From Escherichia coli (GTDB taxonomy: Bacteria > Pseudomonadota > Gammaproteobacteria > Enterobacterales > Enterobacteriaceae): a stretch of 64,000 nt of DNA. The translations under genes and the position numbers were made by a program. Where the stretch lies: the NCBI GenBank assembly GCA_902500055.1, contig GCA_902500055.1_4131.1; one strand, written 5' to 3'. Positions 1-64,000 of the stretch are shown one piece after another. Below the pieces are notes generated by a model that was not told the DNA's origin, did no database searches, and saw nothing but the letters and a program-made list of their open reading frames with translations. Positions within the stretch are counted from its first letter, which is position 1; the number at the start of each line of letters is the position of its first letter.

Positions 1-564
1 TCTAGCGTTGCTCGCGAATGGTGGGGTGGTAATAACGGTTTCGTTACCATCGTAATCGATCTACCAACTGATGTTGAACTAGGTACTACCAAAGTTACTT
101 CTGACGGTTCTGATGTTCAAGCTGAAGCGTATCAAACTGCTCTAAGTAATGCTCAATATAACCTATTCATGGTTACCCAACTACTACAACAACGTGCAGT
201 TCTAGTTACTACCTCTCTACTAGCTCTTGATTCAGAAGTTGTTATTCCTGCTGATTTCAAAAATGCTAATCCAAACGTAGTTGCGTTCGGCACTAGTGGT
301 GCTGATGTAGCAGGTGGTGCTAATTCTGTTGCATTGACTTTCATCTGTGAACGTCAAGACGTATTTAACAAGCAAGAAGTTCGTCCTGGTTCAGCATGTC
401 CTGCTCCAGTTGATCCAACTGTTGACCTAGCTAAGTCTATCGCTCAAGCTAAAGTTTTCCGTACCAAAACTTTCGTAAGTCAAGGTACTGATGGTGTTGG
501 TGATGCAGGTGCATCTACTGCTGTAGCAATTAAAGTACGTGCTGCTCTTCCTGTTCAACTATAA
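1..564 (+). CDS. Virion structural protein, paralog A (5' partial, continues upstream of window)
   Basis: Frame 1 is open from nt 1 to the stop at 562-564 (the ORF track starts it at the first Met, 169). C-terminal half is paralogous to the next ORF (VQQRAV..., F(I/L)xER.xVFNK motifs). Codon use looks like a highly expressed late gene. Function not identified. Confidence 0.7.
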   Translation, partial: SSVAREWWGGNNGFVTIVIDLPTDVELGTTKVTSDGSDVQAEAYQTALSNAQYNLFMVTQLLQQRAVLVTTSLLALDSEVVIPADFKNANPNVVAFGTSGADVAGGANSVALTFICERQDVFNKQEVRPGSACPAPVDPTVDLAKSIAQAKVFRTKTFVSQGTDGVGDAGASTAVAIKVRAALPVQL

Positions 565-578
565 TAGGAGGATAGATT

Positions 579-1268
579 ATGTCATATACTAATACTTCTT
601 TTGAACGTATCAATGGTTATTCCTTTGAACGTATTCTAGGTTACTTTTGTGGCACTAACGCCCTAGCATCCATTGCTATCAGTAAGCTAGGAAACGTAAA
701 CGTTCTAGTTACTGGTGCAGTTTCTTCTTATGCTGGTCTACAACGTTTTCTAAACACTGATATTCCAGAAGAAATTCTAGCATATCTAAATGATAAAGGT
801 ATCAAACGTATTGATGGAACTGCATTTGTTCTTGGCACACTAGAAGCTGATTACAATGCATCTTATGCAGCACAAACTAACGTTAAACGTATTGTCGATG
901 TTGTTCAACAACGTGCGGTTATCATCGCTACCTCTAACATCGCAGGTAATGGTCTTGAAGTATTTCCAGTTACTGGTTTCACCAACGCACCTGATGGTGT
1001 ATTGAGTGCAGGTTCAGTTAGTATTGCTGATGCTTCCGTTGTAACCTTCCTAGTTGAACGTGCTGGTGTCTTTAACAAAGATCTTAAATCACCACAAGGT
1101 GTACCAAGTACTGAATCCGAAGAAGGCCGTCTACTAATTGATGATCTAACTGGTGTTCCACTACTTGCTAAAGATGGTGTTACCGAAGTTTACCTACGTT
1201 CCCAATCTGCTGATGCAGCAGGTGATTTCGGTGTTAAACTTTTCCAATACATCCCAGCATTGGTTTAA
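579..1268 (+). CDS. Virion structural protein, paralog B (function unknown, possibly tail-associated)
   Basis: 229-aa ORF with AGGAGG RBS at 566-571; paralogous to the upstream ORF; followed by a hairpin terminator. Confidence 0.7.
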   Translation: MSYTNTSFERINGYSFERILGYFCGTNALASIAISKLGNVNVLVTGAVSSYAGLQRFLNTDIPEEILAYLNDKGIKRIDGTAFVLGTLEADYNASYAAQTNVKRIVDVVQQRAVIIATSNIAGNGLEVFPVTGFTNAPDGVLSAGSVSIADASVVTFLVERAGVFNKDLKSPQGVPSTESEEGRLLIDDLTGVPLLAKDGVTEVYLRSQSADAAGDFGVKLFQYIPALV

Positions 1269-1285
1269 TATTTTTCAAAAGAAAA

Positions 1286-1309
1286 GGAGAGCATTTGCTC
1301 TCCTTTTTT
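1286..1309 (+). terminator. Rho-independent terminator (GGAGAGC-loop-GCTCTCC plus T-run)
   Basis: 7-bp GC-rich stem, 4-nt loop, followed by TTTTTT; A-run upstream makes it potentially bidirectional. Confidence 0.6.
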
Positions 1310-1314
1310 ATATG

Positions 1315-2040
1315 TTATCTATATGAACGAAATCCTTCAGGCAAACCAGGTAGCTTGTCTAATCCTTCGTTCGCACTCACCAGCTTTGTGTCGTAATCAT
1401 CACTGAAATCATCCGTAGCAAGTTTACGCCCCAAGTCTCTCACAAAGTTATCGATAATTTCTTCTTCATCATTTCCTGGATGACCTTCAGCTTTCAACTT
1501 TTTCCAGAAATATTCATTATAGTCAAATACAAACTCAACTTCATTAGTTTCAGGATCAAGAACAACATCCAAATCAATCCAAGGTTCTTTACGAAGTGTG
1601 TATATTTCCTTAGAATATTCACTTTGTGTGATTTCATCGTAACGATATGCAAATTCAATAGCCTTAAGCCTTTTTTCATCACCTTCTGGCATTAACTCAA
1701 TGATTTCCATATCATATTCTTTTTCTGTAATAACTCCAATACTTAGTTTTGCATCAAGAACTTTAACATCATACTGTTCACGAGTAATTTTAGAATATTT
1801 TAGTTCAACATCAAGTACAGCAATTAGATATTCCAAATCTCCAATTACGCTATATTTCTTTTTAATATCCAATTGGGCCACTTCAACTTCATATGGAGTT
1901 AGATATGTCAATTCAGCAACTTTCATATCAGCTTCATAATCATCATTGTAGTAATATGCTTTAGCTATCTCTTTTGCCTTTCCAGAAAGTCCCCAGTGAG
2001 CAGGGACCATCCAAAATGGAATAAATTTCTTTTTAGCCAT
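1315..2040 (-). CDS. Hypothetical protein (acidic, about 241 aa)
   Basis: Long minus-strand ORF immediately downstream of the GroES-like gene. Start taken at the MAKKK Met (2040); the track's 2052 start overlaps the GroES stop. No motif recognised. Confidence 0.55.
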   Translation of the reverse strand: MAKKKFIPFWMVPAHWGLSGKAKEIAKAYYYNDDYEADMKVAELTYLTPYEVEVAQLDIKKKYSVIGDLEYLIAVLDVELKYSKITREQYDVKVLDAKLSIGVITEKEYDMEIIELMPEGDEKRLKAIEFAYRYDEITQSEYSKEIYTLRKEPWIDLDVVLDPETNEVEFVFDYNEYFWKKLKAEGHPGNDEEEIIDNFVRDLGRKLATDDFSDDYDTKLVSANEGLDKLPGLPEGFRSYR

Positions 2041-2332
2041 TTTTCTTACCAAAAATCTCTTCGATTTTCATTACATAATATGTATCTTCGCCGCCACCAA
2101 GATCTTCAGTCAGTGGTGTGTTCAAAGATGAACGACCAAACACAACCATATCACCTTCTTTAATATTATGTTCTGCAAGTTGTCCGTTCGGAAGAATTTT
2201 ACCTGGACCAACGGAAATTACCATCCCAATACATGGTGGTTCAACATTACCTAGAATAATACCACCAGTACTTTTATTCTGTGCTTCAATTTGTCGAACA
2301 AGAACGTAATCATTAATCATTTTAATTTTCAT
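2033..2332 (-). CDS. groES: Co-chaperonin GroES (Cpn10) homolog
   Basis: MKIKMINDYVLVRQIEAQNKSTGGIIL...VGPGKILPNGQL...IKEGDMVVF aligns motif-for-motif with E. coli GroES (HDRVIVKR..KSAGGIVL, VGNGRILENGEV, VKVGDIVIF). GGAGGT RBS upstream of the ATG at 2332. Confidence 0.85.
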   Translation of the reverse strand: MKIKMINDYVLVRQIEAQNKSTGGIILGNVEPPCIGMVISVGPGKILPNGQLAEHNIKEGDMVVFGRSSLNTPLTEDLGGGEDTYYVMKIEEIFGKKNG

Positions 2333-2333
2333 A

Positions 2334-2540
2334 TTAGTAACCTCCAGTATTTGCAAACCATTTTCCACGGAAATAAAGATTAGCACCCTTATCACCTGGA
2401 GTGAACACTTCCAACTTCATAGTTTTTTCACCATTACATTTAGGACAATCATGAGGTTCATCACGATTTGCAATTTTAACAATTTTTTCCATGCTATGTT
2501 TGCATTCTTCTTTTTCACAACGATATGTATATAATGGCAT
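2334..2540 (-). CDS. FmdB-family zinc-ribbon protein
   Basis: 68 aa, MPLYTYRCEKEEC...CPKC: N-terminal Y.Y.C..C plus distal CPxC, the FmdB-type putative regulatory zinc-ribbon pattern. Confidence 0.5.
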   Translation of the reverse strand: MPLYTYRCEKEECKHSMEKIVKIANRDEPHDCPKCNGEKTMKLEVFTPGDKGANLYFRGKWFANTGGY

Positions 2541-2604
2541 TTTGTATTCCTTTACTTTTTAAATCAAACTAATTTGGGGAACATAGTGTTCCCCGTTATT
2601 TATA

Positions 2605-3336
2605 TTAGCAGCCTGTTACGTAAAATTTGTATACTGCAATTCCAGTATCTAGTGTTACATTTAGCATACCAGTTTTAGTAATACCAAGTGATACTGATTC
2701 GGCATTAGATACGCGAGATAATGCTTGAAGTACGCGATCAATATTATAACCAAAACCAAGACCTAATTCACCTTCAGTTTTAGAAAAAGCTAGAGAACCA
2801 ACGTGGTTACTTTTGTTTTTCTCACCAACGTGAAAGTATAGGGTGTCGCCTTCAGTATACGGAGTTACAAGAGAACTAAAAGATTTAAATACACCAGAAA
2901 AACTCTTTAGTTCCTGAACTTTTGCTGCACTAGGAATAACCTGTACGTCATATGGTTGTTCATGAAAACGTGGTTGAACTGGAATAAGTTTTTCAGCTTG
3001 TACCATAAATGTAGTGCTTGCATCTTCAGATTTAAATGCCAGACTTTTAACTGAACCATCTTTAACATTTGATGTGATTGTGGTTCCTTCGGTACTGTAT
3101 GTTTTTAGAGACATTAGACCCTGAAGAAGACCTAGATTACCTAAGCCAAAACGACCCTGAACTTCAGGAACATCTTCTTTAGTATATGCTCGCATTACAA
3201 GAGTTCGGTCATCTGTGTACGCTTCTAGATATACACGTTGTCCTTCACCACGGTCTTCACTGCTTACTGCAATACAAGAGAAGTCAATACCACTGGTTGT
3301 GTTTACGAGGTCACGTAGTACGTTGCGTAGATCCAT
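2605..3336 (-). CDS. Possible DNA polymerase sliding clamp (gp45-like); otherwise hypothetical
   Basis: 243 aa, close to gp45 size. N-terminus (LRDLVNTTSGI) and an internal GRFGLGNLGLLQGLMSL block resemble T4 gp45 (LLKNFATINSGI; YDLNGFLGILSLV) as recalled from memory. Sits in the replication block near the polymerase. Confidence 0.35.
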   Translation of the reverse strand: MDLRNVLRDLVNTTSGIDFSCIAVSSEDRGEGQRVYLEAYTDDRTLVMRAYTKEDVPEVQGRFGLGNLGLLQGLMSLKTYSTEGTTITSNVKDGSVKSLAFKSEDASTTFMVQAEKLIPVQPRFHEQPYDVQVIPSAAKVQELKSFSGVFKSFSSLVTPYTEGDTLYFHVGEKNKSNHVGSLAFSKTEGELGLGFGYNIDRVLQALSRVSNAESVSLGITKTGMLNVTLDTGIAVYKFYVTGC

Positions 3337-3400
3337 TATATAATTCTCCGTTTTATTTGTTAATCAAAAAATGTTTTTATGTAAGATTACTACAAGCACC

Positions 3401-3430
3401 ATTATATCTCAAAAATGATGCTTGTCTCAA
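3401..3430 (-). promoter_or_regulatory. Sigma70-like promoter upstream of the 2605-3336 gene
   Basis: On the minus strand: TTGAGA (-35), 18-nt spacer, TATAAT (-10), about 60 nt upstream of the ATG at 3336; GGAGAA RBS in between. Confidence 0.4.
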
Positions 3431-3437
3431 TTTTTTA

Positions 3438-3737
3438 TCAGTATTTTGTATTCCAACGTTGAAGATAAGGCTTATCAATTGTAGAACTCATGCCAATTTT
3501 ATCTCGTAATTTTTTCAAGTCTTTTAATGTATGTACATCATCGACAAAAACAACTTTACGCTTTTTCACAAGAGTGTAAACATCAGCAATCTCTCCGTCA
3601 ACTTCCACTGAACCAGTGCGAGTAAAACCCGCACCAATTAGAACTACTTCTTCATCATTATCATATGCTAGTACAGAATTAATGATGCCATTACCTTCTA
3701 ATACTTCACCAATACGCTTATATATATTACTCATCAT
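3438..3737 (-). CDS. Hypothetical protein (99 aa)
   Basis: ORF begins ATGATG, overlapping the end of a small upstream ORF (translational coupling). No motif recognised. Confidence 0.55.
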   Translation of the reverse strand: MMSNIYKRIGEVLEGNGIINSVLAYDNDEEVVLIGAGFTRTGSVEVDGEIADVYTLVKKRKVVFVDDVHTLKDLKKLRDKIGMSSTIDKPYLQRWNTKY

Positions 3738-3876
3738 TTTTACCTTGTAATGAAGTCCATTCTACATATTTTTCCCATGCCTCATTTACACTTTCTTCAG
3801 TAAGATTCAACATCTCATTAGTGAAAGTATCGTTTACTTCGTCATAGTTTAGTTCAATTTCATTTACAATAACCAT
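3727..3876 (-). CDS. Small hypothetical protein (49 aa), translationally coupled to the DNA polymerase
   Basis: ATG at 3876 preceded by AAGGAG that overlaps the polymerase stop codon; its own stop overlaps the start of the next gene. Not in the ORF track (below size cut-off); translated by hand. Confidence 0.35.
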   Translation of the reverse strand: MVIVNEIELNYDEVNDTFTNEMLNLTEESVNEAWEKYVEWTSLQGKNDE

Positions 3877-3887
3877 ATTATTACTCC

Positions 3888-6800
3888 TTACCAAGTGAAG
3901 AATCCATTGTTTACTGACGCAGTACTTTTTTCATGAATACCAATATCCATATCCAAAATACCAAAAATATTCTCTAATTTTTTAGTTAGAACAATCTCTT
4001 CCATTTTTTCAGTATCAAATGGTAGTTCCAAGAACCATTCTGGAAGATACTCAACACAGTCAATTGGATAACCAACTGCTTTAATTCCCATAGGATTATC
4101 TTTTAAGTTACAGACAATTACTTTTGTTCCATCTGTTACTTCTGGAACAGATTTATCATCATAAACTTCACGTAGACGGTTCCATTGGATACCAGCAAGA
4201 ACGTGACCAACTTTACACTTACCAGTTAGCTGATATTCAGCCTCTAAATTAGTGTAGTTTTTTACAGTTTTTGGTGAACCTTTTTCATGTACAGGCATAT
4301 CCTTAAATACGTCCTTAAACTCACGTACACGCTGTTTTAGCTGTTGTTCACTCTCACCTACCAGTAATGCGATTAGAGTCTCTTCTAGGAAGTTCTGGAT
4401 GTATTTTGGCGTGTCTGAGCGTTTAATTTCAAGACCCATCGCTTTGATTTCACCTGGTTTACCATCAATATCTTTACGGAACCCATCTTCCCAGTACTTC
4501 AGAATTGCATAACGTTTTTTCTTCAAGAATAGGCCACGCGAACCAACCATCTCAAGGTCTGCACCAACAATCTTACCTTTTTCAATACCAGTGTTGAACA
4601 TCTCATGCATAAATGATGGGAAAGATTCACCAACTTCTTCACCAATTTTAATATACATATCAACAATCTCTTCTTTAGATAGATTATATGGAATACCTTG
4701 TTCTTTCAGATAATGAGTTACACTAAAGTAAACTGAGTCAGTATCACCATAAATTACTGAACCACCTTGGTGGTTATATACACCAGTAGTAATTTCATTG
4801 ATACGACTTGCCATATGTTTGGTCATAGAACGTCCAGTTAATGTTACGGATTGACCTAAACGTTTGTCAAAAAAACGAGAACCTTTGTTCAATAGTGCAC
4901 CATATAGACTGTTTAGAAGAATCTTACGAATCTGTTGGTTCTGTTTCCAGAAAGCACTACGTTGTTTGAAGTAATCTTTTTCTTCTTTAGGACAGAAAAT
5001 ACGACCATCTTTTAGTACTAATCCGTTTTCTACAATCAACTTAGCAACTTCATCCCACTGTCCTTTACCAATTTCTTTACGAAGTAAGTATACAGGATCA
5101 TTATCATGAATATTAGTTCTAAACATTGTACCAGGGGTATAGTTTGATAGTAGTGGTTCGACTTTTTCATAGCCATTAAACTCCCAACCATCAGTATACA
5201 TATGTTTGTAGTCAATGACCATTTTTTGCTGTGCTTTACGTTCAGAATACCATTGAGTTAGAATGTCAGGAATTACACCAGACTTAGACTTATCAAAAAG
5301 TGTTCCGTTTGCACTAAGTACAATAGTACTATCTTCTGCAAAAATAATATCATATAGCTCTTTGCCCGTTGCTTTAAAAGAACTCCCATCTTCTAAATCA
5401 ACAATCAATGTTTCTTCTGACTTTTCATGAACCATTGTAAATTCAACAGCAGCAAATAAACCATGCCATGCCGCAGTCCAATCTGGTTCAAATGATTTAG
5501 ATTTAGATTTGTTCTTCTGTTCTTGGATTTTAGCTGCAAGATACGCATCGGTGTAATCTTGACGTAATTGACCAAGAATACATTCAGTACTCATACCCAA
5601 AGTACGTAGAACAGTAGGGTAAAGAGAGTTAAAGTCAGTACACCCAAGGTCACTTACAAGTCCTAGTACTGGATCTTGTACCCATGCACCTGCTGCTTTT
5701 GCACTAATTTTCTCATCTTCATCTTCACCATCTTCACCATAATATTCCATTTCTGGATCAAACTCAAGATCATCTTTCGGTGCTTTGTTGAAAACAACTT
5801 CACCACGAGTATGTGCTAAGTTGATAATAGCAGTGTCGATTAGTGCTACTGAACCCATTGTTGTACTGATAAGTACACATTCTTTGTGTGCAAGTCGATT
5901 GTGTAGGTTGATATAGTCACATTTAGCATCAATCTTTTTAAGAAGAATACTATCCTGTTTAGAATAACGCAAGAAAGTAATGTAATCCTCTCTGTAAAGT
6001 TTATCCAATGAACCTTCATATGATACTTTATTTTCTTTAGTTACTTTTTCAGCAATATAATCTAGTTTATAAGATTGTTCAACTTGACCAGCATGTTTCT
6101 TATACAAAGCCAAATAATCAAGATGGACGCGACCTACCAGATCATATGTTTGAACAGTTTTACCAAAGTTGTCTGCTTCACGTGAATTTGGTTTTTTATT
6201 CCATAAACACCAACGAGCAGTTGTTGCTTCATTGAAGATTTTTTTAGTTCGATTGATCATATATGGAATATCAAAGAATTCACTATTCCATCCTGAAATA
6301 ACATCAGAATCATCAATTAAACTAAAGAATTCCATAAACATTTCCTTTTCGTCTGTATATAAAATTACAGTACTGTTAGGATCGTTTGTTTCTTCATTTA
6401 GTTGGCGAACAATATCTTGTGCTTCATAAATTTCCATATCAGCAGGTGGTAAAGTAAGTACATAATCCTTTCCAGTCCATGATTGATATAGAGAAATAGC
6501 GGTTACTCGGTTAAACGGGTCTGATGGTGGAGCATAACCAAATTTCTTATGGAAATCAGTCTCGATATCGAAGAACACGATGTTCAAATCGGGTGAACCT
6601 TTTCCCATATATTCTTTAGCTAATGTTTTAAATGTAATGTTACAATCACTTTCAAAAATACGTAGACCTTCACTTTTGTGTTGCTCTACACTTTTATTCA
6701 TTTGAGCTTGAGTTTGAAACTCAAAATGTTTAGCCATTGTACCATAAACAGTTTTATGTGTTCCTTGTGGGGATTCAACATAATATTCATATACTGGTTC

Positions 6801-6893
6801 TAATTCGCGTAGAATACGTTTACCATTCTTACGTTCAACTACATGAAGAATATCACCAGTACGTTTACGTTCCATATAAGCATCGATATACAT
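3888..6893 (-). CDS. gp43: Family B DNA polymerase with 3'-5' exonuclease (T4 gp43-like)
   Basis: 1001 aa. Exo I motif FFDIETD; Pol motif A DFNSLYPT; motif B KILLNSLYGALLN; motif C YGDTDS. AAGGGA RBS upstream of the ATG at 6893. Confidence 0.95.
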   Translation of the reverse strand: MYIDAYMERKRTGDILHVVERKNGKRILRELEPVYEYYVESPQGTHKTVYGTMAKHFEFQTQAQMNKSVEQHKSEGLRIFESDCNITFKTLAKEYMGKGSPDLNIVFFDIETDFHKKFGYAPPSDPFNRVTAISLYQSWTGKDYVLTLPPADMEIYEAQDIVRQLNEETNDPNSTVILYTDEKEMFMEFFSLIDDSDVISGWNSEFFDIPYMINRTKKIFNEATTARWCLWNKKPNSREADNFGKTVQTYDLVGRVHLDYLALYKKHAGQVEQSYKLDYIAEKVTKENKVSYEGSLDKLYREDYITFLRYSKQDSILLKKIDAKCDYINLHNRLAHKECVLISTTMGSVALIDTAIINLAHTRGEVVFNKAPKDDLEFDPEMEYYGEDGEDEDEKISAKAAGAWVQDPVLGLVSDLGCTDFNSLYPTVLRTLGMSTECILGQLRQDYTDAYLAAKIQEQKNKSKSKSFEPDWTAAWHGLFAAVEFTMVHEKSEETLIVDLEDGSSFKATGKELYDIIFAEDSTIVLSANGTLFDKSKSGVIPDILTQWYSERKAQQKMVIDYKHMYTDGWEFNGYEKVEPLLSNYTPGTMFRTNIHDNDPVYLLRKEIGKGQWDEVAKLIVENGLVLKDGRIFCPKEEKDYFKQRSAFWKQNQQIRKILLNSLYGALLNKGSRFFDKRLGQSVTLTGRSMTKHMASRINEITTGVYNHQGGSVIYGDTDSVYFSVTHYLKEQGIPYNLSKEEIVDMYIKIGEEVGESFPSFMHEMFNTGIEKGKIVGADLEMVGSRGLFLKKKRYAILKYWEDGFRKDIDGKPGEIKAMGLEIKRSDTPKYIQNFLEETLIALLVGESEQQLKQRVREFKDVFKDMPVHEKGSPKTVKNYTNLEAEYQLTGKCKVGHVLAGIQWNRLREVYDDKSVPEVTDGTKVIVCNLKDNPMGIKAVGYPIDCVEYLPEWFLELPFDTEKMEEIVLTKKLENIFGILDMDIGIHEKSTASVNNGFFTW

Positions 6894-6920
6894 CGTTTGT
6901 ATTCCCTTACGTTTATTAAG

Positions 6921-6950
6921 TTAAAAAGAAAGCCTCCGTCATTGGAGGCT
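6921..6950 (-). terminator. Hairpin terminator between the 6973-7275 gene and the polymerase gene
   Basis: AGCCTCC-loop-GGAGGCT stem followed on the minus strand by TTCTTTTT; lies directly upstream of the polymerase RBS. Confidence 0.5.
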
Positions 6951-6972
6951 ATTTAATATATTTTAGTACTAA

Positions 6973-7275
6973 TTAGTAATCATCTGCTTGTGGAAGATTA
7001 TTAGTAACACTAAGAATAGTTTCGATATTATCGAGTTTATTTTGTTTGTCAAAGTAATCACCTTTGTACATACGTTGTGCAGCTTGTTTGATATCAGATG
7101 CATCGATACCAAGTTCATCAGAAACACTAGAAACAAAATCAGATAAGGATGCTTTGGTATCATCAATGAAAGTTAGTTGTACAACAATGTTGTTAAGTGC
7201 GTCACCGAGACGTTTACGTTGTTCATCGTTTAGATCACGAATTTCAACTTTAACTTCTTTTTTAGATTTAGCCAT
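6973..7275 (-). CDS. Hypothetical protein (about 100 aa)
   Basis: Start chosen at the MAKSKKEV Met, which has a GGAG RBS; the track start at 7302 has none. No motif recognised. Confidence 0.5.
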   Translation of the reverse strand: MAKSKKEVKVEIRDLNDEQRKRLGDALNNIVVQLTFIDDTKASLSDFVSSVSDELGIDASDIKQAAQRMYKGDYFDKQNKLDNIETILSVTNNLPQADDY

Positions 7276-7365
7276 TTTGTATTTCTCCATGTGTGTTTTC
7301 AAAAAAATGTCACCTCACCACAATCGGTGAGATGACTTAATTGTATCACGTCTTTACGTGTTGTC

Positions 7366-7881
7366 TCATTTTTTTTCCGGTTTAACTGGAAATGAAAATG
7401 TTTTCTTGATCATGTCTGCTGGTTTGATTGAATTCAATTGCGTTACATAATCTTTCAATTTTACAAACAATACAGCTTCTTCATCAGTTGCTAACTCAAG
7501 ATCCATAGCAGTTTTTAAGTGTCCAAGTTCTTGAATTGCAATGTATTTCAAATTAGATAATTCATTTTTTAGGCGTTCAATTTTTTCTTCTTTAGTTTCA
7601 ATATAGTCATGAATAGTATTTCCATCGTAAACCATACCATAAAGTTTGTTAATATCACCATCATATTCAATTTCAGAAACACTAAAACCTAAAGGTACTA
7701 GATCATAAATGTTATATGATGCTGAAACAATTAAACCGTTAATATCATACATAAATTTTGCTTTATTAATGTCAAACAATTCACGAGATTCATACCAATC
7801 CATACCTTCATCGGACATCATATACAAAGAATTAGGATTACCACCTTCTTTTTCATACATCTTAAAATTTGTTAGTTGCAT
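7366..7881 (-). CDS. Tail fibre assembly chaperone (Tfa-like)
   Basis: Immediately downstream of the tail fibre gene. C-terminus (LKDYVTQLNSIKPADMIKKTFSFPVKPE) fits the conserved Tfa C-terminal pattern. Start set at 7881 (AAGGAA RBS) rather than 7923. Confidence 0.6.
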   Translation of the reverse strand: MQLTNFKMYEKEGGNPNSLYMMSDEGMDWYESRELFDINKAKFMYDINGLIVSASYNIYDLVPLGFSVSEIEYDGDINKLYGMVYDGNTIHDYIETKEEKIERLKNELSNLKYIAIQELGHLKTAMDLELATDEEAVLFVKLKDYVTQLNSIKPADMIKKTFSFPVKPEKK

Positions 7882-7891
7882 TACACATTCC

Positions 7892-9502
7892 TTATTGTTG
7901 ACGTACTGTTTCCCAGTTACCATTTATTTGCATTTGAACATAGCGATAACTAATTCGTTCTAAGTGAGTGCCTGAACTACCATTAACAGAAATCCATACG
8001 CCATCCATAAATGCACCTTCTGGTGTATATGTCCATGAAGAATCAGGTATTTTACGTGTTTCAATACGTGCACTCAAACGAATACTTTGTACGTTATTAG
8101 TACTAATTTGCAAAGTAACGTTGCCACTAGCATCAGCAGCAGTACCGTTAATTGAACGAACAATATTTTTACCACCAACAGTAGCTGAGTTGTTAGAAAC
8201 AGTTAATGATGGAGCAGCTAAAGTACCAGAAGAGTTTACAGTAACTTCTGCTCCACCGGAACGCAATCTCAATGTATTATTTGAAGAGTTATGATACACT
8301 GCCGCACGCTCACCACCGCTTGCGTTACGGAAATATAGAACTAATGATGTATCATTTGACTTAATTGACGCACTGTTTGCAATAGTCAATGAACCAGTCA
8401 TTGTATCACCAGTTTTTAGTACATAACGAGTGTTTGCAACTTTTTCACTCAATGCAACGTTAGATTCAGCAATGTTATATAGATATGCAACGTTAAAGTG
8501 TTCCACATCAATGTTACTAATACCATGATAGTGTGGTTGGTTTCCACCAAGTGTGTTAGTGTTTCCACTAAATGAGTGAATGTGGTCTGGTGCTTCGTTA
8601 ATGTTATTGATTACAGTTGGTATACCGTTATCATTACTTGAAGTTATCGCATTTAGACCACTACGGTCCATACCTTTTAGTGCTTGACTATGACCATGAC
8701 GACCAGCAGCCCCTGTGGTCCCACTAAAACTAAATGAGTGTGATGGTAATTGGGCAACACTTAATACTGTGCCGCTAATATTACCGCTACTACCAATAAC
8801 ACTATCAGTTTTAGTTACACCAGATGTAGATATACCTTTTAAGTACGCTTTTTGGTTAAGGTTTGGTACTTGTTTAGTAATTGTACCATTTTCCCCCTCC
8901 CATTGCCACCACATACCATCAGCAAAACACCAACCGTCAGACGTTTTCCACGGAGCACCTTGTGAACCGTTTCTCCCACTTTGTCCATTCGATTGTCCTG
9001 ACATTTGTTCACGTATACTAGCAACAGATTGACCAGAAGTCAATGAATATTGTGTAATAGCACCAGGTTTAAGTGAAGTGTAAAGACCAGTTGGACCAGA
9101 ACCACCACTAGAAGCAGTAGGGAATACAATGTTTAAGGTTGTTCCACTAATACTTGCACTAGGAACAGTACTACTACTGTATGTTACACTTTCTACTTTT
9201 AAATTTAATTTTCGGTTTACTTCATCTAATGAAATTCTAATTGGTTCCAAAATAGTATCAGTATCATATACTGCAACCCAACTTGTACCGTTATGATACT
9301 TCAAAACTAATTCGCTTCGATCAAAAACCATTGCACCTTGTTCACCAGTAGGTAAAGTTTGTACTGGTATAATAACTGATGACGAATTAAAACGAATAGG
9401 TCTTGGGTTAGTTGGTGTACCACCAAGCACTATTAGTTCTAAAGATCCATTAGCACCAGTACTGGTCATTGTATCCAATGGGTTATTAAAACTTATGCTC
9501 AT
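7892..9502 (-). CDS. Tail fibre protein with His-x-His motifs (gp12/gp37-like receptor-binding fibre)
   Basis: 536 aa, Ser/Thr/Gly/Asn-rich fibrous composition. Contains GRHGHS, PDHIHSF and PHYHG (HxH motifs typical of T4-type fibre tips). Followed by a Tfa-like chaperone gene. Confidence 0.75.
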   Translation of the reverse strand: MSISFNNPLDTMTSTGANGSLELIVLGGTPTNPRPIRFNSSSVIIPVQTLPTGEQGAMVFDRSELVLKYHNGTSWVAVYDTDTILEPIRISLDEVNRKLNLKVESVTYSSSTVPSASISGTTLNIVFPTASSGGSGPTGLYTSLKPGAITQYSLTSGQSVASIREQMSGQSNGQSGRNGSQGAPWKTSDGWCFADGMWWQWEGENGTITKQVPNLNQKAYLKGISTSGVTKTDSVIGSSGNISGTVLSVAQLPSHSFSFSGTTGAAGRHGHSQALKGMDRSGLNAITSSNDNGIPTVINNINEAPDHIHSFSGNTNTLGGNQPHYHGISNIDVEHFNVAYLYNIAESNVALSEKVANTRYVLKTGDTMTGSLTIANSASIKSNDTSLVLYFRNASGGERAAVYHNSSNNTLRLRSGGAEVTVNSSGTLAAPSLTVSNNSATVGGKNIVRSINGTAADASGNVTLQISTNNVQSIRLSARIETRKIPDSSWTYTPEGAFMDGVWISVNGSSGTHLERISYRYVQMQINGNWETVRQQ

Positions 9503-9542
9503 GTATAAATCCCTTTATGATTAATATATACTATATTTATTC

Positions 9543-9869
9543 CTATAGCAAGTCGTTATCCATATCATCCCACACAGAATCAATGATGTTTGCTGCTATC
9601 TTTTTAGACATTTTAAACCACTCCGTGTTTGGTTGTCTAGTTGCATTCATTTGTTTAAGCCTTTTATGTATCTCTTTTTCAGCTAAACGTGCGTCTTCAA
9701 AGTGAACTTCATGATAAACTTCAAAATCACGAAACGGGGTAGCTGTCTGATACGTTCTCAAACGCTCTGTCATTTCAGATTTAGAAGTGAAACCAATCTT
9801 AACATAGTCAGGCCATGCAGAGTTTATTATAACATAACATATCTGTGACATAGATTCAATCTCCATCAT
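9543..9869 (-). CDS. Stand-alone T5orf172 / GIY-YIG-like domain protein (homing-endonuclease-related)
   Basis: 108 aa; ICYVIINSAWPDYVKIGFTSK...ERLRTYQT matches the T5orf172-type pattern (hydrophobic strand, KIG.T, R..RL). Confidence 0.55.
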   Translation of the reverse strand: MMEIESMSQICYVIINSAWPDYVKIGFTSKSEMTERLRTYQTATPFRDFEVYHEVHFEDARLAEKEIHKRLKQMNATRQPNTEWFKMSKKIAANIIDSVWDDMDNDLL

Positions 9870-9890
9870 TAATATGGAGATATTTATCTA

Positions 9891-10250
9891 TCAATTAATA
9901 GTGAATTTTAAACCAATATCAATTAAACGTTGAAAAGGATTATGTGGCTGAAATTCCGAGGGTTCTTGTGCAATGTTTAGCACAGGAGCATCAGAATGCA
10001 GCAGCGACATACGTTCTCTATAATGATCGATGTATTCTTCATACAACATATCTTCAGTATGTGTATTAAGTATATCTTCTATGAAAGAATCTAAACTATA
10101 ATCTAATCTATCATCATTATAATACAATGTTTCAGTGGCTTCATCGTATCCAACTAACGTACCATAAGGAACATTTATTTCTATATTTGAGTACTGGCTC
10201 TTTAAGTACTCTTCTCTTTTAAATTTGTATACAGTTAACATCCGTGTCAA
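9891..10250 (-). CDS. Hypothetical protein (119 aa)
   Basis: ORF only; acidic, no motif recognised. Confidence 0.5.
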   Translation of the reverse strand: MTRMLTVYKFKREEYLKSQYSNIEINVPYGTLVGYDEATETLYYNDDRLDYSLDSFIEDILNTHTEDMLYEEYIDHYRERMSLLHSDAPVLNIAQEPSEFQPHNPFQRLIDIGLKFTIN

Positions 10251-10264
10251 CTCCTTTAGATTGT

Positions 10265-11419
10265 TTACTTAAAGGTATTTACAATTTCCAGTACAGATTT
10301 TAGATACTTTTCATCAAACGTTTCAGTAAATCCTGACGGCAACTCTTCAGTACTTACTACTCCACTTTCAATGTACTGCTTGATAAACTTTTCCAGTAAG
10401 AGGGGTTTATTACCATCTTCGAAGAAACGTTCTACTAGTACTTCATGGACGAATTCAGAATCACGACTCTGTTCGTTCACTCTACGTTTCATATCACCAG
10501 TGATTCCATATTTGTAAACGGTTTTATCTTTATTAGTTAGTTTCTGTACATAAAAATATCCAGGCTTGGAAGTCTGATAACCATACTTACCGCATTTTGG
10601 ACAACCACGACCTGTCAAATGTGCTTTAGGTTGCTGATGAAAAATATTTTTACAATTGTTGCATTTTATCTCGACCATTTTTTCACTATGCTCATACATA
10701 ACAGATGAGTAATCATAATTATTGTTATGAACTTTTACAGCTTCTGCAATAAATTGCTCGGTTGTTCTCCCACCTTTACCTGAACATATACCACATCCTG
10801 ACTTCCCAAGTATCAATGTTTTTGGATCAACTTCCCAATCATGATTTCCTTCATTGCAATGCACTGTGACTTTTGTTGTTCTGTTAATATAGTTGGTTTT
10901 TTGGAAACTAAATTTATCACCATAATTACGTTTAACAATTTTTATAAATTCATTATTCGTATGCACTACATTAATATTACAAACGTTACATCCAGCACCA
11001 GTTAATAACTTATTTGGTGTTATGTGAAAATAACCATTATGTTTAGTGCAGAATATTGTAACTGGAGTTTTTGCATTAACATAAACCAATTTATCAAATT
11101 TAAATTTTTCAGTCCCGAATTTCTTTTCAACTTTTAAAATGAAATCATCATTATTGGAACGCTGGGACATGTTACTATAACAGTTAGAGCAAGTACATGA
11201 GATATGACGAATTGCAGACTTTGTATTTTCAATACCACATTTGTTACATTTCAAGGTAGTTTTGCTAGATTTAAAAATCATCGAATTAAAATCAAACTCA
11301 CCATACATTCCATATTTTTCATTCATTTTCTTTTTGAAATTTTCAATTAACATTTTCAATTTACTCAACTTGGTTTCGATTTGATAATTATATATAATTA
11401 AAAATATTCTGTCAAGCAT
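10265..11419 (-). CDS. Homing-endonuclease-like protein: four zinc-ribbon repeats plus C-terminal T5orf172/GIY-YIG-like domain
   Basis: Repeated units ending in paired Cys (CNKC, GCNVC, GCGIC, GCPKC). C-terminus GYFYVQKL...YKYGITGDMKRRVNEQ. Start ambiguous: 11419 chosen because the track start at 11560 would overlap the capsid gene; no RBS seen. Confidence 0.55.
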   Translation of the reverse strand: MLDRIFLIIYNYQIETKLSKLKMLIENFKKKMNEKYGMYGEFDFNSMIFKSSKTTLKCNKCGIENTKSAIRHISCTCSNCYSNMSQRSNNDDFILKVEKKFGTEKFKFDKLVYVNAKTPVTIFCTKHNGYFHITPNKLLTGAGCNVCNINVVHTNNEFIKIVKRNYGDKFSFQKTNYINRTTKVTVHCNEGNHDWEVDPKTLILGKSGCGICSGKGGRTTEQFIAEAVKVHNNNYDYSSVMYEHSEKMVEIKCNNCKNIFHQQPKAHLTGRGCPKCGKYGYQTSKPGYFYVQKLTNKDKTVYKYGITGDMKRRVNEQSRDSEFVHEVLVERFFEDGNKPLLLEKFIKQYIESGVVSTEELPSGFTETFDEKYLKSVLEIVNTFK

Positions 11420-11430
11420 TTTTTTAACAC

Positions 11431-11457
11431 AAAAGAAAAGGGACTCCGAAGAGTCCC
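11431..11457 (-). terminator. Rho-independent terminator of the major capsid gene
   Basis: GGGACTC-CGAA-GAGTCCC hairpin followed on the minus strand by TTTTCTTTT, 45 nt downstream of the capsid stop. Confidence 0.7.
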
Positions 11458-11501
11458 TATTGTTTTTATATTCTTGATTAAATCTTTTAAATCGTTTATA
11501 A

Positions 11502-12677
11502 TTACATGAAAGTAACGTTTTTGATAGCGATTTTGCTGTAGTAGTCAGCAGCGTTACCAAGAGATGAAGTACTGTCGGTTAGCTGAACGTAGCCATAGCG
11601 TGTTAAAAATGTGGTCACGAGTTCACCAGTGTTAGGGTCCATTACAGTACCAGAAGCCATTAGTGGGATGTATGGGCAATAGAATACACCAGCATCAGTT
11701 TCCGCATTACCTTTATAACCAATTAGAATATCTTCTGCATCACTAGCATAGGTATCAACGAAAATACGCATAGTGCTGTTTAGAGTACCTACAAACTTAA
11801 CGTTAGTTGGTGCTTCAAAAGTACCTTCAGTGGTACGTGCAAAGCTAGAAGTAGTAGCAGATTGTAGAATGGTTAGTGCAGTTGGGGAAACAACAGCCCA
11901 GTTTGCAGCACCACGCTTAGTACGACGAGCAACTTCGTTTGCTTGACGGTTAATTAGAGTAGCTAGAGCAGCGTGCTCATCACCAACGAAGGTTGCAACA
12001 CCAGTAACTTTAGATTGGTCATAAGTTACAGCAGCAGCACCAGGTAGTGCACGTAGACGGCTTAGTAGCTCTTGGTCGATTTCTACAGTAACTTCTTGAG
12101 CGATTGCAGCCATTAGTTCTGCTTCAACGTCAACACCATGTTGGGATTGAGCATCTTGTGCAGATTCAACAGTCCAACGTGCAGATAGACGACGAGATTT
12201 CGCTTCAACAGTTTCACGTAGAATACGGATGTTAACGCGACGACCCATAGTACCTTCTAGTTGGCTAGTAGGAGCAGCTTGTGGGTTGCTATTATCCGCA
12301 TTTAGATCACCAGAGTAGGATTTAGCGATTTTGTATGGAGAAAGCATTTCTTCACCAGCGATTACACCAGGTGCGTTATCAGCATATTGTACACGTAGGG
12401 TGTGGATCTGACCAACTGGACCAGTCATAGGTTGAACACCGATGATTTCGTTAGCAATAACGGTTGGCATTACACGACGCATAATTGGTAGAATCACTTT
12501 GTTTAGAGTAGCGATGTTACCAGCGGTAGTTGCACCAGAAGTTGCGGATTCAGTTAGCATAACTTTACGATGGTTATCAAGAACAGTTTCCATTACAGAC
12601 TTACGAGTACCCTGTAGACCTTCAACTAGTTTCTCTTTTACTGCTACCCATTTGGATTCATTTAGTAGTTGTGACAT
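11502..12677 (-). CDS. gp23: Major capsid protein (T4 gp23-like)
   Basis: NEIIGVQPMTGPVGQIHTLR, IEAKSRRLSARWTVESAQDAQSQHGVDVEAEL and GYKGNAETDAGVFYCPYIPL match conserved gp23 blocks. AAGGAG RBS; late promoter upstream; terminator downstream. Confidence 0.9.
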   Translation of the reverse strand: MSQLLNESKWVAVKEKLVEGLQGTRKSVMETVLDNHRKVMLTESATSGATTAGNIATLNKVILPIMRRVMPTVIANEIIGVQPMTGPVGQIHTLRVQYADNAPGVIAGEEMLSPYKIAKSYSGDLNADNSNPQAAPTSQLEGTMGRRVNIRILRETVEAKSRRLSARWTVESAQDAQSQHGVDVEAELMAAIAQEVTVEIDQELLSRLRALPGAAAVTYDQSKVTGVATFVGDEHAALATLINRQANEVARRTKRGAANWAVVSPTALTILQSATTSSFARTTEGTFEAPTNVKFVGTLNSTMRIFVDTYASDAEDILIGYKGNAETDAGVFYCPYIPLMASGTVMDPNTGELVTTFLTRYGYVQLTDSTSSLGNAADYYSKIAIKNVTFM

Positions 12678-12722
12678 TATATATCTCCTTAAAGATGTTA
12701 TATTCGTTTTTCAGTATGATAT

Positions 12723-12730
12723 TATTTATA
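12723..12730 (-). promoter_or_regulatory. T4-type late promoter box TATAAATA upstream of the capsid gene
   Basis: Exact TATAAATA on the minus strand, 45 nt upstream of the ATG; embedded in a longer block repeated upstream of the 14595-15419 gene. Confidence 0.6.
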
Positions 12731-12768
12731 GAACTGAAAAATTTGATTATTAAAATGCTTTAAAATGT

Positions 12769-13884
12769 TTATTTTTTATTGATACCTGAAAGAACATCGA
12801 GTTCTTTTAGGAATGCCATATCGTCAGCGGTCATTTCTTCGCTTTCAACAATAGCCTGACGGTTGCCAGTGATTACTTTACCTTCTGCAAGAGTTTTCTT
12901 AGCGGAAGACTGAACTGCTTGACGAGTGGTAGCAGATTCATTTACTTTAGTACCGTTAAGTACTGACTTATGGTACTTGCTGAAATCTTCTTTAAGCTTT
13001 TCAGTAGGTGAAGTAGCTAGAAGAGATTCCATAATTTGTTTTTGCTGTGCAGTTAGTGGTTTTACTAGTTCAGACATAATCGCATTACGTGCTTGTGCAT
13101 CTTCCATAATACGTAGTTTGGTTTTAGCAGCTTTAACCGCATTAGCAGTTTCATGTAGTTCTTGCTTAACTTGAGCAATTTCATCTTCTTTAGATTTAAT
13201 TGATTCAGTTAGGGAACGTAGCAATGAGTTTTCATTAAATTGTTTGACATTAAACTCTTGAGCAAATGCTTCAAAGATTTTACGACCAAACATATTTTGT
13301 TTTGCTTCCACTAGATCTTGTTTCAACGCATATAGATTCTTCTGAGTGGTTTCTGCAATATATTTAGCAGCACTTTCAGATGTACGTTTGATGAAGTTAT
13401 TACGAGCTTCAGCAATTTGACGTGAACCTTCAGCAAGTAGTTTAACGCGAGTTTCAACTAGTTGACGTTTTTCAGTGTGGAATTCTTTTAGCTCTTCTGC
13501 TAGGATACCGTTAGAAAAATTAACGAATTTACCCATGCATTCATGAAGATGCTTACGTTCTTTACGCATTTGTTTAACTTCTTCAGCCAAAACAGAGTTT
13601 GAAAACGCAGAGAAATTGCTTAGTGTTTTACGTAGAGTTACACGATCTTCAACAAGACGTTTTTTCTCTTCATATACAGCACCCATTTCTTCAGCAATGA
13701 CTTGAGTAACCATAGTGTTCAAACCTTCGGTTAGTTCAGCCAAATCTTGCTGATAACGGCCTTTCATTTCTTCACGCATCTCTGCGGCTAGTGTGTTCTT
13801 TTCTTCATTCCATGCTTCCTGAATTAGCTGTTTTGCCTCATCAGAAAGAGATGATTCTTTTAGAAGCTTTTCTAATTTAGACAT
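12769..13884 (-). CDS. Prohead scaffolding protein (gp22-like, coiled-coil rich)
   Basis: 371 aa, E/K/Q/A-rich with heptad-like periodicity; sits between the gp21 protease and the gp23 capsid gene as in T4. Confidence 0.6.
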   Translation of the reverse strand: MSKLEKLLKESSLSDEAKQLIQEAWNEEKNTLAAEMREEMKGRYQQDLAELTEGLNTMVTQVIAEEMGAVYEEKKRLVEDRVTLRKTLSNFSAFSNSVLAEEVKQMRKERKHLHECMGKFVNFSNGILAEELKEFHTEKRQLVETRVKLLAEGSRQIAEARNNFIKRTSESAAKYIAETTQKNLYALKQDLVEAKQNMFGRKIFEAFAQEFNVKQFNENSLLRSLTESIKSKEDEIAQVKQELHETANAVKAAKTKLRIMEDAQARNAIMSELVKPLTAQQKQIMESLLATSPTEKLKEDFSKYHKSVLNGTKVNESATTRQAVQSSAKKTLAEGKVITGNRQAIVESEEMTADDMAFLKELDVLSGINKK

Positions 13885-13931
13885 TCGTTCTCTCCTTTAA
13901 GTACTGAAATATCTGTACTTCAACATACAGA

Positions 13932-13939
13932 TATTTATA
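13932..13939 (-). promoter_or_regulatory. T4-type late promoter box TATAAATA upstream of the scaffold gene
   Basis: Exact TATAAATA on the minus strand, 48 nt upstream of the ATG at 13884; overlaps a 9-bp perfect inverted repeat (13909-13917 / 13926-13934). Confidence 0.55.
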
Positions 13940-13950
13940 TTTTTAAAATG

Positions 13951-14574
13951 TTAACCTTTTAATTTCTTGAAAAAATCGTATATTTCAGAATCTAAATTAT
14001 TTACTTTTTTAGATTCAGTGATTTTTTTAGAACTATTACAAGGTGATCCGTACTTACTCATCAGAGATTCAAATACCGCTGTTGGGTATGCTTCTGGAGC
14101 ACTAGGTTGAGCAACAATATCAATAGTGATAATTTCAAAATCAGAAACTATTCCATTATAATCAACGTTACCGGAACCGCGAGAACTTACACCAAGTTTT
14201 ACACCAGCCTCTAGCATTTTACGGATATTTTGACCATGTGCAGTATCAAGTAGTTTGATTTCTGCCATACCATTAGCACCTTCCATCCAAACCTTAGTAA
14301 TCATTGCTGCTACTCGGTCTAGGTTAATAGTTAGTGTTTCTGGATGGTCACATTCAACAAGAATGCTTTCACCTTTAGCTAAACGCTGGTTCATGTTATT
14401 TACTGCCCTTGTAATTTCAGATAAAGGGTAAATTCTCTCGTTCAAATTTCGTTGGTCGGCTTGAATAGCAATACCACGAAGATAGCAGTCACGCCCACCA
14501 AATCCATTATCACGATGTTCCAAAACAACTTTAGAATCATTGAATGAAGACCATTCACGAATCATACTACTCAT
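13951..14574 (-). CDS. gp21: Prohead core protease (T4 gp21-like)
   Basis: YLRGIAIQADQRNLNERIYP, ECDHPE, LGVSSRGSGNV and IITIDIVAQPSA match gp21 signature blocks. AAGGAG RBS. Confidence 0.9.
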   Translation of the reverse strand: MSSMIREWSSFNDSKVVLEHRDNGFGGRDCYLRGIAIQADQRNLNERIYPLSEITRAVNNMNQRLAKGESILVECDHPETLTINLDRVAAMITKVWMEGANGMAEIKLLDTAHGQNIRKMLEAGVKLGVSSRGSGNVDYNGIVSDFEIITIDIVAQPSAPEAYPTAVFESLMSKYGSPCNSSKKITESKKVNNLDSEIYDFFKKLKG

Positions 14575-14594
14575 AATGATCTCCTTTCAGATAT

Positions 14595-15419
14595 TTATTT
14601 TAGTTTAGGTTGTGCTTTGCTTAGTGGTGATTTAGAATTAGATGCAGTAGTTTTTGGTGCTTTAACATCTTTCATTTCACCGCGAGCATTTTTACCAAGA
14701 TCTAGACTATCTTTTGGTAGAACAGATTTATCATCTAGGTCTAGTAGTGGTGCTTGGTCAGTTTTCTTAGCGAATTTAACTGGCTCTGCTCCTGCTACTG
14801 GAGATTTAGCTTCTGGTGCTACTGGAGATTTGGAATGAGTGCCAGCTTTTTCTTTCTTATCAACTGGAGCAACTTTTTCTAGTTTGAAGGATTCACCGAA
14901 TTTTTCATCACCGAATTCAACATCAGCAAATTCGTCGTCACCGTCAACGCCAACTTCTTCTTCGCTATCTTCTACTTCTTCTTCAGAATCTAGATCAACT
15001 TCACCGTCACCGATTTCATCAAACATTTGTTGTAGGCCACGGAAAGCATCTTGGATTGATTCCCATTGGTCTTCGGAAGGAACATCAGCATCAGCTTTCA
15101 CTTCAACGTCAACATCGTCTTCACCGTCACCATCTTCATCAGCAGAGAATTCAACTTCTTCTTCTGCACTTTCATCTTCTTCACCAAGGGTGTATTCGAT
15201 TTCAGCATTTAGACCTTCGTCTGGTTGTACATCAAAATCTTCGTCAAGCTTTTCTTCATCTTTGACTTCACAATCTTCATCTTCCATGCTTTCTTCTAGT
15301 TGTTTGTTAATTTCTTGAGCTTGCTCAACGAAATACTTACGCATTTTTTTATCAGCAATATCTTGTTCGCCATTTGCAAACGCCGCAATTGCTTCTTGTA
15401 GTAGTTTTAAATTCGCCAT
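14595..15419 (-). CDS. Highly acidic prohead core / scaffold-associated protein
   Basis: Long D/E tracts in the middle, basic Lys/Pro-rich C-terminus; lies between portal and protease genes. Start set at the Met with a GGAGGA RBS (15419). Confidence 0.6.
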   Translation of the reverse strand: MANLKLLQEAIAAFANGEQDIADKKMRKYFVEQAQEINKQLEESMEDEDCEVKDEEKLDEDFDVQPDEGLNAEIEYTLGEEDESAEEEVEFSADEDGDGEDDVDVEVKADADVPSEDQWESIQDAFRGLQQMFDEIGDGEVDLDSEEEVEDSEEEVGVDGDDEFADVEFGDEKFGESFKLEKVAPVDKKEKAGTHSKSPVAPEAKSPVAGAEPVKFAKKTDQAPLLDLDDKSVLPKDSLDLGKNARGEMKDVKAPKTTASNSKSPLSKAQPKLK

Positions 15420-15520
15420 TATATCCTCCATAGATATATTACATTCGTATAAAGTATGATATTATTTAGTACTGAATAAAATCGCCTTTTTTAAAAGCTT
15501 TAAAAAGTGCGATTTTTGAT

Positions 15521-15748
15521 TTACATTAACCCAGAACCGTCACCTGTTGGTGCAGCGGCATAAACAACTGCAACCACATTTTTGCGGCGTTGTTCTTCAT
15601 GTGCTTTAAATTCACGGTACTTTCTTAAGTTGTTTAATACTTGTAATGTTAGTTTCGGTTTTCTGGAATCAGTAATTTTATATACGTTCTGATCATCTTC
15701 AGGGTCGTACATTGAATCACTGCTAGATTCAAAGATGTCCTTTAACAT
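15521..15748 (-). CDS. Small hypothetical protein in the head module (75 aa)
   Basis: ORF between the portal and acidic core genes; function assigned by position only. Confidence 0.45.
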   Translation of the reverse strand: MLKDIFESSSDSMYDPEDDQNVYKITDSRKPKLTLQVLNNLRKYREFKAHEEQRRKNVVAVVYAAAPTGDGSGLM

Positions 15749-15820
15749 TTGATCTCCTTGAAATATGCATTATAAATGAGGGTAAAATAAACCCTCATTC
15801 TTATACACTGTTATTTATGT

Positions 15821-17560
15821 TTAAAAAGAATTGCCTAAATTATTAGGGTCAAAACCACCACTTCCACTCTGTTGCTCTTGATATTCGGCATCAGCACTTT
15901 CCAAATTACCTTCTCCATCAATACCAAGATCCATTCCAGGATCATTTGGAGCATCAATACCAACAGACTGCAATCCTGCGGAATCTTCTTCACCACCAGA
16001 AGGTTGGGAACCATCTTGTGGATTCTCTTGTAACCACATTTGTTCATTCTTAACAATATCAGCTTTAGAAAAGCCCATTTTTTCAAGAATTGTTTGTTTC
16101 GCCATATAAGGCAAGTCATTAAGAGGAAGATATGTATTAATTAGTTTAGCATCTAGTTCAGCTTTACGATAAGAAGCTAAGTTAATAGGTGGATTCATAA
16201 TAACTTCAAAAGATGAAGTACTAATGTTATATCCATTTTTAACCATAAATCTTTTGAATTCAGCATCAAAATGTTTTGCAACTAAACGTTGATAACGCAT
16301 ACATTGATTATTGAATCGCAATTCACTTGCCATAGCTTGTGTAGCACCATCACCAAATAATGAAACACCACCATCATCTGGACCTTGTGGTAGATATGAA
16401 GCTGGTATTTGAAGACCACGAATCAATTTATTATTGAAATAACGTAAGTCATCAATTTGTCCTAAGTTATCACCGCCTGGTAATGTTTGAACATCTGAAC
16501 CACGACCTTCAGAAGTTTGTGGGAAAAAGTAGTCTTCTAAAATGCTTAATGGATTATACGCTGCATCCATTAGTGAAGTACTTCCACCTTTGTTTGAAGG
16601 TATTCTACGCTGGTGGATTTCATTTTTAAATCTTTCAACATATGCCATTGCTTGGTGAGCTTGCATATCACCGACATCGATTTTAAATACGCGACGTTCC
16701 GGTGCACGTTGAACACGATAGATAATAATACTATCTTCCAGAAGTTCTTTTTGTTTATAGACTTTAAATACGTCCTCAAGTATACTAGTACCAAAGGGCC
16801 ATACTCCATCTTGTCCTGTATTTAGTGTCAGGTGAATAACGTGTTCTGCACCTACTGGGATAACATCTAGTTGACCGTTAGTACTGAATGGATCAGCAGT
16901 ATTTCCTTGACTTGTAAAACCAGATGCACCACCCGCAGCTACTGAACCACCACCACCCATTGTTGTCGGAATAGCTCCTGGATAAGCGGTTTTATCAAAT
17001 CCTACTTGAAGGTTACTAAAAACTTTATCTTTCAAATTTAATGATACGTCACGTATATAATAAATTACTGGTGTTTTACCAGTGGCTTCGTTAACAAATA
17101 CTTGCTCAACATTTTTGGGACTTACCCAATACCAATCGAATGTTTCTGGATCTCGAATGAAAAATTGATCACCATATTTCAGAAGACCACGCACAATTTC
17201 ATACATTCGTGTTTTAAAATCATTTTGTTCAGTCCATGCATCTAAACGATCTTCAATAGTCGTTACTTCAGTATCACCAATATCATCTTTATATTTGATT
17301 TTATATGGTAAACCAAAATCTTCAGTACTTTGGGTACAAAAGTCAGCAATTATATTCAATGCAGTTCTAATTTCAGGATCTTGGTCCATTTGCTCATACT
17401 GACTATAACGCTCAGTACGGTTTGCCAATCCATTATATACAACAGGAAGATAGGAAGCGAAATTTGTTTTCGTTCCTGTTGATTTATTGCTATTACTGGA
17501 CTGATTTGGGATGGTCGATAGTTTAGACCTTCCCACTGTCATATGTCGTTTCCAACTCAT
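15821..17560 (-). CDS. Portal vertex protein (gp20-like), by size and position
   Basis: 579 aa, immediately upstream of the core, protease, scaffold and capsid genes on the same strand; Gly/acidic C-terminal tail. No motif verified. Confidence 0.55.
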   Translation of the reverse strand: MSWKRHMTVGRSKLSTIPNQSSNSNKSTGTKTNFASYLPVVYNGLANRTERYSQYEQMDQDPEIRTALNIIADFCTQSTEDFGLPYKIKYKDDIGDTEVTTIEDRLDAWTEQNDFKTRMYEIVRGLLKYGDQFFIRDPETFDWYWVSPKNVEQVFVNEATGKTPVIYYIRDVSLNLKDKVFSNLQVGFDKTAYPGAIPTTMGGGGSVAAGGASGFTSQGNTADPFSTNGQLDVIPVGAEHVIHLTLNTGQDGVWPFGTSILEDVFKVYKQKELLEDSIIIYRVQRAPERRVFKIDVGDMQAHQAMAYVERFKNEIHQRRIPSNKGGSTSLMDAAYNPLSILEDYFFPQTSEGRGSDVQTLPGGDNLGQIDDLRYFNNKLIRGLQIPASYLPQGPDDGGVSLFGDGATQAMASELRFNNQCMRYQRLVAKHFDAEFKRFMVKNGYNISTSSFEVIMNPPINLASYRKAELDAKLINTYLPLNDLPYMAKQTILEKMGFSKADIVKNEQMWLQENPQDGSQPSGGEEDSAGLQSVGIDAPNDPGMDLGIDGEGNLESADAEYQEQQSGSGGFDPNNLGNSF

Positions 17561-17571
17561 TATTTTCGTCC

Positions 17572-19776
17572 TTAACTGTTTCTCTCACCTTGAGTGTTTT
17601 CAGAGATAGTTCTTAGATAGTTATTTGTCTGTTGCACAGCAGATAGAGATTGCTCATTAACATCAGCAAGTTTTTTAAGTAACTCTTTCATGTCTTCTGA
17701 TATTGTGGCATTATTATTAGCATTTGCCATACTACTACCACTATTTATCATCGCTTTCATGGCCTCATAATCGTCCGGTTCAGCTTGAATTGGTGGTTCA
17801 TTTGGACCCCATGCTGATTTATCAAAAGTTTTTGGAGTTATGGTAACATATGGTGCAACATGTTCAGATTTTTCGATTCTCGCAGTTGCTCTTGGCTTAT
17901 TTTCAAGACCACTACTAATAAGTTTTTCAGCAACTGATTCATCAAGGGGTTTTGGTTGTTTAAAGTTTCTACTTGAATTCCATTTTAAAAAACCATCAAA
18001 TGAACTAGAAATATAATCACCAAATGAATTCATTTTTTCTTCAAAATAATTATTAACTTTTTCTGCACCATCGGTAACAGAATTGTTTTCTACTTTTACT
18101 TTGTCGTCTGATCCACCAAACCAACCTTTAACAGAATCCCAAAGTTTACCAGGAAGATCCATTAGGTTATTCATAAAGCTATCAAATGCTTCTGAAACTT
18201 TATTATATCCACTACCAAAAATTTCAGTACCTAACCCTTCTAACCACTGCTCAAACTCACCACCAATCCTATCCAAATACGCAACTGCATCTTTCGCAAT
18301 AGGAACCAAACCAAAACCATCAAGTGCTAACTCTCCGATGAATTCCCATGCACCATCAGTACGGTCTGCAATATCAGTAAGGTAATCCGCAATAGAATTT
18401 TGTGTATCTGCATACATTTTATTAAATGGTTCAGTAAATTCTTTACTAATCCATCTATTGAATCTATCAGTGAATTGTGTTAGTTTATCTGCTGGTTGAC
18501 TCTTAGGATCATTAATCGCAGCTTCCATATCAAGTAGTTGTTGGTTGAAGGTTGCTGCCGTAGTGTTTCCTAATTGTATTTGATTTAATAAATCTTGCTT
18601 TATTAGTTCTTTGTTCTTTTTAACAAATTCCAATTGTTGACGGCGAATTTCTTGTGAATCAGTAACACCACTACGTACCAAGTTCTCACCTAAATCAGCA
18701 AATTGGTTCAGTACTGGAGTCAATAAATCATCTGGTACTCCACCAATAGTTAAACGATGTGAAATTAAACGTAGAAAATCTGCACCAGCATCACCCATAC
18801 TGGCAGCAGCTTCGTTAAATGCTTTTGATGTTGCAACTGCTGCTTTACTAGATAATCCAGAATAGTTTTGTAATGCGATTTGCATTGAACGTGTGTCTAA
18901 TGATTTATCTAAGTTTTGTGTTTTATTTAATAGTGCATCAACTGACTCACCCATACTTTTACTGAACTTAGTCATGCTCATGATAAACTGTTCAGTACTT
19001 TTTGCTTGATCCATACTACGTAACATTTCTCTTCCACCAAATTGCTTTTGGAATTTAATATTACGTGCAGTTAAATCAGTTAATGTTTTTTGAGAAACAC
19101 CATATAAACCTAATTGATTTTGTGCTTGTTGCACAGTACCCAATAATTTACCAAATGTAGAAACACCATCACCATATGCACCATCTAATTGTGCAACAAC
19201 GGCACTATGAGTTTGTAATGCTTCACCAAATGCATCAATACTCATCATTGATGCACCAGCACCTTTTAATATGGAGCCGTAACCTTCAGATAGAGCGACA
19301 CCAGCACTGTTTATTCTATTATAAACTTCAAGCTGTGCATTTAACACATTATAAACTGCTAAACCAGCGTCAGCAACCAATTTGAATGCAGATGCTGCTG
19401 CACCAACTGGACCTGGGATCATTGCTAATGAACCAGCAAATGAAGATGCACTCATTCCTAGTGAGTTTACAACATTGCTAACGTTTGCAGACGTACTCAT
19501 CATAGTTTTGCCGACATTCGATACTTCAGATGATAATGATTTGAATATTTTTCCAAATTCTTTACCATCATCAGCTTTGTTATTTGTTCGAGAGCCACGG
19601 TTTCCAGTACTTGATGAATTACTTCCATTACGTTTTCCACTTTTAGAACCGGATTTCTTTCTATCATTTTTTATATTTTCAGCCAATAACTCACGTATAG
19701 CACTCAAACTATCGTTGTTATCTTTAGTTTGATTAACCAACTGCTGGAGTAGGTAATCACTTGTATTTCCAGCCAT
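17572..19776 (-). CDS. Large hypothetical virion protein (734 aa; possibly tape-measure-like or internal protein)
   Basis: Ala/Gln/Ser/Gly-rich, predicted helical, basic Ser/Gly/Arg-rich N-terminal region; directly upstream of the portal gene. Function is a guess. Confidence 0.5.
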   Translation of the reverse strand: MAGNTSDYLLQQLVNQTKDNNDSLSAIRELLAENIKNDRKKSGSKSGKRNGSNSSSTGNRGSRTNNKADDGKEFGKIFKSLSSEVSNVGKTMMSTSANVSNVVNSLGMSASSFAGSLAMIPGPVGAAASAFKLVADAGLAVYNVLNAQLEVYNRINSAGVALSEGYGSILKGAGASMMSIDAFGEALQTHSAVVAQLDGAYGDGVSTFGKLLGTVQQAQNQLGLYGVSQKTLTDLTARNIKFQKQFGGREMLRSMDQAKSTEQFIMSMTKFSKSMGESVDALLNKTQNLDKSLDTRSMQIALQNYSGLSSKAAVATSKAFNEAAASMGDAGADFLRLISHRLTIGGVPDDLLTPVLNQFADLGENLVRSGVTDSQEIRRQQLEFVKKNKELIKQDLLNQIQLGNTTAATFNQQLLDMEAAINDPKSQPADKLTQFTDRFNRWISKEFTEPFNKMYADTQNSIADYLTDIADRTDGAWEFIGELALDGFGLVPIAKDAVAYLDRIGGEFEQWLEGLGTEIFGSGYNKVSEAFDSFMNNLMDLPGKLWDSVKGWFGGSDDKVKVENNSVTDGAEKVNNYFEEKMNSFGDYISSSFDGFLKWNSSRNFKQPKPLDESVAEKLISSGLENKPRATARIEKSEHVAPYVTITPKTFDKSAWGPNEPPIQAEPDDYEAMKAMINSGSSMANANNNATISEDMKELLKKLADVNEQSLSAVQQTNNYLRTISENTQGERNS

Positions 19777-19864
19777 AACATTCCCTTTTAATAGATGTAT
19801 TATAGAAATATTTATGAAACTATAGAGAATATAAAAATTAGTTTAATTTAATCTTTTTTAGTCT

Positions 19865-19872
19865 TATAAATA
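19865..19872 (+). promoter_or_regulatory. T4-type late promoter box TATAAATA upstream of the 19907 gene
   Basis: Exact TATAAATA on the plus strand, 34 nt upstream of the ATG at 19907. Confidence 0.5.
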
Positions 19873-19906
19873 CTAAAACACATTTATTACATGGAGATTT
19901 AATAAA

Positions 19907-20743
19907 ATGGCTATGAATCCACTTGCTAAGTACACTAAAATTGAAGAGATCAGTACTAAGTTAGTTACAAACGGCGTTATTCCTTATAAAGAAGGAGTTC
20001 TAGGTCCAAAAGGTGTCAAATGTGGAGTTTGTGCACGTAGTGCACGTGATGAAATGACACTTAATACCCCCGATATGTTACTAAACGGAGATGCAGTATC
20101 CCGTGTTATTGAAAACTGTGTTCCTAATGTAATTGACGCTGATGAGTTGTATGTAAATGACGTTGAAATGCTTCTTATTGCTATTAAAGTTGCTTCTAAA
20201 GAAGAAACATATGATATTAACGTTGTATGTCCTGAATGTGAAAAAGAAGGTCGATTTGAACGTAATCTATCATATCTTCTTGAAACTGCACAAGCATTTG
20301 AAGAAATCCCATCAATTGATTTAGATAATGGACTCCGTTTAGAATTTAGACCACTGACATGGAAAGAATATTCATCGTTTGCTGAACGCATGTTCAGTGA
20401 GCAGCAGAAGACTAAGTTTCTTGAAACTGCTGATATTGATAAAGATGAAAAAGTAAAAATATTTTCTGAAGTATTTGAAAACATGGCTCAACTTAACTTC
20501 GATATGATTGGTGGAGTTATTGCAAAAATTATAACACCAGATGGTGATGAAGTAGTTGAAAAAGAATTTATTAATGAATGGCTTGGACAACAATCGAAGG
20601 GAGTACTTAAACTAATTCGTGAAAAAATGGATGAAGTACTTGAAATTGGTGTATCTCATAGTATGGAAGTAGAATGTGATGGATGTAATCATCAATGGGA
20701 AATTGATGGACTAAAATATGATCCTAGTCATTTTTTCGAGTAA
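19907..20743 (+). CDS. Zinc-ribbon (multi-CxxC) protein of unknown function
   Basis: 278 aa with three CxxC pairs (CGVC, CPEC, CDGC); late promoter upstream; stop overlaps the next start (TAATG). Confidence 0.6.
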   Translation: MAMNPLAKYTKIEEISTKLVTNGVIPYKEGVLGPKGVKCGVCARSARDEMTLNTPDMLLNGDAVSRVIENCVPNVIDADELYVNDVEMLLIAIKVASKEETYDINVVCPECEKEGRFERNLSYLLETAQAFEEIPSIDLDNGLRLEFRPLTWKEYSSFAERMFSEQQKTKFLETADIDKDEKVKIFSEVFENMAQLNFDMIGGVIAKIITPDGDEVVEKEFINEWLGQQSKGVLKLIREKMDEVLEIGVSHSMEVECDGCNHQWEIDGLKYDPSHFFE

Positions 20744-20952
20744 TGCTTCTCCAGTCATCTCCTGAAGAAATACAAGAAGTACTGAAGGAGATAGAACTGA
20801 ATAAGTCAGAAATCAAAAATGCACTAATGGAATGTTCTGTATATATGGATAACATTGACTATGGAACACTCCTTAATATGCCATTAATAGATAGAGACTT
20901 ATTAGTTAAGTCTTTTAATAAAAAAATTAAAAAACAAAACGAGAAGCACTAA
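20743..20952 (+). CDS. Hypothetical protein (69 aa), translationally coupled
   Basis: ATG overlaps the upstream stop; followed by a terminator hairpin. Confidence 0.45.
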   Translation: MLLQSSPEEIQEVLKEIELNKSEIKNALMECSVYMDNIDYGTLLNMPLIDRDLLVKSFNKKIKKQNEKH

Positions 20953-20963
20953 TTTTCATATAG

Positions 20964-20989
20964 CCAGCACATTGTTGCTGGTTTTTTTT
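20964..20989 (+). terminator. Rho-independent terminator
   Basis: CCAGCA-cattgt-TGCTGG hairpin followed by TTTTTTTT. Confidence 0.6.
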
Positions 20990-21159
20990 GGTTTTAAACT
21001 ACAGAATTATTTGAATTGAATTATGAAAGGATTAATTTTAATATTATTGGATTCATCTAACTCATTTCATTCGTTAGCTGAAGAATATTCGTTACTACGT
21101 AACTCATATTCATTTAATTAAATTAATTATAAAGAACTTTAAAAGATTTAATACTTGAC

Positions 21160-21660
21160 GGGATTTGTTGAGGACATTTTCATCCCCCCGCAGGGGAATG
21201 AAGACAATAAAAAAGAGACAATGAAGTCTCTATTTCTTGACGCTGATGGTTTCAGCATTTATTGTATTGCGAATTTCTTAAAAATATATTAAGAACGAAA
21301 GCGGGTTGCTCTGTTTCTCTCTATCGCAGTCATGTGCAACGGTCGTCAGTCTTAATCATCCTGACACTCACCTGAAAGTCTATACAATCAAACTTCAGGC
21401 TGTTTATTAAAATCACTTAATAAACTCCCTTAGCAAATCTGGTAAGGTGCGATCCTTATATGTCTATCTAGGAACTCTCTGTATGCTTATCGGAGTTCTT
21501 TATTGAGCCGCATTGCCGTGAGGGGTTCAAACTATGCCCACATCTAACGGGTTTCTTTTGCTCATCGCACTGTTGAACTGCTCATCTGCCATCTACATTT
21601 TCGATAGGATCAGGTTCTAATTTATATGCATTTCTGCATTCAACAGGATTGTCATTACTA
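21160..21660. other. Candidate structured RNA or foreign-DNA remnant inside an ORF-free interval (20990-21790)
   Basis: No ORF of 60 codons or more on either strand across about 800 bp in an otherwise gene-dense genome. An 80-nt sample (21301-21380) counted by hand is about half G+C. Several imperfect hairpins. Strand and identity undetermined. Confidence 0.3.
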
Positions 21661-21735
21661 CAACAAACATTATAGCACTATTTTTAAAATCTTCCCACTA
21701 ATATCATAAAAAAATAAAAAAGTACTTAGTACATT

Positions 21736-21771
21736 TTTGAAGTATAAAAAAACCAAGTAACAAAACATTAC
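21736..21771 (-). terminator. Hairpin terminator downstream of the 21790-22341 gene
   Basis: CCAAGTAA-loop-TTACTTGG 8-bp stem followed on the minus strand by a T-run. Confidence 0.45.
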
Positions 21772-21789
21772 TTGGTTCATAAAAACTAT

Positions 21790-22341
21790 TCAATAATTTA
21801 TATTTTTTGATATGAAGTCTTTTATAATTTTAATGTGGTCATCTGAATACTTTATTCTAAGTAAAGTAATATTATTATCATAACAATACTTATTCTTAAT
21901 TTCATCATTTCGTTGTTGTTCAGCTAAACCTTCTTCTCCACCGAAGTATTCTATTGGTTTGAAGTGTTGGATACCATCATATTCTATTAGTAGATTAAGT
22001 TCAGGAATATAAAAATCAAATGGTAAATGATTGATGTTTTTACAACTATCAAATTTCTTTTCCATTTCAAACATTATATCACACGTTTTTAAAAAATTCT
22101 GAATTTCAATAACAGGTTTTGATTTTAGTTCTTGGTCTGAACAAACTGGACACCCTTGTTTTGCAGAAATGTGTTTATTAGGAACTACTGTGAAGTCACC
22201 GTGAATGTTACACGTAACAGTTATTGGATGGTGTGCATTGACATATATTGTTTTATTGTATGTGTAAATACTACCATGAATATTCATTGATTTATCTATG
22301 AATTGTTGTTGTGTAATTTTAGCTATTCTTGTGTACCTCAC
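21790..22341 (-). CDS. Homing-endonuclease-like protein: zinc-ribbon module fused to a PD-(D/E)xK (DUF559-like) nuclease domain
   Basis: N-terminus shares the zinc-ribbon repeat of the 10265-11419 protein (ITVTCNIHGDF...KQGCPVC). C-terminus FDFYIPELNLLIEYDGIQHF...LLRI resembles the DUF559/Vsr-like fold. Confidence 0.55.
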   Translation of the reverse strand: MRYTRIAKITQQQFIDKSMNIHGSIYTYNKTIYVNAHHPITVTCNIHGDFTVVPNKHISAKQGCPVCSDQELKSKPVIEIQNFLKTCDIMFEMEKKFDSCKNINHLPFDFYIPELNLLIEYDGIQHFKPIEYFGGEEGLAEQQRNDEIKNKYCYDNNITLLRIKYSDDHIKIIKDFISKNINY

Positions 22342-22386
22342 AAAACTTTTTAATATACATTATTTACAGAAACAGGACAAAACGCT

Positions 22387-22878
22387 ATGAAAAAGAGATT
22401 GAAAAATCCCAATGAAGCAGCAGCTTACAGAAAAGAACTACTAAAAAAACAAAATGGTATTGACCCCATTATAGGAATAAAAATAACTAAACCAGTACTT
22501 GACCACTATCATGGTGGAAATCAACATTGTAGACAGGTTCTTCAAAATGAGGTGAATGGATGGGAAGGAAGGGTCGCAAATTCATTTAAACGCTGTCTGG
22601 GCCATTTAACTGATAAACCTCTTCATGAAGTACTAAGAAATCTGGCAGATTATCTTGAAAAGAACAATAACATTCCACCTGAAGAGCAAGTCATACATCA
22701 CACAGCACTAACTGTGGATGTTAATAAGTTTAAAAGGCTTCCAGCAACACAGCAAAACGCGATTCTGGAAGGGTTAGGAGTTGTCCCTGGTAGTAACACT
22801 ACTGCTCGTGTAAAGCAAGCTAGAAAGCTGATTAAGGACGGTAAATTAAATATGGTTGATATAAAAAAAGGGAGCTAA
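22387..22878 (+). CDS. Possible endonuclease VII-like protein; otherwise hypothetical
   Basis: 163 aa; LDHYHGGNQHCR loosely resembles the DHDH...C block of T4 endonuclease VII as recalled. Weak. Confidence 0.3.
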   Translation: MKKRLKNPNEAAAYRKELLKKQNGIDPIIGIKITKPVLDHYHGGNQHCRQVLQNEVNGWEGRVANSFKRCLGHLTDKPLHEVLRNLADYLEKNNNIPPEEQVIHHTALTVDVNKFKRLPATQQNAILEGLGVVPGSNTTARVKQARKLIKDGKLNMVDIKKGS

Positions 22879-22889
22879 GGCTCCCTTTA
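22862..22889. terminator. Bidirectional hairpin terminator between convergent genes
   Basis: GGGAGC-TAAG-GCTCCC stem flanked by an A-run and a T-run, between the 22387-22878 (+) and Rad50-like (-) genes. Confidence 0.6.
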
Positions 22890-22896
22890 TCTTTAA

Positions 22897-25044
22897 TTAG
22901 AAAACATCGTCAAGGGTTGCATATTCAACAGTACTGAAACCGTCCTCTTTAACAACTTTGAGGATTTTTTCAGTCTTAGATAGTAACTCTTCTCTGTGGG
23001 AAATAGCATAAACGTTCTTACCACGTACAGCAGCCATATCTTGGAAGATAGACCACACACGTAGAACACCACTTGAGTCAAGACCTTGGTCAATCATCTC
23101 ATCAATGATAAGAATATTAATACTTTGGTATAATGACTCATATGTATCACGGAAAGCACAAGATAATGCGATGTTTACCCTTGTACGCTCACCTCTACTA
23201 AGCTGTTTATAGTCAAAGTACTGTCCACTCTTCTCAATTTCAACACTCAAATCATTCAAAAACACAACATTATGCTCAGAACCGCACATATCGATATAGT
23301 ACTGAAGTCGTGTATTCAAATATGAGATATTTTGCTCAATAATACGTTTACGGACATAAGAATCCTTGTTTAAAAGTAATTTAACCAAGAAATCTTGGTG
23401 ATTTGACATTTTATCAAGATTATTATAGTCGCTATAATCGATTGGTACTAAAGAATCAGTCTTCAGGGTATTAATTTGGCTAATAAATGTGTTAGTAGTC
23501 TTCAATTCACGATCTAATTGCTGTGATAATGAATTTACAGTCATTTCTAACTCTTTAACTTCATATTTGTTTAATGTATCTGGAACTTCCATTAGTTCAT
23601 ATGAGTTAAGTTCATCATATGATGACATAAGTTCATTTGCATAGATGTTTATTTGTTCTTCTTCACTCTTTCTGACCAATTCTTGAAGCTTATGTTCATG
23701 CATTTGTGCTTCTGAAAGTGTATTATAATATGTCACAGGCTTAGGTGGCATATCAAAAATCTCAATACTATCAATTTCTTGAAGTAATGTTTCAATTTCC
23801 GAAGAAGAACTATCAATTTTAGCTTGAAGATCATTAATAGTACTTTGGATTTTGTCTTTAATTGAAGAAGTATGTTCGTTATGTTCTAATTCAGACATAC
23901 AAAGTGGACATTTGCTGTTTTCAACTGTTGATAATTTGTCAATTTCAGCATTAATTGAACATTCATATCCTTTTAAAGCTATTTTTAGTGAGTTTAGTTT
24001 TTGTTCTTTGAAACGTTTTTGGTTATTATTCTCTTTTAGAATACCCTCTAACTGTTTCCATATCTCCAACTCATTATGATTTTCCAATTCTGCACTAATA
24101 TCAATAGTTTTTAGCTTATCAATGCTTAGATTTAATGCTCTTTTAGATCTTTCAAGTTCACGGTCATATGCATCAAATTTTAAAGCCAACTCTTGTACAC
24201 GGCGTTCGATTTCACCACGCTTTGCGTTATGAATAAGAGCTTTCTCTTTTATGTCAGCAGCTTCATAGAGGTCATTAAAGTCTAAAGTTTTATATATATT
24301 CAACTCTTCATTTAACTTAGATACTCTATTATTTTTATCAATTTCAAACTGGTTTGCCTGTTCTTGTAGTGCCTCAATACTTTTTTGAATACGTTCATTA
24401 CTTGCAGCTACAGTTTCATTTTTGAACTTTTCTTGTTCGGCTAAACGTTTAGTATCCTTATACATCTCCTTTAGCATTTCAGCTTTTTCCGTCAACTGTG
24501 TTATTCCAAGAAGTTCTTCTATCATATCACGTTGTTTTTGTGTGGATAAAGCTAAGAAAGGTTCAACGTTAGCATTCAGTACTACAATATGTTCAAATAA
24601 TAATTGAGATATACCAAGAATTTCATTCAAATCTTCTTGTGTGTCTTTCTTTTCTCCCCTTGATTCATCTTCAATTTTATTATCTTTCCCTAAAGTAACA
24701 AAATTGAAATACGTGGGACTTCTCCCACGTTCAACCAAATATTGTACACCATCTTTTTCAAACTCTACAACTACTTCACAATTTTTTCCATTAGTTTTAT
24801 TGACTAGGTTAGGAATTTTAATATCGTTACCAATACTTTTACCAAATAATCCAAAAACTAATCCTTGAATAATAGCACTTTTCCCTACACCATTTCGACG
24901 TCCGGTACTGTCACCACCTTCAATAACTGCATCATTATTTTGACCCAGTACTAATGAAATGTCGGAACCATTTAAATCAATTGATTGTGGTGCATTACCA
25001 AATGAAAAGAAGTTCCTCATAGATATACGTGTAATGTTTAGCAT
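22897..25044 (-). CDS. gp46: Rad50/SbcC-like recombination ATPase (T4 gp46-like)
   Basis: N-terminal Walker A GRRNGVGKSAI, long central coiled-coil with a CPLC zinc hook-like motif, C-terminal ABC signature LSRGERTRV and Walker B LIIDE. Confidence 0.9.
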   Translation of the reverse strand: MLNITRISMRNFFSFGNAPQSIDLNGSDISLVLGQNNDAVIEGGDSTGRRNGVGKSAIIQGLVFGLFGKSIGNDIKIPNLVNKTNGKNCEVVVEFEKDGVQYLVERGRSPTYFNFVTLGKDNKIEDESRGEKKDTQEDLNEILGISQLLFEHIVVLNANVEPFLALSTQKQRDMIEELLGITQLTEKAEMLKEMYKDTKRLAEQEKFKNETVAASNERIQKSIEALQEQANQFEIDKNNRVSKLNEELNIYKTLDFNDLYEAADIKEKALIHNAKRGEIERRVQELALKFDAYDRELERSKRALNLSIDKLKTIDISAELENHNELEIWKQLEGILKENNNQKRFKEQKLNSLKIALKGYECSINAEIDKLSTVENSKCPLCMSELEHNEHTSSIKDKIQSTINDLQAKIDSSSSEIETLLQEIDSIEIFDMPPKPVTYYNTLSEAQMHEHKLQELVRKSEEEQINIYANELMSSYDELNSYELMEVPDTLNKYEVKELEMTVNSLSQQLDRELKTTNTFISQINTLKTDSLVPIDYSDYNNLDKMSNHQDFLVKLLLNKDSYVRKRIIEQNISYLNTRLQYYIDMCGSEHNVVFLNDLSVEIEKSGQYFDYKQLSRGERTRVNIALSCAFRDTYESLYQSINILIIDEMIDQGLDSSGVLRVWSIFQDMAAVRGKNVYAISHREELLSKTEKILKVVKEDGFSTVEYATLDDVF

Positions 25045-25052
25045 ATAGTCCC

Positions 25053-26084
25053 TTATAACGATCTGTAAATTTGGATTAGAAGATTTTTATCAAACATTGG
25101 TGAATCAATTTCCATAATTTGCTGTAAAACTATCTCATCAACTGATTCAGTACTTTCAAAACTAACACCATCTTCGATTAATTCTGAAATACTTTGCTTG
25201 CTAGTTACAACATTAAACTCCCTAATGTTATAAAGTTTAGTAAATGTATCACGAATAAAACTAATCTCATCAGTTGTTATTGATATATCAACTTGAACTT
25301 TTGATATTGTGTTATCTTGTAGATAATAGCTTGGATCAGTCAACAATTCAGAAAGTGTGAATGTTCTATATTTTGGTGCATTATCCCATGACTTGAAAAT
25401 AGGTTCTTTACCATGTTCAAGAATCATCACACCTCTTGCATCATCCCATGTATCGGAAAAATTATGTGGAAAACAATTACCAGTATAAACTACACGAGTT
25501 CCTTTTGAAGTTGTTTTTGACTGCCTTTTATGAAAATGCCCACTAAAAACATACTCACAACCACCAAAAGAACCTTCTGTTTCTTTTCCATGATCAGGCA
25601 TTTCTACCATCTTGTTAAGCAAGTAACCTGGTAACTCTAAGTGACCAAAAACATACTTACTTTTTAGTTGAGGTAACAACTTATATTCATCTTCAATCAT
25701 AAATGGAATGAAAGTACAATCATCAAATGTTGTAATTTCATTAATGAATTCTATATTTTCATAAACTTGAGCCATATTGATACTTGTTATATCACGTTTG
25801 TTTTTATGATACATATCATGGTTGCCTACTAAAAAATATACTTTTTCAAAATTATCATTTAATAATTGAAGAATTTGTAAACCATAGTTTAGTGTTTGGA
25901 TATTGATATTACTTCTATTATGAAAATAATCTCCCATAAAAACACAAACTTTGATATTATTTTTTTTAGCTACATCAATCATGAATTTAATGAAGTTTAA
26001 ACAATCTTCATTGTGTTGCTTGCTGTTATTCTTTAAACCTAAGTGAATATCAGTGAATGTAATTGCTTTATCAAACAGAGCCAT
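25053..26084 (-). CDS. gp47: Mre11/SbcD-like nuclease (T4 gp47-like)
   Basis: Calcineurin-type phosphoesterase motifs: ITFTDIHLG, VCVFMGDYFH, LVGNHDMY, GHLE, FSGHFH. Track start is a TTG; start set at an ATG with AAGGA RBS (26084). Confidence 0.85.
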   Translation of the reverse strand: MALFDKAITFTDIHLGLKNNSKQHNEDCLNFIKFMIDVAKKNNIKVCVFMGDYFHNRSNINIQTLNYGLQILQLLNDNFEKVYFLVGNHDMYHKNKRDITSINMAQVYENIEFINEITTFDDCTFIPFMIEDEYKLLPQLKSKYVFGHLELPGYLLNKMVEMPDHGKETEGSFGGCEYVFSGHFHKRQSKTTSKGTRVVYTGNCFPHNFSDTWDDARGVMILEHGKEPIFKSWDNAPKYRTFTLSELLTDPSYYLQDNTISKVQVDISITTDEISFIRDTFTKLYNIREFNVVTSKQSISELIEDGVSFESTESVDEIVLQQIMEIDSPMFDKNLLIQIYRSL

Positions 26085-26910
26085 CTTCATTTTTCCTTTC
26101 AATCATGTTCAATTCAATTTCAATTTGACGTGTATGTGATGGCGTAAAGCCATGCATTTCAAGTAAATCATCACGTATATTTCGAACATTTTTCTCACTA
26201 TTCAATATAGAACGAAAACTATTGTTTACGAATGATGTATAGTAAGAGAAAGGATTTAGCTGAACTGCTGGTTTATCTTTTTTATAAAGAATGCTCTCTT
26301 TAAAGAGAAGTGCGTTTTTAACTAATTGTATTCTTGCATCACCCATCATTTCATCTAAGTATGTATAGTTTCTGTAATTAGATTTGTGTGAGATTTCCTC
26401 TGCAAGTTTAATGAACATCTTCCCAAGTTCATTTGTAATTTTACCATGAACAGTACTGAATTCACCAGTTTCAAGGTCGCCTTTCCAGTGAGAACGACAA
26501 ACTTCATAGAGAATACCTTCATTATCTACAATATAATGCTTGAATGGTTCAAAGTTAACTCTAGTATCTGGTGGAATATGTTCATCTGTAATAACACGAA
26601 TAACAACTTCATCAATTGGAACGTCAGTGATAACTAAATTGTGTTCATCTGCATATTCTTTAGCTTTTTTAGCACTCATATTTTCCTTTTCACGAATACT
26701 ATCAAGCATTTCATTGTTCAGTCGTTTAATTCGGGCTGCCTTAGCTTTTTCTAGTAACTCAGCAGTAATTTCTGACTCATGAAAAACAATATAATCATAC
26801 ATACTATATGATTTGTCTAATAACCAGCAATATGAAATTTTACTTTTTTGTATTTCACGCAGTAAATCAGCATTATTGAGATACTTTTTACGCTTTGGTC
26901 TATTTGTCAT
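26071..26910 (-). CDS. gp55: Late-transcription sigma factor (T4 gp55-like) with extra sequence
   Basis: 279 aa. Three blocks resemble T4 gp55 as recalled: YLNNADLLREIQKSK, LGKMFIKLAEEISHKSNYRNYTYLDEMMGDA, NPFSYYTSFVNNSFRSILNSEK. GGAGAG RBS. Consistent with the TATAAATA late promoters in this window. Confidence 0.6.
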   Translation of the reverse strand: MTNRPKRKKYLNNADLLREIQKSKISYCWLLDKSYSMYDYIVFHESEITAELLEKAKAARIKRLNNEMLDSIREKENMSAKKAKEYADEHNLVITDVPIDEVVIRVITDEHIPPDTRVNFEPFKHYIVDNEGILYEVCRSHWKGDLETGEFSTVHGKITNELGKMFIKLAEEISHKSNYRNYTYLDEMMGDARIQLVKNALLFKESILYKKDKPAVQLNPFSYYTSFVNNSFRSILNSEKNVRNIRDDLLEMHGFTPSHTRQIEIELNMIERKNEDGSV

Positions 26911-26998
26911 TGTATTTTACTCTCCATGTTTAAATCCAATAGGTACAATCCTTGTACCATCAATGTTATTATAGCACCAAAAAGCAGTTTGTCCCACG

Positions 26999-27006
26999 TA
27001 TAAATA
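26999..27006 (+). promoter_or_regulatory. T4-type late promoter box TATAAATA upstream of the baseplate block
   Basis: Exact TATAAATA, 36 nt upstream of the ATG at 27042. Confidence 0.55.
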
Positions 27007-27041
27007 CATCAAATGTTCCCTTATTATGGAGAATCAAAAAG

Positions 27042-27773
27042 ATGATTGATCGTAGAATTCGATTACGACCTAAAGCCGCAGGTGCTAACTATGTATATGG
27101 TGATTTTGGAGATAGCTCCGAACCAACTCTACTTTCGTTTCTGCGTCCAACTAATGGGTTGGTTTGGACTGTAACACCAACAATTACTGAACAAAGGTCA
27201 ATTCAGTATGAAACACAGTCCCCTATACATACTAACAGTAACTATAACAACTATAAGAACACTACTAATACAGTTTTCACGATTCAGGGTGAATTTTATG
27301 CGAATACAGCAGCAGAAGCTATGTATGCGTTGGCATGTGTTCATTTTATACGTTCTGTTTCGTTGATGGATTTTGGTAGACAAGCTGCTTCGGCTAATAA
27401 CCCCGAACTCGCAATTGCAGGTGCACCACCACCAATCTTACTTCTAAGTGGATATGGTCGTTATACATATAATGATATTCCTGTTATTTTAAAATCTTAT
27501 AATTTTACTTACCCAAATGATGTTTCTTATATTCAAGTTCCGTTGAATAGTAGCGATAGTACTTTTAATTTATCCGACATGGATAGTAGAAAATTCTTCG
27601 AACAACTTAGAAGTACTGGATATATGAACCCACAAGATGAAGTTTGGGTTCCACAAAAAATCTCAGTTATGTTACAACTTGAAGAACAACCAACATCGGA
27701 TTATATGACTAAAACGTTCAACCTCAATGCATTCAAACGTGGTGAACTATTACGTAAAGGAGGATTCATTTAA
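27042..27773 (+). CDS. Hypothetical baseplate/tail protein (243 aa)
   Basis: First gene after the late promoter in the baseplate block; start at the Met with a GGAGA RBS. No motif recognised. Confidence 0.5.
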   Translation: MIDRRIRLRPKAAGANYVYGDFGDSSEPTLLSFLRPTNGLVWTVTPTITEQRSIQYETQSPIHTNSNYNNYKNTTNTVFTIQGEFYANTAAEAMYALACVHFIRSVSLMDFGRQAASANNPELAIAGAPPPILLLSGYGRYTYNDIPVILKSYNFTYPNDVSYIQVPLNSSDSTFNLSDMDSRKFFEQLRSTGYMNPQDEVWVPQKISVMLQLEEQPTSDYMTKTFNLNAFKRGELLRKGGFI

Positions 27774-28087
27774 TGTCCAACTATAGTCAATACTCACCTT
27801 ACGCTAAGGTGAAACAAACATGGTATCTTGGGTATAATTTACCACGTGATATTGTTCCGGCTGATACTGATGATTTTTATGAGATCCCATTGAAATATGA
27901 ATATCAACCTTGGCGTTTAGCATACGAAATGTATGGTAATGAACGCTTATATTATATTTTCGCATTGTTAAATCCAGACATACTAGGAGAAGATCCTATA
28001 TATAATTTTAAAAGTGGAGTAACAATTAGAATACCAGCAAATCAAAGAGTACAAAATTATCTTAATGGTACTCGAAACATAGGCTAA
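27773..28087 (+). CDS. Small baseplate protein, gp53-like / LysM-like
   Basis: LAYEMYGNERLYYIFALLNPDI resembles T4 gp53 (LANAIYGNPQLYWVLLMCNDNY, recalled) and a LysM-like tail protein X motif; TAATG overlap with the upstream gene. Confidence 0.4.
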   Translation: MSNYSQYSPYAKVKQTWYLGYNLPRDIVPADTDDFYEIPLKYEYQPWRLAYEMYGNERLYYIFALLNPDILGEDPIYNFKSGVTIRIPANQRVQNYLNGTRNIG

Positions 28088-28098
28088 TGGAGTAACGT

Positions 28099-30348
28099 AT
28101 GGCAGATTTACGAAGTACAGTTGATAATTTTCAAAATGATATTACAAGTATTACTGGTAAGGCTAAAACCACCACATCTAATGCACTTGATAGTTTGAAA
28201 GCTACAGCAAATACATTACAAAATGATGTGAAAACTATTACAAAAAATAATTACAAAGCAAATGTAAGTAATGTAGTATCATTACCAAAACAAAGTGCTA
28301 GTGTTGATCAAGTTTATGAAGATCTAGATTTAAGTCAGTTTGTAATACCGTATGACAATAAATTATTGAAATATGATAATCCAACATGGCACTTTTGTTT
28401 ATTTGCCTTAGATAAAGATGATTTTAAAAACTTTTGGCTTTACCCAGATGCAGAAGTGCAACGACATGTGATATCAGAAAGTGGTGTTACTGGCAAATAT
28501 AATATCACTAGTGTACAAATGACACAAGCTGGACCTTCAACACCAGGAATGACAACAAACTATTGTTTTAATACAGCAGTACTTAATATGTCTGAAAATA
28601 ATAGTATGAGTCTTTATGATGAATTAATTTCGTTAAGTAACAAACTTAGATATCATAAATTTATGGACTTGCCATTGATCTTGGAATTAAAGTTTATTGG
28701 CTTTAATAAAAATGGAATACCTGAAATTATCCCAGAAACAACAAGACGCTGGTCAGTTAAAATTAATAGTGTTACTGCAAGTGCTTCACAAAGTGGTAGT
28801 ACTATGATGTATACTATGAACTTAGTTCATAATAGAGCAGCTTTAGTTGATAACATTGAATGGACCTTAAAAGAACCATTCAATTGTACTGCTGAAAACT
28901 TTGGTGACTTCTGCTTTGATTTAGAAGATAAATTAAATCAGATGGCTGACCAACAATATGGTTATCTTAGATATAAATTTGGTGAATTATCCGAAGGTAA
29001 ATTTTTCGAATTTAAAGTAGCACCTGATTTGCAAGATTTGTTTATAAACTATGATTCTAAACAAATGGCAGAGGCCGGAACAACTAAAAGTGGTGCACAA
29101 GGTTCTAAAAACTTTTCATGGAACCCAAGTACTCCTATATCTCGAATTATTGATGACGTTATTGATACATGTACTGTACAAGCCGATGATAGTACTAGTG
29201 TGCGTCAATTTGTAAACATTATACCAGTTAAACAATACGTTGGTTTTGATAATTATCGTAATACTTCTGTTTATAAAGTAATTTTTTATATTGTTAGATT
29301 TAAAATAGGTGATATTGTTCATGAATCGGATTTACAACCTGAAAATTTCACATTTGAGTACTTTTTCGAGAACGCAGAAAAATACGTAGATCCTAATGAT
29401 CAAAAACCAAAAATAAACATGAAAACTTATAATTATCAATTTAGTGGGCTTAATAGTGAGATACTTGATTTGGATTTGAAATTCGATCAGCAATTTTTCG
29501 TAGCCACTACACGTAACCCTGGTCCGATACAAGATGTAGCGAACCATGCAGGTACACATACATCCCAAGAACTCAATATTCAAGGTGTACAATACAATAG
29601 TATACCAGACGCATGGGCAAAAACAAGTGATTTACGTGTAACTCGTGATTTAGGAGGGATGTTAACACAAGCCCAACAACAATTGTTAACTGAAGTTGAA
29701 ACTTTAGCAAAAAATCAAATGCAGGTTGGTAACGCAGAAGAACAAGACCGTTATAATAACTATCAAGTCAATGTTTTACCTCAATATATTGAGGATTATG
29801 TAACCACTTATGAAGAAAACGATGGCGGTACTGATGGTGTTGGTCACCGTTATGGTGAAGTGTTCACAATGCCAACCGAAGCAACTAACAATGAAACAAC
29901 TTTATCCGCTTCGTTAAACGATAACAGCAGCACATATGAAATGGATAGACGTAAAATACGTGACAACTATTACAATAGACCTTTTTTGTGTAAACTCGAT
30001 ATGCGTGTAGTAGGCGACCCGTACTGGTTAGGGTGGAGTGATTACTCTTACTTACAATATCTAGAACAAGTAATTAATGGTGAAGATATGGAAATTAACC
30101 CAGATGATTATCATGTAGCAAATTATATAACATCTGAAGCGTATCTATTACTGAAATTACAACCAGTAATATCAATAAATGATAACACTGGTGTTTTGGA
30201 TATTAATACACCAACCACATTTAACCAAACAATTTATCGTGTTAATAAAATTGTTCATGATTTTGGTGCAGGTGGTTCTTTTACACAACAAATTCAAGCT
30301 GCAATTGTAATTCGTGCACTCAAACGTCACGATAGTATAGTTGATTAA
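28099..30348 (+). CDS. Baseplate hub candidate (gp27/gpD-like by position), 749 aa
   Basis: Immediately upstream of the gp5-like spike gene; C-terminal YRVNKIVHDFGAGGSFTQQIQA resembles hub/gpD-family C-termini. Assignment mainly by synteny. Confidence 0.4.
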   Translation: MADLRSTVDNFQNDITSITGKAKTTTSNALDSLKATANTLQNDVKTITKNNYKANVSNVVSLPKQSASVDQVYEDLDLSQFVIPYDNKLLKYDNPTWHFCLFALDKDDFKNFWLYPDAEVQRHVISESGVTGKYNITSVQMTQAGPSTPGMTTNYCFNTAVLNMSENNSMSLYDELISLSNKLRYHKFMDLPLILELKFIGFNKNGIPEIIPETTRRWSVKINSVTASASQSGSTMMYTMNLVHNRAALVDNIEWTLKEPFNCTAENFGDFCFDLEDKLNQMADQQYGYLRYKFGELSEGKFFEFKVAPDLQDLFINYDSKQMAEAGTTKSGAQGSKNFSWNPSTPISRIIDDVIDTCTVQADDSTSVRQFVNIIPVKQYVGFDNYRNTSVYKVIFYIVRFKIGDIVHESDLQPENFTFEYFFENAEKYVDPNDQKPKINMKTYNYQFSGLNSEILDLDLKFDQQFFVATTRNPGPIQDVANHAGTHTSQELNIQGVQYNSIPDAWAKTSDLRVTRDLGGMLTQAQQQLLTEVETLAKNQMQVGNAEEQDRYNNYQVNVLPQYIEDYVTTYEENDGGTDGVGHRYGEVFTMPTEATNNETTLSASLNDNSSTYEMDRRKIRDNYYNRPFLCKLDMRVVGDPYWLGWSDYSYLQYLEQVINGEDMEINPDDYHVANYITSEAYLLLKLQPVISINDNTGVLDINTPTTFNQTIYRVNKIVHDFGAGGSFTQQIQAAIVIRALKRHDSIVD

Positions 30349-30361
30349 GGAATAAAATATT

Positions 30362-33025
30362 ATGGCAGATACAAGTAAAAAGTATGCACAACAGCAGTTG
30401 GGTCGTTTTGACCCATCTTATCCGCAGTTAGCAACTGTTATGGATAACAGAGATCCAACTAAATCAGGAAAACTGAAAGTTTGGATACAAGGTTCTCAAA
30501 GTGATAAAAACTCAAAAGAATCATGGATAGAAGCATCTTACATGTCTCCTTTTGCTGGCAAAACACCAGGTATTCCAAGTGCTGATGCATATGGTCAATA
30601 TCCAAAAGGATATGGTTTTTGGGCAGTACCACCAGATGTAGGGTGTACAGTTGTTGTAATTTTTGCACAAGCCCGTACATTCCAAGCATATTGGATTGGT
30701 TGTGTATATGACCAGCGTATGAATACTATGGTTCCTGGTATGGCAACTGAAGTAAGTAATTATGGTGGAACTGATATGCCACTTCCTGTTACTGACTATG
30801 ATCGTAACACTATCACTACCGATATGCAAGACAAATATGCTAACGTTCCAATTATCGCAGGTCTTAAAAAGCAAAACCTTTTATATGACGAAGAAGCTGG
30901 GTTGGCGAATCGTAGTAGTACTCGTCAAACCACCAGTACTGTATATGGTATGTCTTCGCCACGTGGTAATAGTTTTATTATTGATGATGGATATACTGAA
31001 GAGGAATTAACAGCACCAACGTGGGATCAAGACCCAGATGGATATCAAGATACACAATTTAATAACCCAGTAAACGATACACGTGTTGGTTCTCGTAAAA
31101 ATGAAGGTGTCGTAATAAAAACACGTAGTGGTGCACAACTTCTTTTATCAGAAGCTACTGGTGATGTTCTTTTAATTAACCGTGATGGCACTGCACGTAT
31201 AAAATTCACTGGTGAAGGTGATATTGACATGCACTGTGATAAGAATATTAATATTCGTGCTGGTCAAGATATTAATATTACTGCTGGACGTTCATATAAT
31301 ATTGAAACCGGACAAGATTTCAATGCACGAGTTGGTGCAAATACTAAATTAGATCTAATTGGTGCTCTTGATGCAAAAGTTGGTGGTCAAGTTGTTGTTA
31401 ATTCTGGGGCAGACCTTCGTTTAGTTACTGCTGCATCATTACGTATGCAAAGTGGTAGCAGTACTGATATTACGGCTGGTTCAAATGCTTCTATTTCTGC
31501 CGCAACATCTGCAAACCTAATTGGATCATCATCAGCAATTATTAGTGGTGGTGGTCAAACATTAACAGTTAATAGTGGTGGTAATAGCGGTACTGCTGAA
31601 TTTACTGCACCAAACTTTAGAACACCATCTGCTGGTCTTAATGAACACATTCATGATATTGCTGCATGGGTTAACGCTGAAAATCATGGTAGTTATGTTG
31701 AACCACCAAGACAAGGTGGTGGAAGTGGTTCTAGTGAATCACCAGTACAACCACAACCAGCAAATGATGTATCACCAGAATTACCCGTAGCACAAGACAC
31801 TGAAGCTGTTCAGTTTGTTAACTATACATCAGAAACTGAACAAGTTCAATCACAAGATTTGATGACATCTGATCCTGGGATGACTGGATATAGTATTACA
31901 TATGAAGGTTTACATATGTTAATGCCATGTAGCGGTACTATTCGCCAATATGGTTATTGGGGGAAAGGTGTTCCAACACAAAGTGGTGGGAAGTCAGATC
32001 GTTCTGGATGGGAAATACAATGTAAAGGTGATGTAGTTGCACCAGATGGTGGTGTGGTAGTAATTACTAATGGTGCTCTTTTAATACAACATAAGTCTGG
32101 ATATAAATCTATTTTTTATAATATTCAATCTGATTTATTAAACAAAGATGTTGTTCAAAAAGGTCAAGTTGTTGGAAAAGCAAATGGTGTCATACAGTTT
32201 GAAATTCGTGTTACATCAGCAAATGTTCTTGGATTCAGTGGTTCTGTTGACCCAGGATTATTTTATGCTTCACAAACAGGAACAGGGTCTGATGCGGCGA
32301 ATAAAACATTAATTGGTGGTCAAGCAACTAATCAATCTGCTCCAAAAGCAGTTGTACAACCTTCAGTTGATAGTGATGAATTGGTAGTTACAACAAAAAT
32401 CAAAACGATAGGTACTGGATATTCTCAACGTGGTTCTCGTCATGTGCCTCGTAGGAGAAGAACACAGAGAAGTGGAGCTTCAACAACTCCGGTGGAGCAA
32501 CCTACCTATAATATTGGAAATGTTGATAAAACTGCAATCGATTGGAAAGTTGTTCCAGGTGATGCACAGTTTATTTCTGAATTAAAAGAATATGAAGGTA
32601 CATTACAATACCAACAAGCAAAAGGATATTATCGTAATGGTAAATTCTGGCGTTATTTGGATAGTCGTGGGTATCCAACTATTGGTTATGGTCACTTGAT
32701 TATTAGTGGTGAAAACTTTTCAGATGGAATAACTGAACAGCAAGCCAACGATATGTTAGTTCGTGATAGTAGTAAAGCAATTTATGATGCCAAATCAATT
32801 TATGCATCATATAACATGAAAACTCCTTATCTTGCTCAACAAGTACTATGCCAAATGGTATTTCAGATGGGTAAAGGTGGTGTATTGAAATTTAAAACTA
32901 TGTTATCAGAAATGGCAAAAGGTAATTACAAACAAGCAGCGGCACAAATCCGTAATTCTGCTTGGTATCGCCAAACTACACGCCGTGCGGAGTTAATGGC
33001 TCGTCGTTTGGAGGCATGTCAATAA
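30362..33025 (+). CDS. gp5: Baseplate central spike with C-terminal lysozyme domain (gp5-like)
   Basis: 887 aa. Middle has a beta-helix-like repetitive region (IRAGQDINITAGRSYNIETGQDFNARVGANTKLDLIG...). C-terminal 150 aa is a T4-lysozyme-like GH24 domain (EGT..YQ, LDSRGYPTIGYGH, MVFQMG, WYRQTTRRAE) preceded by a basic HVPRRRRTQR linker. Confidence 0.8.
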   Translation: MADTSKKYAQQQLGRFDPSYPQLATVMDNRDPTKSGKLKVWIQGSQSDKNSKESWIEASYMSPFAGKTPGIPSADAYGQYPKGYGFWAVPPDVGCTVVVIFAQARTFQAYWIGCVYDQRMNTMVPGMATEVSNYGGTDMPLPVTDYDRNTITTDMQDKYANVPIIAGLKKQNLLYDEEAGLANRSSTRQTTSTVYGMSSPRGNSFIIDDGYTEEELTAPTWDQDPDGYQDTQFNNPVNDTRVGSRKNEGVVIKTRSGAQLLLSEATGDVLLINRDGTARIKFTGEGDIDMHCDKNINIRAGQDINITAGRSYNIETGQDFNARVGANTKLDLIGALDAKVGGQVVVNSGADLRLVTAASLRMQSGSSTDITAGSNASISAATSANLIGSSSAIISGGGQTLTVNSGGNSGTAEFTAPNFRTPSAGLNEHIHDIAAWVNAENHGSYVEPPRQGGGSGSSESPVQPQPANDVSPELPVAQDTEAVQFVNYTSETEQVQSQDLMTSDPGMTGYSITYEGLHMLMPCSGTIRQYGYWGKGVPTQSGGKSDRSGWEIQCKGDVVAPDGGVVVITNGALLIQHKSGYKSIFYNIQSDLLNKDVVQKGQVVGKANGVIQFEIRVTSANVLGFSGSVDPGLFYASQTGTGSDAANKTLIGGQATNQSAPKAVVQPSVDSDELVVTTKIKTIGTGYSQRGSRHVPRRRRTQRSGASTTPVEQPTYNIGNVDKTAIDWKVVPGDAQFISELKEYEGTLQYQQAKGYYRNGKFWRYLDSRGYPTIGYGHLIISGENFSDGITEQQANDMLVRDSSKAIYDAKSIYASYNMKTPYLAQQVLCQMVFQMGKGGVLKFKTMLSEMAKGNYKQAAAQIRNSAWYRQTTRRAELMARRLEACQ

Positions 33026-33037
33026 ATATTTTAGCAC

Positions 33038-33045
33038 TATAAATA
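33038..33045 (+). promoter_or_regulatory. T4-type late promoter box TATAAATA upstream of the endolysin gene
   Basis: Exact TATAAATA, 17 nt upstream of the ATG at 33062. Confidence 0.5.
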
Positions 33046-33061
33046 AAACGAGGATATCTTT

Positions 33062-33550
33062 ATGAGTAAATGGGAAATTAAAAATACAGATGAGCAATTT
33101 TTTAAGGAAATTAAAGAATTTGAAGGAACTATTGCTTATCAGAAAAAACTTGGTTATTTTAAAAATGATAAGTTTTGGGTATATAAAGACAGTTTAGGTC
33201 TTGATACTATTGGTTATGGTCATCTAGTTCTTCCTGGTGAAAATTTCAAGAATGGTTTGACCGAAGCTCAAGCTGACCAACTTCTTCTCAAAGATGCTCA
33301 AACTGCGTACAATGATGCAAAATCAATTTATGAACAATTCGGTATGACTGCACCAGTACAGGTACAACGTGTATTATGGTTAATGGTATTCCAAATGGGA
33401 AAAACCAAAGTTTTGAAATTTAAAAAAGCAATGACCGCATTAGGTAAAGCTGATTACAAAACTGCTGGTAAAGAATTGCGTGATAGTACATGGTATAAAC
33501 AAACCACTTCACGAGCGGAAAAGATGGCACGTATCGTTGAATCCGTATAA
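33062..33550 (+). CDS. Endolysin, T4-lysozyme-like (GH24 muramidase)
   Basis: 162 aa; catalytic-region motifs EFEGT..YQ, YKDSLGLDTIGYGH, MVFQMG, WYKQTTSRAE match T4 lysozyme (E11, D20, T26 equivalents present). Confidence 0.9.
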   Translation: MSKWEIKNTDEQFFKEIKEFEGTIAYQKKLGYFKNDKFWVYKDSLGLDTIGYGHLVLPGENFKNGLTEAQADQLLLKDAQTAYNDAKSIYEQFGMTAPVQVQRVLWLMVFQMGKTKVLKFKKAMTALGKADYKTAGKELRDSTWYKQTTSRAEKMARIVESV

Positions 33551-33565
33551 TAAAGGAAATAGACA

Positions 33566-33961
33566 ATGGCAGTTGTTTTTAAAGGGTTTTCTACCCCTGT
33601 AGTTGGTAGAACTGAAACATTGTATGATAGTGAATTGGTTCGCCAAGATTTAATGAATCATTTCAATACAAAAAAAGGTGAACGAGCATTTGATGCTGAC
33701 TATGGGTTTATTGCATGGGATTTGCTATTTGAATTGGAAGGTTATAATACTATCAACCTTTTAGAAGCAGATGCCCGTAGAATAATTAGCTTAGACCCAC
33801 GTTTAAATCTTAAAAAATTACAAATTTCAAGAATAGAATATGGATACCAAATGAATATTGTATTACAGTACGTAGTATTGGACACATTAGAAGAACTTAC
33901 TATAGTATTTGATGCAAGAAGTAATAATCGAATGGCAACATATTCAGTTTCGTCTTTATAA
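33566..33961 (+). CDS. gp25: Baseplate wedge protein gp25-like (GPW family)
   Basis: 131 aa (T4 gp25 is 132 aa). FNTKKGERAFDADYGF matches gp25 TRKGSRPFDPEFG; downstream ISLDPRL...VLQYVVLD fits the gp25 C-terminal pattern. Confidence 0.7.
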   Translation: MAVVFKGFSTPVVGRTETLYDSELVRQDLMNHFNTKKGERAFDADYGFIAWDLLFELEGYNTINLLEADARRIISLDPRLNLKKLQISRIEYGYQMNIVLQYVVLDTLEELTIVFDARSNNRMATYSVSSL

Positions 33962-33968
33962 TTATAAA

Positions 33969-33996
33969 AGCACTCTTCGGAGTGCTTTTCTTTTTG
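33969..33996 (+). terminator. Rho-independent terminator after gp25
   Basis: AGCACTC-TTCG-GAGTGCT hairpin followed by TTTTCTTTTT. Confidence 0.65.
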
Positions 33997-34030
33997 AATA
34001 AATATTTCTATATAAATCATGGAGTGATGT

Positions 34031-34738
34031 ATGAAAAGATATTATGGTTTCATTTATCAATGGGAAGATTGTTCCAATGGTATAAAATATATAGGTTCTC
34101 ATTATGGAACAACTGATGACAAGTACGTGTCTTCTAATATTATAGTTAATCGCATTTATAAGAGTAGACCCCTTGATTTATCAAGAGTCGTTTTGGAATA
34201 TATTATTGTTAATGATAAGAATTTTTTATTGGAAAGAGAACAAAAATACTTAGATTTAATACTTCCGTCTGAATTGTATACTAGTACCAATAGAAAAAAC
34301 AAAACCGTAAAATATTACAACATGAAAAAGAATGCATGTGGTGGTAACGGTGGTATTGGAAGTAATGGTATATTGAAAAATAAAATAAAATATTTTAATA
34401 AAAATACTTTAGAACAGAAATTCTTTCATTATAATGATGACATATCGGATGATTGGATTAAAGGTGTACCCCCATCTAAGGTTAGTTGTTCAGGTAGTAT
34501 TTGGTATCTAAATATACATACTGGAGAAAATAAAAGATTTAGACATAACCCTGGTATAGATTGGATTGAAGGAAAACGCAATACTTCAACAACACCAAAA
34601 AAGGTAAGCACACCATATGGGATTTTCGAAAGTGCATCTGAATGTAGTAGACAAACTGGAATAAAACAAGGAACTGTATCATTTAGGTGTCGTTCCAAAT
34701 CAACTAATATGACAAATTGGTTTTATATAGAGGAATAA
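34031..34738 (+). CDS. GIY-YIG homing endonuclease (Seg/I-TevI-like) inserted between gp25 and gp6-like genes
   Basis: N-terminal YYGFIYQWEDCSNGIKYIGSH (GIY...YIG motif); C-terminal SECSRQTGIKQGTVSFRCRSKS resembles a NUMOD/helix-turn-helix DNA-binding tail. Confidence 0.8.
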   Translation: MKRYYGFIYQWEDCSNGIKYIGSHYGTTDDKYVSSNIIVNRIYKSRPLDLSRVVLEYIIVNDKNFLLEREQKYLDLILPSELYTSTNRKNKTVKYYNMKKNACGGNGGIGSNGILKNKIKYFNKNTLEQKFFHYNDDISDDWIKGVPPSKVSCSGSIWYLNIHTGENKRFRHNPGIDWIEGKRNTSTTPKKVSTPYGIFESASECSRQTGIKQGTVSFRCRSKSTNMTNWFYIEE

Positions 34739-34741
34739 ATT

Positions 34742-37700
34742 ATGTCACAACAAAAAAGACAGTCTAATTTATATAGTGGTGAGGATTGGACCCAGGTATA
34801 TGAAAGTTTTTATAAGATCAATCTCACTGCATTTGATTTTGACACTATTCGTCAAAGTATGATTGATTATCTACGTGCAACTTACCCAGATTCATTTAAC
34901 GACTGGATCGAAAACGATCAGTTTATTTTTATTTTAGATACGATTTCTATGCTAGGACAGAACTTGGCATTTCGTATGGATTTGAACACGCGTGAAAACT
35001 TTTTAGATACTGCAACTCGTCGTGCGTCAGTACTAAAACTAGCTAAAATGATTTCTTACTCACCACGCCGCTCATATCCAGGTCGTGCAGTTGCTAAATT
35101 AACCGAAATTAAAACAAACCAAGATGTTCGTAATAGTTTTAATGAATCATTAAAAGATAAAATCATTCGTTGGAATGACCCGATGGATGCTAACTGGTAT
35201 GAAAACTTTATTCTAGTAATGAACAGTTCATTTGTCAGTACTAACCAATTTGGTAATCCAGTCAAGCGTATTGATGTTAATGGTGTCTCCCGCCAACTAT
35301 ATCGAATGAACACCATCCCAATGACAGCACCCAGTATTCCATTTGTTGCAACTGTCAATGGTGAATCTATGACATTTGAAGTAGTGAATCCTGATATTAC
35401 GTCTGTTGGTGTTGAAGAACGACATCCAGAACCACAAGAGCAAAAATATATTGTTTATCAAAATGATGGTAATGGATTTAGCTCACCAAATACTGGGTTT
35501 TTTGTATATTTCGTACAAGGTACATTGACATATCAAGATTATCAATATGCTATCCGTGAAGAGAACCGTATACAAGATATTAACGTTGATAATATCAACG
35601 AAACTGATGTATGGGTTCAAGAAATAAATGAAGATGGTATTGTTCGTACCAAATGGACAAAAGTTCCATCAATGGAAAGTATTGCATATAACACTGTTAA
35701 TCGTCAATTAAAAACAATTTTTGCTGTTACTACTCGTGATAAAGACCAAATAACAATTAAGTACCCAGACTCAAGAAGTGGTGTTGTTCCCCGTGGGACG
35801 TTCCGTGTATGGTATCGTGTTAGTAATGGTAAAACATATAACATTAAAACTTCTGAAATTCAAAATAAAAGCGTAAAATATACATATCGTACAAAAACAC
35901 AGTCAAGTTATGAATCTAGTACATTGGATATACGTTTTTCATTACAATATGAGTCCGACCGTGCACAAAGTGCAGAGACTATTGAGCAGATTAAAGCACG
36001 TGCACCACAAATGTACTATACACAAAACCGTTTTGTCAATGGTGAAGATTATAATATTGCACCACTTAGTTTAGGCAATACTGTACTTAAATCTAAAGCT
36101 ATTAATAGAATTTATAGTGGACAATCAAGATTTATTGATATTAATGATCCTACTGGTAAGTATCAAAATACCGATGTTTTTAGTGATGATGGTGCATTAT
36201 ATCAAGAAAACACACAATTTAATAGATCATTATTGCTACCAACTACAAAAACAAATGCTAGTATTGTTATTGACAATATTCAACCATTGATTGGTGAAAA
36301 TGCGGTAATACAACGTTACCAAGCGTTTCCATCAAATACAATTGGTATTGAAATACAACAAGCATGGACTCCGGTATACAATTCAAATTATACAACTAAC
36401 ACATATGGTAGAATTTTGGGTTCATCTGGTACAGTTTATGGTTCATATCAGGTTGGTACTCTAATTAAATTTTCTAATTCTGGAACTACTATATGGGCTA
36501 GTGTAGTTAGTGTATTGGATAATGGATTTTATGTACTGAGTACATCGGTTCCAAGTGGAATGCAAGCCATAGAGTACATTTTACCATATAGAACTAGATT
36601 TAACTCGGTTGAAGTTCAAGCAATTTCTGCTATGCTAGATAAAAAAACTGATTTTGTTATTGTACATGACAAAGAAACGACATCATGGGTTCCTATTGAA
36701 GTAAGTACCAATGATGATACTATTGTATATAATGGAAATGAAGTTTTAATTATAATTAATGTAAAATATACAGCAGAAACTTGGGAATTTGATGCTAACG
36801 GTATTGAATATATTTTTGTGGGTGGAGAAAAAGTAAGATTTTACTTTGTATCATCTAAAAAAATTACTGATATTAGTACTGGTACAGTTCAAAGTGATAA
36901 GATTGAAATTTTATCATCTAACACTACTAGTAGTAGTAATTCAGGATTGACAAGTAATATAGATTTTCAAATTTATGACACAATTCAACAAGAGAATGGC
37001 TATCTAGATGGTTCTCGTGTTATTGTTACATCTAGGAAAGTAGATAGTAATGGTATACCATTGGAACCAAACCAATTTAAAGAAATTGTTCCTACTTGGA
37101 CTGGAACCGATGCATTAAAATATGGTGGTATTTTGGTATTTCAGGAAAATAGTGATTTCACTATATCAGTACTGTCGTTACCAAATGATACCTTCACACT
37201 TCTTGATTCATCGTGGTCTTATACAATGGAACAAGCCTTGGCAGAGCCGAATGCATATAAAAGAACTGAATTTGTTAGAAATAACGCAATTCGTTCAACC
37301 ACATTGAGTGGATTATATAGTAAAGGTTCTGGATTTTTAGTTGGTTTTAACTATGATGGTAAATATTATTTTATTGAACAAACAGTTGGTAATAACAATG
37401 ATCGTTTAGGACAGCTAATTAGTAATTTAACTTATTCCGATGATACTGGCACTGTTAGTCCTGAATTGGCTTTTTATCGTGCAATTAATAACATGGGAAC
37501 TAATGCTGACGAGAATCAGAAGCTAGATTATTATGGATACAAAGATGTTACTTCACAGTACACTGTTAAAACTAATGCACGTACTAGTATAGACTTCCAT
37601 TGGAAACACTATGCACCTGACGACAATCGCATTGATCCTAGTAGAACAAACTTAATTGATATGTATGTATTAACCAATTCATATAAAACTGAAGTTGACG

Positions 37701-38203
37701 TTTGGTTGAAAAATAATGCTGTTGGTAGTATTCCTAAACCACCAACATCGGTTGAATTAAAAGATATGTTCAAAGATGTTGAACAAAAAATAGTCATTAG
37801 TGATAGTATCATTTGGCATAGTGCTGAGTACTTACCTTTATTTGGAAACAGTGCTGCTGAAGATTACAAAGCTGATTTTAAAGTAGTGAAATTACCAAAC
37901 AGCACAATGAGTGATGATGAAATTCGTCAAAATGTCATAGCATTAACTAATGAATACTTCAATGTTGATAACTGGGATTTCGGTGAAAGTTTCTATTATA
38001 CTGATTTGTGTACTTACATACACTCACAGTTAGGTAGACATATTAGTACTATTGTTATAGTTGCACAAAATCCAAATTCAAAATTTGGTTCTCTATTTGA
38101 AATCCCTTCACGTTCAGACCAAATATTCTTGAGTACTGCATCTGTTGAAAATGTTCAAATTGTTAACTCACTAGCTAAAAGTAATATTAATATCGGTTCT
38201 TAA
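34742..38203 (+). CDS. Baseplate wedge protein gp6-like (baseplate J family), enlarged to 1153 aa
   Basis: N-terminal region (DFDTIRQSMIDYL...FIFILDTISMLGQNLAFRMDLNTRENFLDTATRRASVLKLAKMISYSP) parallels the T4 gp6 N-terminus as recalled; follows gp25 as in T4. Confidence 0.55.
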   Translation: MSQQKRQSNLYSGEDWTQVYESFYKINLTAFDFDTIRQSMIDYLRATYPDSFNDWIENDQFIFILDTISMLGQNLAFRMDLNTRENFLDTATRRASVLKLAKMISYSPRRSYPGRAVAKLTEIKTNQDVRNSFNESLKDKIIRWNDPMDANWYENFILVMNSSFVSTNQFGNPVKRIDVNGVSRQLYRMNTIPMTAPSIPFVATVNGESMTFEVVNPDITSVGVEERHPEPQEQKYIVYQNDGNGFSSPNTGFFVYFVQGTLTYQDYQYAIREENRIQDINVDNINETDVWVQEINEDGIVRTKWTKVPSMESIAYNTVNRQLKTIFAVTTRDKDQITIKYPDSRSGVVPRGTFRVWYRVSNGKTYNIKTSEIQNKSVKYTYRTKTQSSYESSTLDIRFSLQYESDRAQSAETIEQIKARAPQMYYTQNRFVNGEDYNIAPLSLGNTVLKSKAINRIYSGQSRFIDINDPTGKYQNTDVFSDDGALYQENTQFNRSLLLPTTKTNASIVIDNIQPLIGENAVIQRYQAFPSNTIGIEIQQAWTPVYNSNYTTNTYGRILGSSGTVYGSYQVGTLIKFSNSGTTIWASVVSVLDNGFYVLSTSVPSGMQAIEYILPYRTRFNSVEVQAISAMLDKKTDFVIVHDKETTSWVPIEVSTNDDTIVYNGNEVLIIINVKYTAETWEFDANGIEYIFVGGEKVRFYFVSSKKITDISTGTVQSDKIEILSSNTTSSSNSGLTSNIDFQIYDTIQQENGYLDGSRVIVTSRKVDSNGIPLEPNQFKEIVPTWTGTDALKYGGILVFQENSDFTISVLSLPNDTFTLLDSSWSYTMEQALAEPNAYKRTEFVRNNAIRSTTLSGLYSKGSGFLVGFNYDGKYYFIEQTVGNNNDRLGQLISNLTYSDDTGTVSPELAFYRAINNMGTNADENQKLDYYGYKDVTSQYTVKTNARTSIDFHWKHYAPDDNRIDPSRTNLIDMYVLTNSYKTEVDVWLKNNAVGSIPKPPTSVELKDMFKDVEQKIVISDSIIWHSAEYLPLFGNSAAEDYKADFKVVKLPNSTMSDDEIRQNVIALTNEYFNVDNWDFGESFYYTDLCTYIHSQLGRHISTIVIVAQNPNSKFGSLFEIPSRSDQIFLSTASVENVQIVNSLAKSNINIGS

Positions 38204-38211
38204 TATAACGG

Positions 38212-38235
38212 GCGTTCTTCGGAACGCCTTTTTTA
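38212..38235 (+). terminator. Hairpin terminator/attenuator between gp6-like and the giant ORF
   Basis: GGCGTTC-TTCG-GAACGCC stem followed by TTTTTT. Confidence 0.6.
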
Positions 38236-38282
38236 TATCATAAATAAATCAAATGAATGAACGAATTATATGGAGTCCAAAA

Positions 38283-41200
38283 ATGACTAATAATTTTAAG
38301 TTTCAACCTACACAGATGGCTGAAGCAGTACAGAAGAAGCTTTTTATTAAAAGATTGCCTGAGTGGATGCAAGGCTTAGAAGATATTCAAAAAGTCAGTG
38401 ATGATGTTATTCAACAATGGTTTAATCCGGCTGAAAACGAATTAGTTGACGGCTATATTGGTGATATGGGTTCTCCTGCCGCTGCTGGTAATATCTTCTT
38501 ACATGAAAGTACTGTAGCACGTCAACTTTATCAGTTGTCCACTGCTTACGTCTCAAAAAATGATGATTCGACAATTCGTTCAATTCAATTTTATGATGAT
38601 CTAGTTGGATACATGAATCATTATGGAGCACTAACCGATAATGAAAGCCGTTTGTTCAACGGTAAGTTTTATGCATGGACTCCAGCTATTAACCCAAATA
38701 AAATGAACAATTTTAGCTCATATCTTTGGGATACTAAAAACTCTTATAATATTACTTCACCTGATTACATTGTAATGGAACGTGGAGCACTTAATGGTAA
38801 TACATGGTCACTACAAAACTTTTGGTATACTTTAGGTGAAACATTAGAAGATGGCTCAATATTAACTGAAGAATTAATGCAAGATTCACGTTTTATTCGT
38901 GCACGTGCACCAATTATTGAATATAATAAAAATATTGAGCTAATTAACTACGGTACAAAATTCCGTGGAACTGTTGATCTGTTCTCTGATATTATTAAAC
39001 CTGAAGATATCGTTCAAAAAGATATTAATAGTGGTATACGTATTGATGGTATTATTCCGCAAGATGGAATGCGTATTCTATTCACCAGTATTGGTAACAA
39101 TGGTGAAAACAATAGAATTTATAATGTATATGTGAAAAAAATGCAAGATGGTACTCGTGTTTATGGTTTAGCACTAGATCCAGAAGAAGAAACCGAATCA
39201 CGCCCAAGTGGTGAACCACAAGATGGTGATGTTGTTCTAATCACTAAAGGTAATGAGTATGGTAATAGTTCTATGTACTGGAATGGATCTTTGTGGGTTC
39301 GTGCACAATCAAAAACTAGTGTTAACGTATTCCCTAAATTCCAACTTTATGATCGTAATGGTATCAAACTTGACAACAGTACTACATATCCATCAAGTAA
39401 CTTTAAAGGTTCAGAGTTGTTTGGTTTTAAAATAAATTACAACTATGCAACTGATAGTGTATATGGATATAACATTGAACTTGGTGATTATAATTATTAC
39501 ATTTATGAAAACTTTTTACAATCCCAACGTTATACCTATGACCATCTTGGAAAAGAAGTTGAAATTGATGGTTTATACTATTATAACATTATTGATGAAA
39601 ATAATGAAATGAATCTTCAAACCGATTGGGTTCGTTCAGAAGAGTACTCTAAACAATTTGTAAAACAAACTCCACAAGTCAAACGTACTGATATGTATCG
39701 TGTATTCAGTACTGTTTATGATATGGAAGTTTTTAAAGAACCAGTTGATGGTATGTATGCATATGTTATTGAAGTTGATAGAACCTATCAGTACTATAAA
39801 GCAGACCGCGAAACTTATCTAGACTGGCATCCAATCACTGGTGATGGTGTTCAGATTGTAAAATATGACCATACATTCGAATTGGCACAAAAAGTTTTAG
39901 ATAATGATTCTGATATTATTGAAGTTGTGGTTGATGGTGTTGATGTGTCCAAATATACCAAAAATGTTTCAAAAGGTCAAGTACAAAGCATCACTCTAGA
40001 TAGTACTGTAGATTTGGATGAAGATTCTGTTATTCAAATCAGAACTTATAGCAGTACTGTAACTCCTAATAAAGAATTAGGTGCATATGAAGTTCCAATC
40101 AACCTACAAAATAACCCATATAATTCTAATATTATATACATTAACCAAGGTGACTACACTTTACATTTTCAGGATATTATTCAAAAGAACATTACACGTG
40201 GTTCTTCTGATGATTTCAATGACTATGAAGAACGTTTGGCTAAAGGATTGGTTAATAATGGCGTAGGTACTAAAATTATCCAAAATGAAGCATCTATGCT
40301 TCCATTGATGGCACATACTGCAAATGAAGATATTGATTTGTTTGAAGCAACTATGTTTATGCAATCTGAATATTTTAGATTCATTAATAAATTTAATACA
40401 CAAATGCTTCGTATGTATGATGAAAATCCATCAGACTTTTTACAAAATAGTGCTGCAAACATTGTTGATGCAATTTTAACTACTATTAATATGGGACGTG
40501 ATAGTTCATTCCCATTCTATTATGATAATGTTGGAAGTACTTCTGGATTCATTCGTGCATTTATACCACCAACACCACAGTTCTTAGGTATTCTTCAAGC
40601 ATATGTACCAGAAAAAGCGACATTCCTCACTGCTGGTAGTAAACCAAGCTGTTATAACATCAGTCATACTGGTATTATTTCCAAAGCATACCGTGTTATC
40701 AATGGTGTTGATAAAATGGATGATGTTGTATATGAATTAGAAAATAGAATTTTTAATAGTATTGATAATAAATTCAAAGATGTTGATTACGTACCAGTAT
40801 TGAATAGTGATGACCTTTTCCCTACACCATATTTCACTAAAACTGAATATAGTGCTGAAGAGAAACAAACATTATTACTACGTGGATACATTAACTTCAC
40901 CGCAACTAATGGTATCAGTAATAGTACACATGATTATGATCCTAACAATTGGAGAACTTGGAACTATACTGGCACTTATTATGTAGTTAATGGTCAAAGT
41001 ACTGAAATTCCTGCTCGTGGTTCATGGCGTGCAATTTATACTGACCAATATGGTACATATCGCCCTGCAACACATCCGTGGGAAATGTTTGGCTTTTCAC
41101 AGCGTCCAACTTGGTGGAACCAAGAATATGAACCAACTGCTGTTCAAGTTGGTGAGCGTGATAGTGATGTGGTATATGTATATGAAGCACTTGTTATGAA

Positions 41201-44200
41201 TGAACAAGGAGATTTAGTTCCTAGTGGTCTATGGGATATCGACGGCACTATCGGAGATAGTAGTACTGGTACTATTTTGTCTGGTGATCGCCGTGGACAG
41301 TATGACAAATATAAAAGATTTGGTGTACAGCCATTTAAAATCACAAAAACTGGTAATAAAACATCTTCCGGTATTGATATTTGTGTTGTTGAATATATTG
41401 CACCTGAAATTTTAGGTTTAGTGTCTGGTTCTTTAAATCATAGAGCAGAACCTTGGGCATATGGTGACATGGGTGACATGGAATTTACATACATGAACAC
41501 TACATTGTTTGCATATGACCAAATGCTACTTTTGTATAAAGCTAAACCTGCACAATTTGCTAACTATTTTTGGGATACCCGAAATGACAATTTAAAAGAA
41601 GTATTCACTGATGGTTCACAATTCCTTTATGGTGATACACGTAAGCGTATTAATTTTGATAAAAACACTGTAGTTCATGGTGAAAATAACACAAGAACAA
41701 TTGGTTATCAAATGTTTGTTAGTGATTATTTGATGTATCAAAATAAAAACATTACAACCAAATATGGGGATGTAGTTCGTTCTTCTTATATAAATGTTGG
41801 TCATAAAATTGGTGGTTTTACTAAAGCAGATCAGCTAACATTCAATGCTAAATCATTTGGTCTTATTTCACAAGAAAACCAAACTATTGGTCTTGTTCGC
41901 TCGAATAATATTCGTGATGAACAAATGAGTGCTATCAAAATTACTTGGAATGGTAGTGCATATCAGATTGATGGATATGATTTAGTTGGTGCTAAATTCA
42001 AATATAAACTGCCAGTGAAAAATGGTAGAAAAGTAACTCTTAAATTAGAAAACCGCAATGTTGTTCATTATAACGAATGGAAATCTGAAGCTTCCATTGA
42101 ATATGGTAAAGTTTTTAATAGTTACCAAGAAGTTTATACTTTTATTTGTGGTTATGGTGAATATCTTAAAGAACATGGCTGGATTTTTGAAGATGTAAAT
42201 GATAGTGGTGCTCAACAAGATTGGAACACTATTGCTAAAGATTTTGTGATCTGGAGTCAGAATTCTCTGGTAACGGGTGAATTTATTTCTTGTACACCAA
42301 GTGCAGCAAATGCTAAATTTGGTGCAGACTTTGGTTCAGTTCAATCTATTACACAAAATAACGGTGGTGTGTGGTCATTACTTGATGATAACAACCAAGG
42401 TATACGTCAATATGAAATTGAAACTTCTCGTATTGGTAATATCTTTACTGTTAGAACTTTAGAATCCAATAAACGTATAGCATTAATTCGTTTAAGTTTG
42501 TGTTCATATGAACATGCTGTTATTTTTGATGATAAGACTATTTTTGGTGATTATATCTATCAGCCAACTTATGGTTCTATTCAAGAATTAATTAAAATGT
42601 ATGGCTACATTACTGGTTCATGGACTGGTCGTCTACAAGCTCCTGGATTTATTATCTTGGAAGCTGGAACACTACCATCATTTGAAAAATTAGTGTCGGA
42701 TTTCCAACATTATTATGATAGTGAAACTCCAGTAAGTGATGTACAATTACAAGAGTTGTCAAACCATTTGATTGGTTATCAATCTCGTGATTATCTACAG
42801 CGTATGATTAGTAGTGATGTTAGTCGTGTTGATTTCTATAAAGGATTCATTCATGATAAAGGTACTAACCAAGTTTTAGAACGTGTACTTCGTGTTTCTA
42901 AATCATATGACACAGATGAATATAAAGCATTACAAGAATGGGCATTTAAAATTGGTACATATGGTAATATTGATGGTAAGAAAAACCTTCAATTTAAACT
43001 AATCAATGACCAATTTAAACAACAACCACAAATGGTATCTTTTGATGTAAACGCTACTTCAAATGGAAATGGAAACAATATTGTATACTTCGGCGAACAA
43101 GGTAAAGATCCTCGTTGGATTACACGTCCAAATGGTAAGTTCTCATTCCCGATGCGTAGTGGAAGAAGTGAAAACATTCAACTTCCAGATATTGGTCCAG
43201 TAACATTGGATGAAGTATCTTACACTACAAAAGATTTCAGTACTGCATATAATGACCGTATAACTTACACTAATGGTAAAGGTGAAAACCCTGAATCTGT
43301 TTGGATGTTTAAAGACGGAAATGGTTTATGGAATATTTTTGAATTAGTTGATACTAATGTGCAAATGGTTTCTATAACACCTATTGAAAATACCGATGTG
43401 TATGCTGAACAATTTTGTAAAGTAACTTTAACTGATAATGTGCCACTTGAAGATGGTGATTATTATTATTTTGTTGATGAAACTAACTTTATGCCAGATA
43501 CTTTAACAGTAGAAAGTCAATATTATACTGCTGGTTCTGATCCTAAAGTTATGGTAGTTCCATTTGACACTTCTATTGATATTGAATTTACTGATCCAGA
43601 TACACGTCCACGTTTGTATCGTTATGTATCACGTTTTGCCAGTGCAGAAGAGCGTCAAGCATATATTGACAAAAAGTATAGTTACAAAGCACCACAAAGT
43701 ACTTTTTTTGACCGTCCAACTACATATGATGAACGTACTAACATTACTGCATTATATCTAAATGTGTATGACCCTATCAATGGGGTTATTCCTGGTGCAG
43801 CAATGCAAAACGTAACTTATACGTCACCAATAGACCCAGCACAATATAATAGCAATGGTGAATTAATTCAGGCTTGGGGTGCTGATAAAGTTGGTCAAGT
43901 ATGGTGGAACACTAGCACTGCATTTTATTTGGATTATACTCGTGCAATTTATGACGCAGACGGTAATGTTGACATTGATGCAACCAATGAATACAAACGT
44001 TACAACTGGGGTCGTTTATTACCACATAGTACAATTGATGTGTTAGAGTGGGTTTGTTCACCAGTTGAGCCATATAACTGGGACAAATACTGTAAAGATG
44101 TTGCTAAGAAAAACAAAAATAATACTATGTATCTACCAAGTGGAACTGCACTTGAAGATAATTATAGTACATTTTTGGAATATGATAGTTCAACTGATAG

Positions 44201-47200
44201 TTATGTGACAAAATACTATTTCTGGGTACGTGATACAATTTATGTACCACCACTACATACCAGAACAAAATCATGTACTGACATTGCTCGTATTATTAAA
44301 GATCCAACACAGCTAAACATTCCTTGGTTCGCTCCAATCAATGAAAACTCGTTTATTCTTAGTAATATGCAATTTAAAGTGAATGATGATACCAGTATTT
44401 TAACTGTTTCTTATTACATGGATAGTACTGAAGTTGTTAAACATGACCAGTATCAACTATGTAAAGAAGGTGACAGCTATAACTTTAACCCACTAATTTG
44501 GGATTCAATGTGGAACTCACTAATTGGTCAAGAAACAACTGAATCAGGTTCTGTGATTAATTTATTATATCCAGATGTTGATAACGGTTTAGGTTCAAAC
44601 AAAACTTGGTTCCAAAATGTTATAGAAGCTCGTAGAAACTTTGTAGAAAGTGCTAATAATTATTATAGGTCACAAAACATAACCACTAATAGTGTTGTTA
44701 TGAAAGATGTGTTTAATGTTAAAACCACTGAAGTTAACCCTAATGAAGTTTCTTTCCGTGTCTTGTCTTACAATAATGAATTAGTTATTGCAGTTGAAAG
44801 TGATAAATTTAAAGAAAATGACGCTGTTATTTTAAGTACTAGTGGATATCTACCAAATCCATTAACTTCTAGTGCTGTTTATTTTATTCACTTCGACGAA
44901 AATGGATATATTCAGTTAATGAATAGTCCAGCAAACGCGGGTAGTGTTGTTACTATAACGTTAGAGAACAAAGGTGAGGGACAACATAAAATGATTAAGC
45001 AATCTGATTATGTTGAATCACTAGGAACTTCATTAGACATGACTCAGTACTGGTCATATGCTGATTGGTATGATGTTGGGTATGATAGTAACACGACTTA
45101 TACACAAGAGTCAAGCTTAGAAGATGCTAATACTAAAAACTACCAAGTTGGCGATATTATCAGAGTTACCGATAGTGAAAACATTTGGACATTGTATATT
45201 AAATCACAATCACGCGATTCAATTTATTGGAAAGCGATTGGTCGTGAAAACAGTACAGTTGAACTCAATGATATGCTTTACGCAGATTATAGTGTTCATA
45301 ATGATAATGGTTCACTAAGCAATCGTGAAATCAACGTTCGTAAAGCACTAGCTTTACTCAAAAATTCTTTCGATTTACATCAAAGCGAAATTGTTTTTGA
45401 TATGGTCAAATATGTACATGTTGAACAAAGTGTTGTGGATTGGGTATTTAAAACATCATATATCTATATTGTTGGTTTGGAACAATCATTAGTTCAAAAC
45501 TATTCAAACGATAATTTGATTAATCAAATTGTTGAATATTTTGAAGAAGTTAAACCTTATAGAACTAAAATTCGTTCACAAATAGAGCAAAAGACATCTG
45601 ATGATGATTTAATAAAAGGTCTATGTAATGATTTAGATCCTAATGGATATATTTTCGTTGATGGTTCTTGGATCAAAACTGAAAAAGATATTTGGGATTA
45701 TGAGTACGCTCAATTTAATGAAATTACCCAAAAATGGGAACAGGTAGGTTCACTACCAAGTGATTTCGTTACACCAAATAGAAGATTCCAAGAAATTGAT
45801 ATTATTATGCATTATGATAATATTCAGTGTAAACCAAATGAAGATTTGGCAAGCATAAATGAATTAGTAAGTGTTAATAACAAATATCAATCCAATGAAA
45901 AGGATGCTGTTAGTAACTATGAATTACAACGTTATATATATTCTTTCCCAGAATATAGTGAAGAAACTTTCGATCTTCTTATTGCTTATCAAATGCAAAT
46001 CTACTATCCAGAATTGGATGTAACACTAGGAACAGCATATGGCGTTAACCAGTGGTATAAAGACCATGCGGAAGATTTAGAAGCAACTGATGAATTCACT
46101 GCTACATTGGAACGTGTTTATAAAGAATCAACGCATAACGATATGTTTACTGACCTTAGACAATATGTTCAGTATAACACATTGGCAAACCGTTTGAAAC
46201 TTTATAAAGATATAAGTGATGAGAAAATTCACGATGAAGTTGGATGTGGATTTAGTGGACTTACTTATAATGACAATCCTAGTACTAGACTTCCATTAGG
46301 CTTTTCTTCTAGTAATGATTATAACTATGGATATTTTGAAATAAGCAGTGAATTGTATCAAAAATACATTTCATTAATTAAAGATAAAAATCCTGACGCA
46401 TCAGACTATGAAGTAAAAGTTAAACTTGAAGTTGAGTATGGTGTATATGTTTATCGTTATGATGAAGTAGGTGGTGATACCCGTTTCTATACTGATGCTA
46501 TTCACGTATTAGCAGGTATGAGAGGGTTATTCGACAAAGACGCTACTGATAAGTACGAAAAAGCTGAAGAGATTCTTAGTAAGACCCCAATTGATATCTA
46601 TGCAATTACAATGATTCCACGAAAATATGTTTACTTAAATGTTAACGGTGTATATCAAAGTATACCTGATGAACAAAGTATTGATGATTTCATGGAAGAT
46701 TATTTTATCACAAATGGTGAAATGGTTGAACTAGCTGAAATAAATCTTGATGATTTACCACTAGATCAAAATAATCCAATGTATTCTGATTATCAATATA
46801 TACTTGATAGTATTACTGAAGCTAAGTACTTCAATGATATGAATGCATTTGATAACCTAGCATTAGAATCTCAAACTTCTTCAATAAAATGGGAAGTTAA
46901 AGATGATGAGGTTGATCCTTATATTGTGGATATATCTGACATAAACCCTTCTGGGCGTGATGTTGGTCAAATTAGATTTACAGTTGATGGATATGGGTTT
47001 GACAATGTATCTCTTGTACAATTACGTGATAACAGCAGATATCAAACTGAAGGTATGGCAATTATCAATCCATATAAACATACAGAAGCAATTGTTAGTA
47101 TTCCTTCATATGCTAAGATTGAAAATGATATTAATAAAACAACATCGAAGTTTGATGAAAAATATTTCTATCGTGTGAGATCTATTAATAGCTTAACTGA

Positions 47201-48254
47201 AGCAGAAATAGTTGACAATGACCTATCTGATGGTGATAAGGTGATGATTTTCACTCCTGATGGTGAAGATTTTGTGAGATATCAAAATCACACATGGGAA
47301 ACAATCTTGCGTGTATCTAACATCAAAAACAATACAACTCCGATCCTATTCACTGTAAGAAATACAGGTAAGGAAACGATTGAATTGATTGATGAGAGTA
47401 CTGGTGCAGTTCTCCGTTATGATAACATCACTCTTGCACAACAAAATGAGCCAGTACAGCCTCTAGCATTGAACATTGTTCGTGTTAGAACATTTGCTGA
47501 CCCTGAATTTGTCAAGAATGGTATTAAATTGTATGAACAAAATAGAAATTACACCATTGATGTAATTAATTATGATGTTTTCTACGATACTACTTTAAAT
47601 GGTGGTAAGTACAATGACGGAATAACACCAGATGACGTTGACGTTTGGATAATCTCTAATGAAATATTTGATGTTGATGGAATTACTATCGATAACGGTT
47701 ATAACTTACCAATTACGGGTGCGGGAGTTCTTAGTGAATTGGCAAGAACTAAAATGACTGATAGTTTAGAAATCAACGTTATCGAATATGATTCAAGTGT
47801 TATTCAACCGTTTAGAAATAATGAAGGGATATGGGTTTATGGATTCCCAATGGTTGACGGTATGTATATCGGTGTTGTTGGTGGTACTGTTACTAACATC
47901 ACAACCATTAGTGAAGAAAATACAACCTATGTTTCTCAACCTAAATCAATAAGTCCTTATAGTATTAGAAATAATGTTTTATCCGGTTCAGCCGCAAACA
48001 TGAATGATATTATATCGATTGGATATGAAAAAGTTGAAGTTAGAAATGCAAATAATTTACTCCGTGGTGTAATGTATAGTGCAGAACATGATTTTAAACT
48101 TAATACTACATATTCTTTCAATGGAATTAATTTAGGTAATTATGATATGTTAAAACGTTACACACAAAATAGTTACACTATAGATCTTTCAGTATACACT
48201 GATAGTCTACAAGTTAGTGGTAATGATATTAAAAATATATTATTAGTTAAGTAA
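38283..48254 (+). CDS. Giant virion protein (about 3,323 aa), probable baseplate/fibre-network protein
   Basis: Uninterrupted 10-kb ORF; start set at the Met with a GGAG RBS (38283). No catalytic motif recognised; Asn/Tyr/Asp/Thr-rich. Synteny (after gp25 and gp6) suggests a gp7-like component. Confidence 0.75.
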   Translation: MTNNFKFQPTQMAEAVQKKLFIKRLPEWMQGLEDIQKVSDDVIQQWFNPAENELVDGYIGDMGSPAAAGNIFLHESTVARQLYQLSTAYVSKNDDSTIRSIQFYDDLVGYMNHYGALTDNESRLFNGKFYAWTPAINPNKMNNFSSYLWDTKNSYNITSPDYIVMERGALNGNTWSLQNFWYTLGETLEDGSILTEELMQDSRFIRARAPIIEYNKNIELINYGTKFRGTVDLFSDIIKPEDIVQKDINSGIRIDGIIPQDGMRILFTSIGNNGENNRIYNVYVKKMQDGTRVYGLALDPEEETESRPSGEPQDGDVVLITKGNEYGNSSMYWNGSLWVRAQSKTSVNVFPKFQLYDRNGIKLDNSTTYPSSNFKGSELFGFKINYNYATDSVYGYNIELGDYNYYIYENFLQSQRYTYDHLGKEVEIDGLYYYNIIDENNEMNLQTDWVRSEEYSKQFVKQTPQVKRTDMYRVFSTVYDMEVFKEPVDGMYAYVIEVDRTYQYYKADRETYLDWHPITGDGVQIVKYDHTFELAQKVLDNDSDIIEVVVDGVDVSKYTKNVSKGQVQSITLDSTVDLDEDSVIQIRTYSSTVTPNKELGAYEVPINLQNNPYNSNIIYINQGDYTLHFQDIIQKNITRGSSDDFNDYEERLAKGLVNNGVGTKIIQNEASMLPLMAHTANEDIDLFEATMFMQSEYFRFINKFNTQMLRMYDENPSDFLQNSAANIVDAILTTINMGRDSSFPFYYDNVGSTSGFIRAFIPPTPQFLGILQAYVPEKATFLTAGSKPSCYNISHTGIISKAYRVINGVDKMDDVVYELENRIFNSIDNKFKDVDYVPVLNSDDLFPTPYFTKTEYSAEEKQTLLLRGYINFTATNGISNSTHDYDPNNWRTWNYTGTYYVVNGQSTEIPARGSWRAIYTDQYGTYRPATHPWEMFGFSQRPTWWNQEYEPTAVQVGERDSDVVYVYEALVMNEQGDLVPSGLWDIDGTIGDSSTGTILSGDRRGQYDKYKRFGVQPFKITKTGNKTSSGIDICVVEYIAPEILGLVSGSLNHRAEPWAYGDMGDMEFTYMNTTLFAYDQMLLLYKAKPAQFANYFWDTRNDNLKEVFTDGSQFLYGDTRKRINFDKNTVVHGENNTRTIGYQMFVSDYLMYQNKNITTKYGDVVRSSYINVGHKIGGFTKADQLTFNAKSFGLISQENQTIGLVRSNNIRDEQMSAIKITWNGSAYQIDGYDLVGAKFKYKLPVKNGRKVTLKLENRNVVHYNEWKSEASIEYGKVFNSYQEVYTFICGYGEYLKEHGWIFEDVNDSGAQQDWNTIAKDFVIWSQNSLVTGEFISCTPSAANAKFGADFGSVQSITQNNGGVWSLLDDNNQGIRQYEIETSRIGNIFTVRTLESNKRIALIRLSLCSYEHAVIFDDKTIFGDYIYQPTYGSIQELIKMYGYITGSWTGRLQAPGFIILEAGTLPSFEKLVSDFQHYYDSETPVSDVQLQELSNHLIGYQSRDYLQRMISSDVSRVDFYKGFIHDKGTNQVLERVLRVSKSYDTDEYKALQEWAFKIGTYGNIDGKKNLQFKLINDQFKQQPQMVSFDVNATSNGNGNNIVYFGEQGKDPRWITRPNGKFSFPMRSGRSENIQLPDIGPVTLDEVSYTTKDFSTAYNDRITYTNGKGENPESVWMFKDGNGLWNIFELVDTNVQMVSITPIENTDVYAEQFCKVTLTDNVPLEDGDYYYFVDETNFMPDTLTVESQYYTAGSDPKVMVVPFDTSIDIEFTDPDTRPRLYRYVSRFASAEERQAYIDKKYSYKAPQSTFFDRPTTYDERTNITALYLNVYDPINGVIPGAAMQNVTYTSPIDPAQYNSNGELIQAWGADKVGQVWWNTSTAFYLDYTRAIYDADGNVDIDATNEYKRYNWGRLLPHSTIDVLEWVCSPVEPYNWDKYCKDVAKKNKNNTMYLPSGTALEDNYSTFLEYDSSTDSYVTKYYFWVRDTIYVPPLHTRTKSCTDIARIIKDPTQLNIPWFAPINENSFILSNMQFKVNDDTSILTVSYYMDSTEVVKHDQYQLCKEGDSYNFNPLIWDSMWNSLIGQETTESGSVINLLYPDVDNGLGSNKTWFQNVIEARRNFVESANNYYRSQNITTNSVVMKDVFNVKTTEVNPNEVSFRVLSYNNELVIAVESDKFKENDAVILSTSGYLPNPLTSSAVYFIHFDENGYIQLMNSPANAGSVVTITLENKGEGQHKMIKQSDYVESLGTSLDMTQYWSYADWYDVGYDSNTTYTQESSLEDANTKNYQVGDIIRVTDSENIWTLYIKSQSRDSIYWKAIGRENSTVELNDMLYADYSVHNDNGSLSNREINVRKALALLKNSFDLHQSEIVFDMVKYVHVEQSVVDWVFKTSYIYIVGLEQSLVQNYSNDNLINQIVEYFEEVKPYRTKIRSQIEQKTSDDDLIKGLCNDLDPNGYIFVDGSWIKTEKDIWDYEYAQFNEITQKWEQVGSLPSDFVTPNRRFQEIDIIMHYDNIQCKPNEDLASINELVSVNNKYQSNEKDAVSNYELQRYIYSFPEYSEETFDLLIAYQMQIYYPELDVTLGTAYGVNQWYKDHAEDLEATDEFTATLERVYKESTHNDMFTDLRQYVQYNTLANRLKLYKDISDEKIHDEVGCGFSGLTYNDNPSTRLPLGFSSSNDYNYGYFEISSELYQKYISLIKDKNPDASDYEVKVKLEVEYGVYVYRYDEVGGDTRFYTDAIHVLAGMRGLFDKDATDKYEKAEEILSKTPIDIYAITMIPRKYVYLNVNGVYQSIPDEQSIDDFMEDYFITNGEMVELAEINLDDLPLDQNNPMYSDYQYILDSITEAKYFNDMNAFDNLALESQTSSIKWEVKDDEVDPYIVDISDINPSGRDVGQIRFTVDGYGFDNVSLVQLRDNSRYQTEGMAIINPYKHTEAIVSIPSYAKIENDINKTTSKFDEKYFYRVRSINSLTEAEIVDNDLSDGDKVMIFTPDGEDFVRYQNHTWETILRVSNIKNNTTPILFTVRNTGKETIELIDESTGAVLRYDNITLAQQNEPVQPLALNIVRVRTFADPEFVKNGIKLYEQNRNYTIDVINYDVFYDTTLNGGKYNDGITPDDVDVWIISNEIFDVDGITIDNGYNLPITGAGVLSELARTKMTDSLEINVIEYDSSVIQPFRNNEGIWVYGFPMVDGMYIGVVGGTVTNITTISEENTTYVSQPKSISPYSIRNNVLSGSAANMNDIISIGYEKVEVRNANNLLRGVMYSAEHDFKLNTTYSFNGINLGNYDMLKRYTQNSYTIDLSVYTDSLQVSGNDIKNILLVK

Positions 48255-48291
48255 TAAAAAAAGGAGAGCATTATGCTCTCCTTTTCTTTTT
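48255..48291. terminator. Bidirectional rho-independent terminator shared by the giant ORF (+) and ClpA (-)
   Basis: A-run, GGAGAGCA-tta-TGCTCTCC hairpin, T-run; same stem sequence as the terminator at 1286-1309. Confidence 0.7.
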
Positions 48292-50580
48292 TTATACTAG
48301 TGCTTTATCTACAGCTTTGGTACGTTTCGGCTTAATACCGATTTTACCATCAATAACATCAAATGTAATGTTACCACCATTCACAAGTGAACCACACAAC
48401 ATTTCTTTAGCTAGTGGTACACGAATGTTTTGTTCAATGGTACGTTTCATTGGACGTGCACCCATGCCAACTTTTACCCCATTTTTCGCAAGCCATTCAC
48501 GTGCAGCTTTTGTTAATGTAACTTTAACATTACGGTCTTTGACTTGTTCATTCAAACCACCCATGAACTTATCAATGATGCTGTCAATAGCTTCACTGCT
48601 TAGGTCTTTAAACGTAACGATACTATCAATACGGTTAATAAACTCTGGTGGCAAGAATGCTTTAATTGCCTTGTCCTGTGCAGTGTCACTACCGCTCATA
48701 CCAATGCTACGCTTTGTTGAATCAGCCGCACCAAGGTTTGTAGTCATAATAACAGTTACGTTATTAAAATATACAGTTTTACCTTGAGAACCAGTCAGAC
48801 GACCTTCATCCAAAACCTGTAGGAAGGTTAGTAGTACTTTACGATCTGCTTTTTCAATTTCATCAAGTAACAGTACTGCATTAGGGAACTGCTCAATTTT
48901 ATCCAACAGTAAACCGTTACCAGAATCATGACCAACATAACCTGGAGGTGAACCAATTAGTTTAGAAACAGTATGTTCTTGAGAAAATTCTGACATATCA
49001 AAGCGAATCAGTTCCGCACCAGTTGCATCTGCTAATGCTTTGGTAATTTCTGTTTTACCAGTACCAGATGGTCCAACAAACATAAATGCACCCTGAACAC
49101 TAGATTTGTCACGCAGTCCTGCACGAGCTACCATCACGTTATCAACTAATTTTTGAATAGCTTCCTCTTGACCGTATACACGTGAGCGTAGTGCATCTGG
49201 TAGATTACGCATACGATCACTTTCAGTACATGCAACCACGTTGATATCCAAATTGGCAATACCAGCAACAACTTCTTGAATCAAATTGGCAGTAATAAGC
49301 TTACTATTGTTGTCACGTGAACGAACTTTTGCAGCGGCAGCGTCCATTAGATCAATTGCTTTATCTGGGAAGTGCTTATTCTTCAGGAATTTATCACTGA
49401 GAGAAATTACAGCATCCATTGCATCAGTTGTGAACTCAACATTATGGAATTTTTCATAAGTTGGTTTCAAACCATTAACAATTGCACGAGTTTCATCAAT
49501 TGACGGCTCAACTACATCAATTTTCATAAAACGACGAGTTAATGCACTATCTTTCTCGATATTTTTACGATATTCATCATATGTTGTTGCACCAATTACA
49601 CGAATCTCACCACGTGAAAGTGCTGGCTTAAGCATATTGCTCATGTCCATAGAACCATTACTTGCGGAACCAGCCCCAACCATAATATGAATTTCATCAA
49701 TGAAAACAATAGTATTTTCACGTTTCTTTAGTTCTTTTAGCAAATTGTCGATGCGTTCTTCAAACTCACCACGATACTTAGTACCAGCAGTCAATGCACC
49801 AACATTTAGTGAAAGAATTTCAACGTCTTTCAGGTGTTCAGGTACGTTGCCGTCAGCAATAGCTTGTGCAAGACCGTCGATGATTTGTGTTTTACCTACA
49901 CCAGCTTCACCAGTAAGAATAGCATTCTTTTTGGTTTTGCGAGCAAGAGTCTCAATCAATGCAGACAATTCTTTCTGGCGACCAATCATAGGATCTAGTT
50001 TGCCTTCTTTTGCAAGAGCAGTTAGATTCGTTGTATAGTCTTCCAAACCTTTTTGTTTAGATGATTGCTGCTGTTGGGCCACTTTTTTATCTCCAATCGG
50101 TTCGTCATTAATACTTTGTAAGTTGATACCCTTATCAAGTGACTCAACGTGTTTTTGCAATGCACGTGCAGCTTCAGTACAGCTAACACCTTCTTCTTTC
50201 AACGCAGCTTCTAGTGCTGTGTTAGGGAAAGACAGACATTCGAATAGAACAAAATATGCATCAATCGAAAAATCATCACTTTTTAGTTGTTCAATAACTG
50301 ATTTTTTAGAAAGCTCATGTACAACGCGATTCACTAGAAGTGAAGTGCGATTCGCGTCTTCATCTTTAACACTTTTTGGTGCATGTGGAACTGTTGTATT
50401 TTTAAGATAGTTCATCAGGCGGTTGTGCAGTTTGTCTGCATCAATGTTCATATCTTCAAATACGTTCTTGATGCTATCAATAGTCAGTACTGTGGCACTT
50501 ACGTGGTCAATAGTCAAGAATGTATGACCTAGAGATGTTGCCAGTTCGTCGCTTTTTTTGAACAATTGAGTAAGATTCAT
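48292..50580 (-). CDS. clpA: ClpA-type AAA+ unfoldase (two AAA modules, no ClpB middle domain)
   Basis: D1 Walker A GEAGVGKT, Walker B IVFIDEIH; D2 Walker A GPSGTGKT, Walker [11 protein letters not shown]1 leads directly into D2. D2 has KRSIGMSGS where ClpA carries its ClpP-docking IGL loop. Start set at the Met with AGGAG RBS (50580). Confidence 0.9.
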
Positions 50581-50620
50581 GTATTCTCCTATGTGATTCA
50601 CGTCACTCTAATTAATAAAC

Positions 50621-50649
50621 ATTATATCACATTCTTACGGTTTGTCTAC
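50621..50649 (-). promoter_or_regulatory. Sigma70-like promoter with extended -10 upstream of ClpA
   Basis: On the minus strand: TAGACA (-35), 17-nt spacer, TGaTATAAT; about 40 nt upstream of the ClpA start. Suggests host-RNAP (early) expression. Confidence 0.45.
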
Positions 50650-50690
50650 AAGGTAAATAAAGATATACCCGATTTATTTTGGAGACAAAC

Positions 50691-52184
50691 ATGACATATA
50701 GAATGTGGAAAAAAGGTAGAACCAATGATTACAAGTTCATTGATTCTGCCATTGCTGAACAATACAACATTGGTGGAGTTGACATGTGGCTTTATGCATA
50801 TGTCGGTCCAAAACAAGTTGCTGACAACACTGACTTATCCTATGGAGGTGATTATACATCTTCAGGATCAGTTGTGTCAAGTATTGGCGATTTAATTTTT
50901 GGTGACACACCAAACAGAAACTACAACCTTGAAGCTATCACACTTAGTTGTGTCTATCAAGTTCAAGAAGCAACTCCAGACTTGAAAATCCCAGGATTGT
51001 TCTTTAATTTCAACACTATGGACATCACAATCCATTATAATACAATGATGCAGCGTTTAGGTAGAAAAATCATGCCAGGGGATGTGATAGAACTACCAAA
51101 TTTACGTGATTTTGATGTATTGGGTAAAGATACAGGTCTAAACCGCTTCTATGTCGTCCAAGATGCATTTCGTACATCTGAGGGATACTCGGTTACGTGG
51201 CAACATCACATTTATAAACTTAGAGTTAAACCGCTAACCGACTCACCTGAGTACTCCGATTTACTCGGTAACAATAATTATCCTGATAATCCAGATGACC
51301 CTAATAATGGTAATGGAAATACCGATGATGGTTCGTCGGAAAACAGTAACTATGGCAATGAAATGGATATCATGAACCGTATCATCATGCAAGCTGATGA
51401 TGAAGTACCCTATATTCATTATACAAATGAACATTTGTATGATGATCGACCTGATACAGTAGATTTATCAAAATATATGCTTAACGGTTATGATTTTCCA
51501 GAAGAACCTGCCGATGGAATGTATTTTTTGAAAAAAACATACCCAGTACTCAAAGAGTTTGTTAATGATACATGGATTTCTGTGGAAGTCAAGCGTGGAA
51601 CCATCTTTCCCAGAAAACCAATGGATGGTGACTTCTTCTTTAAAGAAAATGACGCAGATGTGACAGGTTATACGTTGTATCAATATGATAAAAGTGCTAA
51701 AAAATGGTTAAATTGTGATGTAGAATATACTACCAGTGATGTTCCACCAGAAGATGTGGAAGATTTTTGTATTTTTTATAAAGAACCACACATTTATCAG
51801 TATAATGATGACAAGTGGGGGGAACCAAAGGTAACTTATGTCAATGAACCATTCACGTCCAATTGTGTATATGGTAATATTGATTCGCAACAAGATTATC
51901 GTCCTAAAATTCCACCAGCACGAGGTACAGTCCCTGAAGGAAATATGTTCCCAACTGATGCAGTAGATGGTGACTATTTCTATCGCACCGATTATACTCC
52001 AGTTACGTTATGGGAATTCAATGCAACTAAGAATTCATGGGTTATTTTTGATTATGGTGGAAGAAAACCGTGGGAAGGTGCAGACTTAGCACTTACACAG
52101 TTTGTAAATAGTGATAACAAAGTTCCATTACATGACGCAGTTAAACCTAATACTGTTTATCGCATACATAAGGACACAGAATGA
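50691..52184 (+). CDS. Hypothetical virion protein (possible neck protein), about 497 aa
   Basis: Directly upstream of the gp15-like gene, where T4 has neck genes 13/14. Start set at the ATG with a GGAGA RBS (the track start is a TTG). Contains a Gly/Asn/Asp-rich linker. Confidence 0.45.
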   Translation: MTYRMWKKGRTNDYKFIDSAIAEQYNIGGVDMWLYAYVGPKQVADNTDLSYGGDYTSSGSVVSSIGDLIFGDTPNRNYNLEAITLSCVYQVQEATPDLKIPGLFFNFNTMDITIHYNTMMQRLGRKIMPGDVIELPNLRDFDVLGKDTGLNRFYVVQDAFRTSEGYSVTWQHHIYKLRVKPLTDSPEYSDLLGNNNYPDNPDDPNNGNGNTDDGSSENSNYGNEMDIMNRIIMQADDEVPYIHYTNEHLYDDRPDTVDLSKYMLNGYDFPEEPADGMYFLKKTYPVLKEFVNDTWISVEVKRGTIFPRKPMDGDFFFKENDADVTGYTLYQYDKSAKKWLNCDVEYTTSDVPPEDVEDFCIFYKEPHIYQYNDDKWGEPKVTYVNEPFTSNCVYGNIDSQQDYRPKIPPARGTVPEGNMFPTDAVDGDYFYRTDYTPVTLWEFNATKNSWVIFDYGGRKPWEGADLALTQFVNSDNKVPLHDAVKPNTVYRIHKDTE

Positions 52185-53524
52185 AAATAGATTATTATTA
52201 TGACGGTCAATTTCGCAGAGTACTGAAACATCTTATCAGAGTTTTTGGTGAATTTCAAGTACAAAATGGTATTGATGCTAATGGAAACCCAAAATACAAA
52301 AAGGTTCCATGTCGCTATGCCGATATTTCAAGAATGGCAGCAGCAATTATAAATGGGAATAGTGAAAATGTTCTCCCATCAGCACCTATAATGACCATAA
52401 GTGTTAATCAACTAAAGTTGGATCGTAAAAATATTCGTTCTAATGCCAACGAAACTATAGTAATGGGGTCTAACAAGTCCCCTGCTATTAATGAGTACAC
52501 AAAAGATCTTGACACACAATACAAAATTGTAAGACATAACCCAGTACCTTGGACTTTTACGTTTGATTTGAATATTTGGGTAACTCAAACTCAAACTAAA
52601 ATGGAATTATTCGAACAAATCTCAACTTTGTTTGCACCTAGTATACAACTTCAATTATCTGATAACCCGTTAGATTGGACATCGCTTAGTGATGTTGAAC
52701 TAATAGATTGTCAGTTTTCTACTCGTGGTTTTCCACAAGGAACTGACCCAGATTTGGATATAATGGTTTTAACATTTGAAACGACAATATGGTTTTCTTT
52801 ACCAGCTATTGTTGAAAAACCAAAATTAATCCAACAGATTACTACAAATATTAAAGGTGCTCGTGACGAATTTGATTTTGAAATGGGAAATTATTCAGAT
52901 ATAATAACAGATGTTTTTACACCCAAGAATTTATGCATTAAAGTTGAAGAAATTACTAATTCCAAGTATAATTTACCTGATACATACCAACTTACCTTGG
53001 TTAGCCAATCGCTATCTGCGGTTTCTCCCAACGGTGGAATATATTCATGGGAAAAATATCTTAAATATCTAGAACCAAATTTTGATGACAAAAAAGTAGG
53101 GATTAAATTTCAACAATCTATTGAAGAAGACAACCCACTAAAAGGTCATATAGCGTCGTATGGTGAAAATGAAGATGCCAACAAAATTATAGTACAGCTT
53201 GATAATACCAATTATACTGTTGATTACACTATACATGGGTTTGTGCAGAAAGATTCAGTACTTTCAAGTGCATTACCTGAACAATATTATGTAAATAACA
53301 GTATACATAACATCATTTATAAAGAAACCGAAATCCCATCAAATTATTTGTTTAAAATTACAAATGATGGTGCACAATTAATTGATCCATCTACTGTACG
53401 AAATTACATTTATAATAAAGAAGACAATGGTTATTATAGATATAATGACAAATTTAAATGGCATAAAAGTATCATGCCTGTGTATCGTCAGGGATATTGG
53501 AAAATAACTTTCACTGACAAATAA
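52181..53524 (+). CDS. gp15: Tail sheath stabiliser / tail completion protein gp15-like (extended)
   Basis: N-terminal 200 aa parallels T4 gp15 as recalled (YYYDGQFRR; KYKKVPCRYA; QYKIVRHNPVPWTFTFDLNIW...LFEQI; LTFETTIWFSLP). ATGA overlap with the upstream gene. Confidence 0.6.
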   Translation: MKIDYYYDGQFRRVLKHLIRVFGEFQVQNGIDANGNPKYKKVPCRYADISRMAAAIINGNSENVLPSAPIMTISVNQLKLDRKNIRSNANETIVMGSNKSPAINEYTKDLDTQYKIVRHNPVPWTFTFDLNIWVTQTQTKMELFEQISTLFAPSIQLQLSDNPLDWTSLSDVELIDCQFSTRGFPQGTDPDLDIMVLTFETTIWFSLPAIVEKPKLIQQITTNIKGARDEFDFEMGNYSDIITDVFTPKNLCIKVEEITNSKYNLPDTYQLTLVSQSLSAVSPNGGIYSWEKYLKYLEPNFDDKKVGIKFQQSIEEDNPLKGHIASYGENEDANKIIVQLDNTNYTVDYTIHGFVQKDSVLSSALPEQYYVNNSIHNIIYKETEIPSNYLFKITNDGAQLIDPSTVRNYIYNKEDNGYYRYNDKFKWHKSIMPVYRQGYWKITFTDK

Positions 53525-53537
53525 AGGAGGTGTTGTT

Positions 53538-54002
53538 ATGAATGAAGCGGTTGGTGCTATATTTTTATCAAAAAGTACTGGACATATGATGTTAAACTTG
53601 CGTTCTGAAAGAAGTACCTATTCTAACAACTGGGCATTTGTTGGTGGAAAGCTTGAACATAACGAAACACCACTACAAGGTCTGATGAGAGAAATTAAAG
53701 AAGAGTTGGGCAACTCAATACCTAACATTATTGATATTATACCGTTTGATGTATTTTGTACAAAAAATGGTAAATTTAAATATTATTCATTTGTTATTGT
53801 AGTTGAGAATGAATTTGTACCAACTTTAAATCATGAAAGCTCTGGTTATGCTTGGGTTAGAATTGGTTCTTGGCCTAAACCATTACACCCTGGTGCTAAA
53901 AATACTTTACTTAACACAAACTTAATGAAAGATTTTTACTCACTATGGGAAAGTATACGTGAAGGTACACAGTTTGTCAACAGTTTACCATATAGATATT
54001 AA
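53538..54002 (+). CDS. Nudix hydrolase
   Basis: Canonical Nudix box GGKLEHNETPLQGLMREIKEELG (G-x5-E-x7-REUxEExGU). AAAGGAGG RBS. Confidence 0.85.
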   Translation: MNEAVGAIFLSKSTGHMMLNLRSERSTYSNNWAFVGGKLEHNETPLQGLMREIKEELGNSIPNIIDIIPFDVFCTKNGKFKYYSFVIVVENEFVPTLNHESSGYAWVRIGSWPKPLHPGAKNTLLNTNLMKDFYSLWESIREGTQFVNSLPYRY

Positions 54003-54032
54003 AACAAAAAGGAGCCGTGTGGCTCCTTTTTT
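54002..54032. terminator. Bidirectional hairpin terminator between Nudix (+) and the 54032-55132 gene (-)
   Basis: A-run, GGAGCC-GTGT-GGCTCC, T-run. Confidence 0.65.
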
Positions 54033-55132
54033 TATACTCCAATAATCGGAATACCTGTAATATTTAACAACACGGATGCTTGTAGTTTAACGGATTCACC
54101 AGCAGTTAGATTACTAATGCTACCATCAACTCGAAAACCTAAATTTTTATTTGAGTTTAGAGAATTGATAACCCAATTTTCATAATCAGCTTTAGATGTT
54201 CCATTAGGATTTGGGATAGATGGATCTACACCATTAATAACAATATTTACGTCCCAGTTTGGGCGACTACTGGTAATAACATCTTTTATGGATTCTAATT
54301 GTGTAATCCTACGTGGGTCTGGCATTTGACTTGCCCCCACCGAACCAGGAACAAAAGTTCCTTGATTATCTACATAAAATTGCCCTTTTATAAAAAAGGT
54401 TTTTGAATTGTATGGAAGAGAAACTATCTCACCAGAAGAATCATTTACTTCTCTAATCATAATTTTTAATTCATAGAAATAGTTGCTACCAAATTCAAAG
54501 ACACCAGTACCATTAGTTAATGTTGTCCAGTTATTTGTATCTACTTGTGAAGTACCACCTAAGTTAAAATACGCAATTGGTTTAGTACTGTTACTTTGTG
54601 TGAACTCTATATATTTTTTACCATTATCATAGTTAATATCTAATAATGATGAATACTCTTTGTTTTCTGGTCTAGATGTTTGAATTTCACGCCATTCTTT
54701 GTTTTTCATTAACACACGAAGAGAATCACCGTTACTAGTTAATACCATACGACCCATAACACTATTTTCACCATCAGGTACTGTGTTAAAAACAGTAATC
54801 ATAGGGATAGCCGCCCATTCAGCTTCACTTACCATATCAGCAGGTTGTCTAGCATTATCAACTAATGATATCAATAACTCACCAGTACTACCAGTGTTTC
54901 TATACCAAAGTTGACCATTGACGTTGCCACGTGGTGCAGATGCTGAACTGAAATTTTCAACTAAATGTAAAAAGTTTTCGTTCCATGCTTGACCGTAACT
55001 TACTTTATTTCTACCAACTAAATTTAACGGAACTGGGTTACTTCCGGGCTGGTTTGGTCCTAAAATAACATTATTTGGAATGGTAGCATAAACACTACCA
55101 TTACTTCTATAAATTGTATAATTAACACTCAT
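54032..55132 (-). CDS. Hypothetical virion structural protein (366 aa)
   Basis: Asn/Ser/Thr/Gly-rich, beta-rich composition; last gene of a three-gene minus-strand operon. No motif recognised. Confidence 0.5.
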   Translation of the reverse strand: MSVNYTIYRSNGSVYATIPNNVILGPNQPGSNPVPLNLVGRNKVSYGQAWNENFLHLVENFSSASAPRGNVNGQLWYRNTGSTGELLISLVDNARQPADMVSEAEWAAIPMITVFNTVPDGENSVMGRMVLTSNGDSLRVLMKNKEWREIQTSRPENKEYSSLLDINYDNGKKYIEFTQSNSTKPIAYFNLGGTSQVDTNNWTTLTNGTGVFEFGSNYFYELKIMIREVNDSSGEIVSLPYNSKTFFIKGQFYVDNQGTFVPGSVGASQMPDPRRITQLESIKDVITSSRPNWDVNIVINGVDPSIPNPNGTSKADYENWVINSLNSNKNLGFRVDGSISNLTAGESVKLQASVLLNITGIPIIGV

Positions 55133-55144
55133 TATATGTCCCCA

Positions 55145-55753
55145 TTATTGTAATTGTACACGAACTGTGTATTTAATTTGTAAGACACGGTTTGCACTTT
55201 TCTCAACTGGGTGAAAAATGATATGGGTTAAAGGAATACCACTATCGCCATCCGTGTATAATCCCAATTCATCAAACACATAAGTTCCATCCATGCTTGT
55301 CCCTGAGCTTACACCTTGGTCGGATGGTTCACCTAACCCTAGAGTACAAATACATACAATATCAGTATAGGACTGTCCTGGTATATGTACAGTTGTAATA
55401 TTATTGTATTGTGAATCAATACCTGCCGTAATTCGTGGGTTGATTTTTTTCAAATATGTTTGTGAATACAAACCACCAAATGATGTAACACGTGGTTTTT
55501 TATAAGTAACACGACCAGTACTTAAAACTACTGTACCACCATTACCAAAACGCATCTCGCTAATAGAACCAATAGGAATACCAGTACTGTCTTGATTATA
55601 TGCTAACGCATTAGCAATGGCAGTACTCATATTTTCAGGGTGAATAGCGTTAGATTTATCTAAAACGATTTTTTGATTTGATGGATCAGTAACGTCAGTA
55701 ATTAGGACATGACCTTTAACAAATAGTTTTGGTTGTTCTGTTTCTAATTTCAT
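55145..55753 (-). CDS. Hypothetical virion structural protein (202 aa)
   Basis: ORF in the same minus-strand operon; no motif recognised. Confidence 0.5.
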   Translation of the reverse strand: MKLETEQPKLFVKGHVLITDVTDPSNQKIVLDKSNAIHPENMSTAIANALAYNQDSTGIPIGSISEMRFGNGGTVVLSTGRVTYKKPRVTSFGGLYSQTYLKKINPRITAGIDSQYNNITTVHIPGQSYTDIVCICTLGLGEPSDQGVSSGTSMDGTYVFDELGLYTDGDSGIPLTHIIFHPVEKSANRVLQIKYTVRVQLQ

Positions 55754-55762
55754 TTCTAATCC

Positions 55763-56260
55763 TTAGTAGTTAATTAAAATTTGTTCTAACTTCCCAGCTA
55801 AACTTTTTTGGACATCTGATGGATACTTACTAATATAATCACGGTCTATACCAACTTTAAGGTAAGTAAAATTACCAGTTACTGTTTCAGCAAATGTTCC
55901 GGTAGTTCCTTGTTGTCTAATTAAATCTCCACCATTTGGATTTAAAATAACCATATCAGTAAATTCAAGATAATAATTACAACTTTCAGTGAATTTAATT
56001 GGAAACCAATCATCATCAGTAGGATTACTAGCTAATGTAGCTAACACATAAATTCTACCAATAAAATTACGTAGTGTAAATGAAATCGTATGTAAACCTG
56101 TAGTACAGCCATAGTAGCCACCACTTGCTAGTGGTAACGTTTGTTCATTCCAGTGATAATCCAAGTTAGCTGGATACCAGCTATCAGATTCAGGAAAATC
56201 TTGCCATGAACCATCTTTTGTTTTTCTTCTGAAGAGAAAGTCTTTTGATCTTAATGCCAT
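55763..56260 (-). CDS. Hypothetical protein (165 aa)
   Basis: First gene of the minus-strand three-gene operon; no motif recognised. Confidence 0.5.
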   Translation of the reverse strand: MALRSKDFLFRRKTKDGSWQDFPESDSWYPANLDYHWNEQTLPLASGGYYGCTTGLHTISFTLRNFIGRIYVLATLASNPTDDDWFPIKFTESCNYYLEFTDMVILNPNGGDLIRQQGTTGTFAETVTGNFTYLKVGIDRDYISKYPSDVQKSLAGKLEQILINY

Positions 56261-56370
56261 TGTTTAAGCCCTTTTAGTAGTGAACTTTCATTTATTTATT
56301 AATGATAACGAAATGTATTTTGTACTGATAAATATTGGTATATGACATTAACTCATACAAGGGAAATATT

Positions 56371-57498
56371 ATGACAATTTCATTTAACAATGGGTCCAGT
56401 GGTTCATGTAATAACTCCGGCATCAAAAGTCTAGTTATTAATGGTGCTGGGCATTTAATTGTAACCTATGCAGATAACACAATTCAAGATTTAGGTCTTG
56501 TTGTAGGACAGAATGGCGAGAATGGTAAAAACTTTTATCCTAATGAGATTGGTTTTGAAATTCCTTCCGAACAATTTAAAGTTGGTGAACCACTTGGGTG
56601 GTGCTACTTAAGCTTGGCTAACAACACCAGTACTCTATACTTTAAATCAAACGATGCACAAGATCCGACAAGTACATGGATTAGTGTTGAGTTTGGTAAA
56701 GGTGATACTGGTGAAGCGGGTAAGCCGTTCCACATTGATAGTGCTGGGACTACTTTCCCAACAACTGGTCTTTTTAATAACTATACATTTTATAATACTC
56801 AAGATGGTAAGCTTTATTTCTATCAAAGTGTAACTGCCACTTGGAGTGATGGTATCCCTTTCCGTGGTGAACAAGGTCCGCGTGGTCGTTTCCATATTGA
56901 TAGTAGTGGTGATCAATTTCCAAGTATTGAAAATCTTCCAGTTGATTATTGTTTTTATAACAACACTGATGGAAAACTATATTATGTTGATGAAGTAACT
57001 ACAACTACCCCTCCTTCAAAAGAGTGGAGTGATGGTATTCTATTCCGTGGTAAAGAAGGTCAGCAAGGTATTCAAGGTATACAAGGCGAACCAGGTGCAC
57101 CAGGTAAAGATACAATTTCTATTAGAAATACAATAGATAGCTCATGGACTAACGCACTATTAGTTATTGGTACGTGTCCTGCTGGATATGTAGTTTCTAA
57201 TATTGATGTAAACGTTATACAACCTTATTCTCTTCCTGTAACTGATATGTTTGTACGTTTTGGTGGTGAAGCACAAGAAGATATTGGTGGGACTGTAATT
57301 GCACCAACTTCCTACTTTGATATCAATCGTCAGATGCGTTTTATTGTTAATGAAACTAATCATGCAGCATCCGATGTTGATGAAATTATTTCATGTGTAT
57401 TCAACGATTCTGTTAACAACAGTCCTTATGGAAAAATGGAAATTATTTGTACTCTTTCATGGCAAGCTCCTATCCAACCGATTCAAGATAATATTTAA
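56371..57498 (+). CDS. Collagen-like (G-X-Y) repeat fibre protein
   Basis: Short Gly-X-Y runs (GENGKNFYP; GDTGEAGKP; GEQGPRGRF; GKEGQQGIQGIQGEPGAPGKD) and an internal duplication (FYNTQDGKLYFYQ...WSDGIPFRGEQG / FYNNTDGKLYYVD...WSDGILFRGKEG). Start set at the MTISFNN Met (AAGGGAAA RBS). Confidence 0.6.
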   Translation: MTISFNNGSSGSCNNSGIKSLVINGAGHLIVTYADNTIQDLGLVVGQNGENGKNFYPNEIGFEIPSEQFKVGEPLGWCYLSLANNTSTLYFKSNDAQDPTSTWISVEFGKGDTGEAGKPFHIDSAGTTFPTTGLFNNYTFYNTQDGKLYFYQSVTATWSDGIPFRGEQGPRGRFHIDSSGDQFPSIENLPVDYCFYNNTDGKLYYVDEVTTTTPPSKEWSDGILFRGKEGQQGIQGIQGEPGAPGKDTISIRNTIDSSWTNALLVIGTCPAGYVVSNIDVNVIQPYSLPVTDMFVRFGGEAQEDIGGTVIAPTSYFDINRQMRFIVNETNHAASDVDEIISCVFNDSVNNSPYGKMEIICTLSWQAPIQPIQDNI

Positions 57499-57512
57499 GG
57501 GAGGATGTCATA

Positions 57513-59654
57513 ATGGCAGTATTTTCTAATTTTGAAGGAACTATGCAGCCCAAATTCATATTGGGGAAAAAAGGTGCTTCAATAAATTTTATCAATGATT
57601 CAGTTTCTATAAAAGATTATCTAGGAGAACAGTTCCTACCACTGAAGGTAGGAACTTCATCTGATCCTAATTCAGCAGTTAACGTAAAATATCTTGAAGA
57701 TAACCCTAATGCATTATTTGGTGTTGTACCACCTACCGATGATATAGGAAAGAACAATAATACGTATTTTCAAATTGATGAAGATGGTATTGTTGATATT
57801 TTTGCAAAAAGCAATGGTACATGGGTAAAATCATTATACATTAATAAAAAAGTTCTATCCAGTAAAAATGGTGGAGATTTCATCGGACTTATTACTGGAG
57901 GTACAGTTCAACAGGCACAGTTTTATATAACACCAGAAGAATTTGGTGCTAAAGGTGATGGCGAAACTGATGACACTGCTGCTGTAAATTTATGTGCTGC
58001 TTATGCTAAAGAAAATAAAATCCAAATTCAGGCTGGTGGTAATTACCGTATCAAAACTGCAATATATCTGGAAGATGTAACTTGGTTTGGGGGAACTATT
58101 ACTGGTAACGGTGGTACTATGGTATCCGTTATTAATTCCCAAATACAATTTGCAACACTTACTGGATGTTATTTAAAATTCTTCGGCGGCGATGGTAAGT
58201 TTTATTTTAATAAATTTATAAACATCACAAGTACTGCTGCATTTTTAATGCAAGGTATGACACAACCAGGTACAATAGATTTTTGCTTTAATGAAATGAC
58301 CCAATGTAAGTATGGCGTTCTTCAACAAGGTACTGGTGAGAAAATGAAGGTTGGTAGATATTCATATAACCACATACATGATATATATGGTGATGCAATT
58401 GAACTAAACGTAATTAACTCACACTATCCTGATGGTTTTGTTATTGAAGGGAACATAATTGAAAACGTTGATGGTTCTAACGCTCCAATCCCACTTTCAA
58501 ACTGGGGTATTGGTATTGGAGTTGCTGGTTCTGGACCTTATGGTTTAGATGCACCAGACACACAATATGTAAGAAACTTTGTTATTAAAAATAACAGACT
58601 ATATAATGTTAGACAATGTATCCACGTTGAATTAGGCATGGACTTTAAAATACTTAATAATGAAGTTTATCCATCATCTTTAGTTTCTGTCGGTACTGGA
58701 TTAACCACTGCTGGTGTTATAACTTATGGTTCTAAAGAATTCATTATTGATGGGTTGACTGGTCATTTGCTTAATGATCCTTCTATCACAAATAGAATGG
58801 TTTCAATAAACTGGGGTGTAACTTCTGGTCGTTTTGCTGGACCACCTAGAAACTTTAAAATTTCTAATCTCTATATTCCAGAGTCTTCTATACTTGTTTA
58901 TACTTCCGGTTCTGATAATTGGTTAAATAATACAGAATTGAGCAATATCACCTGTTCTAAAATTCTTTGGCGTGGTTTGCCATCATCATCTAAATTTAGT
59001 GATATTAGAACTAAAGAATTAGATGTAATTGGTCAACACCTCTCTACAGAAGGCGAAGGTGGTGGTATATATACTCGCTCTAAATATACTTATACTAATT
59101 GGACTAACTGTGTTGTTCAAGATGATTGTAATGTTTCAAAATATAGTTTTTCTAAAATGTATGTAGACAGAATAGACCAATCATCTAATAACTTTAAAGT
59201 TACAACTGCAATCGATGGTACAGGTCACCGTGGCCCAGTACTGATACCTGTAGTTGAACAATATTATATTCCATATGATACTTTTCCAGGGGGACGCTAT
59301 TTCTCTGAAGGCACGATTATTCATAAACAATCGGGTGGAAAATATATTGTAACTGTTGGTGGTTCTTTTTTCGGAAAATATGACACAATTAGACAAACGG
59401 TAGCAGGACAAACATACATAGAAGCATTGGGTGTGTCATGGGGTGAAAACCAATATGCAAAAGCTGCTGGTACTGAGATTATTATATCTGGTGCTGGTGA
59501 AAATGGTGGTGATTTGAGAACGTATATAACTCGTGCAGTGTATGTTGTAAACAACGTATATAGAATTGATATTGCAGATCCTATCATAACAGCAACTGCC
59601 GCTGGTGCAGCATTAAAAGCCGCCCAACCCGTAACTTACATAACCCTACCATAA
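57513..59654 (+). CDS. Tailspike with pectate-lyase-like beta-helix (putative polysaccharide depolymerase)
   Basis: 713 aa. N-terminal MAVFSNFEGTMQPKFILGKKGA module shared with the next gene. FGAKGDGETDDTAAVNLCAAYA is the signature of pectate-lyase-fold depolymerases. GGGAGG RBS. Confidence 0.7.
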   Translation: MAVFSNFEGTMQPKFILGKKGASINFINDSVSIKDYLGEQFLPLKVGTSSDPNSAVNVKYLEDNPNALFGVVPPTDDIGKNNNTYFQIDEDGIVDIFAKSNGTWVKSLYINKKVLSSKNGGDFIGLITGGTVQQAQFYITPEEFGAKGDGETDDTAAVNLCAAYAKENKIQIQAGGNYRIKTAIYLEDVTWFGGTITGNGGTMVSVINSQIQFATLTGCYLKFFGGDGKFYFNKFINITSTAAFLMQGMTQPGTIDFCFNEMTQCKYGVLQQGTGEKMKVGRYSYNHIHDIYGDAIELNVINSHYPDGFVIEGNIIENVDGSNAPIPLSNWGIGIGVAGSGPYGLDAPDTQYVRNFVIKNNRLYNVRQCIHVELGMDFKILNNEVYPSSLVSVGTGLTTAGVITYGSKEFIIDGLTGHLLNDPSITNRMVSINWGVTSGRFAGPPRNFKISNLYIPESSILVYTSGSDNWLNNTELSNITCSKILWRGLPSSSKFSDIRTKELDVIGQHLSTEGEGGGIYTRSKYTYTNWTNCVVQDDCNVSKYSFSKMYVDRIDQSSNNFKVTTAIDGTGHRGPVLIPVVEQYYIPYDTFPGGRYFSEGTIIHKQSGGKYIVTVGGSFFGKYDTIRQTVAGQTYIEALGVSWGENQYAKAAGTEIIISGAGENGGDLRTYITRAVYVVNNVYRIDIADPIITATAAGAALKAAQPVTYITLP

Positions 59655-59670
59655 AGGAGATTATATTAAA

Positions 59671-60567
59671 ATGGCAGTTTTTTCTAATTTAGAAGGAACC
59701 ATGAAGAAGTCCTTCATTCTTGGGAAGAATGGTGCACAGATTACCACAAATGGTAGTGTTGTGCAAATTCAAAACTACTCAGGAACACAACTTCTTCCAA
59801 TTTCAGCAGGTGAACCAACTGCAAACACACACTTGGTTACATTGGGATATTTAAACGCACACAGTGGTGGTGGTAGTTCTGGTATCTTACGTGGAACAAC
59901 AGCACCATCCGATTCTATTGGTCTAGATGGTGACGTTTACTTTTTGGTTGATAGTACTAATGTTCTTCAAATTTATATTAAAGATCTTGGTATTTGGAAA
60001 CCATTTAAAGGTAGCTCACCGGGAACTGATAGCTCATATGTAACTACTGAAATAGTTCCTGTTTCTGCATTTACATTAGTACCAGATACTACTGATCATT
60101 ATACTTACACACTACCAGAATCAGTTCATGGTAGAGGTTCTGATATTATGATTCAACTACAAGGTGACCCAGGTAATGTTGCATTGGAATCAGTATTCCA
60201 AACCACAGTAACAGTTAGTGGTATTGGGGATATAACAATTGATGTGATTGGTCAAATCACAGATTATGCAAGTGTTAAAGTAAACATTATAGGAGCAACA
60301 ACAATGACAGTACCTTATAGTAAATTAGTAAACCAAGCCGATTGGGTTTCTAGTGCTGGTGATTTCACAATCACTATTCCAGCATCCGAACACAATCAAA
60401 CCCCAGATAATTTGTATATTTCAATTTATGCAAATAAAACACCTGGAAGTGTTGCGTCATCTCCATTCGAGTTGGTAGTGACTGATACACAAATTAGTAG
60501 TACTGGTGATGTAATCTTCACTTCTGATATTTCTTTCAGTGGTAAGATTGTCATCTCCGGTAAGTAA
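59671..60567 (+). CDS. Tail fibre/spike protein sharing the N-terminal anchor module with the preceding tailspike
   Basis: 298 aa; N-terminal 20 residues nearly identical to the 57513 gene (MAVFSNLEGTMKKSFILGKNGA), different distal domain. AAGGAG RBS. Confidence 0.6.
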   Translation: MAVFSNLEGTMKKSFILGKNGAQITTNGSVVQIQNYSGTQLLPISAGEPTANTHLVTLGYLNAHSGGGSSGILRGTTAPSDSIGLDGDVYFLVDSTNVLQIYIKDLGIWKPFKGSSPGTDSSYVTTEIVPVSAFTLVPDTTDHYTYTLPESVHGRGSDIMIQLQGDPGNVALESVFQTTVTVSGIGDITIDVIGQITDYASVKVNIIGATTMTVPYSKLVNQADWVSSAGDFTITIPASEHNQTPDNLYISIYANKTPGSVASSPFELVVTDTQISSTGDVIFTSDISFSGKIVISGK

Positions 60568-60575
60568 CAAATTAA

Positions 60576-60608
60576 CCAGGCTTGTTCTAAATAAGTCTGG
60601 TTTTTTAT
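60576..60608 (+). terminator. Rho-independent terminator after the fibre cassette
   Basis: CCAGGCTT-loop-AAGTCTGG stem (one G-U pair) followed by TTTTTT. Confidence 0.6.
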
Positions 60609-60704
60609 TATATTTGCTTTTGTCAAATAATGTATTAATTGTTGGATAACAGCATAATAAAACTAAATATATACATATTAACAAGGTTATAATGGAGGGT
60701 ATAA

Positions 60705-63700
60705 ATGTACTCAATAAAAACTGACTTAGATATTACTGGTGCTGGTACGGTTGGTAAGGATCTTTTAGTCAAAGGAAATGCTGTTTTCAATAATAACCTA
60801 ACTGTAAATGGTACTGTAACTTTTGCAAATGCAACTTTTACTGCCATTGAATCATCAACTGCCAATATTACATCTACTTTAGATGTAGGTGGCAAAGCAA
60901 CACTTTCTGGTGGTCTTGGTGTTGAGGGTAATACTACAATCGGTAGTGCAGTGGTCGGGTCTGATACAGCAACAATTAATTCAAACGCTACCTTTAACGG
61001 TACTGTATCAGTTGGTTCTGATTTTACACAAACTGCTGGTACAACCACTCTACAAGCAACTAAAGTTAAAAACTTAGAAGTTGCTGAAACAACAGCATTT
61101 AAAGGTAATATTACTGCTGATGTTGGTACTACTGCTGCATTTGATAAAATTACTGCTAATACCGCAGAAATTACTAATGTAAGTACAACCGATATTAGTA
61201 GTACTGGTACTGCTACATTTAAAGATGTGACAATTAGTGGTACACTTGGTGGTGAGTTTAATCTATCTGACTTAAATGCAGTAACATTGAACGTTACTGG
61301 TGCATCTAACCAACAAGGTGCAGTAACTTTCGGTGCTAACGTAACTGGTATTAACAGTACTGCTACTTTTAAAGACATTCGTATTGGTTCTAACTCTGAA
61401 TCTCAAACCTTCAGATTAAGCTTCCCTTACACTGCTCCTGGTAAACGCCCAACTGTTATTCTACAAAACGAAATTCAGTCCGAGTTAATGTCACCTGCAA
61501 ACTTAACAGTTTTGACATCTGCTTCTTTTGGTAATGCGTCATTATCTTCTTATGGTATTACTGGTAATGGTCTAAACAAATTAGATTATCTAACAGTTTC
61601 TGGTAACAATACACAATCACCAGACACCCCACTATTAGAAGTTCAAAAAGGAAAAACCAAAGTTGCCGATTTTGAAGTTACAGGAACCGCAACTATACCA
61701 AATATTGAAAGTACTGGAACTGCTAATTTTAATAATATTAATATTTCTGGTGTTCTTGGTGGAACATTCCAACTAGATGATATTAATGCAGTAACATTGA
61801 ACGTTACTGGGGCCACTTCGTTAGTTGGTGGTGTTACTCTTGGTTCTAATATTACTGGTTATAATAGTACTGCTACCTTTAAAGCTATTAGCTTAGGTCA
61901 AAATAGTCAAGATGCAGCAGTGAAACTAGGTTTTGGATATACTGCACCCGGTCAACGCCCAACAGTTATTCTACCTAATGAAGTTCAATCAGAAGTAGTT
62001 TCTCCTTCTACATTGAACGTTCTTAAAACTGCAACTTTTGGTAATGCGTCATTATCGTCTTATGGCATTACTGGTAATGGCCTAAACAAATTAGATTATC
62101 TAACAGTTTCTGGTAACGAAACACAAGCTCCAGATACACCACTATTAGAAGTTCAAAAAGGAAAAACCAAAGTTGCTGACTTTGAAGTCACCGGAACTGC
62201 AACTATACCAAATATTGAAAGTACTGGAACTGCTAATTTTAATAATATTAATATTTCTGGTGTTCTTGGTGGAACATTCCAATTAGACGATATTAATGCA
62301 GCATCTTTGAACGTTACTGGTGCAACTTCATTAGTTGGTGGTGTTACTCTTGGTTCTAATATTACTGGTTATAACAGTACTGCATCATTTAAAGCTATCA
62401 GCTTAGGCCAAAGTAGTCAAGATTCTGCTGTAAAACTTGGATTTGGATATACTGCACCAAGTCAACGTCCAACCGTGATTTTACCTAACGAAGTTCAATC
62501 AGAATTAGTTTCTCCTTCAACACTGAACGTTCTAAAAACGGCAACTTTTGGTAATGCTGCACTTTCTACGTATGGTATTACTGGTAATGGCCTAAACAAA
62601 TTAGATTACCTAACCATTACAGGTAACGCAACACAAGACCCTAGTACACCATTCCTACAAGTTGGTGGTAAAGCAATTCTTAATGATGTTGAATTTACTG
62701 GAACAGTAACTGGGTTAACTGTTGATGTAAGTGGTCAGGATCTAACACCAAACTCAGTTGTTGCTGCGACAAATATTAAAGGTGCAACCCTTGAAAGTAC
62801 TGGTAACACTACTGTGGGTGCTAAACTAACTGTTACTGGTGATATTGCTGGTACAACTGCAACTCTTTCTGGTGCATTATCTGCTGGTTCAATAAGTTCT
62901 GGTGTTATTACTGGTACAACTTCAGTTTCAGCACCAACAATTAGTGCATCTACTGAAGTAACTGCTCCTACTATCACTGCTAGTGGGACTTTAAGTGGTC
63001 AAACTATTAACGGAACTAATATTAGTGCAACAACTCTTACTGCACCAACTATTAGTGGTAATACAAACTTTACAGAAAATGTTGATATTACTGGCAACCT
63101 AACCGTTACTGGCACAGTAACGCCAGGTACGATTGATTTGAGCACAACTGATGTAAGTGCGAAATCTATTACTACTACCGCTGGTGCAAATATTGGTGGT
63201 GATCTTGTGGTTCAAGGTTCTTTTGATTTATCATCAGCAGACATTAGCGTTAAATCACTAACTGCTTCTGGTATTGTTAAAAGTAATGATCTTGTTAATG
63301 CTAACGTACTTCCAGTACTTAATAGTACTACTGCAACAATTAATACTGTTAATGCAACTGAACTTGCGGTAACAGGTCCATCCAATCTAGCATCTGTTCG
63401 TACAAGTGCTGATGTTGTAGTCGGAACAACTTTAAATGTAAGTGGTGAAACAACAACTGCATCTCTAGTTACTCCATCTATTTCCAATGCAACTGGTGTT
63501 ACAATTGGTAATAATACTTCTATCACTGGTGACTTAACTGTTAGTGGTGCTGTGATTCCTGGATCTATCGACCTAGCATCAACTGATGTTAACGCTAAAT
63601 CAATCACAACAACTGCTGGTGCAACAATTGGTGGAAACTTAACCGTTAACGGTACAGTAGACCTAACTGCTGCTGATGTAACAGTTAAATCTCTAACCAG

Positions 63701-64000
63701 TACTGGTGCAATCATTAGTAATGAATCAACTATTAGTAGTGTTCTACCTAAACTACAAAGTACTGATGCGACAATTGCAACTCTAGGTTCTACTACTGCG
63801 AATATTACTAATTTGAATGTAACTGGTGCAACTTCTGTTGCTGATGTAACATCTTCTGGTAAAGTTACAGCAGTTTCTATTGAAGTTCCAACCATTGGTA
63901 ATACTGCGGGTGTATCTATTGCTAATAATACATCTATTACTGGTGACCTAACAGTTTCTGGTACAGTGACACCAGGTGCTATTGATTTAACAACAACTGA
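60705..64000 (+). CDS. Very long repetitive fibrous protein (3' partial, runs off the window)
   Basis: Translated by hand: the frame starting at the ATG at 60705 (GGAGGG RBS) stays open to nt 64000, so at least 1,098 codons. Thr/Gly/Ala/Asn/Val-rich with two families of long in-frame tandem repeats. Absent from the ORF track, presumably because no stop lies in the window. Confidence 0.75.
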   Translation, partial: MYSIKTDLDITGAGTVGKDLLVKGNAVFNNNLTVNGTVTFANATFTAIESSTANITSTLDVGGKATLSGGLGVEGNTTIGSAVVGSDTATINSNATFNGTVSVGSDFTQTAGTTTLQATKVKNLEVAETTAFKGNITADVGTTAAFDKITANTAEITNVSTTDISSTGTATFKDVTISGTLGGEFNLSDLNAVTLNVTGASNQQGAVTFGANVTGINSTATFKDIRIGSNSESQTFRLSFPYTAPGKRPTVILQNEIQSELMSPANLTVLTSASFGNASLSSYGITGNGLNKLDYLTVSGNNTQSPDTPLLEVQKGKTKVADFEVTGTATIPNIESTGTANFNNINISGVLGGTFQLDDINAVTLNVTGATSLVGGVTLGSNITGYNSTATFKAISLGQNSQDAAVKLGFGYTAPGQRPTVILPNEVQSEVVSPSTLNVLKTATFGNASLSSYGITGNGLNKLDYLTVSGNETQAPDTPLLEVQKGKTKVADFEVTGTATIPNIESTGTANFNNINISGVLGGTFQLDDINAASLNVTGATSLVGGVTLGSNITGYNSTASFKAISLGQSSQDSAVKLGFGYTAPSQRPTVILPNEVQSELVSPSTLNVLKTATFGNAALSTYGITGNGLNKLDYLTITGNATQDPSTPFLQVGGKAILNDVEFTGTVTGLTVDVSGQDLTPNSVVAATNIKGATLESTGNTTVGAKLTVTGDIAGTTATLSGALSAGSISSGVITGTTSVSAPTISASTEVTAPTITASGTLSGQTINGTNISATTLTAPTISGNTNFTENVDITGNLTVTGTVTPGTIDLSTTDVSAKSITTTAGANIGGDLVVQGSFDLSSADISVKSLTASGIVKSNDLVNANVLPVLNSTTATINTVNATELAVTGPSNLASVRTSADVVVGTTLNVSGETTTASLVTPSISNATGVTIGNNTSITGDLTVSGAVIPGSIDLASTDVNAKSITTTAGATIGGNLTVNGTVDLTAADVTVKSLTSTGAIISNESTISSVLPKLQSTDATIATLGSTTANITNLNVTGATSVADVTSSGKVTAVSIEVPTIGNTAGVSIANNTSITGDLTVSGTVTPGAIDLTTT
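61201..62730 (+). repeat. Three tandem in-frame repeats of about 510 bp (170 codons)
   Basis: Anchor strings recur at exactly 510-nt spacing (61201, 61711, 62221). Copies 2 and 3 are near-identical over most of their length; copy 1 is diverged in its 5' half. Confidence 0.85.
63085..64000 (+). repeat. Second tandem repeat family (period about 420-440 bp), at least two copies plus a partial one
   Basis: Recurring ITG(D/N)LTV(S/T)G.V.PG.IDL..TDV.AKSITTTAGA.IGG... units at roughly 63090, 63530 and 63950; more diverged than family 1; continues past the window end. Confidence 0.6.

Follow-up and report, generated by a model that had tools for sequence, protein, structure and literature searches.

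Marker exclusion is established for the Seg proteins, and the I-Bth0305I family belongs with those homing endonucleases that carry CapR-like repeats and an EDxHD/Vsr-like nuclease. T5orf172-family homing-endonuclease genes (HEGs) with repeated CapR/DUF723 zinc fingers, their shuffling and the in-frame deletion of their repeats have been described by Barth, Dunham and Seed (2023; PMC10448857). The HEGs gp165 and gp174 of the Vibrio phage ICP1, and their relatives, are of this kind, with CapR/DUF723/DUF4379 zinc-finger repeats, the gp174* allele having undergone a 228 bp in-frame deletion through inter-unit recombination, and CapR, a repressor of capsid expression, is derived from HEG DNA-binding domains (PMC10448857). 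CapR-like repeats are also found on the EDxHD/Vsr-like HEGs of phage group II introns, in which three to five CapR/DUF4379/DUF723-like units of ~60 aa precede a Vsr-like nuclease of ~100 aa (PMC12350094). The protein architecture, the shuffling of modules and the loss of repeats treated below have already been described in these other phages (PMC10448857; PMC12350094), and the three cassettes reported here add members to a known kind of HEG; the kind of system is not new.

Three cassettes and a fixed gene in a jumbo coliphage

The DNA analysed, a stretch of 64 kb referred to as the window, belongs to a jumbo coliphage of the Asteriusvirus type (121Q/PBECO4 group) and matched 63 phage records. 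The original prediction placed at least four free-standing genes resembling homing-endonuclease genes in it, and the four open reading frames that it listed were all found on the strands and at the coordinates given for them, with the locations at the capsid/fibre boundary and between gp25 and gp6 both borne out. A six-frame search of the whole window found no zinc-ribbon, T5orf172, Vsr-like or Seg-like ORFs beyond these four, and NCBIfam has a model for none of their proteins. The HEG claim itself stood for the genes at 10265, 21790 and 34031 and fell for that at 9543-9869. Comparison with related genomes, the check that had been proposed, revealed cassette-free relatives at the insertion sites: each of the three genes is sporadically present or absent at one locus among close relatives, their cassettes are the sole large indels between the window and PBECO4 (blastn breakpoints over the 64 kb), all three sites are empty in PBECO4, and other relatives either have nothing there or have a different nuclease gene. 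Judging from such population patterns only, the three are very probably free-standing homing-endonuclease cassettes.

Cassette A (1182 bp; 10242..11423, minus strand; delimited by blastn breakpoints and boundary alignments) is placed between the terminator of the major capsid gene and the RBS of the gene at 9891-10250, where PBECO4 has 40 bp; the whole capsid-site gap measures 1260 bp in the window and 118 bp, empty, in PBECO4, and the endonuclease gene is absent from this site in fEgEco12 too. The cassette comprises a promoter, a weak RBS and an endonuclease ORF, whose product matches phrog_681 (E 3e-73). This gene had been predicted to begin inside the capsid terminator, at ATG 11419, which would give 384 aa. 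Its start is most likely ATG 11353, just after the weak RBS, giving a CDS of 362 aa (10265..11353, minus strand): the alleles of 121Q, phAPEC6 and other phages begin at the equivalent Met, as does a 362-aa database protein that is 99% identical to the product. The intrinsic capsid terminator (11431..11458, minus strand; 11458-11439, followed by a T-run to 11431) is conserved with and without the HEG and forms the upstream edge of the site, ATG 11419 lying 12 nt past its T-run and upstream of the promoter -35 box. A translation start in the terminator was rejected, as the terminator position, the promoter and the boundary alignments speak against it. The promoter, a sigma-70 sequence of the form TTGACA-N17-TATAAT (11387..11415, minus strand) inside the cassette and upstream of ATG 11353, matches the consensus at 12/12 positions, a score reached twice in the window against 0.18 expected occurrences. 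In six T5orf172-type cassettes, the one in the window and those of five relatives, 11-12/12 positions agree with the consensus and the spacers differ; for the divergent allele in SHEFM2K the figure is 9/12, and for empty sites 8/12. The further claim that the gene has no RBS and tightly limited expression is contradicted by this near-consensus promoter, which the compared cassettes share and empty sites lack; early transcription of cassette A by the host RNA polymerase is probable, given that it carries its own consensus promoter.

Cassette B (657 bp; 21729..22385, minus strand) replaces 58 bp of PBECO4 and ends one base before the start codon of endonuclease VII. It holds a shortened endonuclease CDS of 183 aa (21790..22341, minus strand), with no recognisable RBS ahead of its GTG start, and, just 3' of this ORF, a terminator-like hairpin with a 13-bp stem and a T-run (21750..21778, minus strand). 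Only two of the records listed carry this HEG, EC22.5-2 in the full three-unit form and ECO103 4-12-1 as an equivalent BLAST match. A tRNA or known RNA in the ORF-free stretch beside the cassette was considered and rejected, ARAGORN finding nothing there and the only Rfam match lying far below threshold. Cassette C (707 bp; 34018..34724, plus strand), in place of which PBECO4 has 27 bp, lies between the gp25-like terminator and the gp6-like gene and carries a probable Seg-like GIY-YIG endonuclease CDS of 235 aa (34031..34738, plus strand) with an I-TevI-type C-terminal helix-turn-helix, a GGAG RBS and a TATAAAT motif lying upstream. The gene is also present in TH47, and 121Q and JP4 have an HNH gene annotated at the same site.

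The fourth gene (9543..9869, minus strand) is, by Pfam, PHROG and synteny, a stand-alone T5orf172 nuclease-domain gene of the GIY-YIG superfamily. Its product matches Pfam T5orf172 (PF10544) at 50.3 bits (cutoff 20; E 3.7e-13) and phrog_15085 (E 1.5e-58) and has no DNA-binding module, so that its description as T5orf172 alone was accurate; the start is probably ATG 9851, with GGAG 9 nt upstream, and the resulting length of 102 aa is that annotated in 121Q. Its position is shared by orthologues in PBECO4, 121Q, SHEFM2K, the unclassified Salmonella phage SE_PL (78% aa identity) and the Erwinia phage pEa_SNUABM_19 (Eneladusvirus; 69% aa identity), and the gene is syntenic in every Asteriusvirus examined. 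Its supposed status as a sporadic insertion does not survive this identical position in all relatives examined, an outcome that the original prediction had itself named as telling against its case. Being found at one position in at least two genera and an unclassified relative, the gene is fixed rather than sporadic, and it is therefore most likely a retained nuclease, whether domesticated or relic, rather than a currently mobile element.

Zinc-ribbon units and nuclease domains

The 10265 protein joins four zinc-ribbon units of ~62 aa, assigned by domain search to the Pfam DUF4379/DUF723/CapR type, to a T5orf172-type nuclease of GIY-YIG fold, all on the minus strand. Unit 1 (aa 1-61, 11171..11353), delimited by repeat alignment, has the ligand pattern CxxC ... 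CxCxxC, unit 2 (aa 67-128, 10970..11155) CxxH ... CxxC, unit 3 (aa 131-193, 10775..10963) Cx4H ... CxxC with a weak Pfam CapR match, and unit 4 (aa 197-258, 10580..10765) CxxC ... CxxC with the best Pfam DUF4379 match (30 bits, cutoff 24.5); the nuclease domain occupies aa 259-362 (10268..10579). The predicted arrangement of four repeats plus T5orf172 is one on which repeat alignment, Cys positions, the DUF4379 match and the fold agree: paired Cys/His ligands recur every ~62 aa, homologues also give CapR matches in Pfam, and the AF2 model repeats a helix, beta-hairpin and short helix four times over. These units most likely read DNA. The C-terminus alone reaches 16.6 bits for Pfam T5orf172 (PF10544; cutoff 20), and three to five of its aligned homologues match T5orf172/MUG113. 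Its link to the small T5orf172 protein rests on PHROG, hhalign (E 0.003) and fold evidence, phmmer having found nothing between the two. The domain has the beta-beta-alpha-beta-alpha core of the GIY-YIG fold, is complete, retains the conserved GIY-YIG-type residues and is the most conserved portion of the protein; across capsid-site alleles, which carry three or four units or, in SHEFM2K, a more divergent array, it is almost unchanged.

The 21790 protein (phrog_559, E 1e-50; also phrog_9084) consists of a chimeric zinc-ribbon unit (22132-22317, minus strand) and a Vsr-like PD-(D/E)xK domain (21793-22131, minus strand). The unit matches the 10265 repeats in BLASTP at E 2e-9 to 5e-8, on which its homology rests, an HMM built from the same five repeats being circular and not used; Pfam DUF723 gives 19.5 bits (cutoff 20.9), and homologues of the zinc-ribbon proteins are precomputed as PF05265/PF14311. 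The top Foldseek matches of the AF2 model (pLDDT 94.9) are E. coli Vsr structures, 1vsr and 1cw0, at probability 1.0/0.99 and an E of only 0.013, and I-Bth0305I is absent among the matches listed. The Vsr-type fold comes with its conserved acidic and His residues, E120, H126 and D146 never varying among 46 homologues and D109 and K149 being conserved in at least 90% of them, and all five residues are retained here. Pfam DUF2726, DUF559 and DUF5889 are all sub-threshold, and neither phmmer with the protein nor the profile of 46 sequences yielded a relevant PDB match. The BLASTP matches and the structural match to Vsr uphold the prediction of one zinc ribbon on a PD-(D/E)xK nuclease, and with it that of one shared unit on different catalytic domains, a GIY-YIG-fold nuclease at 10265 and a Vsr-fold nuclease at 21790. 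The single repeat is, however, no architecture of its own, as the gene arose by deletion from the three-unit form usual among its relatives: it differs from the 323-aa EC22.5-2 allele by an exact 420-bp in-frame deletion, with the crossover mapped to AAAACAAGG, and among the 120 listed of its 815 homologues nearly all are ~300 aa. With two of three units lost, the enzyme has probably become weaker or changed its specificity.

The 34031 protein matches phrog_314 (E 1.4e-12) and Pfam I-TevI_DNA-bd, the latter at 27.0 bits and so exactly at the cutoff of 27, and its profile matches PDB 1I3J (E 4e-4). Its own GIY-YIG and SegE_GIY-YIG matches in Pfam are sub-threshold (E 0.17 and 0.067), and the predicted GIY-YIG assignment, a probable one, draws on members of its family. 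This family, nine sequences in a database of 5.8 billion proteins, conserves the residues GFIY...KYIGS...R...E...N, and at E below 1 (best 6e-5) SegE_GIY-YIG is detected in 7/9 members and GIY-YIG in 4/9.

Divergence tracts and explanations for the cassettes

Relative to PBECO4, sharply bounded and mostly synonymous divergence tracts lie beside each cassette, a pattern that homing with co-conversion would be expected to leave; they are mainly on the side of the adjoining conserved gene, the opposite side having a weak tract only. In the capsid gene, the final ~270 nt (11502..11772, minus strand) carry 26 substitutions (27 when the final 360 nt are counted), every one synonymous, a TCA -> AGT serine switch included, against 0-3 differences per 100 bp in the remaining gene, and may represent a co-conversion tract and/or a protected target region. 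In endonuclease VII, 65 of the first 106 codons differ (22387..22704, plus strand), 43 of them synonymously and 22 non-synonymously, and the other 57 codons of the gene are unchanged, suggesting a sharply bounded co-conversion tract. A third candidate tract of this kind covers roughly 95 codons at the start of the gene for the gp6-like baseplate protein (34742..35026, plus strand), where 21 codons differ synonymously and 2 non-synonymously; beyond it the rate is ~1 difference per 100 bp. With bin counts taken by eye from the list, 100-bp bins holding at least 8 mismatches make up 8/24 of those flanking insertions and 15/573 elsewhere (Fisher p 6.5e-7); divergent bins also occur away from the HEGs, for example at 15201 and 41201-43801. 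The capsid-gene patches match divergent-clade sequences (vB_Ec-M-J, fEgEco12), and the identity of the patches in PBECO4-clade HEG carriers to this more divergent clade indicates imported DNA. Since fEgEco12 has the variant capsid 3' sequence and yet an empty site, the patches do not strictly go with the presence of a HEG, and they may simply be native to the divergent clade; SHEFM2K has a different allele at the site and an unmodified capsid 3' end.

In the reading preferred here, the cassettes would have invaded intergenic gaps beside essential, conserved genes, namely between the capsid gene and its downstream neighbour, upstream of endonuclease VII and between gp25 and gp6. In a mixed infection, the nuclease would cut a related phage's endonuclease-free allele within the conserved gene adjoining the gap, and recombinational repair off the endonuclease-carrying genome would copy in the cassette along with flanking sequence a few hundred bases long, in which silent changes could also shield the carrier from self-cleavage. 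The unit arrays recombine, varying the number of units on a near-constant nuclease domain.

It is unlikely that the cassettes are instead relics of past homing or illegitimate recombination whose nucleases have ceased to be active and specific, their present patchiness arising as co-circulating jumbo phages undergo deletions and recombine homologously in the ordinary way. Such decay would suit the 21790 gene, without two of its three DNA-binding units and with a GTG start lacking a recognisable RBS, as well as the variant flank of cassette-free fEgEco12 and the divergent patches found elsewhere in the window. Against it stand the strong enrichment of divergence at the insertion edges and the state of the genes themselves: intact ORFs in all three, conserved nuclease-domain residues, cassette A promoter hexamers conserved while their spacers diverge, and a nuclease domain nearly invariant across cassette A alleles argue for continuing selection.

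Selection could also act through competition, the nucleases being kept to cut co-infecting relatives or satellites, by marker exclusion or as anti-parasite functions like ICP1 Odn, with the small T5orf172 gene domesticated. The position of that gene in at least two genera and an unclassified Salmonella phage, the co-option of T5orf172 proteins in ICP1/PLE conflicts (PMC10448857) and the early-type promoter of cassette A, suited to action on incoming DNA, all fit this, but the three cassettes are sporadic rather than conserved, the small protein lacks a DNA-binding module and the window holds no evidence of satellites, which leaves such a role quite improbable. Least credible, and very improbable, is that the zinc-ribbon proteins are mainly CapR-like DNA-binding regulators and not nucleases. 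For the protein encoded directly downstream of the capsid gene this is a sensible thought, given the CapR precedent (PMC10448857), the weak CapR match of unit 3 and the CapR matches of homologues; its best conserved part, however, is a complete nuclease domain with GIY-YIG-type residues, and viable close relatives do without the gene.

Implications and comparison with known systems

With the homing interpretation, the window offers a clean natural case of HEG cassettes shaping mosaic boundaries within jumbo-coliphage genes essential for structure and recombination, at the 3' end of the capsid gene and the 5' ends of the endonuclease VII and gp6 genes. The post-terminator capsid gap appears as a hotspot at which one nuclease domain is combined with several different allelic arrays of zinc ribbons, and this allele series, together with the candidate target tracts, could be used for studying DNA reading by the units. 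In annotation and in genomics for phage therapy, two start codons are corrected and mobile cassettes are told apart from a fixed nuclease-domain gene. A far more speculative proposal, to which only a slight chance is given, is that each zinc-ribbon unit is a self-contained DNA-reading module that can be moved between proteins, with the target site set by how many units there are and in what order, and that the T5orf172 gene devoid of DNA-binding units could use modules encoded separately. The allelic three- and four-unit arrays, the occurrence of the unit on two nuclease folds and the recombination-made one-unit enzyme would fit it. If true, phages would re-target their nucleases by unit shuffling, in principle comparable to engineered zinc-finger arrays, and the small T5orf172 protein, whose gene adjoins the hotspot, could work with reading modules supplied from elsewhere.

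Like ICP1 gp165 and gp174, the 10265 gene encodes an N-terminal zinc-finger array and a C-terminal T5orf172-type domain, with unit number varying by allele, and like the ICP1 HEGs the genes described here lie at genetic-exchange boundaries beside essential genes. They differ in belonging to an Asteriusvirus jumbo myophage lineage, and cassette A stands directly behind the major-capsid terminator with its own consensus sigma-70 promoter. The in-frame unit deletion recalls that of gp174*, but it removes 420 bp rather than 228 bp and affects the Vsr-type 21790 gene. The usual relatives of this gene have exactly three units and a Vsr-like domain, as in the EDxHD/Vsr HEGs; unlike those intron-borne genes, it is free-standing and has a single unit left after deletion. 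The 34031 protein resembles T4 Seg proteins and I-TevI in its probable N-terminal GIY-YIG domain and I-TevI-type C-terminal helix-turn-helix, and its gene, like those of T4 Seg proteins, is inserted between conserved structural genes with an apparently co-converted flank, whereas its family is very small and its own GIY-YIG score in Pfam lies below the cutoff.

Three insertions and one fixed gene

Between 7300 and 13000 the window is 92-98% identical to Asteriusvirus jumbo coliphages (121Q, PBECO4, phAPEC6, SHEFM2K and others). The genes of the predicted interval, all on the minus strand, begin with the major capsid gene (11502-12677) and the 10265 ORF; a small gene whose function is unknown (9891-10250, phrog_15724) follows, then the small 9543-9869 ORF and the tail fibre gene (7892-9502). 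Elsewhere, the 21790 ORF (21790-22341, minus strand) adjoins endonuclease VII (22387-22878), and the 34031 ORF (34031-34738, plus strand) lies between gp25-like and gp6-like baseplate genes. Whole-window alignment with PBECO4 gave four collinear blocks of 98-99% identity and exactly three large insertions, 10242-11423 (cassette A), 21729-22385 (cassette B) and 34018-34724 (cassette C), holding one gene apiece. The alignment slips register at 61181-62747 (89.5% identity, offset blocks), where a 510-bp unit stands in three tandem copies, 60-86% identical.

The original prediction had counted 9543-9869 among the free-standing homing-endonuclease-like genes; it behaves differently from the other three. 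This gene falls within a block 99.4% identical to PBECO4, and orthologues occupy the corresponding place in SE_PL, an unclassified Salmonella phage (78% amino acid identity), and in the Erwinia Eneladusvirus pEa_SNUABM_19 (69%), with conserved synteny, the shared order being capsid ... phrog_15724-like, T5orf172, tail fibre, fibre assembly, hypothetical protein, DNA polymerase; it is therefore fixed, not sporadic. Its start is probably ATG 9851. Three mobile homing endonuclease gene (HEG) cassettes and one fixed nuclease-domain gene are, with good though not full confidence, the best explanation of the sequence comparisons.

Occupancy of the three sites varies among relatives. The capsid site is empty in PBECO4 (118 bp) and fEgEco12, and holds 365-aa alleles in 121Q, phAPEC6 and vB_Ec-M-J (with four zinc-ribbon units in both alleles whose sequence was read), three-unit alleles in ECO103 4-12-1 and E9.1, and a divergent 332-aa allele in SHEFM2K; the unit arrays are mosaic and the nuclease domain is nearly identical. 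In the distant relative SE_PL, this same gap downstream of the capsid gene contains two additional genes, 1122 and 624 nt long (1289-3068 of its record, L016), which suggests that this hotspot is in use across genera. At the endonuclease VII site, a 21790-type gene was found among matched records only in EC22.5-2, as a three-unit protein of 323 aa, and ECO103 4-12-1. The 34031-type gene occurs elsewhere at the gp25/gp6 site in TH47 only, 121Q and JP4 having an annotated HNH gene instead. That of 121Q (1732-2496 of its record, L008) fills the gap and is annotated 'associated with group I intron'; two unrelated nuclease families thus use one site.

Cassette B is inserted at the edge of a stretch of about 780 bp (20953-21730) which lacks any ORF above 45 aa, even though the phage is otherwise densely coding, and whose PBECO4 counterpart is unannotated. 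There are 0 mismatches per 100 bp to PBECO4 across 20400-21599, and 21147-21634 is 77% conserved in Salmonella phages Munch, 7t3 and SE_PL. The stretch holds no tRNA, and its sole Rfam match scores far under the threshold; it could encode a non-coding RNA or serve as an origin or regulatory region.

Shared repeats and a deletion product

The 9543-9869 protein consists of a T5orf172 domain and nothing more (Pfam, 50.3 bits). The 10265 protein has four repeats of about 62 aa, every one with a C/H pair and a CxxC pair, which Pfam assigns to DUF4379 (precomputed calls for homologues are DUF723 and DUF4379). Three of these are matched by the single repeat of the 21790 protein (BLASTP, E 2e-9 to 5e-8), whose AF2 model (pLDDT 94.9) finds its top fold match in E. 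coli Vsr; in 46 homologues E120, H126 and D146 are invariant and D109 and K149 at least 90% conserved. The prediction that genes with different catalytic domains share a zinc-ribbon module was therefore correct. The 34031 protein combines an N-terminal domain with conserved GFIY...KYIGS...R...E...N, most of its few relatives matching SegE_GIY-YIG or GIY-YIG, with an I-TevI-type DNA-binding region at the C-terminus.

Judged by its sequence, the one-unit 21790 gene is a deletion product: its ORF (552 nt) equals that of EC22.5-2 (972 nt) minus exactly 420 nt, following unit 1 before and unit 3 after a common AAAACAAGG in the stretch encoding KQGCPVCSD. Among the 120 listed of 815 homologues, nearly all are about 290-320 aa long, and the single short exception, on a 354-kb contig, is this truncated protein again. 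The nuclease residues are intact, and cleavage may still occur, though recognition would be altered or weaker.

Divergent flanks

The capsid gene is near-identical to that of PBECO4 outside its last 270 nt, where 26 substitutions are found (27 if the last 360 nt are taken). All are synonymous, and they include a three-base serine switch, TCA to AGT. Other HEG-carrying genomes of the PBECO4 clade share these patches, which are identical to what vB_Ec-M-J and fEgEco12, members of a more divergent clade, carry natively and so indicate imported DNA. The first 106 codons of endonuclease VII, beside cassette B, include 65 that differ from PBECO4 (43 of them synonymous), and the other 57 codons are all unchanged; in gp6, beside cassette C, differences number 23 in the first 95 codons (21 of them synonymous), with the background rate beyond. 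In 100-bp bins counted by eye from the bin list, at least 8 mismatches were present in 8/24 insertion-flanking bins vs 15/573 elsewhere in the whole window (Fisher p 6.5e-7). Double-strand-break repair with co-conversion would be expected to leave such tracts, which are indirect evidence for it. Linkage is, however, not strict, as fEgEco12 has the variant flank without a cassette, SHEFM2K has a cassette but an unchanged flank, and bins of high divergence also occur away from insertions.

One such bin, 15201-15300, shows 28 mismatches to PBECO4 and lies far from all cassettes; the gene around it (14598-15461, minus strand) encodes a virion structural protein. Recombination over a short patch may account for it, or an element since lost may have left a scar. 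Several bins with 8-13 mismatches per 100 bp at 41201-43900, in a virion structural protein gene of about 10 kb, probably reflect host-range-related mosaicism unrelated to HEGs.

Expression signals and described HEGs

The 10265 gene had been predicted to start inside the capsid terminator, at ATG 11419, with tightly limited expression. The terminator (11458-11439, minus strand) and its T-run end at 11431, and this ATG comes after them. Cassette A carries a TTGACA-N17-TATAAT promoter (11415-11387, minus strand), a pattern with 2 occurrences in the window vs 0.18 expected; the only other perfect match is TTGACA-N18-TATAAT at 50851-50880 (minus strand). Six T5orf172-type cassettes (the window and five relatives) score 11-12/12 in the same place with differing spacers, compared with 8/12 at empty sites and 9/12 in the SHEFM2K allele. 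ATG 11353 corresponds to the start codon of the 121Q-type alleles and of a 362-aa database protein with 99% identity. Given these homologue starts and the conserved promoter, the gene most likely starts at 11353 under its own strong early-type predicted promoter, so that limited expression is unsupported, though the RBS is weak. Cassette B has a terminator-like hairpin of its own. In cassette C the RBS is GGAG, accompanied by a TATAAAT motif that we take to resemble a T4-type late promoter. Within 33966-34030, the gp25-like gene ends in a terminator built like the capsid one, with a TTCG loop in a GC stem, and the motif comes next, ahead of the 34031 gene.

The original observation was largely right and its interpretation partly so. 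HEGs have been noted in Rak2-like jumbo phages (PMC5259590), and our literature search found no paper on these particular Asteriusvirus loci. For T5orf172 HEGs, Barth, Dunham and Seed (PMC10448857) reported that 87% have a zinc finger of the type CapR, DUF723 or a related DUF (DUF4397 in the text, DUF723/4379 in the legend of figure 5). They also described arrays of repeated units, shuffled domains, deletions between repeats that keep the reading frame, and a location at boundaries of genetic exchange. An EDxHD/Vsr-like HEG nuclease with three to five CapR/DUF4379/DUF723-like units is also described (PMC12350094). Since these two papers cover the architecture, the loci are a well-documented new instance of a described kind.

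Follow-up and report, generated by a model that had tools for sequence, protein, structure and literature searches.

What does a jumbo phage keep in a stretch of DNA that has no open reading frame (ORF) of ordinary length? In the window (the whole 64-kb stretch of DNA analysed), which comes from an Asteriusvirus (PBECO4/121Q-like, among the Rak2-like jumbo phages) and shares 99.7% identity with Escherichia phage ECO103 4-12-1, an earlier note had drawn attention to such an interval, with a core richer in G+C and pyrimidines, several stem-loops and a homing-endonuclease-like gene as neighbour. These features are confirmed: the longest ORF on either strand between 20990 and 21790 has 45 aa (21155-21292, plus strand), the rest having 32-37 aa, and the gap is bounded by the terminator of a 69-aa ORF (20962-20983, plus strand) and by an ORF on the minus strand (21790-22341) that matches HNH and homing endonuclease families. 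In 100-nt windows, G+C reaches 0.35-0.47 over 21300-21600 vs 0.18-0.30 in both flanks, and the plus strand is pyrimidine-rich there because GC skew and AT skew are both negative. The two stem-loops that had been named are present, TTCATCCCC/GGGGAATGAA at 21179-21202 and AGAGAC-aatgaa-GTCTCT at 21214-21231, the second being scored by a scan as an intrinsic terminator of the minus strand, followed by a T-run. Is this interval a structured regulatory RNA, an intron or ribozyme remnant left by the endonuclease, or a fragment of host DNA, as had been proposed, or something else?

The module and its parts

The interval corresponds to a copy of a conserved ~520-bp module, whose parts follow one another on the minus strand as an extended -10, a core of ~390 nt, a CGUCAA box, a terminator, a C/G hairpin and a second CGUCAA box (Table 1). 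The span 21160-21660 marked in the earlier note nearly coincides with this element. On the plus strand the -10 reads ATTATA, invariant in 31 of 31 copies, and its flanking CA (TG on the minus strand) is ~90% conserved; the -35-like hexamer shows moderate conservation only, within the family, and the geometry TGGGAC/TAGACA-N17-TATAAT is found at two more TGnTATAAT sites of the window (26976 and 50629, minus strand). At the terminator position, most copies, phage and bacterial, have a stem of divergent sequence followed by U6-8 on the same strand; the terminator is missing in ~15 copies, and a hairpin with a U-run lies between the -10 and the core in ~15 copies. Judged by motif, the element has a promoter and a terminator of its own on the same strand, as expected of an independent transcription unit. 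Host sigma-70 RNA polymerase would start ~7 nt downstream of the perfect extended -10 TGCTATAAT, near 21662, transcribe the core and the conserved CGUCAA box and, in this copy, stop at the intrinsic terminator, which probably sets the 3' end of an RNA of ~450 nt.

Table 1. Features of the window copy; helix coordinates give the two strands of each pairing.
Feature	Position	Strand	Remarks
-35-like hexamer TGGGAA	21692..21697	-	Read from sequence; 17 nt upstream of the -10
Extended -10 TGCTATAAT	21669..21677	-	TGnTATAAT motif
Structured RNA core (predicted), ~386 nt	21261..21646	-	16 nested helices plus pseudoknots S15, S13, S5, S1, S16
Helix S10	21646-21640 with 21570-21576	-	Encloses hairpins S12 and S11 (domain 21570..21646)
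Hairpin S12	21639-21635:21626-21630	-	Inside S10
Hairpin S11	21613-21611:21586-21588 and 21607-21603:21589-21593	-	Inside S10
S15	21581-21579:21567-21569	-	Crosses S10
S9	21564-21560:21504-21508	-	Pseudoknotted centre (21460..21564)
Hairpin S14	21550-21547:21516-21519	-	Pseudoknotted centre
S13	21513-21510:21460-21463	-	Pseudoknotted centre
Hairpin S8	21498-21492:21472-21478	-	Pseudoknotted centre
S16	S8 loop 21487-21484 with 21435-21432	-	Adjoins invariant UAAGGGAG; helix 11
Hairpin S7	21399-21392:21371-21379	-	3' domain (21261..21399)
S1	S7 loop 21388-21382 with 3' tail 21267-21261	-	3' domain pseudoknot
S6	21365-21361:21345-21349	-	3' domain
S5	21340-21336:21305-21309	-	3' domain; crosses S2 and S4
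S2	21328-21324:21268-21272	-	3' domain
S4	21321-21317:21297-21301	-	3' domain
Hairpin S3	21295-21290:21275-21280	-	3' domain
Box 2 and small hairpin	21237..21256	-	CGUCAA on RNA (TTGACG 21237-21242 on plus); hairpin 21242-21256
Intrinsic terminator (predicted)	21209..21231	-	Stem 21231-21226/21219-21214, then U-run 21213-21209
C6/G4 hairpin UUCAUUCCCC-UGCGG-GGGGAUGAA (minus strand)	21179..21202		Invariant; downstream of terminator
Box 1	21155..21160		TTGACG on plus, CGUCAA on minus; direct repeat of Box 2; invariant TGAC

Nowhere in the module is the DNA more invariant than in Box 1, Box 2 (YTGACG on the plus strand) and the C6/G4 hairpin: the TGAC of Box 2 is unchanged in all copies, and CATCCCCC of the hairpin is 90-100% conserved at the sequence level, beyond structure alone. 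The two boxes co-vary between lineages, taking the same base and not complementary ones (covariation ranks 37 and 56). In most copies the terminator comes before Box 1 and the C/G hairpin, an order for which a simple RNA gene does not account.

These downstream parts lend themselves to another reading, unlikely on the whole, in which the module would be a cis-acting replication origin of the ColE1 RNA II or T4 oriF-oriG type. A structured pre-primer RNA made from the strong promoter would then form a persistent R-loop where the G6/C-rich hairpin and the boxes lie downstream, and would prime leading-strand synthesis. The invariant G6 run, the U/A tract and the two direct boxes downstream of the RNA are consistent with this, as is the AT-rich DNA that follows Box 1, and the run, the tract and the boxes behave like DNA or protein-recognition sites, their changes matching instead of compensating. 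However, a canonical terminator separates the RNA from the G/C hairpin in most copies, and the multi-pseudoknot fold with invariant loops that is described below far exceeds any known pre-primer. Two further interpretations of the boxes were rejected: as sigma-70 promoters of the plus strand they lack a conserved -10, and a hammerhead reading of their CUGACGA fails, the stem II/GAAA geometry being absent and the strand wrong.

Fold, strand and family

Three pattern scans of IMG/VR combined with nhmmer yielded 57 full-length copies, 46 of them at <97% identity (median pairwise identity ~0.6); four pattern matches (L047, L062, L068 and L069), for which nhmmer gave no match, were set aside as chance. 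Compensatory change, which the earlier note had recommended looking for across related phages, is strong among these 46 non-redundant copies. In an APC-corrected G-test over all column pairs, Watson-Crick covariation dominates and is arranged in stacked helices, and RNAalifold on alignment A2 gives 45 pairs, 31 of them with compensatory change. A structure model of 95 proposed pairs, five crossing helices included, was then scored on the 46 copies: canonical cells amount to 85.1%, vs 68.8% in shuffled controls and 35-40% when partners are slid by 1-3 columns, doubly changed cells number 687, vs 234 shuffled and 82-194 slid, and the covariation score is 0.413, vs 0.150 shuffled and at most 0.113 slid. 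On four of five measures 0 of 500 shuffles equalled the observed value, and compensated pairs stand well above both kinds of control, as is generally expected of a structured non-coding RNA.

Five helices, pseudoknot S5 included, are 100% paired with 2-4 covarying pairs each, and pseudoknot S1 is 99.6% paired with five covarying pairs; at least four pseudoknots are present in the fold. The middle pair of S15 is UA in 21 copies, AU in 14 and CG in 11, with zero exceptions. In the pseudoknotted centre, helix 6 is 100% paired with four covarying pairs, helix 10 covaries at 7/7 pairs, and S16 (helix 11) alternates between GC/UA/AU and CG/AU, and in the 3' domain helices 14 (99.6% paired), 16, 17 and 18 (100% paired) each have 3-5 covarying pairs. 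The core would fold into two pseudoknotted domains, of which the 5' one consists of S10 enclosing S12 and S11, of S15, and of the central S9/S14/S13/S8 pseudoknot with its pairing between the S8 loop and 21435-21432. The strands that join these helices are long, A-rich and invariant, conserved segments of the core including UAAGGGAG, GAUAGACAUAU, GACCGUUGC and GAAACAGAGCAACCCGC, and variable loops tolerate inserts, one of them a recurrent module of ~25 nt (GUACAAUAUAGAUCCGUCC) that is annotated as a repeat in UE-S1.

A protein gene or pseudogene was rejected, no ORF exceeding 45 aa, indels not being multiples of three and variable inserts lying between conserved blocks; covariation and indels that ignore the reading frame likewise exclude the decayed coding gene that the earlier note had considered. 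Since selection preserves the fold and not coding capacity, the element would act as a folded RNA. The explanation that fits best, and that the sequence makes fairly probable, is that the minus strand carries an autonomous gene whose product is a large, highly structured non-coding RNA of a family not described so far. The structured half of the proposed structured regulatory RNA is strongly supported; the regulatory leader is not, a stand-alone minus-strand gene taking its place.

Which strand is the RNA? Bulk wobble over all 95 pairs barely separates the two (85.1% canonical on the minus strand vs 84.4% on the plus strand), and minimum free energies over all copies give no decision, so the strand call rests on interior wobbles, the promoter and the terminators. 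The middle, interior pair of S4 is G.U in 31/46 copies on the minus strand only, and A-U or U-A in the others; minimum-free-energy z-scores are lower on the minus strand (-3.12) than on the plus strand (-2.20); the minus strand has 34% A; the RNA is co-oriented with the majority of the genome's genes; and G.U outnumbers A.C (58 vs 30) on the proposed RNA strand of the bacterial copies. Because the extended -10 is invariant, the terminators, the interior G.U pairs, the A-rich composition and the z-score all agree, and because co-orientation with most genes and the independent bacterial copies concur, the minus strand is very probably the RNA.

It is improbable that the functional RNA is instead a plus-strand transcript running rightward through the core from a promoter at Box 1 (TTGACG-17-TTTCAT, 21155-21183). 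Both boxes do resemble -35 hexamers, and the scan lists TTGACG-17-TATTGT at 21237; G.U is found only on that strand at S13, whose terminal pair is U.G in 39/46 copies, at the invariant G.T 21471:21499 and at the inner end of S8, and overall canonical fractions are near-equal for both strands. Yet most genera have CTGACG as the box, the candidate -10 hexamers either vary or miss the key A of position 2, no terminator follows the core in that direction, and the evidence from interior wobbles, promoter, terminators, composition and z-scores, like that from the bacterial copies, points to the minus strand.

The gene proposed here is not a member of any named family tested, and its family is not in Rfam. 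The 64-kb window has no match in Rfam 15 at the gathering threshold, and at E<=10 the 951-nt interval and nine other copies gave nothing in the core; the weak matches obtained were to terminator-like sRNA only, outside the core. The Rfam 15 models of GOLLD, ROOL, OLE, raiA, HEARO, RNase P, group II domains and small self-cleaving ribozymes are unmatched, the Intron_gpI covariance model has no match in the window at gathering score or in ten copies at E<=10, and ARAGORN finds 0 tRNA or tmRNA genes in the window, so that both the intron or ribozyme models and the tRNA-like elements suggested by the earlier note are without a match. Literature searches on Rak2-like, Asteriusvirus and Sharanji phages and on large phage RNAs brought up no mention of the element.

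That the module is what remains of a self-splicing intron or mobile ribozyme, a decayed protein gene or captured host DNA is very improbable. An ORF of a homing endonuclease family does adjoin it (183 aa; phrog_559 at 1e-50, phrog_9084 at 4e-30), and the strand order of the central pseudoknot matches the P3-P7-P8 core of group I introns. But this ORF occurs only in two near-identical genomes, ECO103 4-12-1 and EC22.5-2 (2/72 phage records), and in G17, UE-S1 and ~70 other records the intact interval directly adjoins the endonuclease VII gene: the homing endonuclease gene is a recent insertion, and an element found intact in ~70 phage genomes without it is hardly a relic of its passage. A group I intron is not supported in any case: there is no exon or interrupted gene, the flanks being a promoter region and the terminator of the 69-aa ORF, which is complete, and the genes on either side of the paralogs are likewise complete and unrelated. 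The slot of P4-P6 holds one hairpin of ~38 nt in place of a domain, the P7-like helix has 3-4 bp, no Rfam model matches at E<=10, and the element has its own promoter and terminator motifs. Compensatory changes and frame-breaking indels exclude a pseudogene.

Copies in jumbo phages and in enterobacterial islands

Distant genera, among them those of Munch, GAP32, CBB, Serratia BF, fHe-Yen9-04, XbC2 and RaK2, share the core (21147-21632) at 67-77% identity, with 4-5 matching places per record, and it is almost never annotated, most records being blank there and others placing spurious hypothetical ORFs across it. Every Rak2-like jumbo phage has 4-5 dispersed, co-oriented paralogs. The whole genome of ECO103 4-12-1, for example, has four copies in one orientation, at 18.2, 128.3 (the window copy), 208.0 and 261.5 kb, and there is no second copy within the 64-kb window. 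Five ancient paralog classes can be distinguished, all of them represented once in GAP32, CBB and fHe-Yen9-04, and most of them in Serratia BF as well; as these classes are common to them, the duplications predate the GAP32, CBB, fHe-Yen9-04 and BF genera. No copy was found in other cultured phages, in non-jumbo IMG/VR contigs or in plasmids.

Dispersed, co-oriented copies at conserved positions are what would be expected of a cis-acting site; phage RNA genes are more often clustered. The spacing of the 4-5 copies per genome (~50-110 kb, one orientation, co-directional with transcription) and the synteny of their positions across genera are compatible with replication origins, and T4-like recombination and replication genes (endonuclease VII, gp46/47) adjoin the window copy; however, the four loci coincide with no inflection in GC skew or gene orientation. 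It is quite improbable that the module is a cis-acting transcription element (a put-like processive antiterminator, an insulator or a long leader) acting on downstream genes. Co-orientation with the flanking genes at most paralog positions, terminators that come after the element, and copies spread along long co-directional gene arrays would suit such an element, but the next downstream gene converges on it (a baseplate-hub gene in the window, a CI-like repressor in the islands described below), no downstream gene is conserved, and known put/nut elements measure ~70 nt or less.

The second habitat of the module is bacterial. A blastn search of 5426 complete E. coli genomes found a complete copy in two chromosomes only (nhmmer 447 bits), lying in a mobile island of ~10.8 kb between ybaA and ffs that carries a split tyrosine integrase, a DNA invertase and PDC-M45-like candidate defence genes, with no annotated phage structural gene and a single protein (DUF4326) that matches a jumbo phage. 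The island copy shares 80% identity with one of the paralog classes of the jumbo phages. Copies in two chromosomes might have lent support to captured host DNA, but an element present in 2/5426 genomes, and there within a mobile island, does not support the host-derived fragment that had been envisaged. Scanning 185,579 species representatives (GTDB) with one pattern gave ten loci, 10/10 of them true family members, in hosts that include Buttiauxella, Silvania, Citrobacter, Enterobacter and Serratia; a recombinase and/or CI-like repressor flanks nine of the ten, the tenth being on a short contig. A pattern scan of metagenomes gave 76 loci, all true copies, of which 56 have jumbo-phage flanks and 12 recombinase or repressor flanks, the other 8 being too short to classify.

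The bacterial layout, with one copy of the element per island, is constant: a site-specific recombinase (a tyrosine recombinase or a large serine recombinase, of which several types occur) lies upstream on the same strand, followed by the RNA and by a converging CI-like (HTH and S24) repressor, beyond which are found a Cro-like gene, a conserved 286-aa protein, an LprI-like protein and an invertase. These copies carry the whole module, from promoter and core to Box 2, terminator, C/G hairpin and Box 1, their promoter (TTGAAA/ATGAAA-N18-TATACT) being of sigma-70 type and matching the phage copies in position and strand. Eleven bacterial copies, found independently, keep the 95-pair fold and each add 4-19 double changes to it, namely 13-19 in recombinase-repressor elements, 10 in Citrobacter and 4 in the E. 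coli island. No protein partner common to jumbo phages and islands was found by tblastn. The tblastn matches between island and phage are spurious ORFs over the element, DUF4326 in one island and one weak unrelated match, and ORFs that overlap the element in other copies match only each other's element DNA. A full copy in integrative islands that have no genes in common with the phage is also compatible with the origin reading, under which the islands would carry it for replication by, or together with, the jumbo phage, and which would explain why the whole module is carried.

Possible roles and known systems

How might the RNA gene, our preferred reading, work? We infer that the minus-strand RNA, with the ends predicted above, is expressed early and, going by the pattern of selection, most likely acts in trans, as the RNA part of a ribonucleoprotein, a decoy, a self-assembling RNA or a catalytic RNA. 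A tentative and rather speculative suggestion is that the RNA is a functional currency common to Rak2-like jumbo phages and to small islands with candidate defence genes. Two forms of it are possible. In one, the phage would use the module as its RNA-primed origin or as some other cis signal, and islands would carry it for amplification or mobilisation by an infecting jumbo phage; if true, the islands would be the first satellites of jumbo phages. In the other, it would be a large machine made of RNA only, either self-assembling or catalytic, needed by the phage in high dose, and islands would express an RNA mimic that interferes with infection. Few natural RNAs are large and have intricate conserved folds, and RNase P, group I and II introns, GOLLD, ROOL and OLE each revealed new RNA biochemistry or architecture. 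In this case strong selection acts on a core of ~390 nt across a clade of therapeutically used jumbo phages of E. coli, Klebsiella and Salmonella, the recombinase-repressor slot in islands links jumbo phages to chromosomal mobile elements via an RNA and not a protein, and work is possible in tractable hosts, Sharanji and 121Q being examples of phages of E. coli K-12.

Among known systems, the likeness to the group I core is one of topology only: S9(5')-hairpin domain-S13(5')-S9(3')-S8 hairpin-S13(3') corresponds to P3-P4/6-P7-P3'-P8-P7'. Unlike group I introns, the element has no P1/P10, no exons and no P4-P6 domain (one bulged hairpin instead), its short P7-like helix shows no identifiable G-binding site, and a promoter of its own precedes it. 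ColE1 RNA II and T4 oriF/oriG share with it a promoter-driven transcript of ~450-550 nt whose fold matters, as well as a G-rich RNA segment and an A/U tract near the end, and T4 has several dispersed origins with promoter transcripts as primers. In contrast to ColE1 RNA II, no equivalent of the antisense RNA I is found at the 5' end, and in contrast to both kinds of origin, a terminator precedes the G/C element and the fold is far more complex.

ORF-less transcripts are also found in PA5oct, a distant jumbo-phage relative of the Rak2 group, for which four lncRNAs have been reported, RNA-seq-defined transcripts of 236-619 nt on one strand (PMC7318152); ncRNA001, 002 and 004 of PA5oct show no homology to the element (nhmmer --max, E<=100). 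Prophage morons are likewise autonomous promoter-gene-terminator units: the element is delimited by a predicted sigma-70 promoter and terminator, and it occupies, in the islands, a recombinase-repressor region beside candidate defence genes in moron-like fashion; its cargo differs in being RNA and not protein, and its slot in being fixed and not variable.

A parallel in kind is offered by the large 'ornate' RNAs. GOLLD, ROOL, OLE and raiA also run to several hundred nt with many covarying helices and pseudoknots and invariant joining strands, and such RNAs are likewise stand-alone genes in phages or prophages for which no biochemical function was known at discovery. They give no sequence or structure match to the element in Rfam 15, they belong to Lactobacillales or rumen phages and not to the jumbo phages of Enterobacterales, they lack its multiple copies (4-5 diverged paralogs per genome), and its downstream module of two CGUCAR boxes and a C/G hairpin is absent from GOLLD, ROOL, OLE and raiA. 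GOLLD, ROOL and OLE form RNA-only homo-oligomers (PMC12286853), and by analogy the pairing between the S7 loop and AUACAAU could be intermolecular, as in those RNA-only oligomers.

Coding annotation and a repeated loop module of the RNA element

In several deposited genomes, among them PP886230, PQ390715, OR699282 and OR699181, the ORF-poor RNA element is covered by two to five coding sequences labelled "hypothetical protein", which are almost certainly spurious gene calls. A module roughly 25 nt long, (U)UUGUACAAUAUAGAUCCGUCCAAAAUU, recurs in many copies of the element, phage and bacterial alike, where it sits in one or the other of two variable loops; its region is labelled a repeat in the record of phage UE-S1. 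Its AUACAAU motif matches the 3' strand of S1, the pseudoknot in which the loop of hairpin S7 pairs with the 3' tail of the RNA core, so that the module could pair with the S7 loop, either as an alternative or between RNA molecules.

Coordinates of features in and around the RNA element and its copies
Feature	Position	Strand	Details
TGnTATAAT site	window 26976	minus	-35-like hexamer GGGACA/TAGACA, 17-nt spacing
TGnTATAAT site	window 50629	minus	-35-like hexamer GGGACA/TAGACA, 17-nt spacing
Hairpin	window 20962-20983		flanking A- and T-runs; 3' of 69-aa ORF; terminator in G17 annotation
HNH/homing-endonuclease-family gene	window 21729-22350	minus	ORF 21790-22341; own terminator 21778-21750
~25-nt module	alignment A2 of family copies, columns ~345-395 and 520-560; UE-S1 (L002) 3613-3770
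Island L073	NZ_AP027515.1, 3473-3483.6 kb		~10.8 kb; E. coli LR-29-1; flanked by ybaA and ffs

Neighbouring gene and transcription signals in the window

The HNH-family gene is located between the promoter region of the RNA gene and the endonuclease VII gene and, among 72 related records, was seen in ECO103 4-12-1 and EC22.5-2 only; it looks like a recent insertion of a free-standing homing endonuclease. The hairpin that follows the 69-aa ORF is a candidate bidirectional transcription stop, and would also block minus-strand read-through from the RNA gene ahead of the converging baseplate-hub gene. The motif TGnTATAAT is not enriched as such (11 occurrences found for about 9 expected). The two tabulated sites, whose -35 spacing matches that of the RNA promoter, probably serve the phage as early sigma-70 promoters.

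Bacterial integrative elements

In five of the integrative elements (L074, L076, L079, L082 and L083), a perfect 13-bp palindrome, CCCTATAAATATC-GGTA-GATATTTATAGGG, is conserved just upstream of the RNA promoter, with the recombinase gene on its other side. It could serve as an operator or as a site of recombination, or it could form a structure resembling a terminator. The E. coli LR-29-1 island contains a tyrosine integrase split by an IS3, a DNA invertase, a DUF4326 gene and candidate defence genes of the PDC-M45A/C-like type (dual-OB, DUF488). Iteron-like ATCGATCG repeats lie on the RNA strand downstream of its RNA copy (locus positions ~8330-8420).

Sequences adjoining Box 1 and Box 2

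Immediately after Box 2, one of the two TTGACG direct repeats at the downstream end of the RNA module, the plus strand of the window reads GCTGATGG (21242-21249), one mismatch away from the E. coli Chi octamer, and a perfect GCTGGTGG occupies this site in the 261.5-kb paralog of ECO103 and in some metagenomic copies (cf. L026, L018). The likeness is probably due to chance, since other genera have GATGATAG instead. On the RNA strand, directly past Box 1, the window carries GTATTAAAT (21154-21146). In many jumbo-phage copies (e.g., L016, L037 and L067), TATAAAT or TATAAT often comes directly after the CGTCAG of Box 1, a motif absent from bacterial copies. The sequence is similar to a -10 element or to late promoters of the T4 type (TATAAATA), and it may drive the next minus-strand gene.

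Follow-up and report, generated by a model that had tools for sequence, protein, structure and literature searches.

This locus raises the question of whether a phage tail spike that ends in a lysozyme and a second lysozyme encoded directly behind it are true paralogues, and how the two enzymes divide their work. The window (the whole stretch of DNA analysed, 64,000 nucleotides) belongs to an Asteriusvirus jumbo coliphage. It shares 98% identity with phAPEC6, PBECO4 and 121Q, and the spike gene is 98.2% identical to that of phAPEC6 at the nucleotide level. The 887-aa spike is the orthologue of phAPEC6 gp241, RaK2 gp078 and CBB_240, and the free lysozyme is that of phAPEC6 gp242, RaK2 gp073, CBB_239 and LysUE1. 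The gene order is identical in these phages, and the spike is 70-99.8% identical in protein sequence to its orthologues in them, with nothing essential different.

The odd domain order and the similar adjoining lysozyme had already been reported in the RaK2 (2013) and CBB (2017) genome papers. The former describes a "very unusual domain composition" of the spike, with the lysozyme at the C-terminus and two lysozyme domains that are 66% similar, and the latter a domain order unlike that of T4 gp5. The arrangement is real, ordinary and known beforehand. The genes are 98% identical to those of published phages, and both their odd architecture and their resemblance to each other were on record in those papers, which leaves little value as a discovery; what we add is modest anatomical detail. 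New are the HxH apex, the dead LytM/M23-fold domain, the non-conservation of an RRRR run and the old age of the spike/free pair. Indeed, the flanks of the beta-helix, which had "no apparent database matches" in the RaK2, CBB and phAPEC6 papers, are here an OB fold, an HxH apex and a degenerate LytM domain. Our analysis establishes the identity and order of the domains, which catalytic residues are intact or absent, the paralogy and synteny of the two genes and the age of the pair.

Domain order of the spike

The spike gene and its parts are located as follows.

30362..33025, plus strand: gene of the central baseplate spike / tail lysozyme (ORF, 887 aa, 95.9 kDa)
30428..30709, plus strand: N-terminal OB-fold domain (aa 23-116, PF04717), which docks the spike onto the hub/tube
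31109..31636, plus strand: triple-stranded beta-helix region (about aa 250-425; PF10106 DUF2345 and VgrG profile matches)
31646..31654, plus strand: HxH motif H429-I-H431, the predicted metal-binding histidine cage of the apex
31655..31891, plus strand: linker 1 (aa 432-510), acidic, polar and predicted to be disordered (pLDDT 38-59)
31892..32341, plus strand: degenerate LytM / peptidase-M23-fold domain (aa 511-660), without zinc-ligand and catalytic residues
32342..32527, plus strand: linker 2 (aa 661-722), predicted to be disordered (pLDDT 36-52)
32528..33022, plus strand: C-terminal GH24 (T4-type) muramidase domain (aa 723-887)

The 887-aa protein is a central spike of the gp5/VgrG type. 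PF04717 (Phage_base_V) is matched with 29.8 bits (Pfam cut-off 23.8), which gives the OB fold of central spikes, and PF10106 (DUF2345, the VgrG-type beta-helix) is matched at aa 278-329 with 34.7 bits (cut-off 30.7). The spike family profile aligned with VgrG beta-helices over query positions 251-432 (2.7e-6), and also with residues 446-553 of a T4-like gp5. The structure prediction that the initial annotation had proposed agrees with this topology: an AF2 model of aa 1-450 (pLDDT 83.7) found significant Foldseek matches only among central spikes of contractile systems, the best being VgrGs (1.1e-8), together with eCIS, P1, phiKZ, T4 gp5 and R2 pyocin spikes. The linkers are predicted to be disordered and flank two confidently predicted domains. 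Pfam, profile and Foldseek results thus all place the protein, by its beta-helical needle and overall fold, in the gp5/VgrG/gpV class, and it presumably forms a trimer. Published mass spectrometry has found the spike in phAPEC6, CBB and Eneladusvirus particles.

The initial annotation had also described a gp5-like spike whose extreme C-terminus is a GH24 lysozyme. This description holds, as both ORFs lie exactly at the coordinates given and Phage_lysozyme covers aa 765-882 of 887 in the spike. PF00959 is matched with 44.3 bits (Pfam cut-off 22.3) and the domain has the T4-lysozyme fold. A loss of the catalytic Glu/Asp, which would have argued for a non-enzymatic role, is not seen: E745, D767 and T773 are present, and the Glu/Asp pair is kept in 82/82 spike orthologues. 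From its residues the domain is predicted to be an intact and active muramidase.

T4 gp5 is likewise a central spike with an OB fold, a GH24 domain and a beta-helix, and the same genome carries a free GH24 paralogue, since gp5 and the gene e endolysin are paralogues. In T4 gp5, however, the OB fold is followed first by the lysozyme and then by the helix, and another polypeptide, the PAAR protein gp5.4, forms the tip. In our spike the order is OB fold, helix, lysozyme; the lysozyme comes after the helix and the HxH apex, an extra LytM-like domain is present, and the free paralogue is adjacent whereas that of T4 is distant. The order claimed to differ from T4 is confirmed by the positions, with the helix at about 251-432 and the lysozyme at 759-879 in our spike, compared with the lysozyme at 185-327 and the beta-helix at 446-553 in the T4-like gp5 9f4a_BB.

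Neither histidine of the HxH motif (H429, H431) varies among 72 homologues of 37-93% identity, and the two may form a metal cage at the apex of the spike. HxH is a known identifier of spike apex domains (10.1101/2023.02.25.529910), although it sits mid-chain here (aa 429-431), whereas in the apex-type spikes that define the class it lies close to the C-terminus and forms an Fe histidine cage. P2 gpV, phi92 gp138 and the R-pyocin spike also consist of an OB fold and a beta-helix with a conserved HxH straight after the helix. Those chains end about 12 residues past the motif, while ours has 456 more.

A comparable plan is that of the "evolved" VgrGs of the T6SS, spikes that end in an effector domain, such as the peptidoglycan hydrolase of V. 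cholerae VgrG-3. There, too, contraction delivers an enzyme that the spike bears behind its beta-helix. The phage protein differs in that it has no gp27-like N-terminal half, in its HxH apex in place of a PAAR cap, and in its cargo, which is LytM-like plus GH24. It is useful as an illustration of how a phage spike, in the style of an evolved VgrG, can bear enzymatic cargo beyond the apex.

The LytM-like domain between apex and lysozyme is conserved and has the M23 fold, with EnvC as its best structural match; the copy in the window scores 22.5, under the Pfam cut-off of 28.7. In 72/72 homologues the zinc ligands HxxxD and HxH and the catalytic His of M23 are replaced by GW.IQ, Y[NG]I and [VIL]x[QLK]FEIR, so that the residues of an active M23 peptidase are missing and the domain, judged by its sequence, cannot be a peptidase. 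Most likely it is a peptidoglycan- or protein-binding or regulatory module. A degenerate LytM domain is what it has in common with EnvC, NlpD, DipM and SpoIIQ, which are regulators, but here this domain sits inside a virion protein, and the accessory parts of EnvC and NlpD (coiled coil, LysM, lipoprotein signal) were not seen in the spike sequence. The tail-tip enzyme gp13 of phi29 also unites a lysozyme with M23; its M23, however, is an active zinc endopeptidase and its domain order is reversed. One may speculate that the tethered dead domain works as an EnvC-like periplasmic regulator, which turns on the host amidases AmiA/B/C at the site of penetration or gates a GH24 partner, be it the spike's own domain or the free paralogue. 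The sacculus would then be breached through hijacked or controlled hydrolase activation and not by lysozyme action alone. We regard this as highly doubtful. Neither the HxH apex nor the LytM-like domain had been mentioned in the initial annotation.

The free lysozyme and its neighbours

The region downstream of the spike gene contains the following features.

33026..33061, plus strand: 36-bp spacer from spike to free lysozyme, with three in-frame stops
33038-33045, plus strand: spacer element TATAAATA
33050-33054, plus strand: spacer element GAGGA
33062..33550, plus strand: free-standing soluble GH24 lysozyme (ORF, PF00959; 162 aa, 18.7 kDa, pI 9.3)
33566..33961, plus strand: gp25-like baseplate wedge gene (PF04965, 35.1 bits)
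33966..33989, plus strand: terminator-like hairpin closing the spike/lysozyme/gp25 unit (GC-rich 10-bp stem, then a T run)

Phage_lysozyme is the sole Pfam domain of the free enzyme (37 bits, cut-off 22.3). For the annotation as a whole, NCBIfam added nothing of use. E21, D43 and T49 are intact, Glu, Asp and Thr are kept in 78/78 orthologues, and the protein has no hydrophobic, transmembrane or signal segment (maximum Kyte-Doolittle(19) 0.89). The orthologue from UE-S1 is muralytic in vitro and lyses cells in the presence of EDTA (PMC12805682). With these properties the free copy is a soluble muralytic enzyme without an export signal, as expected of a canonical holin-dependent endolysin.

The initial annotation had indeed called this gene an endolysin. 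The stand-alone, intact GH24 enzyme stands, but its role in lysis is insecure: a third GH24 paralogue with a transmembrane segment and LysM, encoded outside the window and homologous to phAPEC6 gp293, has been proposed as the endolysin in the literature, the free gene lies in a baseplate operon, and the virion proteomes conflict. Within the window we found no third GH24 copy. The genes next to the free lysozyme belong to the baseplate, with no holin or spanin among them. The gp25-like gene always comes directly after the free lysozyme gene and, in phages that lack the latter, directly after the spike gene. No terminator was found between spike, free lysozyme and gp25, and the hairpin behind gp25 is the same element that is annotated "terminator" in phage G17.

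Could the free lysozyme be a low-copy component of the baseplate or tail, or an assembly partner, possibly held by the LytM-like domain and acting together with the spike at infection, and not an endolysin at all? Its position between spike and gp25 is kept across genera, nothing in the way of a terminator parts it from its neighbours, degenerate LytM domains such as those of EnvC, DipM and SpoIIQ typically bind partners, and the proposed endolysin is a different gene. Furthermore, one specific peptide of the free copy was reported in purified virions of three Eneladusvirus phages. A single peptide could, however, be carry-over from the lysate; the virion proteome lists of phAPEC6 and CBB do not include the free copy, and the RaK2 paper omits it among the structural proteins. 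The protein is also soluble and active alone in vitro. Finally, the LytM-like domain is independent of the free lysozyme, because the free gene has been lost in at least 5 lineages whose spikes retain that domain. We therefore consider a virion role unlikely. Most probably the free enzyme acts as a soluble muramidase at lysis, alongside the third, membrane-anchored GH24 protein. For enzybiotic work on LysUE1-type lysozymes it is useful to note that the enzyme may not be the lysis endolysin of the phage.

Two features of the spacer were followed up. The element TATAAATA was considered as a T4-type late promoter; it is not enriched (6 found versus 10.6 expected in the window), and we rejected this reading because the spacing would place the transcription start inside the Shine-Dalgarno sequence. 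A read-through fusion of the two ORFs was dismissed as well, since they share the same frame, yet three stop codons intervene.

Linkers and the question of processing

T4 gp5 is a processed protein, cut between lysozyme and beta-helix. The basic linker of our spike had been put forward as a candidate processing site, and the two elements of linker 2 that bear on this claim are the following.

32387-32449, plus strand: conserved motif ELVV.T.V.SIGSGYSQRGSR.VP (aa 676-696)
32441-32470, plus strand: basic run HVPRRRRTQR (aa 694-703)

The run could mark a maturation cleavage that frees the lysozyme domain, as it is predicted to be disordered and accessible, and it adjoins a strongly conserved motif in which G691 is invariant and S692 and P696 reach 90% conservation or more in the 72 homologues. 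The sequence beyond P696, however, is not conserved, and a run of at least four Lys/Arg occurs in only 5/72 homologues, the median net charge of linker 2 being +2 to +3. In addition, the virion proteome papers report no spike fragment, and the phAPEC6 and Eneladusvirus tables list the spike at its full predicted mass only. Nothing supports cleavage at the RRRR run, and we hold a maturation site there to be quite unlikely. Linker 1 is of the opposite character: in the same 72 homologues its median net charge is -10 (range -15 to -4), and Lys and Arg make up about 1% of its residues.

Paralogy and age of the two lysozymes

The pairwise alignment suggested in the initial annotation joins spike residues 728-885 to residues 4-161 of the free enzyme with 52% identity, 70% positives and no gaps (BLASTP, E=5e-57), well beyond what chance would give. 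The shared motifs named there are all found, namely EYEGT/EFEGT, PTIGYGH/DTIGYGH, MVFQMGK, VLKFK and WYRQTTRRAE/WYKQTTSRAE, each of them in both copies. Neighbour-joining trees of the lysozyme alignment (163 columns) left the deep nodes unresolved, with bootstraps of at most 40% for the key groupings. For this reason we adopted quartet counts, group distances and profile comparisons, which are phenetic and moderately decisive. In quartets rooted with T4-type enzymes, 78-87% join the free and spike copies against their nearest other relatives, the endolysins of prophages, so that the two are closer to each other than to unrelated GH24 enzymes. The free and spike groups are reciprocally nearest (mean Kimura distance 0.82), and the profile-profile score is 501 between them compared with 417 for the prophage endolysins. 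The margin over the latter is small in consensus identity (0.62 for free-spike versus 0.56). An ordered N-terminal W...D extension is present only in the spike-borne and free copies, and the two genes lie side by side in at least 4 genera. These comparisons support the reading that the two lysozymes are specific paralogues and not mere co-members of GH24.

The free gene could instead have come in on its own, from an endolysin of the prophage type within this GH24 subfamily, and have landed beside the spike. Prophage enzymes of Pantoea, Erwinia and Serratia, 145-150 aa long, show 44-52% identity to the free copy, much as the spike domain does with its 52%; they share the 13-aa Glu-Asp insertion, and they resemble the free copy more than they do the spike domain (consensus identity 0.56 versus 0.49), while the unresolved deep nodes would also accommodate such an origin. 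We judge it very improbable, because quartets, group distances and profile scores unite free and spike copies, BLAST gives up to 185 bits for spike domains and at most 147 for prophage enzymes, the W...D extension and the MVFQMGK and QTT.RAE states are common only to the free copy and the spike domains, and the free gene adjoins the spike in every genome that has it.

For specific paralogues, the initial annotation had suggested an in-situ duplication or fusion. The adjacent, specific paralogues fit this suggestion, but the event is ancient and not recent: spike and free genes share 58.6% nucleotide identity and 47.5% at third positions, which are saturated. Free copies occur in both deep clades of the phage tree and were lost in at least 5 sampled lineages. 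As the pair is this old, is present in both deep clades and was lost repeatedly, neither direction, from endolysin to spike or from spike to free gene, is favoured. A birth of the free gene from the 3' end of the spike gene, considered when the first four divergent contigs gave outgroups without a free gene, was abandoned after further sampling and the phage tree had placed free copies in both deep clades.

Taken together, we consider it likely that the locus encodes an evolved-VgrG-style spike with tethered cargo, as in RaK2-like phages, and an old paralogous free lysozyme that serves lysis. As the central spike of a jumbo myophage of the RaK2-like kind (Asteriusvirus), the protein would form a trimer that pierces the membrane, planned like an evolved VgrG and not like T4 gp5, and running from OB fold, beta-helix and HxH apex through an acidic disordered linker, a dead LytM fold and a basic disordered linker to an intact GH24 domain. 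Contraction of the sheath would drive the needle through the outer membrane and carry three tethered copies of LytM-like domain and lysozyme into the periplasm; we infer this delivery from the architecture. There the GH24 domain of the spike would cut glycan strands locally and thereby allow the tail tube to pass. The free 162-aa enzyme and the spike would share one late baseplate transcription unit. The pair would stem from a single old duplication or fusion at this locus, or from a few of them, dating back about as far as the fused architecture, after which each copy would have diverged on its own.

Gene conversion between the copies was considered too and rejected, since identity within the own genome is 0.513 compared with 0.498 between genomes (p=0.11). 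In clade II the quartets lean slightly, with 57-58%, towards independent duplication or gene conversion.

A spike with a C-terminal lysozyme and its neighbour

The initial annotation described a spike with a C-terminal lysozyme next to a paralogous free endolysin, and this arrangement is real and was rightly observed. Two ORFs on the same strand fill exactly the interval 30362-33550 it had given.

30362-33025, + strand, ORF A, the spike, 887 aa
ORF A aa 23-116, Phage_base_V, OB fold (Pfam, above gathering score)
ORF A aa 278-329, DUF2345, VgrG-type beta-helix (Pfam, above gathering score)
ORF A aa 765-882, Phage_lysozyme (Pfam, above gathering score)
33062-33550, + strand, ORF B, the free lysozyme, 162 aa

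Phage_lysozyme is the sole Pfam domain of ORF B. In ORF A the lysozyme maps 3' of the helix, while on the solved T4-like gp5 (9f4a) it lies before the helix; the Pfam positions and this mapping confirm a C-terminal location unlike that of T4 gp5. All the sequence motifs cited initially were found, with HVPRRRRTQR at aa 694-703. Pairwise alignment, the check proposed for the relatedness of the two enzymes, gave 52% identity, 70% positives and 0 gaps (E=5e-57) between ORF A (728-885) and ORF B (4-161). Loss of the catalytic Glu/Asp from the spike copy was to argue for a non-enzymatic role; both copies retain the Glu/Asp/Thr of T4 lysozyme.

The region shares 98.2% DNA identity with Escherichia phage phAPEC6 and 96.7-98% with PBECO4, 121Q, G17, UB and others, jumbo myophages of ~350 kb (genus Asteriusvirus). 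The two ORFs correspond to gp241 (A) and gp242 (B) of phAPEC6. The RaK2 genome paper (2013) ascribed to the 886-aa ORF078 "a very unusual domain composition" with a C-terminal lysozyme, found the lysozyme domains of ORF073 and ORF078 66% similar, and listed a third lysozyme, ORF029 (PMC3622015). For CBB (2017), the domain order of CBB_240 was reported to be unlike T4 gp5, and CBB_239 to be a T4-type lysozyme; the proposed endolysin was another gene (CBB_187 / 121Q gp532 / RaK2 gp506), with a TM segment, a LysM-like domain and a lysozyme domain (PMC5259590). In UE-S1 the orthologue of ORF B is LysUE1 (162 aa, MSKWEIK...), which has been cloned and shows muralytic activity with EDTA (PMC12805682). 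Since these papers describe the genes, the core of the finding is already in the literature, and the arrangement is known from published RaK2-like jumbo phages. What we add is a predicted mid-chain HxH apex, an apparently dead LytM domain, the lack of conservation of the Arg run and an old, patchy history of the pair. Annotation of both genes is inconsistent across GenBank records.

Apart from the spike domains, ORF B is closest to GH24 proteins of 145-150 aa from prophage tail/lysis regions of enterobacterial genomes (44-52% identity). Because this is about the 52% of the spike domain, the refutation named initially, that the two domains are no closer to each other than to unrelated GH24 enzymes, needed testing. 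With ORF B as query, BLAST gave up to 185 bits for spike domains vs up to 147 for prophage enzymes. Free and spike copies grouped in 78-87% of quartets rooted on T4-type enzymes, and were reciprocally nearest (distance 0.82 vs at least 0.93 to any other group). Profile-profile score (501 vs 417) and consensus identity (0.62 vs 0.56) likewise placed them closer to each other than to the prophage enzymes. An ordered N-terminal W...D extension is common to spike and free copies only, and MVFQMGK and QTT.RAE are common to crown spikes and free copies. NJ bootstraps for the lysozyme tree are weak, and the third paralogue of these phages is 36% identical to ORF B. These comparisons speak against the refutation and support a specific paralogy, by a modest margin.

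Outside the jumbo phages, the free lysozyme is closest to prophage endolysins. One Serratia marcescens chromosome (CP132301) carries two identical copies, each with a siphovirus tail-tip gene before it and a SegE-like GIY-YIG gene after it.

Spike apex, LytM-like domain and linkers

Of 86 full-length homologues gathered (36-93% identity), we aligned 72. The AF2 model of spike aa 1-450 (pLDDT 83.7) matched only central spikes, T6SS VgrG being the best given (1e-8), with eCIS/PVC/AFP spikes, P1, phiKZ, phi812, T4 gp5 and R2 pyocin among the others; the sequence profile matches VgrG helices across aa 251-432. H429 and H431 are invariant among the 72. In the P2 apex study, HxH is the single universally conserved spike feature and the mark of the Fe-binding apex (10.1101/2023.02.25.529910). 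The P2 gpV chain, however, stops 12 residues past HxH, whereas 456 residues are still to come in ORF A. These were modelled (aa 431-887) as two confident domains, aa ~511-660 and ~721-887 (pLDDT >90), with low-confidence linkers at aa 432-510 and 661-720. In its working the spike most resembles an evolved VgrG, or an apex spike to which peptidoglycan-hydrolase cargo is tethered; the arrangement is not of the T4 gp5 type.

For the middle domain, the window copy alone scores 22.5 bits against PF01551, below the cut-off of 28.7, but 21 of 23 family members match (best 5.6e-11), and among PDB entries the family profile picks up LasA, SpoIIQ, DipM, zoocin A and EnvC. Neither the HxxxD and HxH zinc ligands nor the catalytic His occur in the LytM-like domain of any aligned sequence (0/72); the sites read GW(invariant).IQ, Y-N/G-I and [VIL]x[QLK]FEIR instead. 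Lysostaphin and LytM marker sequences served as the reference in this comparison. The domain is strongly conserved (12 invariant positions) and confined to spikes of about 870-980 aa in an exhaustive phmmer search of 1.84 billion representatives. Judged by its residues, this LytM domain is non-catalytic, and it belongs to this spike family alone; our literature search found no paper describing it.

Linker 1 (window 31655-31891) is acidic throughout the family (median net charge -10, almost no Lys/Arg), while linker 2 (32342-32527) is mildly basic and the lysozyme domain basic. Such conserved opposite charges could allow electrostatic fold-back or autoinhibition. The basic region, predicted to be disordered, had been proposed as a candidate processing site; the virion proteome papers report neither fragment sizes nor peptide positions. 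Four or more Lys/Arg in a row occur in just 5/72 homologues, so the Arg run itself is no conserved signal; the conserved element is ELVV.T.V.SIGSGYSQRGSR.VP, 5' of the run, with G691 invariant.

The Thr26 equivalent (spike T773, window 32678-32680) is Thr in 78/78 free copies; of 82 crown-clade spike domains, 20 have Asp, 4 Ser and 1 Asn at this position, which hints that the chemistry of some virion-borne copies is relaxed or altered. In the most divergent spike (P0086, L011 400-3153) the catalytic Glu and Asp of the lysozyme domain are gone, the three positions being D, R and V. The free gene is also missing from its contig, and this phage may be without active lysozyme at the spike locus.

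Role and history of the free lysozyme

The free copy is soluble, with TM and signal segments absent, and basic (pI 9.3); Glu/Asp/Thr are retained in 78/78 orthologues. No terminator was found in the stretch from spike through lysozyme to gp25, and a strong hairpin lies just past gp25, so the free lysozyme is probably a late co-transcribed gene. The third GH24 paralogue, phAPEC6 gp293 (L015 26101-27027, - strand, outside the window; 308 aa, N-terminal TM, LysM and GH24), is the likely signal-anchored endolysin of these phages. We favour a soluble lysis-time muramidase for the free copy. It may also have a trace virion role: one protein-specific peptide (9% coverage) was present in virion MS of each of three Eneladusvirus phages, although the protein is not listed in phAPEC6 or CBB virion MS and not mentioned among RaK2 structural proteins.

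The two lysozymes share 58.6% nucleotide identity (47.5% at third codon positions). Within-genome identity (0.513) is not above between-genome identity (0.498, p=0.11), and thus ongoing gene conversion is not seen. The order spike, free lysozyme, gp25, wedge is kept in Asteriusvirus, Mimasvirus, Eneladusvirus and related Salmonella phages; in RaK2 four small ORFs are inserted 3' of the spike. Among divergent metagenomic relatives, the free gene adjoins the spikes P0077, P0078 and P0081 and the one at L016, and is missing at the spike locus of P0076, P0079, P0080, P0084 and P0086. The 477-aa spike of PA5oct-like phages bears no cargo, and no lysozyme gene lies alongside it. A spike tree built without the lysozyme part (713 columns) gave two well-supported clades (0.99, 0.86). 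As each holds carriers and non-carriers, the pair dates back about as far as the fused architecture does, and the free gene has been lost several times since. In clade II the quartets are split between one old duplication (37-41%) and repeated duplication or conversion (57-58%), and either may have happened.

Of the proposed in-situ duplication or fusion, specific adjacent paralogy stands, by that modest margin, and the signs of its direction point both ways. Every more distant relative is a free enzyme, in favour of a step from free to fused; a duplicated 3' end of the spike gene would account for the spike-type N-terminal extension seen in ORF B.

Flanking genes and a promoter-like motif

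26952-27773, + strand, mechanical ORF with a TTG start at 26952
26999-27006, TATAAATA, T4 late-promoter consensus, 35 nt upstream of the first baseplate-cluster gene (ATG 27042)
33038-33045, TATAAATA, T4 late-promoter consensus, 16 nt upstream of the free lysozyme ATG
34031-34738, + strand, GIY-YIG / I-TevI-like homing endonuclease, 235 aa, in the spacer between the gp25-like and wedge genes, just past the terminator hairpin

The motif is not enriched overall in the window (6 observed vs 10.6 expected). A gp55-like late sigma factor is encoded by the window's phage. The phAPEC6 gp238 homologue has 243 aa, which puts the true start of the baseplate-cluster gene probably at ATG 27042 rather than TTG 26952. 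The 235-aa endonuclease is missing from phAPEC6, PBECO4 and G17, and only phage TH47 carries it (87% nt identity); 121Q and JP4 have a different HNH endonuclease in the same spacer. With different endonucleases at one site, the gp25-wedge spacer looks like a homing-endonuclease insertion hotspot.

What the first reader, a model, noticed from the sequence alone, without database searches (positions are those of the whole stretch)
38283..48254. Giant (about 3,300-codon) ORF embedded in the baseplate gene block
A single uninterrupted 10-kb reading frame follows the gp25-like and gp6-like baseplate genes and ends at a shared hairpin terminator. That is roughly three times the size of T4 gp7, the protein expected at this position. 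I found no catalytic motif and no obvious long internal repeats; composition is Asn/Tyr/Asp/Thr-rich, typical of beta-rich fibrous or adhesin proteins. It could be a hyper-expanded wedge protein, a fused wedge-fibre network protein, or an ejected protein. Proteins this large in a baseplate context are rarely characterised.
Basis: partly seen in the sequence, partly recalled or inferred. Interest (0 to 1): 0.75.

Follow-up and report, generated by a model that had tools for sequence, protein, structure and literature searches.

The report
Giant baseplate-linked virion protein of jumbo phages
This 10-kb gene really does encode one 382-kDa protein that is built into the virus particle of PBECO4/121Q-type jumbo coliphages; it always sits right after the two conserved baseplate-wedge genes, so it is most likely a hugely enlarged baseplate protein, but it resembles no solved protein and its exact role is still unproven.

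Summary
One uninterrupted reading frame runs 38253-48254. Its likely start is ATG 38283, giving 3,323 aa, 381.8 kDa and pI 4.6. It lies between two intrinsic terminators.

The window is a PBECO4/121Q/phAPEC6-type (Rak2-like) jumbo coliphage. The gene is intact in at least 35 independent genomes, and published virion mass spectrometry detected the orthologues (phAPEC6 gp245, CBB_236). It is therefore a real, already annotated "virion structural protein" with no assigned function.

This work adds four points:
- The family is very large: 1,198 clusters at 50% identity and at least 592 IMG/VR loci. Complete members are 2.8-6.3 thousand residues long.
- The gene order gp25-like, then a ~1,100-aa gp6-like gene, then the giant gene holds in 77 of 83 loci.
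- A ~2,450-aa core is conserved. It has insertion hot spots that carry carbohydrate-binding domains in relatives. The last ~860 aa evolve faster.

The best reading is that this is the third wedge subunit (the gp7 position) fused to the baseplate periphery. That rests on gene order and elimination, not on homology. Interest is moderate.

The parts
38210..38229 (+). Intrinsic terminator that closes the gp6-like gene and separates it from the giant gene
   Evidence: An 8-bp GC-rich stem followed by a T-run.
38239..38246 (+). CATAAATA, a one-base variant of the T4-type late promoter TATAAATA, 37 nt upstream of the start codon (motif end 38246 to ATG 38283; function inferred)
   Evidence: Motif scan. 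Exact TATAAATA motifs precede other structural genes at 26999 and 33038. Relatives encode a gp55-like late sigma factor. Function was not tested.
38283..48254 (+). Giant CDS: 3,323 aa plus stop, 381.8 kDa, virion structural protein (PHROG 10938). GGAG lies at 38272-38275. An in-frame upstream ATG at 38253 is the less likely start.
   Evidence: Virion mass spectrometry of orthologues.
38283..38729 (+). aa 1-149: the slowest-evolving N-terminal module, ending at invariant Y147/W149. Residues 1-55 are conserved but not confidently modelled. A major insertion site follows residue 149.
   Evidence: 95% identity to P0003, against 65-68% in the C-terminal bins (aa 2461-3323). Inserts of up to 530 aa occur in 25 of 51 homologues. 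pLDDT below 50 for residues 1-55.
38730..40562 (+). aa 150-760: beta-rich domains followed by a helical domain (aa 620-735). One domain weakly resembles fibre/tailspike N-terminal anchoring domains.
40722..43010 (+). aa 814-1576: the most deeply conserved core, and the only part still alignable to XacN1, Xoo-sp13 and RAS14. It carries the motifs RPxTHPWEMxGF, WxFGDxG, WNGRLxAPGF, PNFEK, HLIGYQxRxYL, KGT and EEWAFKxGxYG.
42666..42965 (+). aa 1462-1561: a highly conserved helical stretch that AlphaFold cannot place (pLDDT 26-52). It is the candidate partner-binding interface. Relatives carry a CBM_5_12 insert immediately before it.
   Evidence: Conservation is highest here. Low pLDDT with predicted helices. 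CBM_5_12 is present in 33 of 70 homologues. The hhalign link to the gp7 helical region is not significant and not reproducible.
43509..43640 (+). aa 1743-1786: the main insertion hot spot of the family
   Evidence: Summed inserts of hundreds to about 1,700 aa in relatives.
43680..44732 (+). aa 1800-2150: conserved, confidently modelled block of alpha/beta and beta-barrel domains (VGxVWWDTS, YEWVxSPVxP, YYFWVKN)
45030..45632 (+). aa 2250-2450: the last conserved block (DWY, VDWVFKTSYI, EVKPYRTKIR). Two metagenomic relatives encode it on a separate ORF.
45663..48251 (+). aa 2461-3323: fast-evolving C-terminal third, specific to the Rak2-like clade and found in no other protein
   Evidence: 65% against 87% identity in the nearest relative. 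48% against 70% to RaK2. One place per record, and only in orthologues. Not modelled.
48259..48285 (.). Palindromic intrinsic terminator flanked by A- and T-runs, shared with the convergent ClpB-like gene (48292-50601, minus strand)
33566..38203 (+). Partner genes upstream: gp25-like (33566-33961), a homing endonuclease insert (34031-34738) and the 1,153-aa gp6-like wedge gene (34742-38203)
   Evidence: The gp25, gp6-like, giant order holds in 77 of 83 loci.

Best explanation
The gene encodes a 382-kDa structural protein of the contractile-tail baseplate. It occupies the position that gp7 (T4), gpI (P2) or TssG (T6SS) holds in every contractile injection system, directly after the gp25-like and gp6-like wedge genes. 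It most likely serves as the third wedge subunit, at six copies per virion, and also forms most of the baseplate periphery in a single chain.

Shown:
- It is one intact gene with its own terminators.
- It is in the virion.
- It belongs to a very large family of uniformly giant proteins.
- It is tied to gp25 and the gp6-like gene by gene order.
- It has a ~2,450-aa conserved scaffold of many small beta-rich and alpha/beta domains.
- Relatives carry carbohydrate-binding inserts at fixed sites.
- Its last ~860 aa evolve fastest.

Inferred:
- The two strongly conserved but unmodellable segments (aa 1-55 and ~1465-1540) are the surfaces that lock onto the gp6-like dimer, gp25 and gp53, in the way the gp7 helix joins the core bundle.
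- The outer domains and the variable C-terminus dock the branched tail fibres and/or touch the cell surface, and pass that signal to the wedge core to trigger sheath contraction.
- On this view the protein replaces the separate T4 proteins gp7-gp11, none of which is detectable here.
For: Reality and virion location. Mass spectrometry on phAPEC6 gp245 and CBB_236.

Gene order: gp5-like, gp25, gp6-like, giant in the window; in distant homologues P0077 and P0072; in 77 of 83 fetched loci; and in XacN1.

No other gp7, gp8, gp9, gp10, gp11 or gp12 homologue is found in the window by phmmer or HMM, whereas gp53, gp5 and gp15 are found. The parts of CBB's table of T4 homologues seen list gp6, gp25 and gp53, and 'gp7' does not occur in that paper's text.

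Family size and uniform length.

Conserved core against variable C-terminus.

Exposed binding modules in relatives (CBM_5_12, FG-GAP_2, Laminin_G_3, TIG).

The models are globular multidomain and beta-rich, with weak hits only to phage tail, baseplate and fibre-anchor domains (TSP4-N, T7 gp17-N, gp6/J-like, P1 BplA, phiKZ baseplate proteins).

Conserved but low-pLDDT helices.

Peptide coverage is low relative to the gp6-like protein (7.6% against 24.2%; 7.7% against 12.5%), which fits a low copy number.
Against: No homology to gp7, TssG or gpI could be shown:
- Pfam found nothing.
- The family profile against all PDB sequences gave no hit at E <= 10.
- hhalign probabilities were 0.1-1.3% and the aligned positions were inconsistent.
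- gp7 HMMs against 83 homologues gave no consistent hit.

56% of the chain (aa 761-1439 and 2161-3323), including much of the deepest core, was never modelled. Location in the baseplate, as opposed to elsewhere in the tail, has not been shown directly for any orthologue. The reported baseplate of CBB (about 36 x 15 nm) is not obviously larger than T4's. The copy number is unknown.
Confidence: 0.5

Rival explanations
1. It is a peripheral baseplate or fibre-network scaffold that is not the gp7 equivalent. It binds the outside of the wedge, for example the ~500-aa extension that the gp6-like protein has over T4 gp6, and carries the branched fibres. A different, still unrecognised small protein plays the TssG/gp7 role.
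Against: Gene order places it exactly where gp7, gpI or TssG lies in other systems, and this holds over very deep divergence. The most conserved parts are buried-type motifs rather than exposed ones. No alternative gp7 candidate was detected in the window.
Confidence: 0.28
2. It is a fibre-like appendage: the proximal part of the tail fibres, or the unusual 'hairs' seen along the sheath of CBB and phAPEC6.
For: The composition is rich in N, Y, D and T. Phages of this group carry hair-like fibres whose proteins have not been identified (PMC7247149; PMC5259590). There are weak hits to tail-fibre N-terminal domains.
Against: There are no repeats and no trimeric fibre, beta-helix or chaperone domains. 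The models are compact multidomain with pTM 0.63-0.65. The family also occurs in RaK2, for which the parts of the 2013 paper read here mention no such hairs. The linkage is to wedge genes, whereas the fibre genes are clustered elsewhere (PMC10253068).
Confidence: 0.08
3. It is an internal protein: a tape measure, or a protein ejected into the host with the DNA.
For: Its size is comparable to known giant ejected proteins such as the virion RNA polymerase of N4 (from general knowledge). It is acidic. The gene lies next to a ClpB-like chaperone gene.
Against: It is beta-rich and multidomain rather than an extended helix. There is no hydrophobic segment; the maximum Kyte-Doolittle 19-residue mean is 1.55. 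No polymerase or other enzyme signature was found. Relatives carry carbohydrate-binding and other surface-type binding modules, which make sense only on the outside of the particle. A tape-measure candidate is annotated elsewhere in the relative Atu_ph07 (PMC6102473).
Confidence: 0.04
4. It is an artefact: several ordinary genes joined by sequencing or assembly errors.
For: A few GenBank records annotate 3-9 ORFs across this stretch.
Against: The frame is intact in at least 35 independent genomes and in hundreds of metagenomic contigs down to 25% identity. A protein of about 382 kDa was reported in virions.
Confidence: 0.01

Closest known systems
T4 gp7 (baseplate wedge protein; Pfam Gp7_helical, Gp7_5th, Gp7_6th)
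   Same: The gene lies directly after the gp6 homologue in a T4-like baseplate block. Both are large multidomain virion proteins. In gp7 the conserved helical element also sits far from the N-terminus (aa 643-689), preceded by peripheral domains.
   Different: It is 3.2 times longer. No sequence, profile or fold similarity is detectable. The T4 partners gp8-gp11 are not detectable in the window.
TssG / P2 gpI / Mu gp48 (the minimal third wedge subunit of contractile injection systems)
   Same: The gene order matches: gp25/W/TssE, then gp6/J/TssF, then this gene. Basis: PMC6300606.
   Different: Those proteins are about 170-370 aa (from general knowledge). There are no Pfam matches. The heterotrimer contact was not tested.
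CBA120 TSP4 N-terminal region, T4 gp10-like domains and T7 gp17 N-terminal fibre-anchoring domains
   Different: The match covers only about 80-125 residues at 13-18% identity with high rmsd. This kind of fold is common.
Peripheral baseplate proteins of jumbo phage phiKZ (PHIKZ027, PHIKZ087) and P1 BplA / gp6-type J-like proteins
   Different: The scores are near noise. There is no sequence relation, and those proteins are 480-960 aa.
phAPEC6 gp245, CBB_236, 121Q '582', and the RaK2, GAP32, PA5oct and Atu_ph07 orthologues (PHROG 10938)
   Same: It is the same protein family. Amino-acid identity over aa 1-2450 is 99% to phAPEC6, 121Q and PBECO4, 64% to CBB and 28-29% to PA5oct and Atu_ph07. The orthologues are annotated 'virion structural protein' and were detected by mass spectrometry.
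   Different: None for the close orthologues. Their function is unassigned in those papers.

Membership tests
PHROG 10938 (virion structural protein of Rak2-like jumbo phages) | Full-length match to the family profile | tested here: met
   E = 0, 5,789 bits, residues 1-3320 on profile positions 1-3324.
PHROG 10938 (virion structural protein of Rak2-like jumbo phages) | Presence in purified virions | tested here: met
   Published mass spectrometry of orthologues: phAPEC6 gp245, 381.88 kDa, 17 peptides (PMC7247149); CBB_236, 21 peptides (PMC5259590). This phage itself was not measured.
T4 gp7 baseplate wedge protein | Sequence or profile similarity to gp7 (Pfam Gp7_helical, Gp7_5th, Gp7_6th) | tested here: not met
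   Pfam: none. hhalign probabilities 0.1-1.3%. gp7 HMMs against 83 homologues: no consistent hit.
T4 gp7 baseplate wedge protein | Fold similarity to solved gp7 | tested here: inconclusive
T4 gp7 baseplate wedge protein | Gene immediately downstream of the gp25 and gp6 homologues in the baseplate block | tested here: met
   The window; 77 of 83 loci; P0077 and P0072; XacN1.
T4 gp7 baseplate wedge protein | Forms a (gp6)2-gp7 heterotrimer through a three-helix core bundle and trifurcation unit | not testable with these tools
   This needs a multimer prediction or cryo-EM. Only single-chain prediction was available.
TssG / P2 gpI / Mu gp48 | Match to the Tail_P2_I or T6SS_TssG profiles | tested here: not met
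   No such Pfam match for the whole protein at E <= 1, nor for 70 homologous segments of aa 1440-1600 at E <= 10.
Tail fibre / tailspike proteins | Repetitive or trimeric fibrous architecture (beta-helix, collagen-like or coiled-coil repeats, intramolecular chaperone) | tested here: not met
   No internal repeat and no fibre Pfam domains. The models are globular multidomain. Only a weak resemblance to fibre-anchor domains was seen.
Tape measure / ejected internal proteins | Long alpha-helical or hydrophobic segments, or an enzymatic core | tested here: not met
   The models cover 44% of the chain and are predominantly beta. No window of 19 residues has a Kyte-Doolittle mean above 1.55. No enzyme family was found.

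The most novel reading that the evidence does not exclude
The giant protein defines a previously undescribed architectural solution for contractile-tail baseplates. A single chain of 3-6 thousand residues, built from folds unrelated to gp7-gp11, both closes the wedge with the gp6-like dimer and forms the whole periphery. It has fixed 'slots' (after aa 149, 1461 and ~1750, plus the C-terminus) where lineages plug in receptor-binding or fibre-docking modules. This would be a hallmark of a huge superclade of jumbo phages: Rak2-like, PA5oct, Atu_ph07, SCTP-2, XacN1 and more than 1,000 environmental clusters.
Probability: 0.35. Interest if true: 0.7.

Novelty: new variant of a known kind. Interest (0 to 1): 0.55.

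Why it matters
All contractile injection machines studied so far build their wedge from gp25/TssE, two copies of gp6/TssF and one gp7/TssG. In this large superclade of jumbo phages the third component cannot be recognised. In its place sits the largest gene of the genome, and its product makes up a sizeable share of the baseplate mass.

Knowing how a 382-kDa chain is folded, counted and used to sense the host would show how baseplates scale up. It would also show how the branched, multi-depolymerase fibre systems of therapeutic Klebsiella and E. coli jumbo phages are anchored. The insertion slots and the variable C-terminus are natural targets for host-range engineering. Finally, the family is a ready-made marker gene for this phage group in metagenomes.

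Tried and rejected
- Direct PDB sequence searches, with the single protein and with a 20-sequence profile, gave no hit at E <= 10.
- hhalign against T4 gp7 first placed giant aa 1466-1557 on gp7 aa 663-750 (shared NFEK and KGT strings), then placed only the KGT-motif segment (giant aa 1522-1542) on gp7 aa 734-754. I pursued this as a possible gp7 core in the middle of the protein. With a more diverse gp7 alignment the match moved elsewhere. HMM searches and a wider segment gave nothing. I therefore dropped it as evidence and keep it only as a lead.
- A Pfam scan of 70 homologous segments for Tail_P2_I, TssG or Gp7_helical found only CBM_5_12 inserts.
- A 1,040-aa AlphaFold job failed. Alignments of full-length homologues were too large. 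Only aa 1-760 and aa 1440-2160 were modelled.
- The exhaustive HMMER search listed only its best 150 hits, nearly all of them giant proteins of the family (lengths 420-6,362 aa, the shortest probably fragments). The weak tail, where ordinary-sized relatives might sit, could not be inspected.
- Stop-codon recoding was considered for homologues that look split. It was rejected because all three stop codons occur in the gaps.
- Literature searches found no paper in the held library that assigns a function or solves a baseplate for this clade.
Full report
**1. The observation**

The window contains a single open reading frame at 38253-48254 on the + strand, and its translation has no internal stop. 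The first ATG is at 38253. From that codon the product is 3,323 aa, 381.76 kDa and pI 4.6.

The gene is bracketed by two intrinsic terminators. One lies at 38210-38229, after the preceding gene. The other is palindromic, at 48259-48285, and is shared with a convergent ClpB-like gene. A CATAAATA motif 37 nt upstream of the start (motif end 38246 to ATG 38283) resembles the T4-type late promoter TATAAATA, which occurs exactly in front of other structural genes in the window. This is an inference, not a test.

In DNA of 33% G+C about 7% of random codons are stops, so an open frame of 3,300 codons cannot be chance. The composition is D 8.1, N 8.0, Y 7.2, T 7.0%, and self-BLAST finds no internal repeat. 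No Pfam family matches. One item was overlooked: a homing-endonuclease ORF (34031-34738) lies between the gp25-like and gp6-like genes.

**2. Where the window comes from and what is already known**

The 10-kb stretch is 98% identical in nucleotides to PBECO4, 121Q, phAPEC6, SP27, slurp01 and other roughly 350-kb jumbo coliphages. It is 60-90% identical to relatives that infect Klebsiella (RaK2, K64-1), Salmonella, Erwinia, Cronobacter (GAP32), Yersinia, Serratia and Pectobacterium (CBB). In 35 records one place covers at least 80% of the query, so the frame is not an assembly artefact. A few records split it into 3-9 ORFs, most likely through sequencing errors.

The protein matches PHROG 10938, 'virion structural protein', over its whole length. 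Published virion proteomics found the orthologues. phAPEC6 gp245 (381.88 kDa) gave 17 unique peptides and 7.6% coverage, next to gp244 'baseplate wedge' at 24.2% (PMC7247149). CBB_236 gave 21 peptides and 7.7%, next to CBB_237 at 12.5% (PMC5259590). The CBB paper even uses 'the largest ORF' as the common origin when it compares Rak2-like genomes.

None of the papers I could search assigns a function, and I found no high-resolution baseplate structure for this clade.

**3. Context**

Upstream lie, in order:
- a gp53-like gene (27758-28084, phmmer E 0.004);
- a 749-aa virion protein;
- a gp5-like hub protein with OB, DUF2345 and lysozyme domains (30362-33025);
- a second lysozyme;
- a gp25-like gene (33566-33961);
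- the endonuclease insert;
- a 1,153-aa gp6-like wedge gene, whose residues 26-125 match the T4-type gp6 family (PHROG 219, E 1e-20).

Downstream, beyond the ClpB-like gene, lie a 501-aa virion protein and a gp15-like gene. T4 gp7, gp8, gp9, gp10, gp11 and gp12 find nothing in the window.

**4. The family**

A word-indexed search returned 196 relatives. All 120 that were listed are giant, at 2,779-5,638 aa, and come from contigs of up to 512 kb. IMG/VR holds at least 592 stretches that encode a relative. Complete ORFs there run from about 2,800 to 6,300 aa. An exhaustive HMMER search with a 239-position profile of aa 1462-1700 found 1,198 cluster representatives (50% identity clusters) at E <= 1e-3 and 582 at E <= 1e-30.

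Among isolated phages the family covers the Rak2-like group, Vibrio phage 2.275.O, the Pseudomonas PA5oct group, Salicola SCTP-2 and Agrobacterium Atu_ph07. XacN1, Xoo-sp13 and RAS14 match only over aa 814-1576.

The gene order gp25-like, then a ~1,100-aa gp6-like gene, then the giant gene is kept in distant homologues. It holds in 77 of the 83 loci examined, and most of the exceptions are truncated contigs. It also holds in XacN1, where ORF323, ORF324 and a 3,313-aa ORF325 follow one another.

**5. Anatomy**

Alignment of 51 homologues and BLAST maps show a conserved core spanning aa 1 to about 2450. The core carries about 60 invariant residues, mostly W, G, P and Y. It is interrupted by insertion hot spots after residues 149, 751, 1269, 1461 and, above all, 1743-1786.

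Distant members carry CBM_5_12, FG-GAP_2, Laminin_G_3 and TIG domains. A CBM_5_12 domain sits at the 1461 site in 33 of 70 homologues. The last ~860 residues are specific to the Rak2-like clade, occur in no other protein and evolve faster: 65% against 87% identity in the nearest relative, and 48% against 70% to RaK2. The slowest-evolving parts are aa 1-150, 1461-1600 and 2251-2460.

In two metagenomic contigs the block equivalent to aa 2250-2450 lies on a different ORF from the block equivalent to aa 1-2150. This suggests the giant chain is a fusion of at least two units.

**6. Structure**

Two AlphaFold2 models were obtained with alignments of 23-25 sequences.
- aa 1-760: mean pLDDT 77.9, pTM 0.65. 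Mostly beta, with a helical domain at aa 620-735. Residues 1-55 are below pLDDT 50.
- aa 1440-2160: mean pLDDT 73.5, pTM 0.63. The conserved helical stretch at aa 1467-1540 is below pLDDT 50. The alpha/beta and beta-barrel domains from about 1570 to 2100 reach pLDDT 85-94.

T4 gp7 appears in neither list. The models cover 44% of the chain. aa 761-1439, which includes much of the deepest core, and aa 2161-3323 could not be modelled within the quota.

**7. Tests of gp7 homology**

T4 gp7 carries Pfam Gp7_helical at aa 643-689, followed by domains V and VI. Its wedge-core element therefore also sits far from the N-terminus.

Two hhalign runs placed part of giant aa 1466-1557 on the gp7 663-754 region: the first on gp7 663-750, the second only the KGT segment on 734-754. 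Both segments share NFEK and KGT strings, but the probabilities were 0.1-0.2%. With a more diverse gp7 alignment built from IMG/VR the top match moved elsewhere. HMMs of gp7 searched against 83 giant homologues gave no positionally consistent hit. A profile of aa 800-1600 against the gp7 profile gave 1.3% probability. A profile of the whole family against all PDB sequences found nothing.

Membership of the gp7 family is therefore not supported by any sequence or fold test that I could run. Only the positional criterion is met.

**8. Interpretation**

The secure conclusion is that this is a virion structural protein genetically coupled to the baseplate wedge genes across very deep divergence.

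My preferred mechanism (confidence about 0.5) is that it is the functional counterpart of gp7/TssG, enlarged into a single-chain baseplate periphery. Its conserved but unmodellable segments would be the contacts to the gp6-like dimer. Its outer domains, insertion slots and fast-evolving C-terminus would hold fibres or contact the cell surface.

The main rival (about 0.28) is that it is a purely peripheral scaffold and that the true gp7 equivalent is still unrecognised. Three other readings are unlikely, for the reasons given under the rival explanations: a fibre or hair protein (about 0.08), an internal or ejected protein (about 0.04) and an artefact (about 0.01).

**9. Novelty and score**

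The ORF and its presence in virions are already on record. The following appear to be undescribed in the literature I could search:
- the size and uniformity of the family;
- the strict gene order;
- the conserved-core and variable-tail layout with insertion slots;
- the lack of any detectable link to gp7 or to solved structures.

It is best filed as a new variant of a known kind, namely a contractile-tail baseplate protein. Interest is 0.55. A structural virologist would want the structure, and the data make a clear, testable prediction. Nothing here overturns the accepted picture of how baseplates work.

Noticed in passing
window 34031-34738 (+): An I-TevI-like homing-endonuclease ORF (235 aa; Pfam I-TevI_DNA-bd, PHROG 314) is inserted between the gp25-like and gp6-like genes. 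The 98%-identical relative vB_EcoM_E9.1 has only about 100 bp at this position, so this is a presence/absence polymorphism of about 680 bp. T4 likewise has segC between genes 5 and 6.
   Followed up: partly
window 48292-50601 (-): A ClpB/ClpA-like double AAA+ protein (769 aa; Clp_N, AAA, AAA_2, ClpB_D2-small) is encoded convergently. It shares the palindromic terminator 48259-48285 with the giant gene. A phage-encoded unfoldase next to a 382-kDa structural gene might help its folding or assembly. This was not tested, and the neighbour is not conserved in the distant loci L003 and L004.
   Followed up: no
L024:2840-20721 and L018:6001-17409: In two IMG/VR contigs the block homologous to giant aa ~2250-2450 lies on a separate ORF from the block homologous to aa 1-2150. 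It is downstream in L024 and upstream in L018. All three stop codons occur between the blocks, so this is not recoding. It suggests the giant chain is a fusion of at least two interacting units.
   Followed up: partly
homologues of window aa ~1461 (nt ~42665); alignment A8: 33 of 70 environmental homologues carry a ~50-aa CBM_5_12 (chitin/carbohydrate-binding) domain inserted at exactly the same site, just before the conserved PNFEK motif. Other members carry FG-GAP_2, Laminin_G_3 and TIG domains in the 1743-1786 hot spot.
   Followed up: partly
L168 (Xanthomonas phage XacN1 203370-213311): XacN1 ORF325 (3,313 aa, 'hypothetical protein') follows a gp25-like ORF323 and a 971-aa wedge ORF324. 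The layout is the same as here, but only aa 814-1576 of the query can still be aligned (22% identity). The giant-gene architecture therefore extends beyond what sequence search readily shows.
   Followed up: partly
window 30362-33550 (+): The gp5-like hub protein (887 aa) has its lysozyme domain at the extreme C-terminus (aa 765-882), after the OB and DUF2345 domains. It is followed by a second, free-standing 162-aa phage lysozyme gene. A TATAAATA late-promoter motif lies at 33038, just before that second gene.
   Followed up: no
GenBank records OR699183, OR699181, OR699182, MH494197: In Salmonella phages SD-1_S14, SD-2_S15 and SD-6_S16 and in Escherichia phage CMSTMSU the orthologous stretch is annotated as 3-9 separate hypothetical proteins and aligns in several pieces. 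This probably reflects frameshift errors in those assemblies rather than biology.
   Followed up: no
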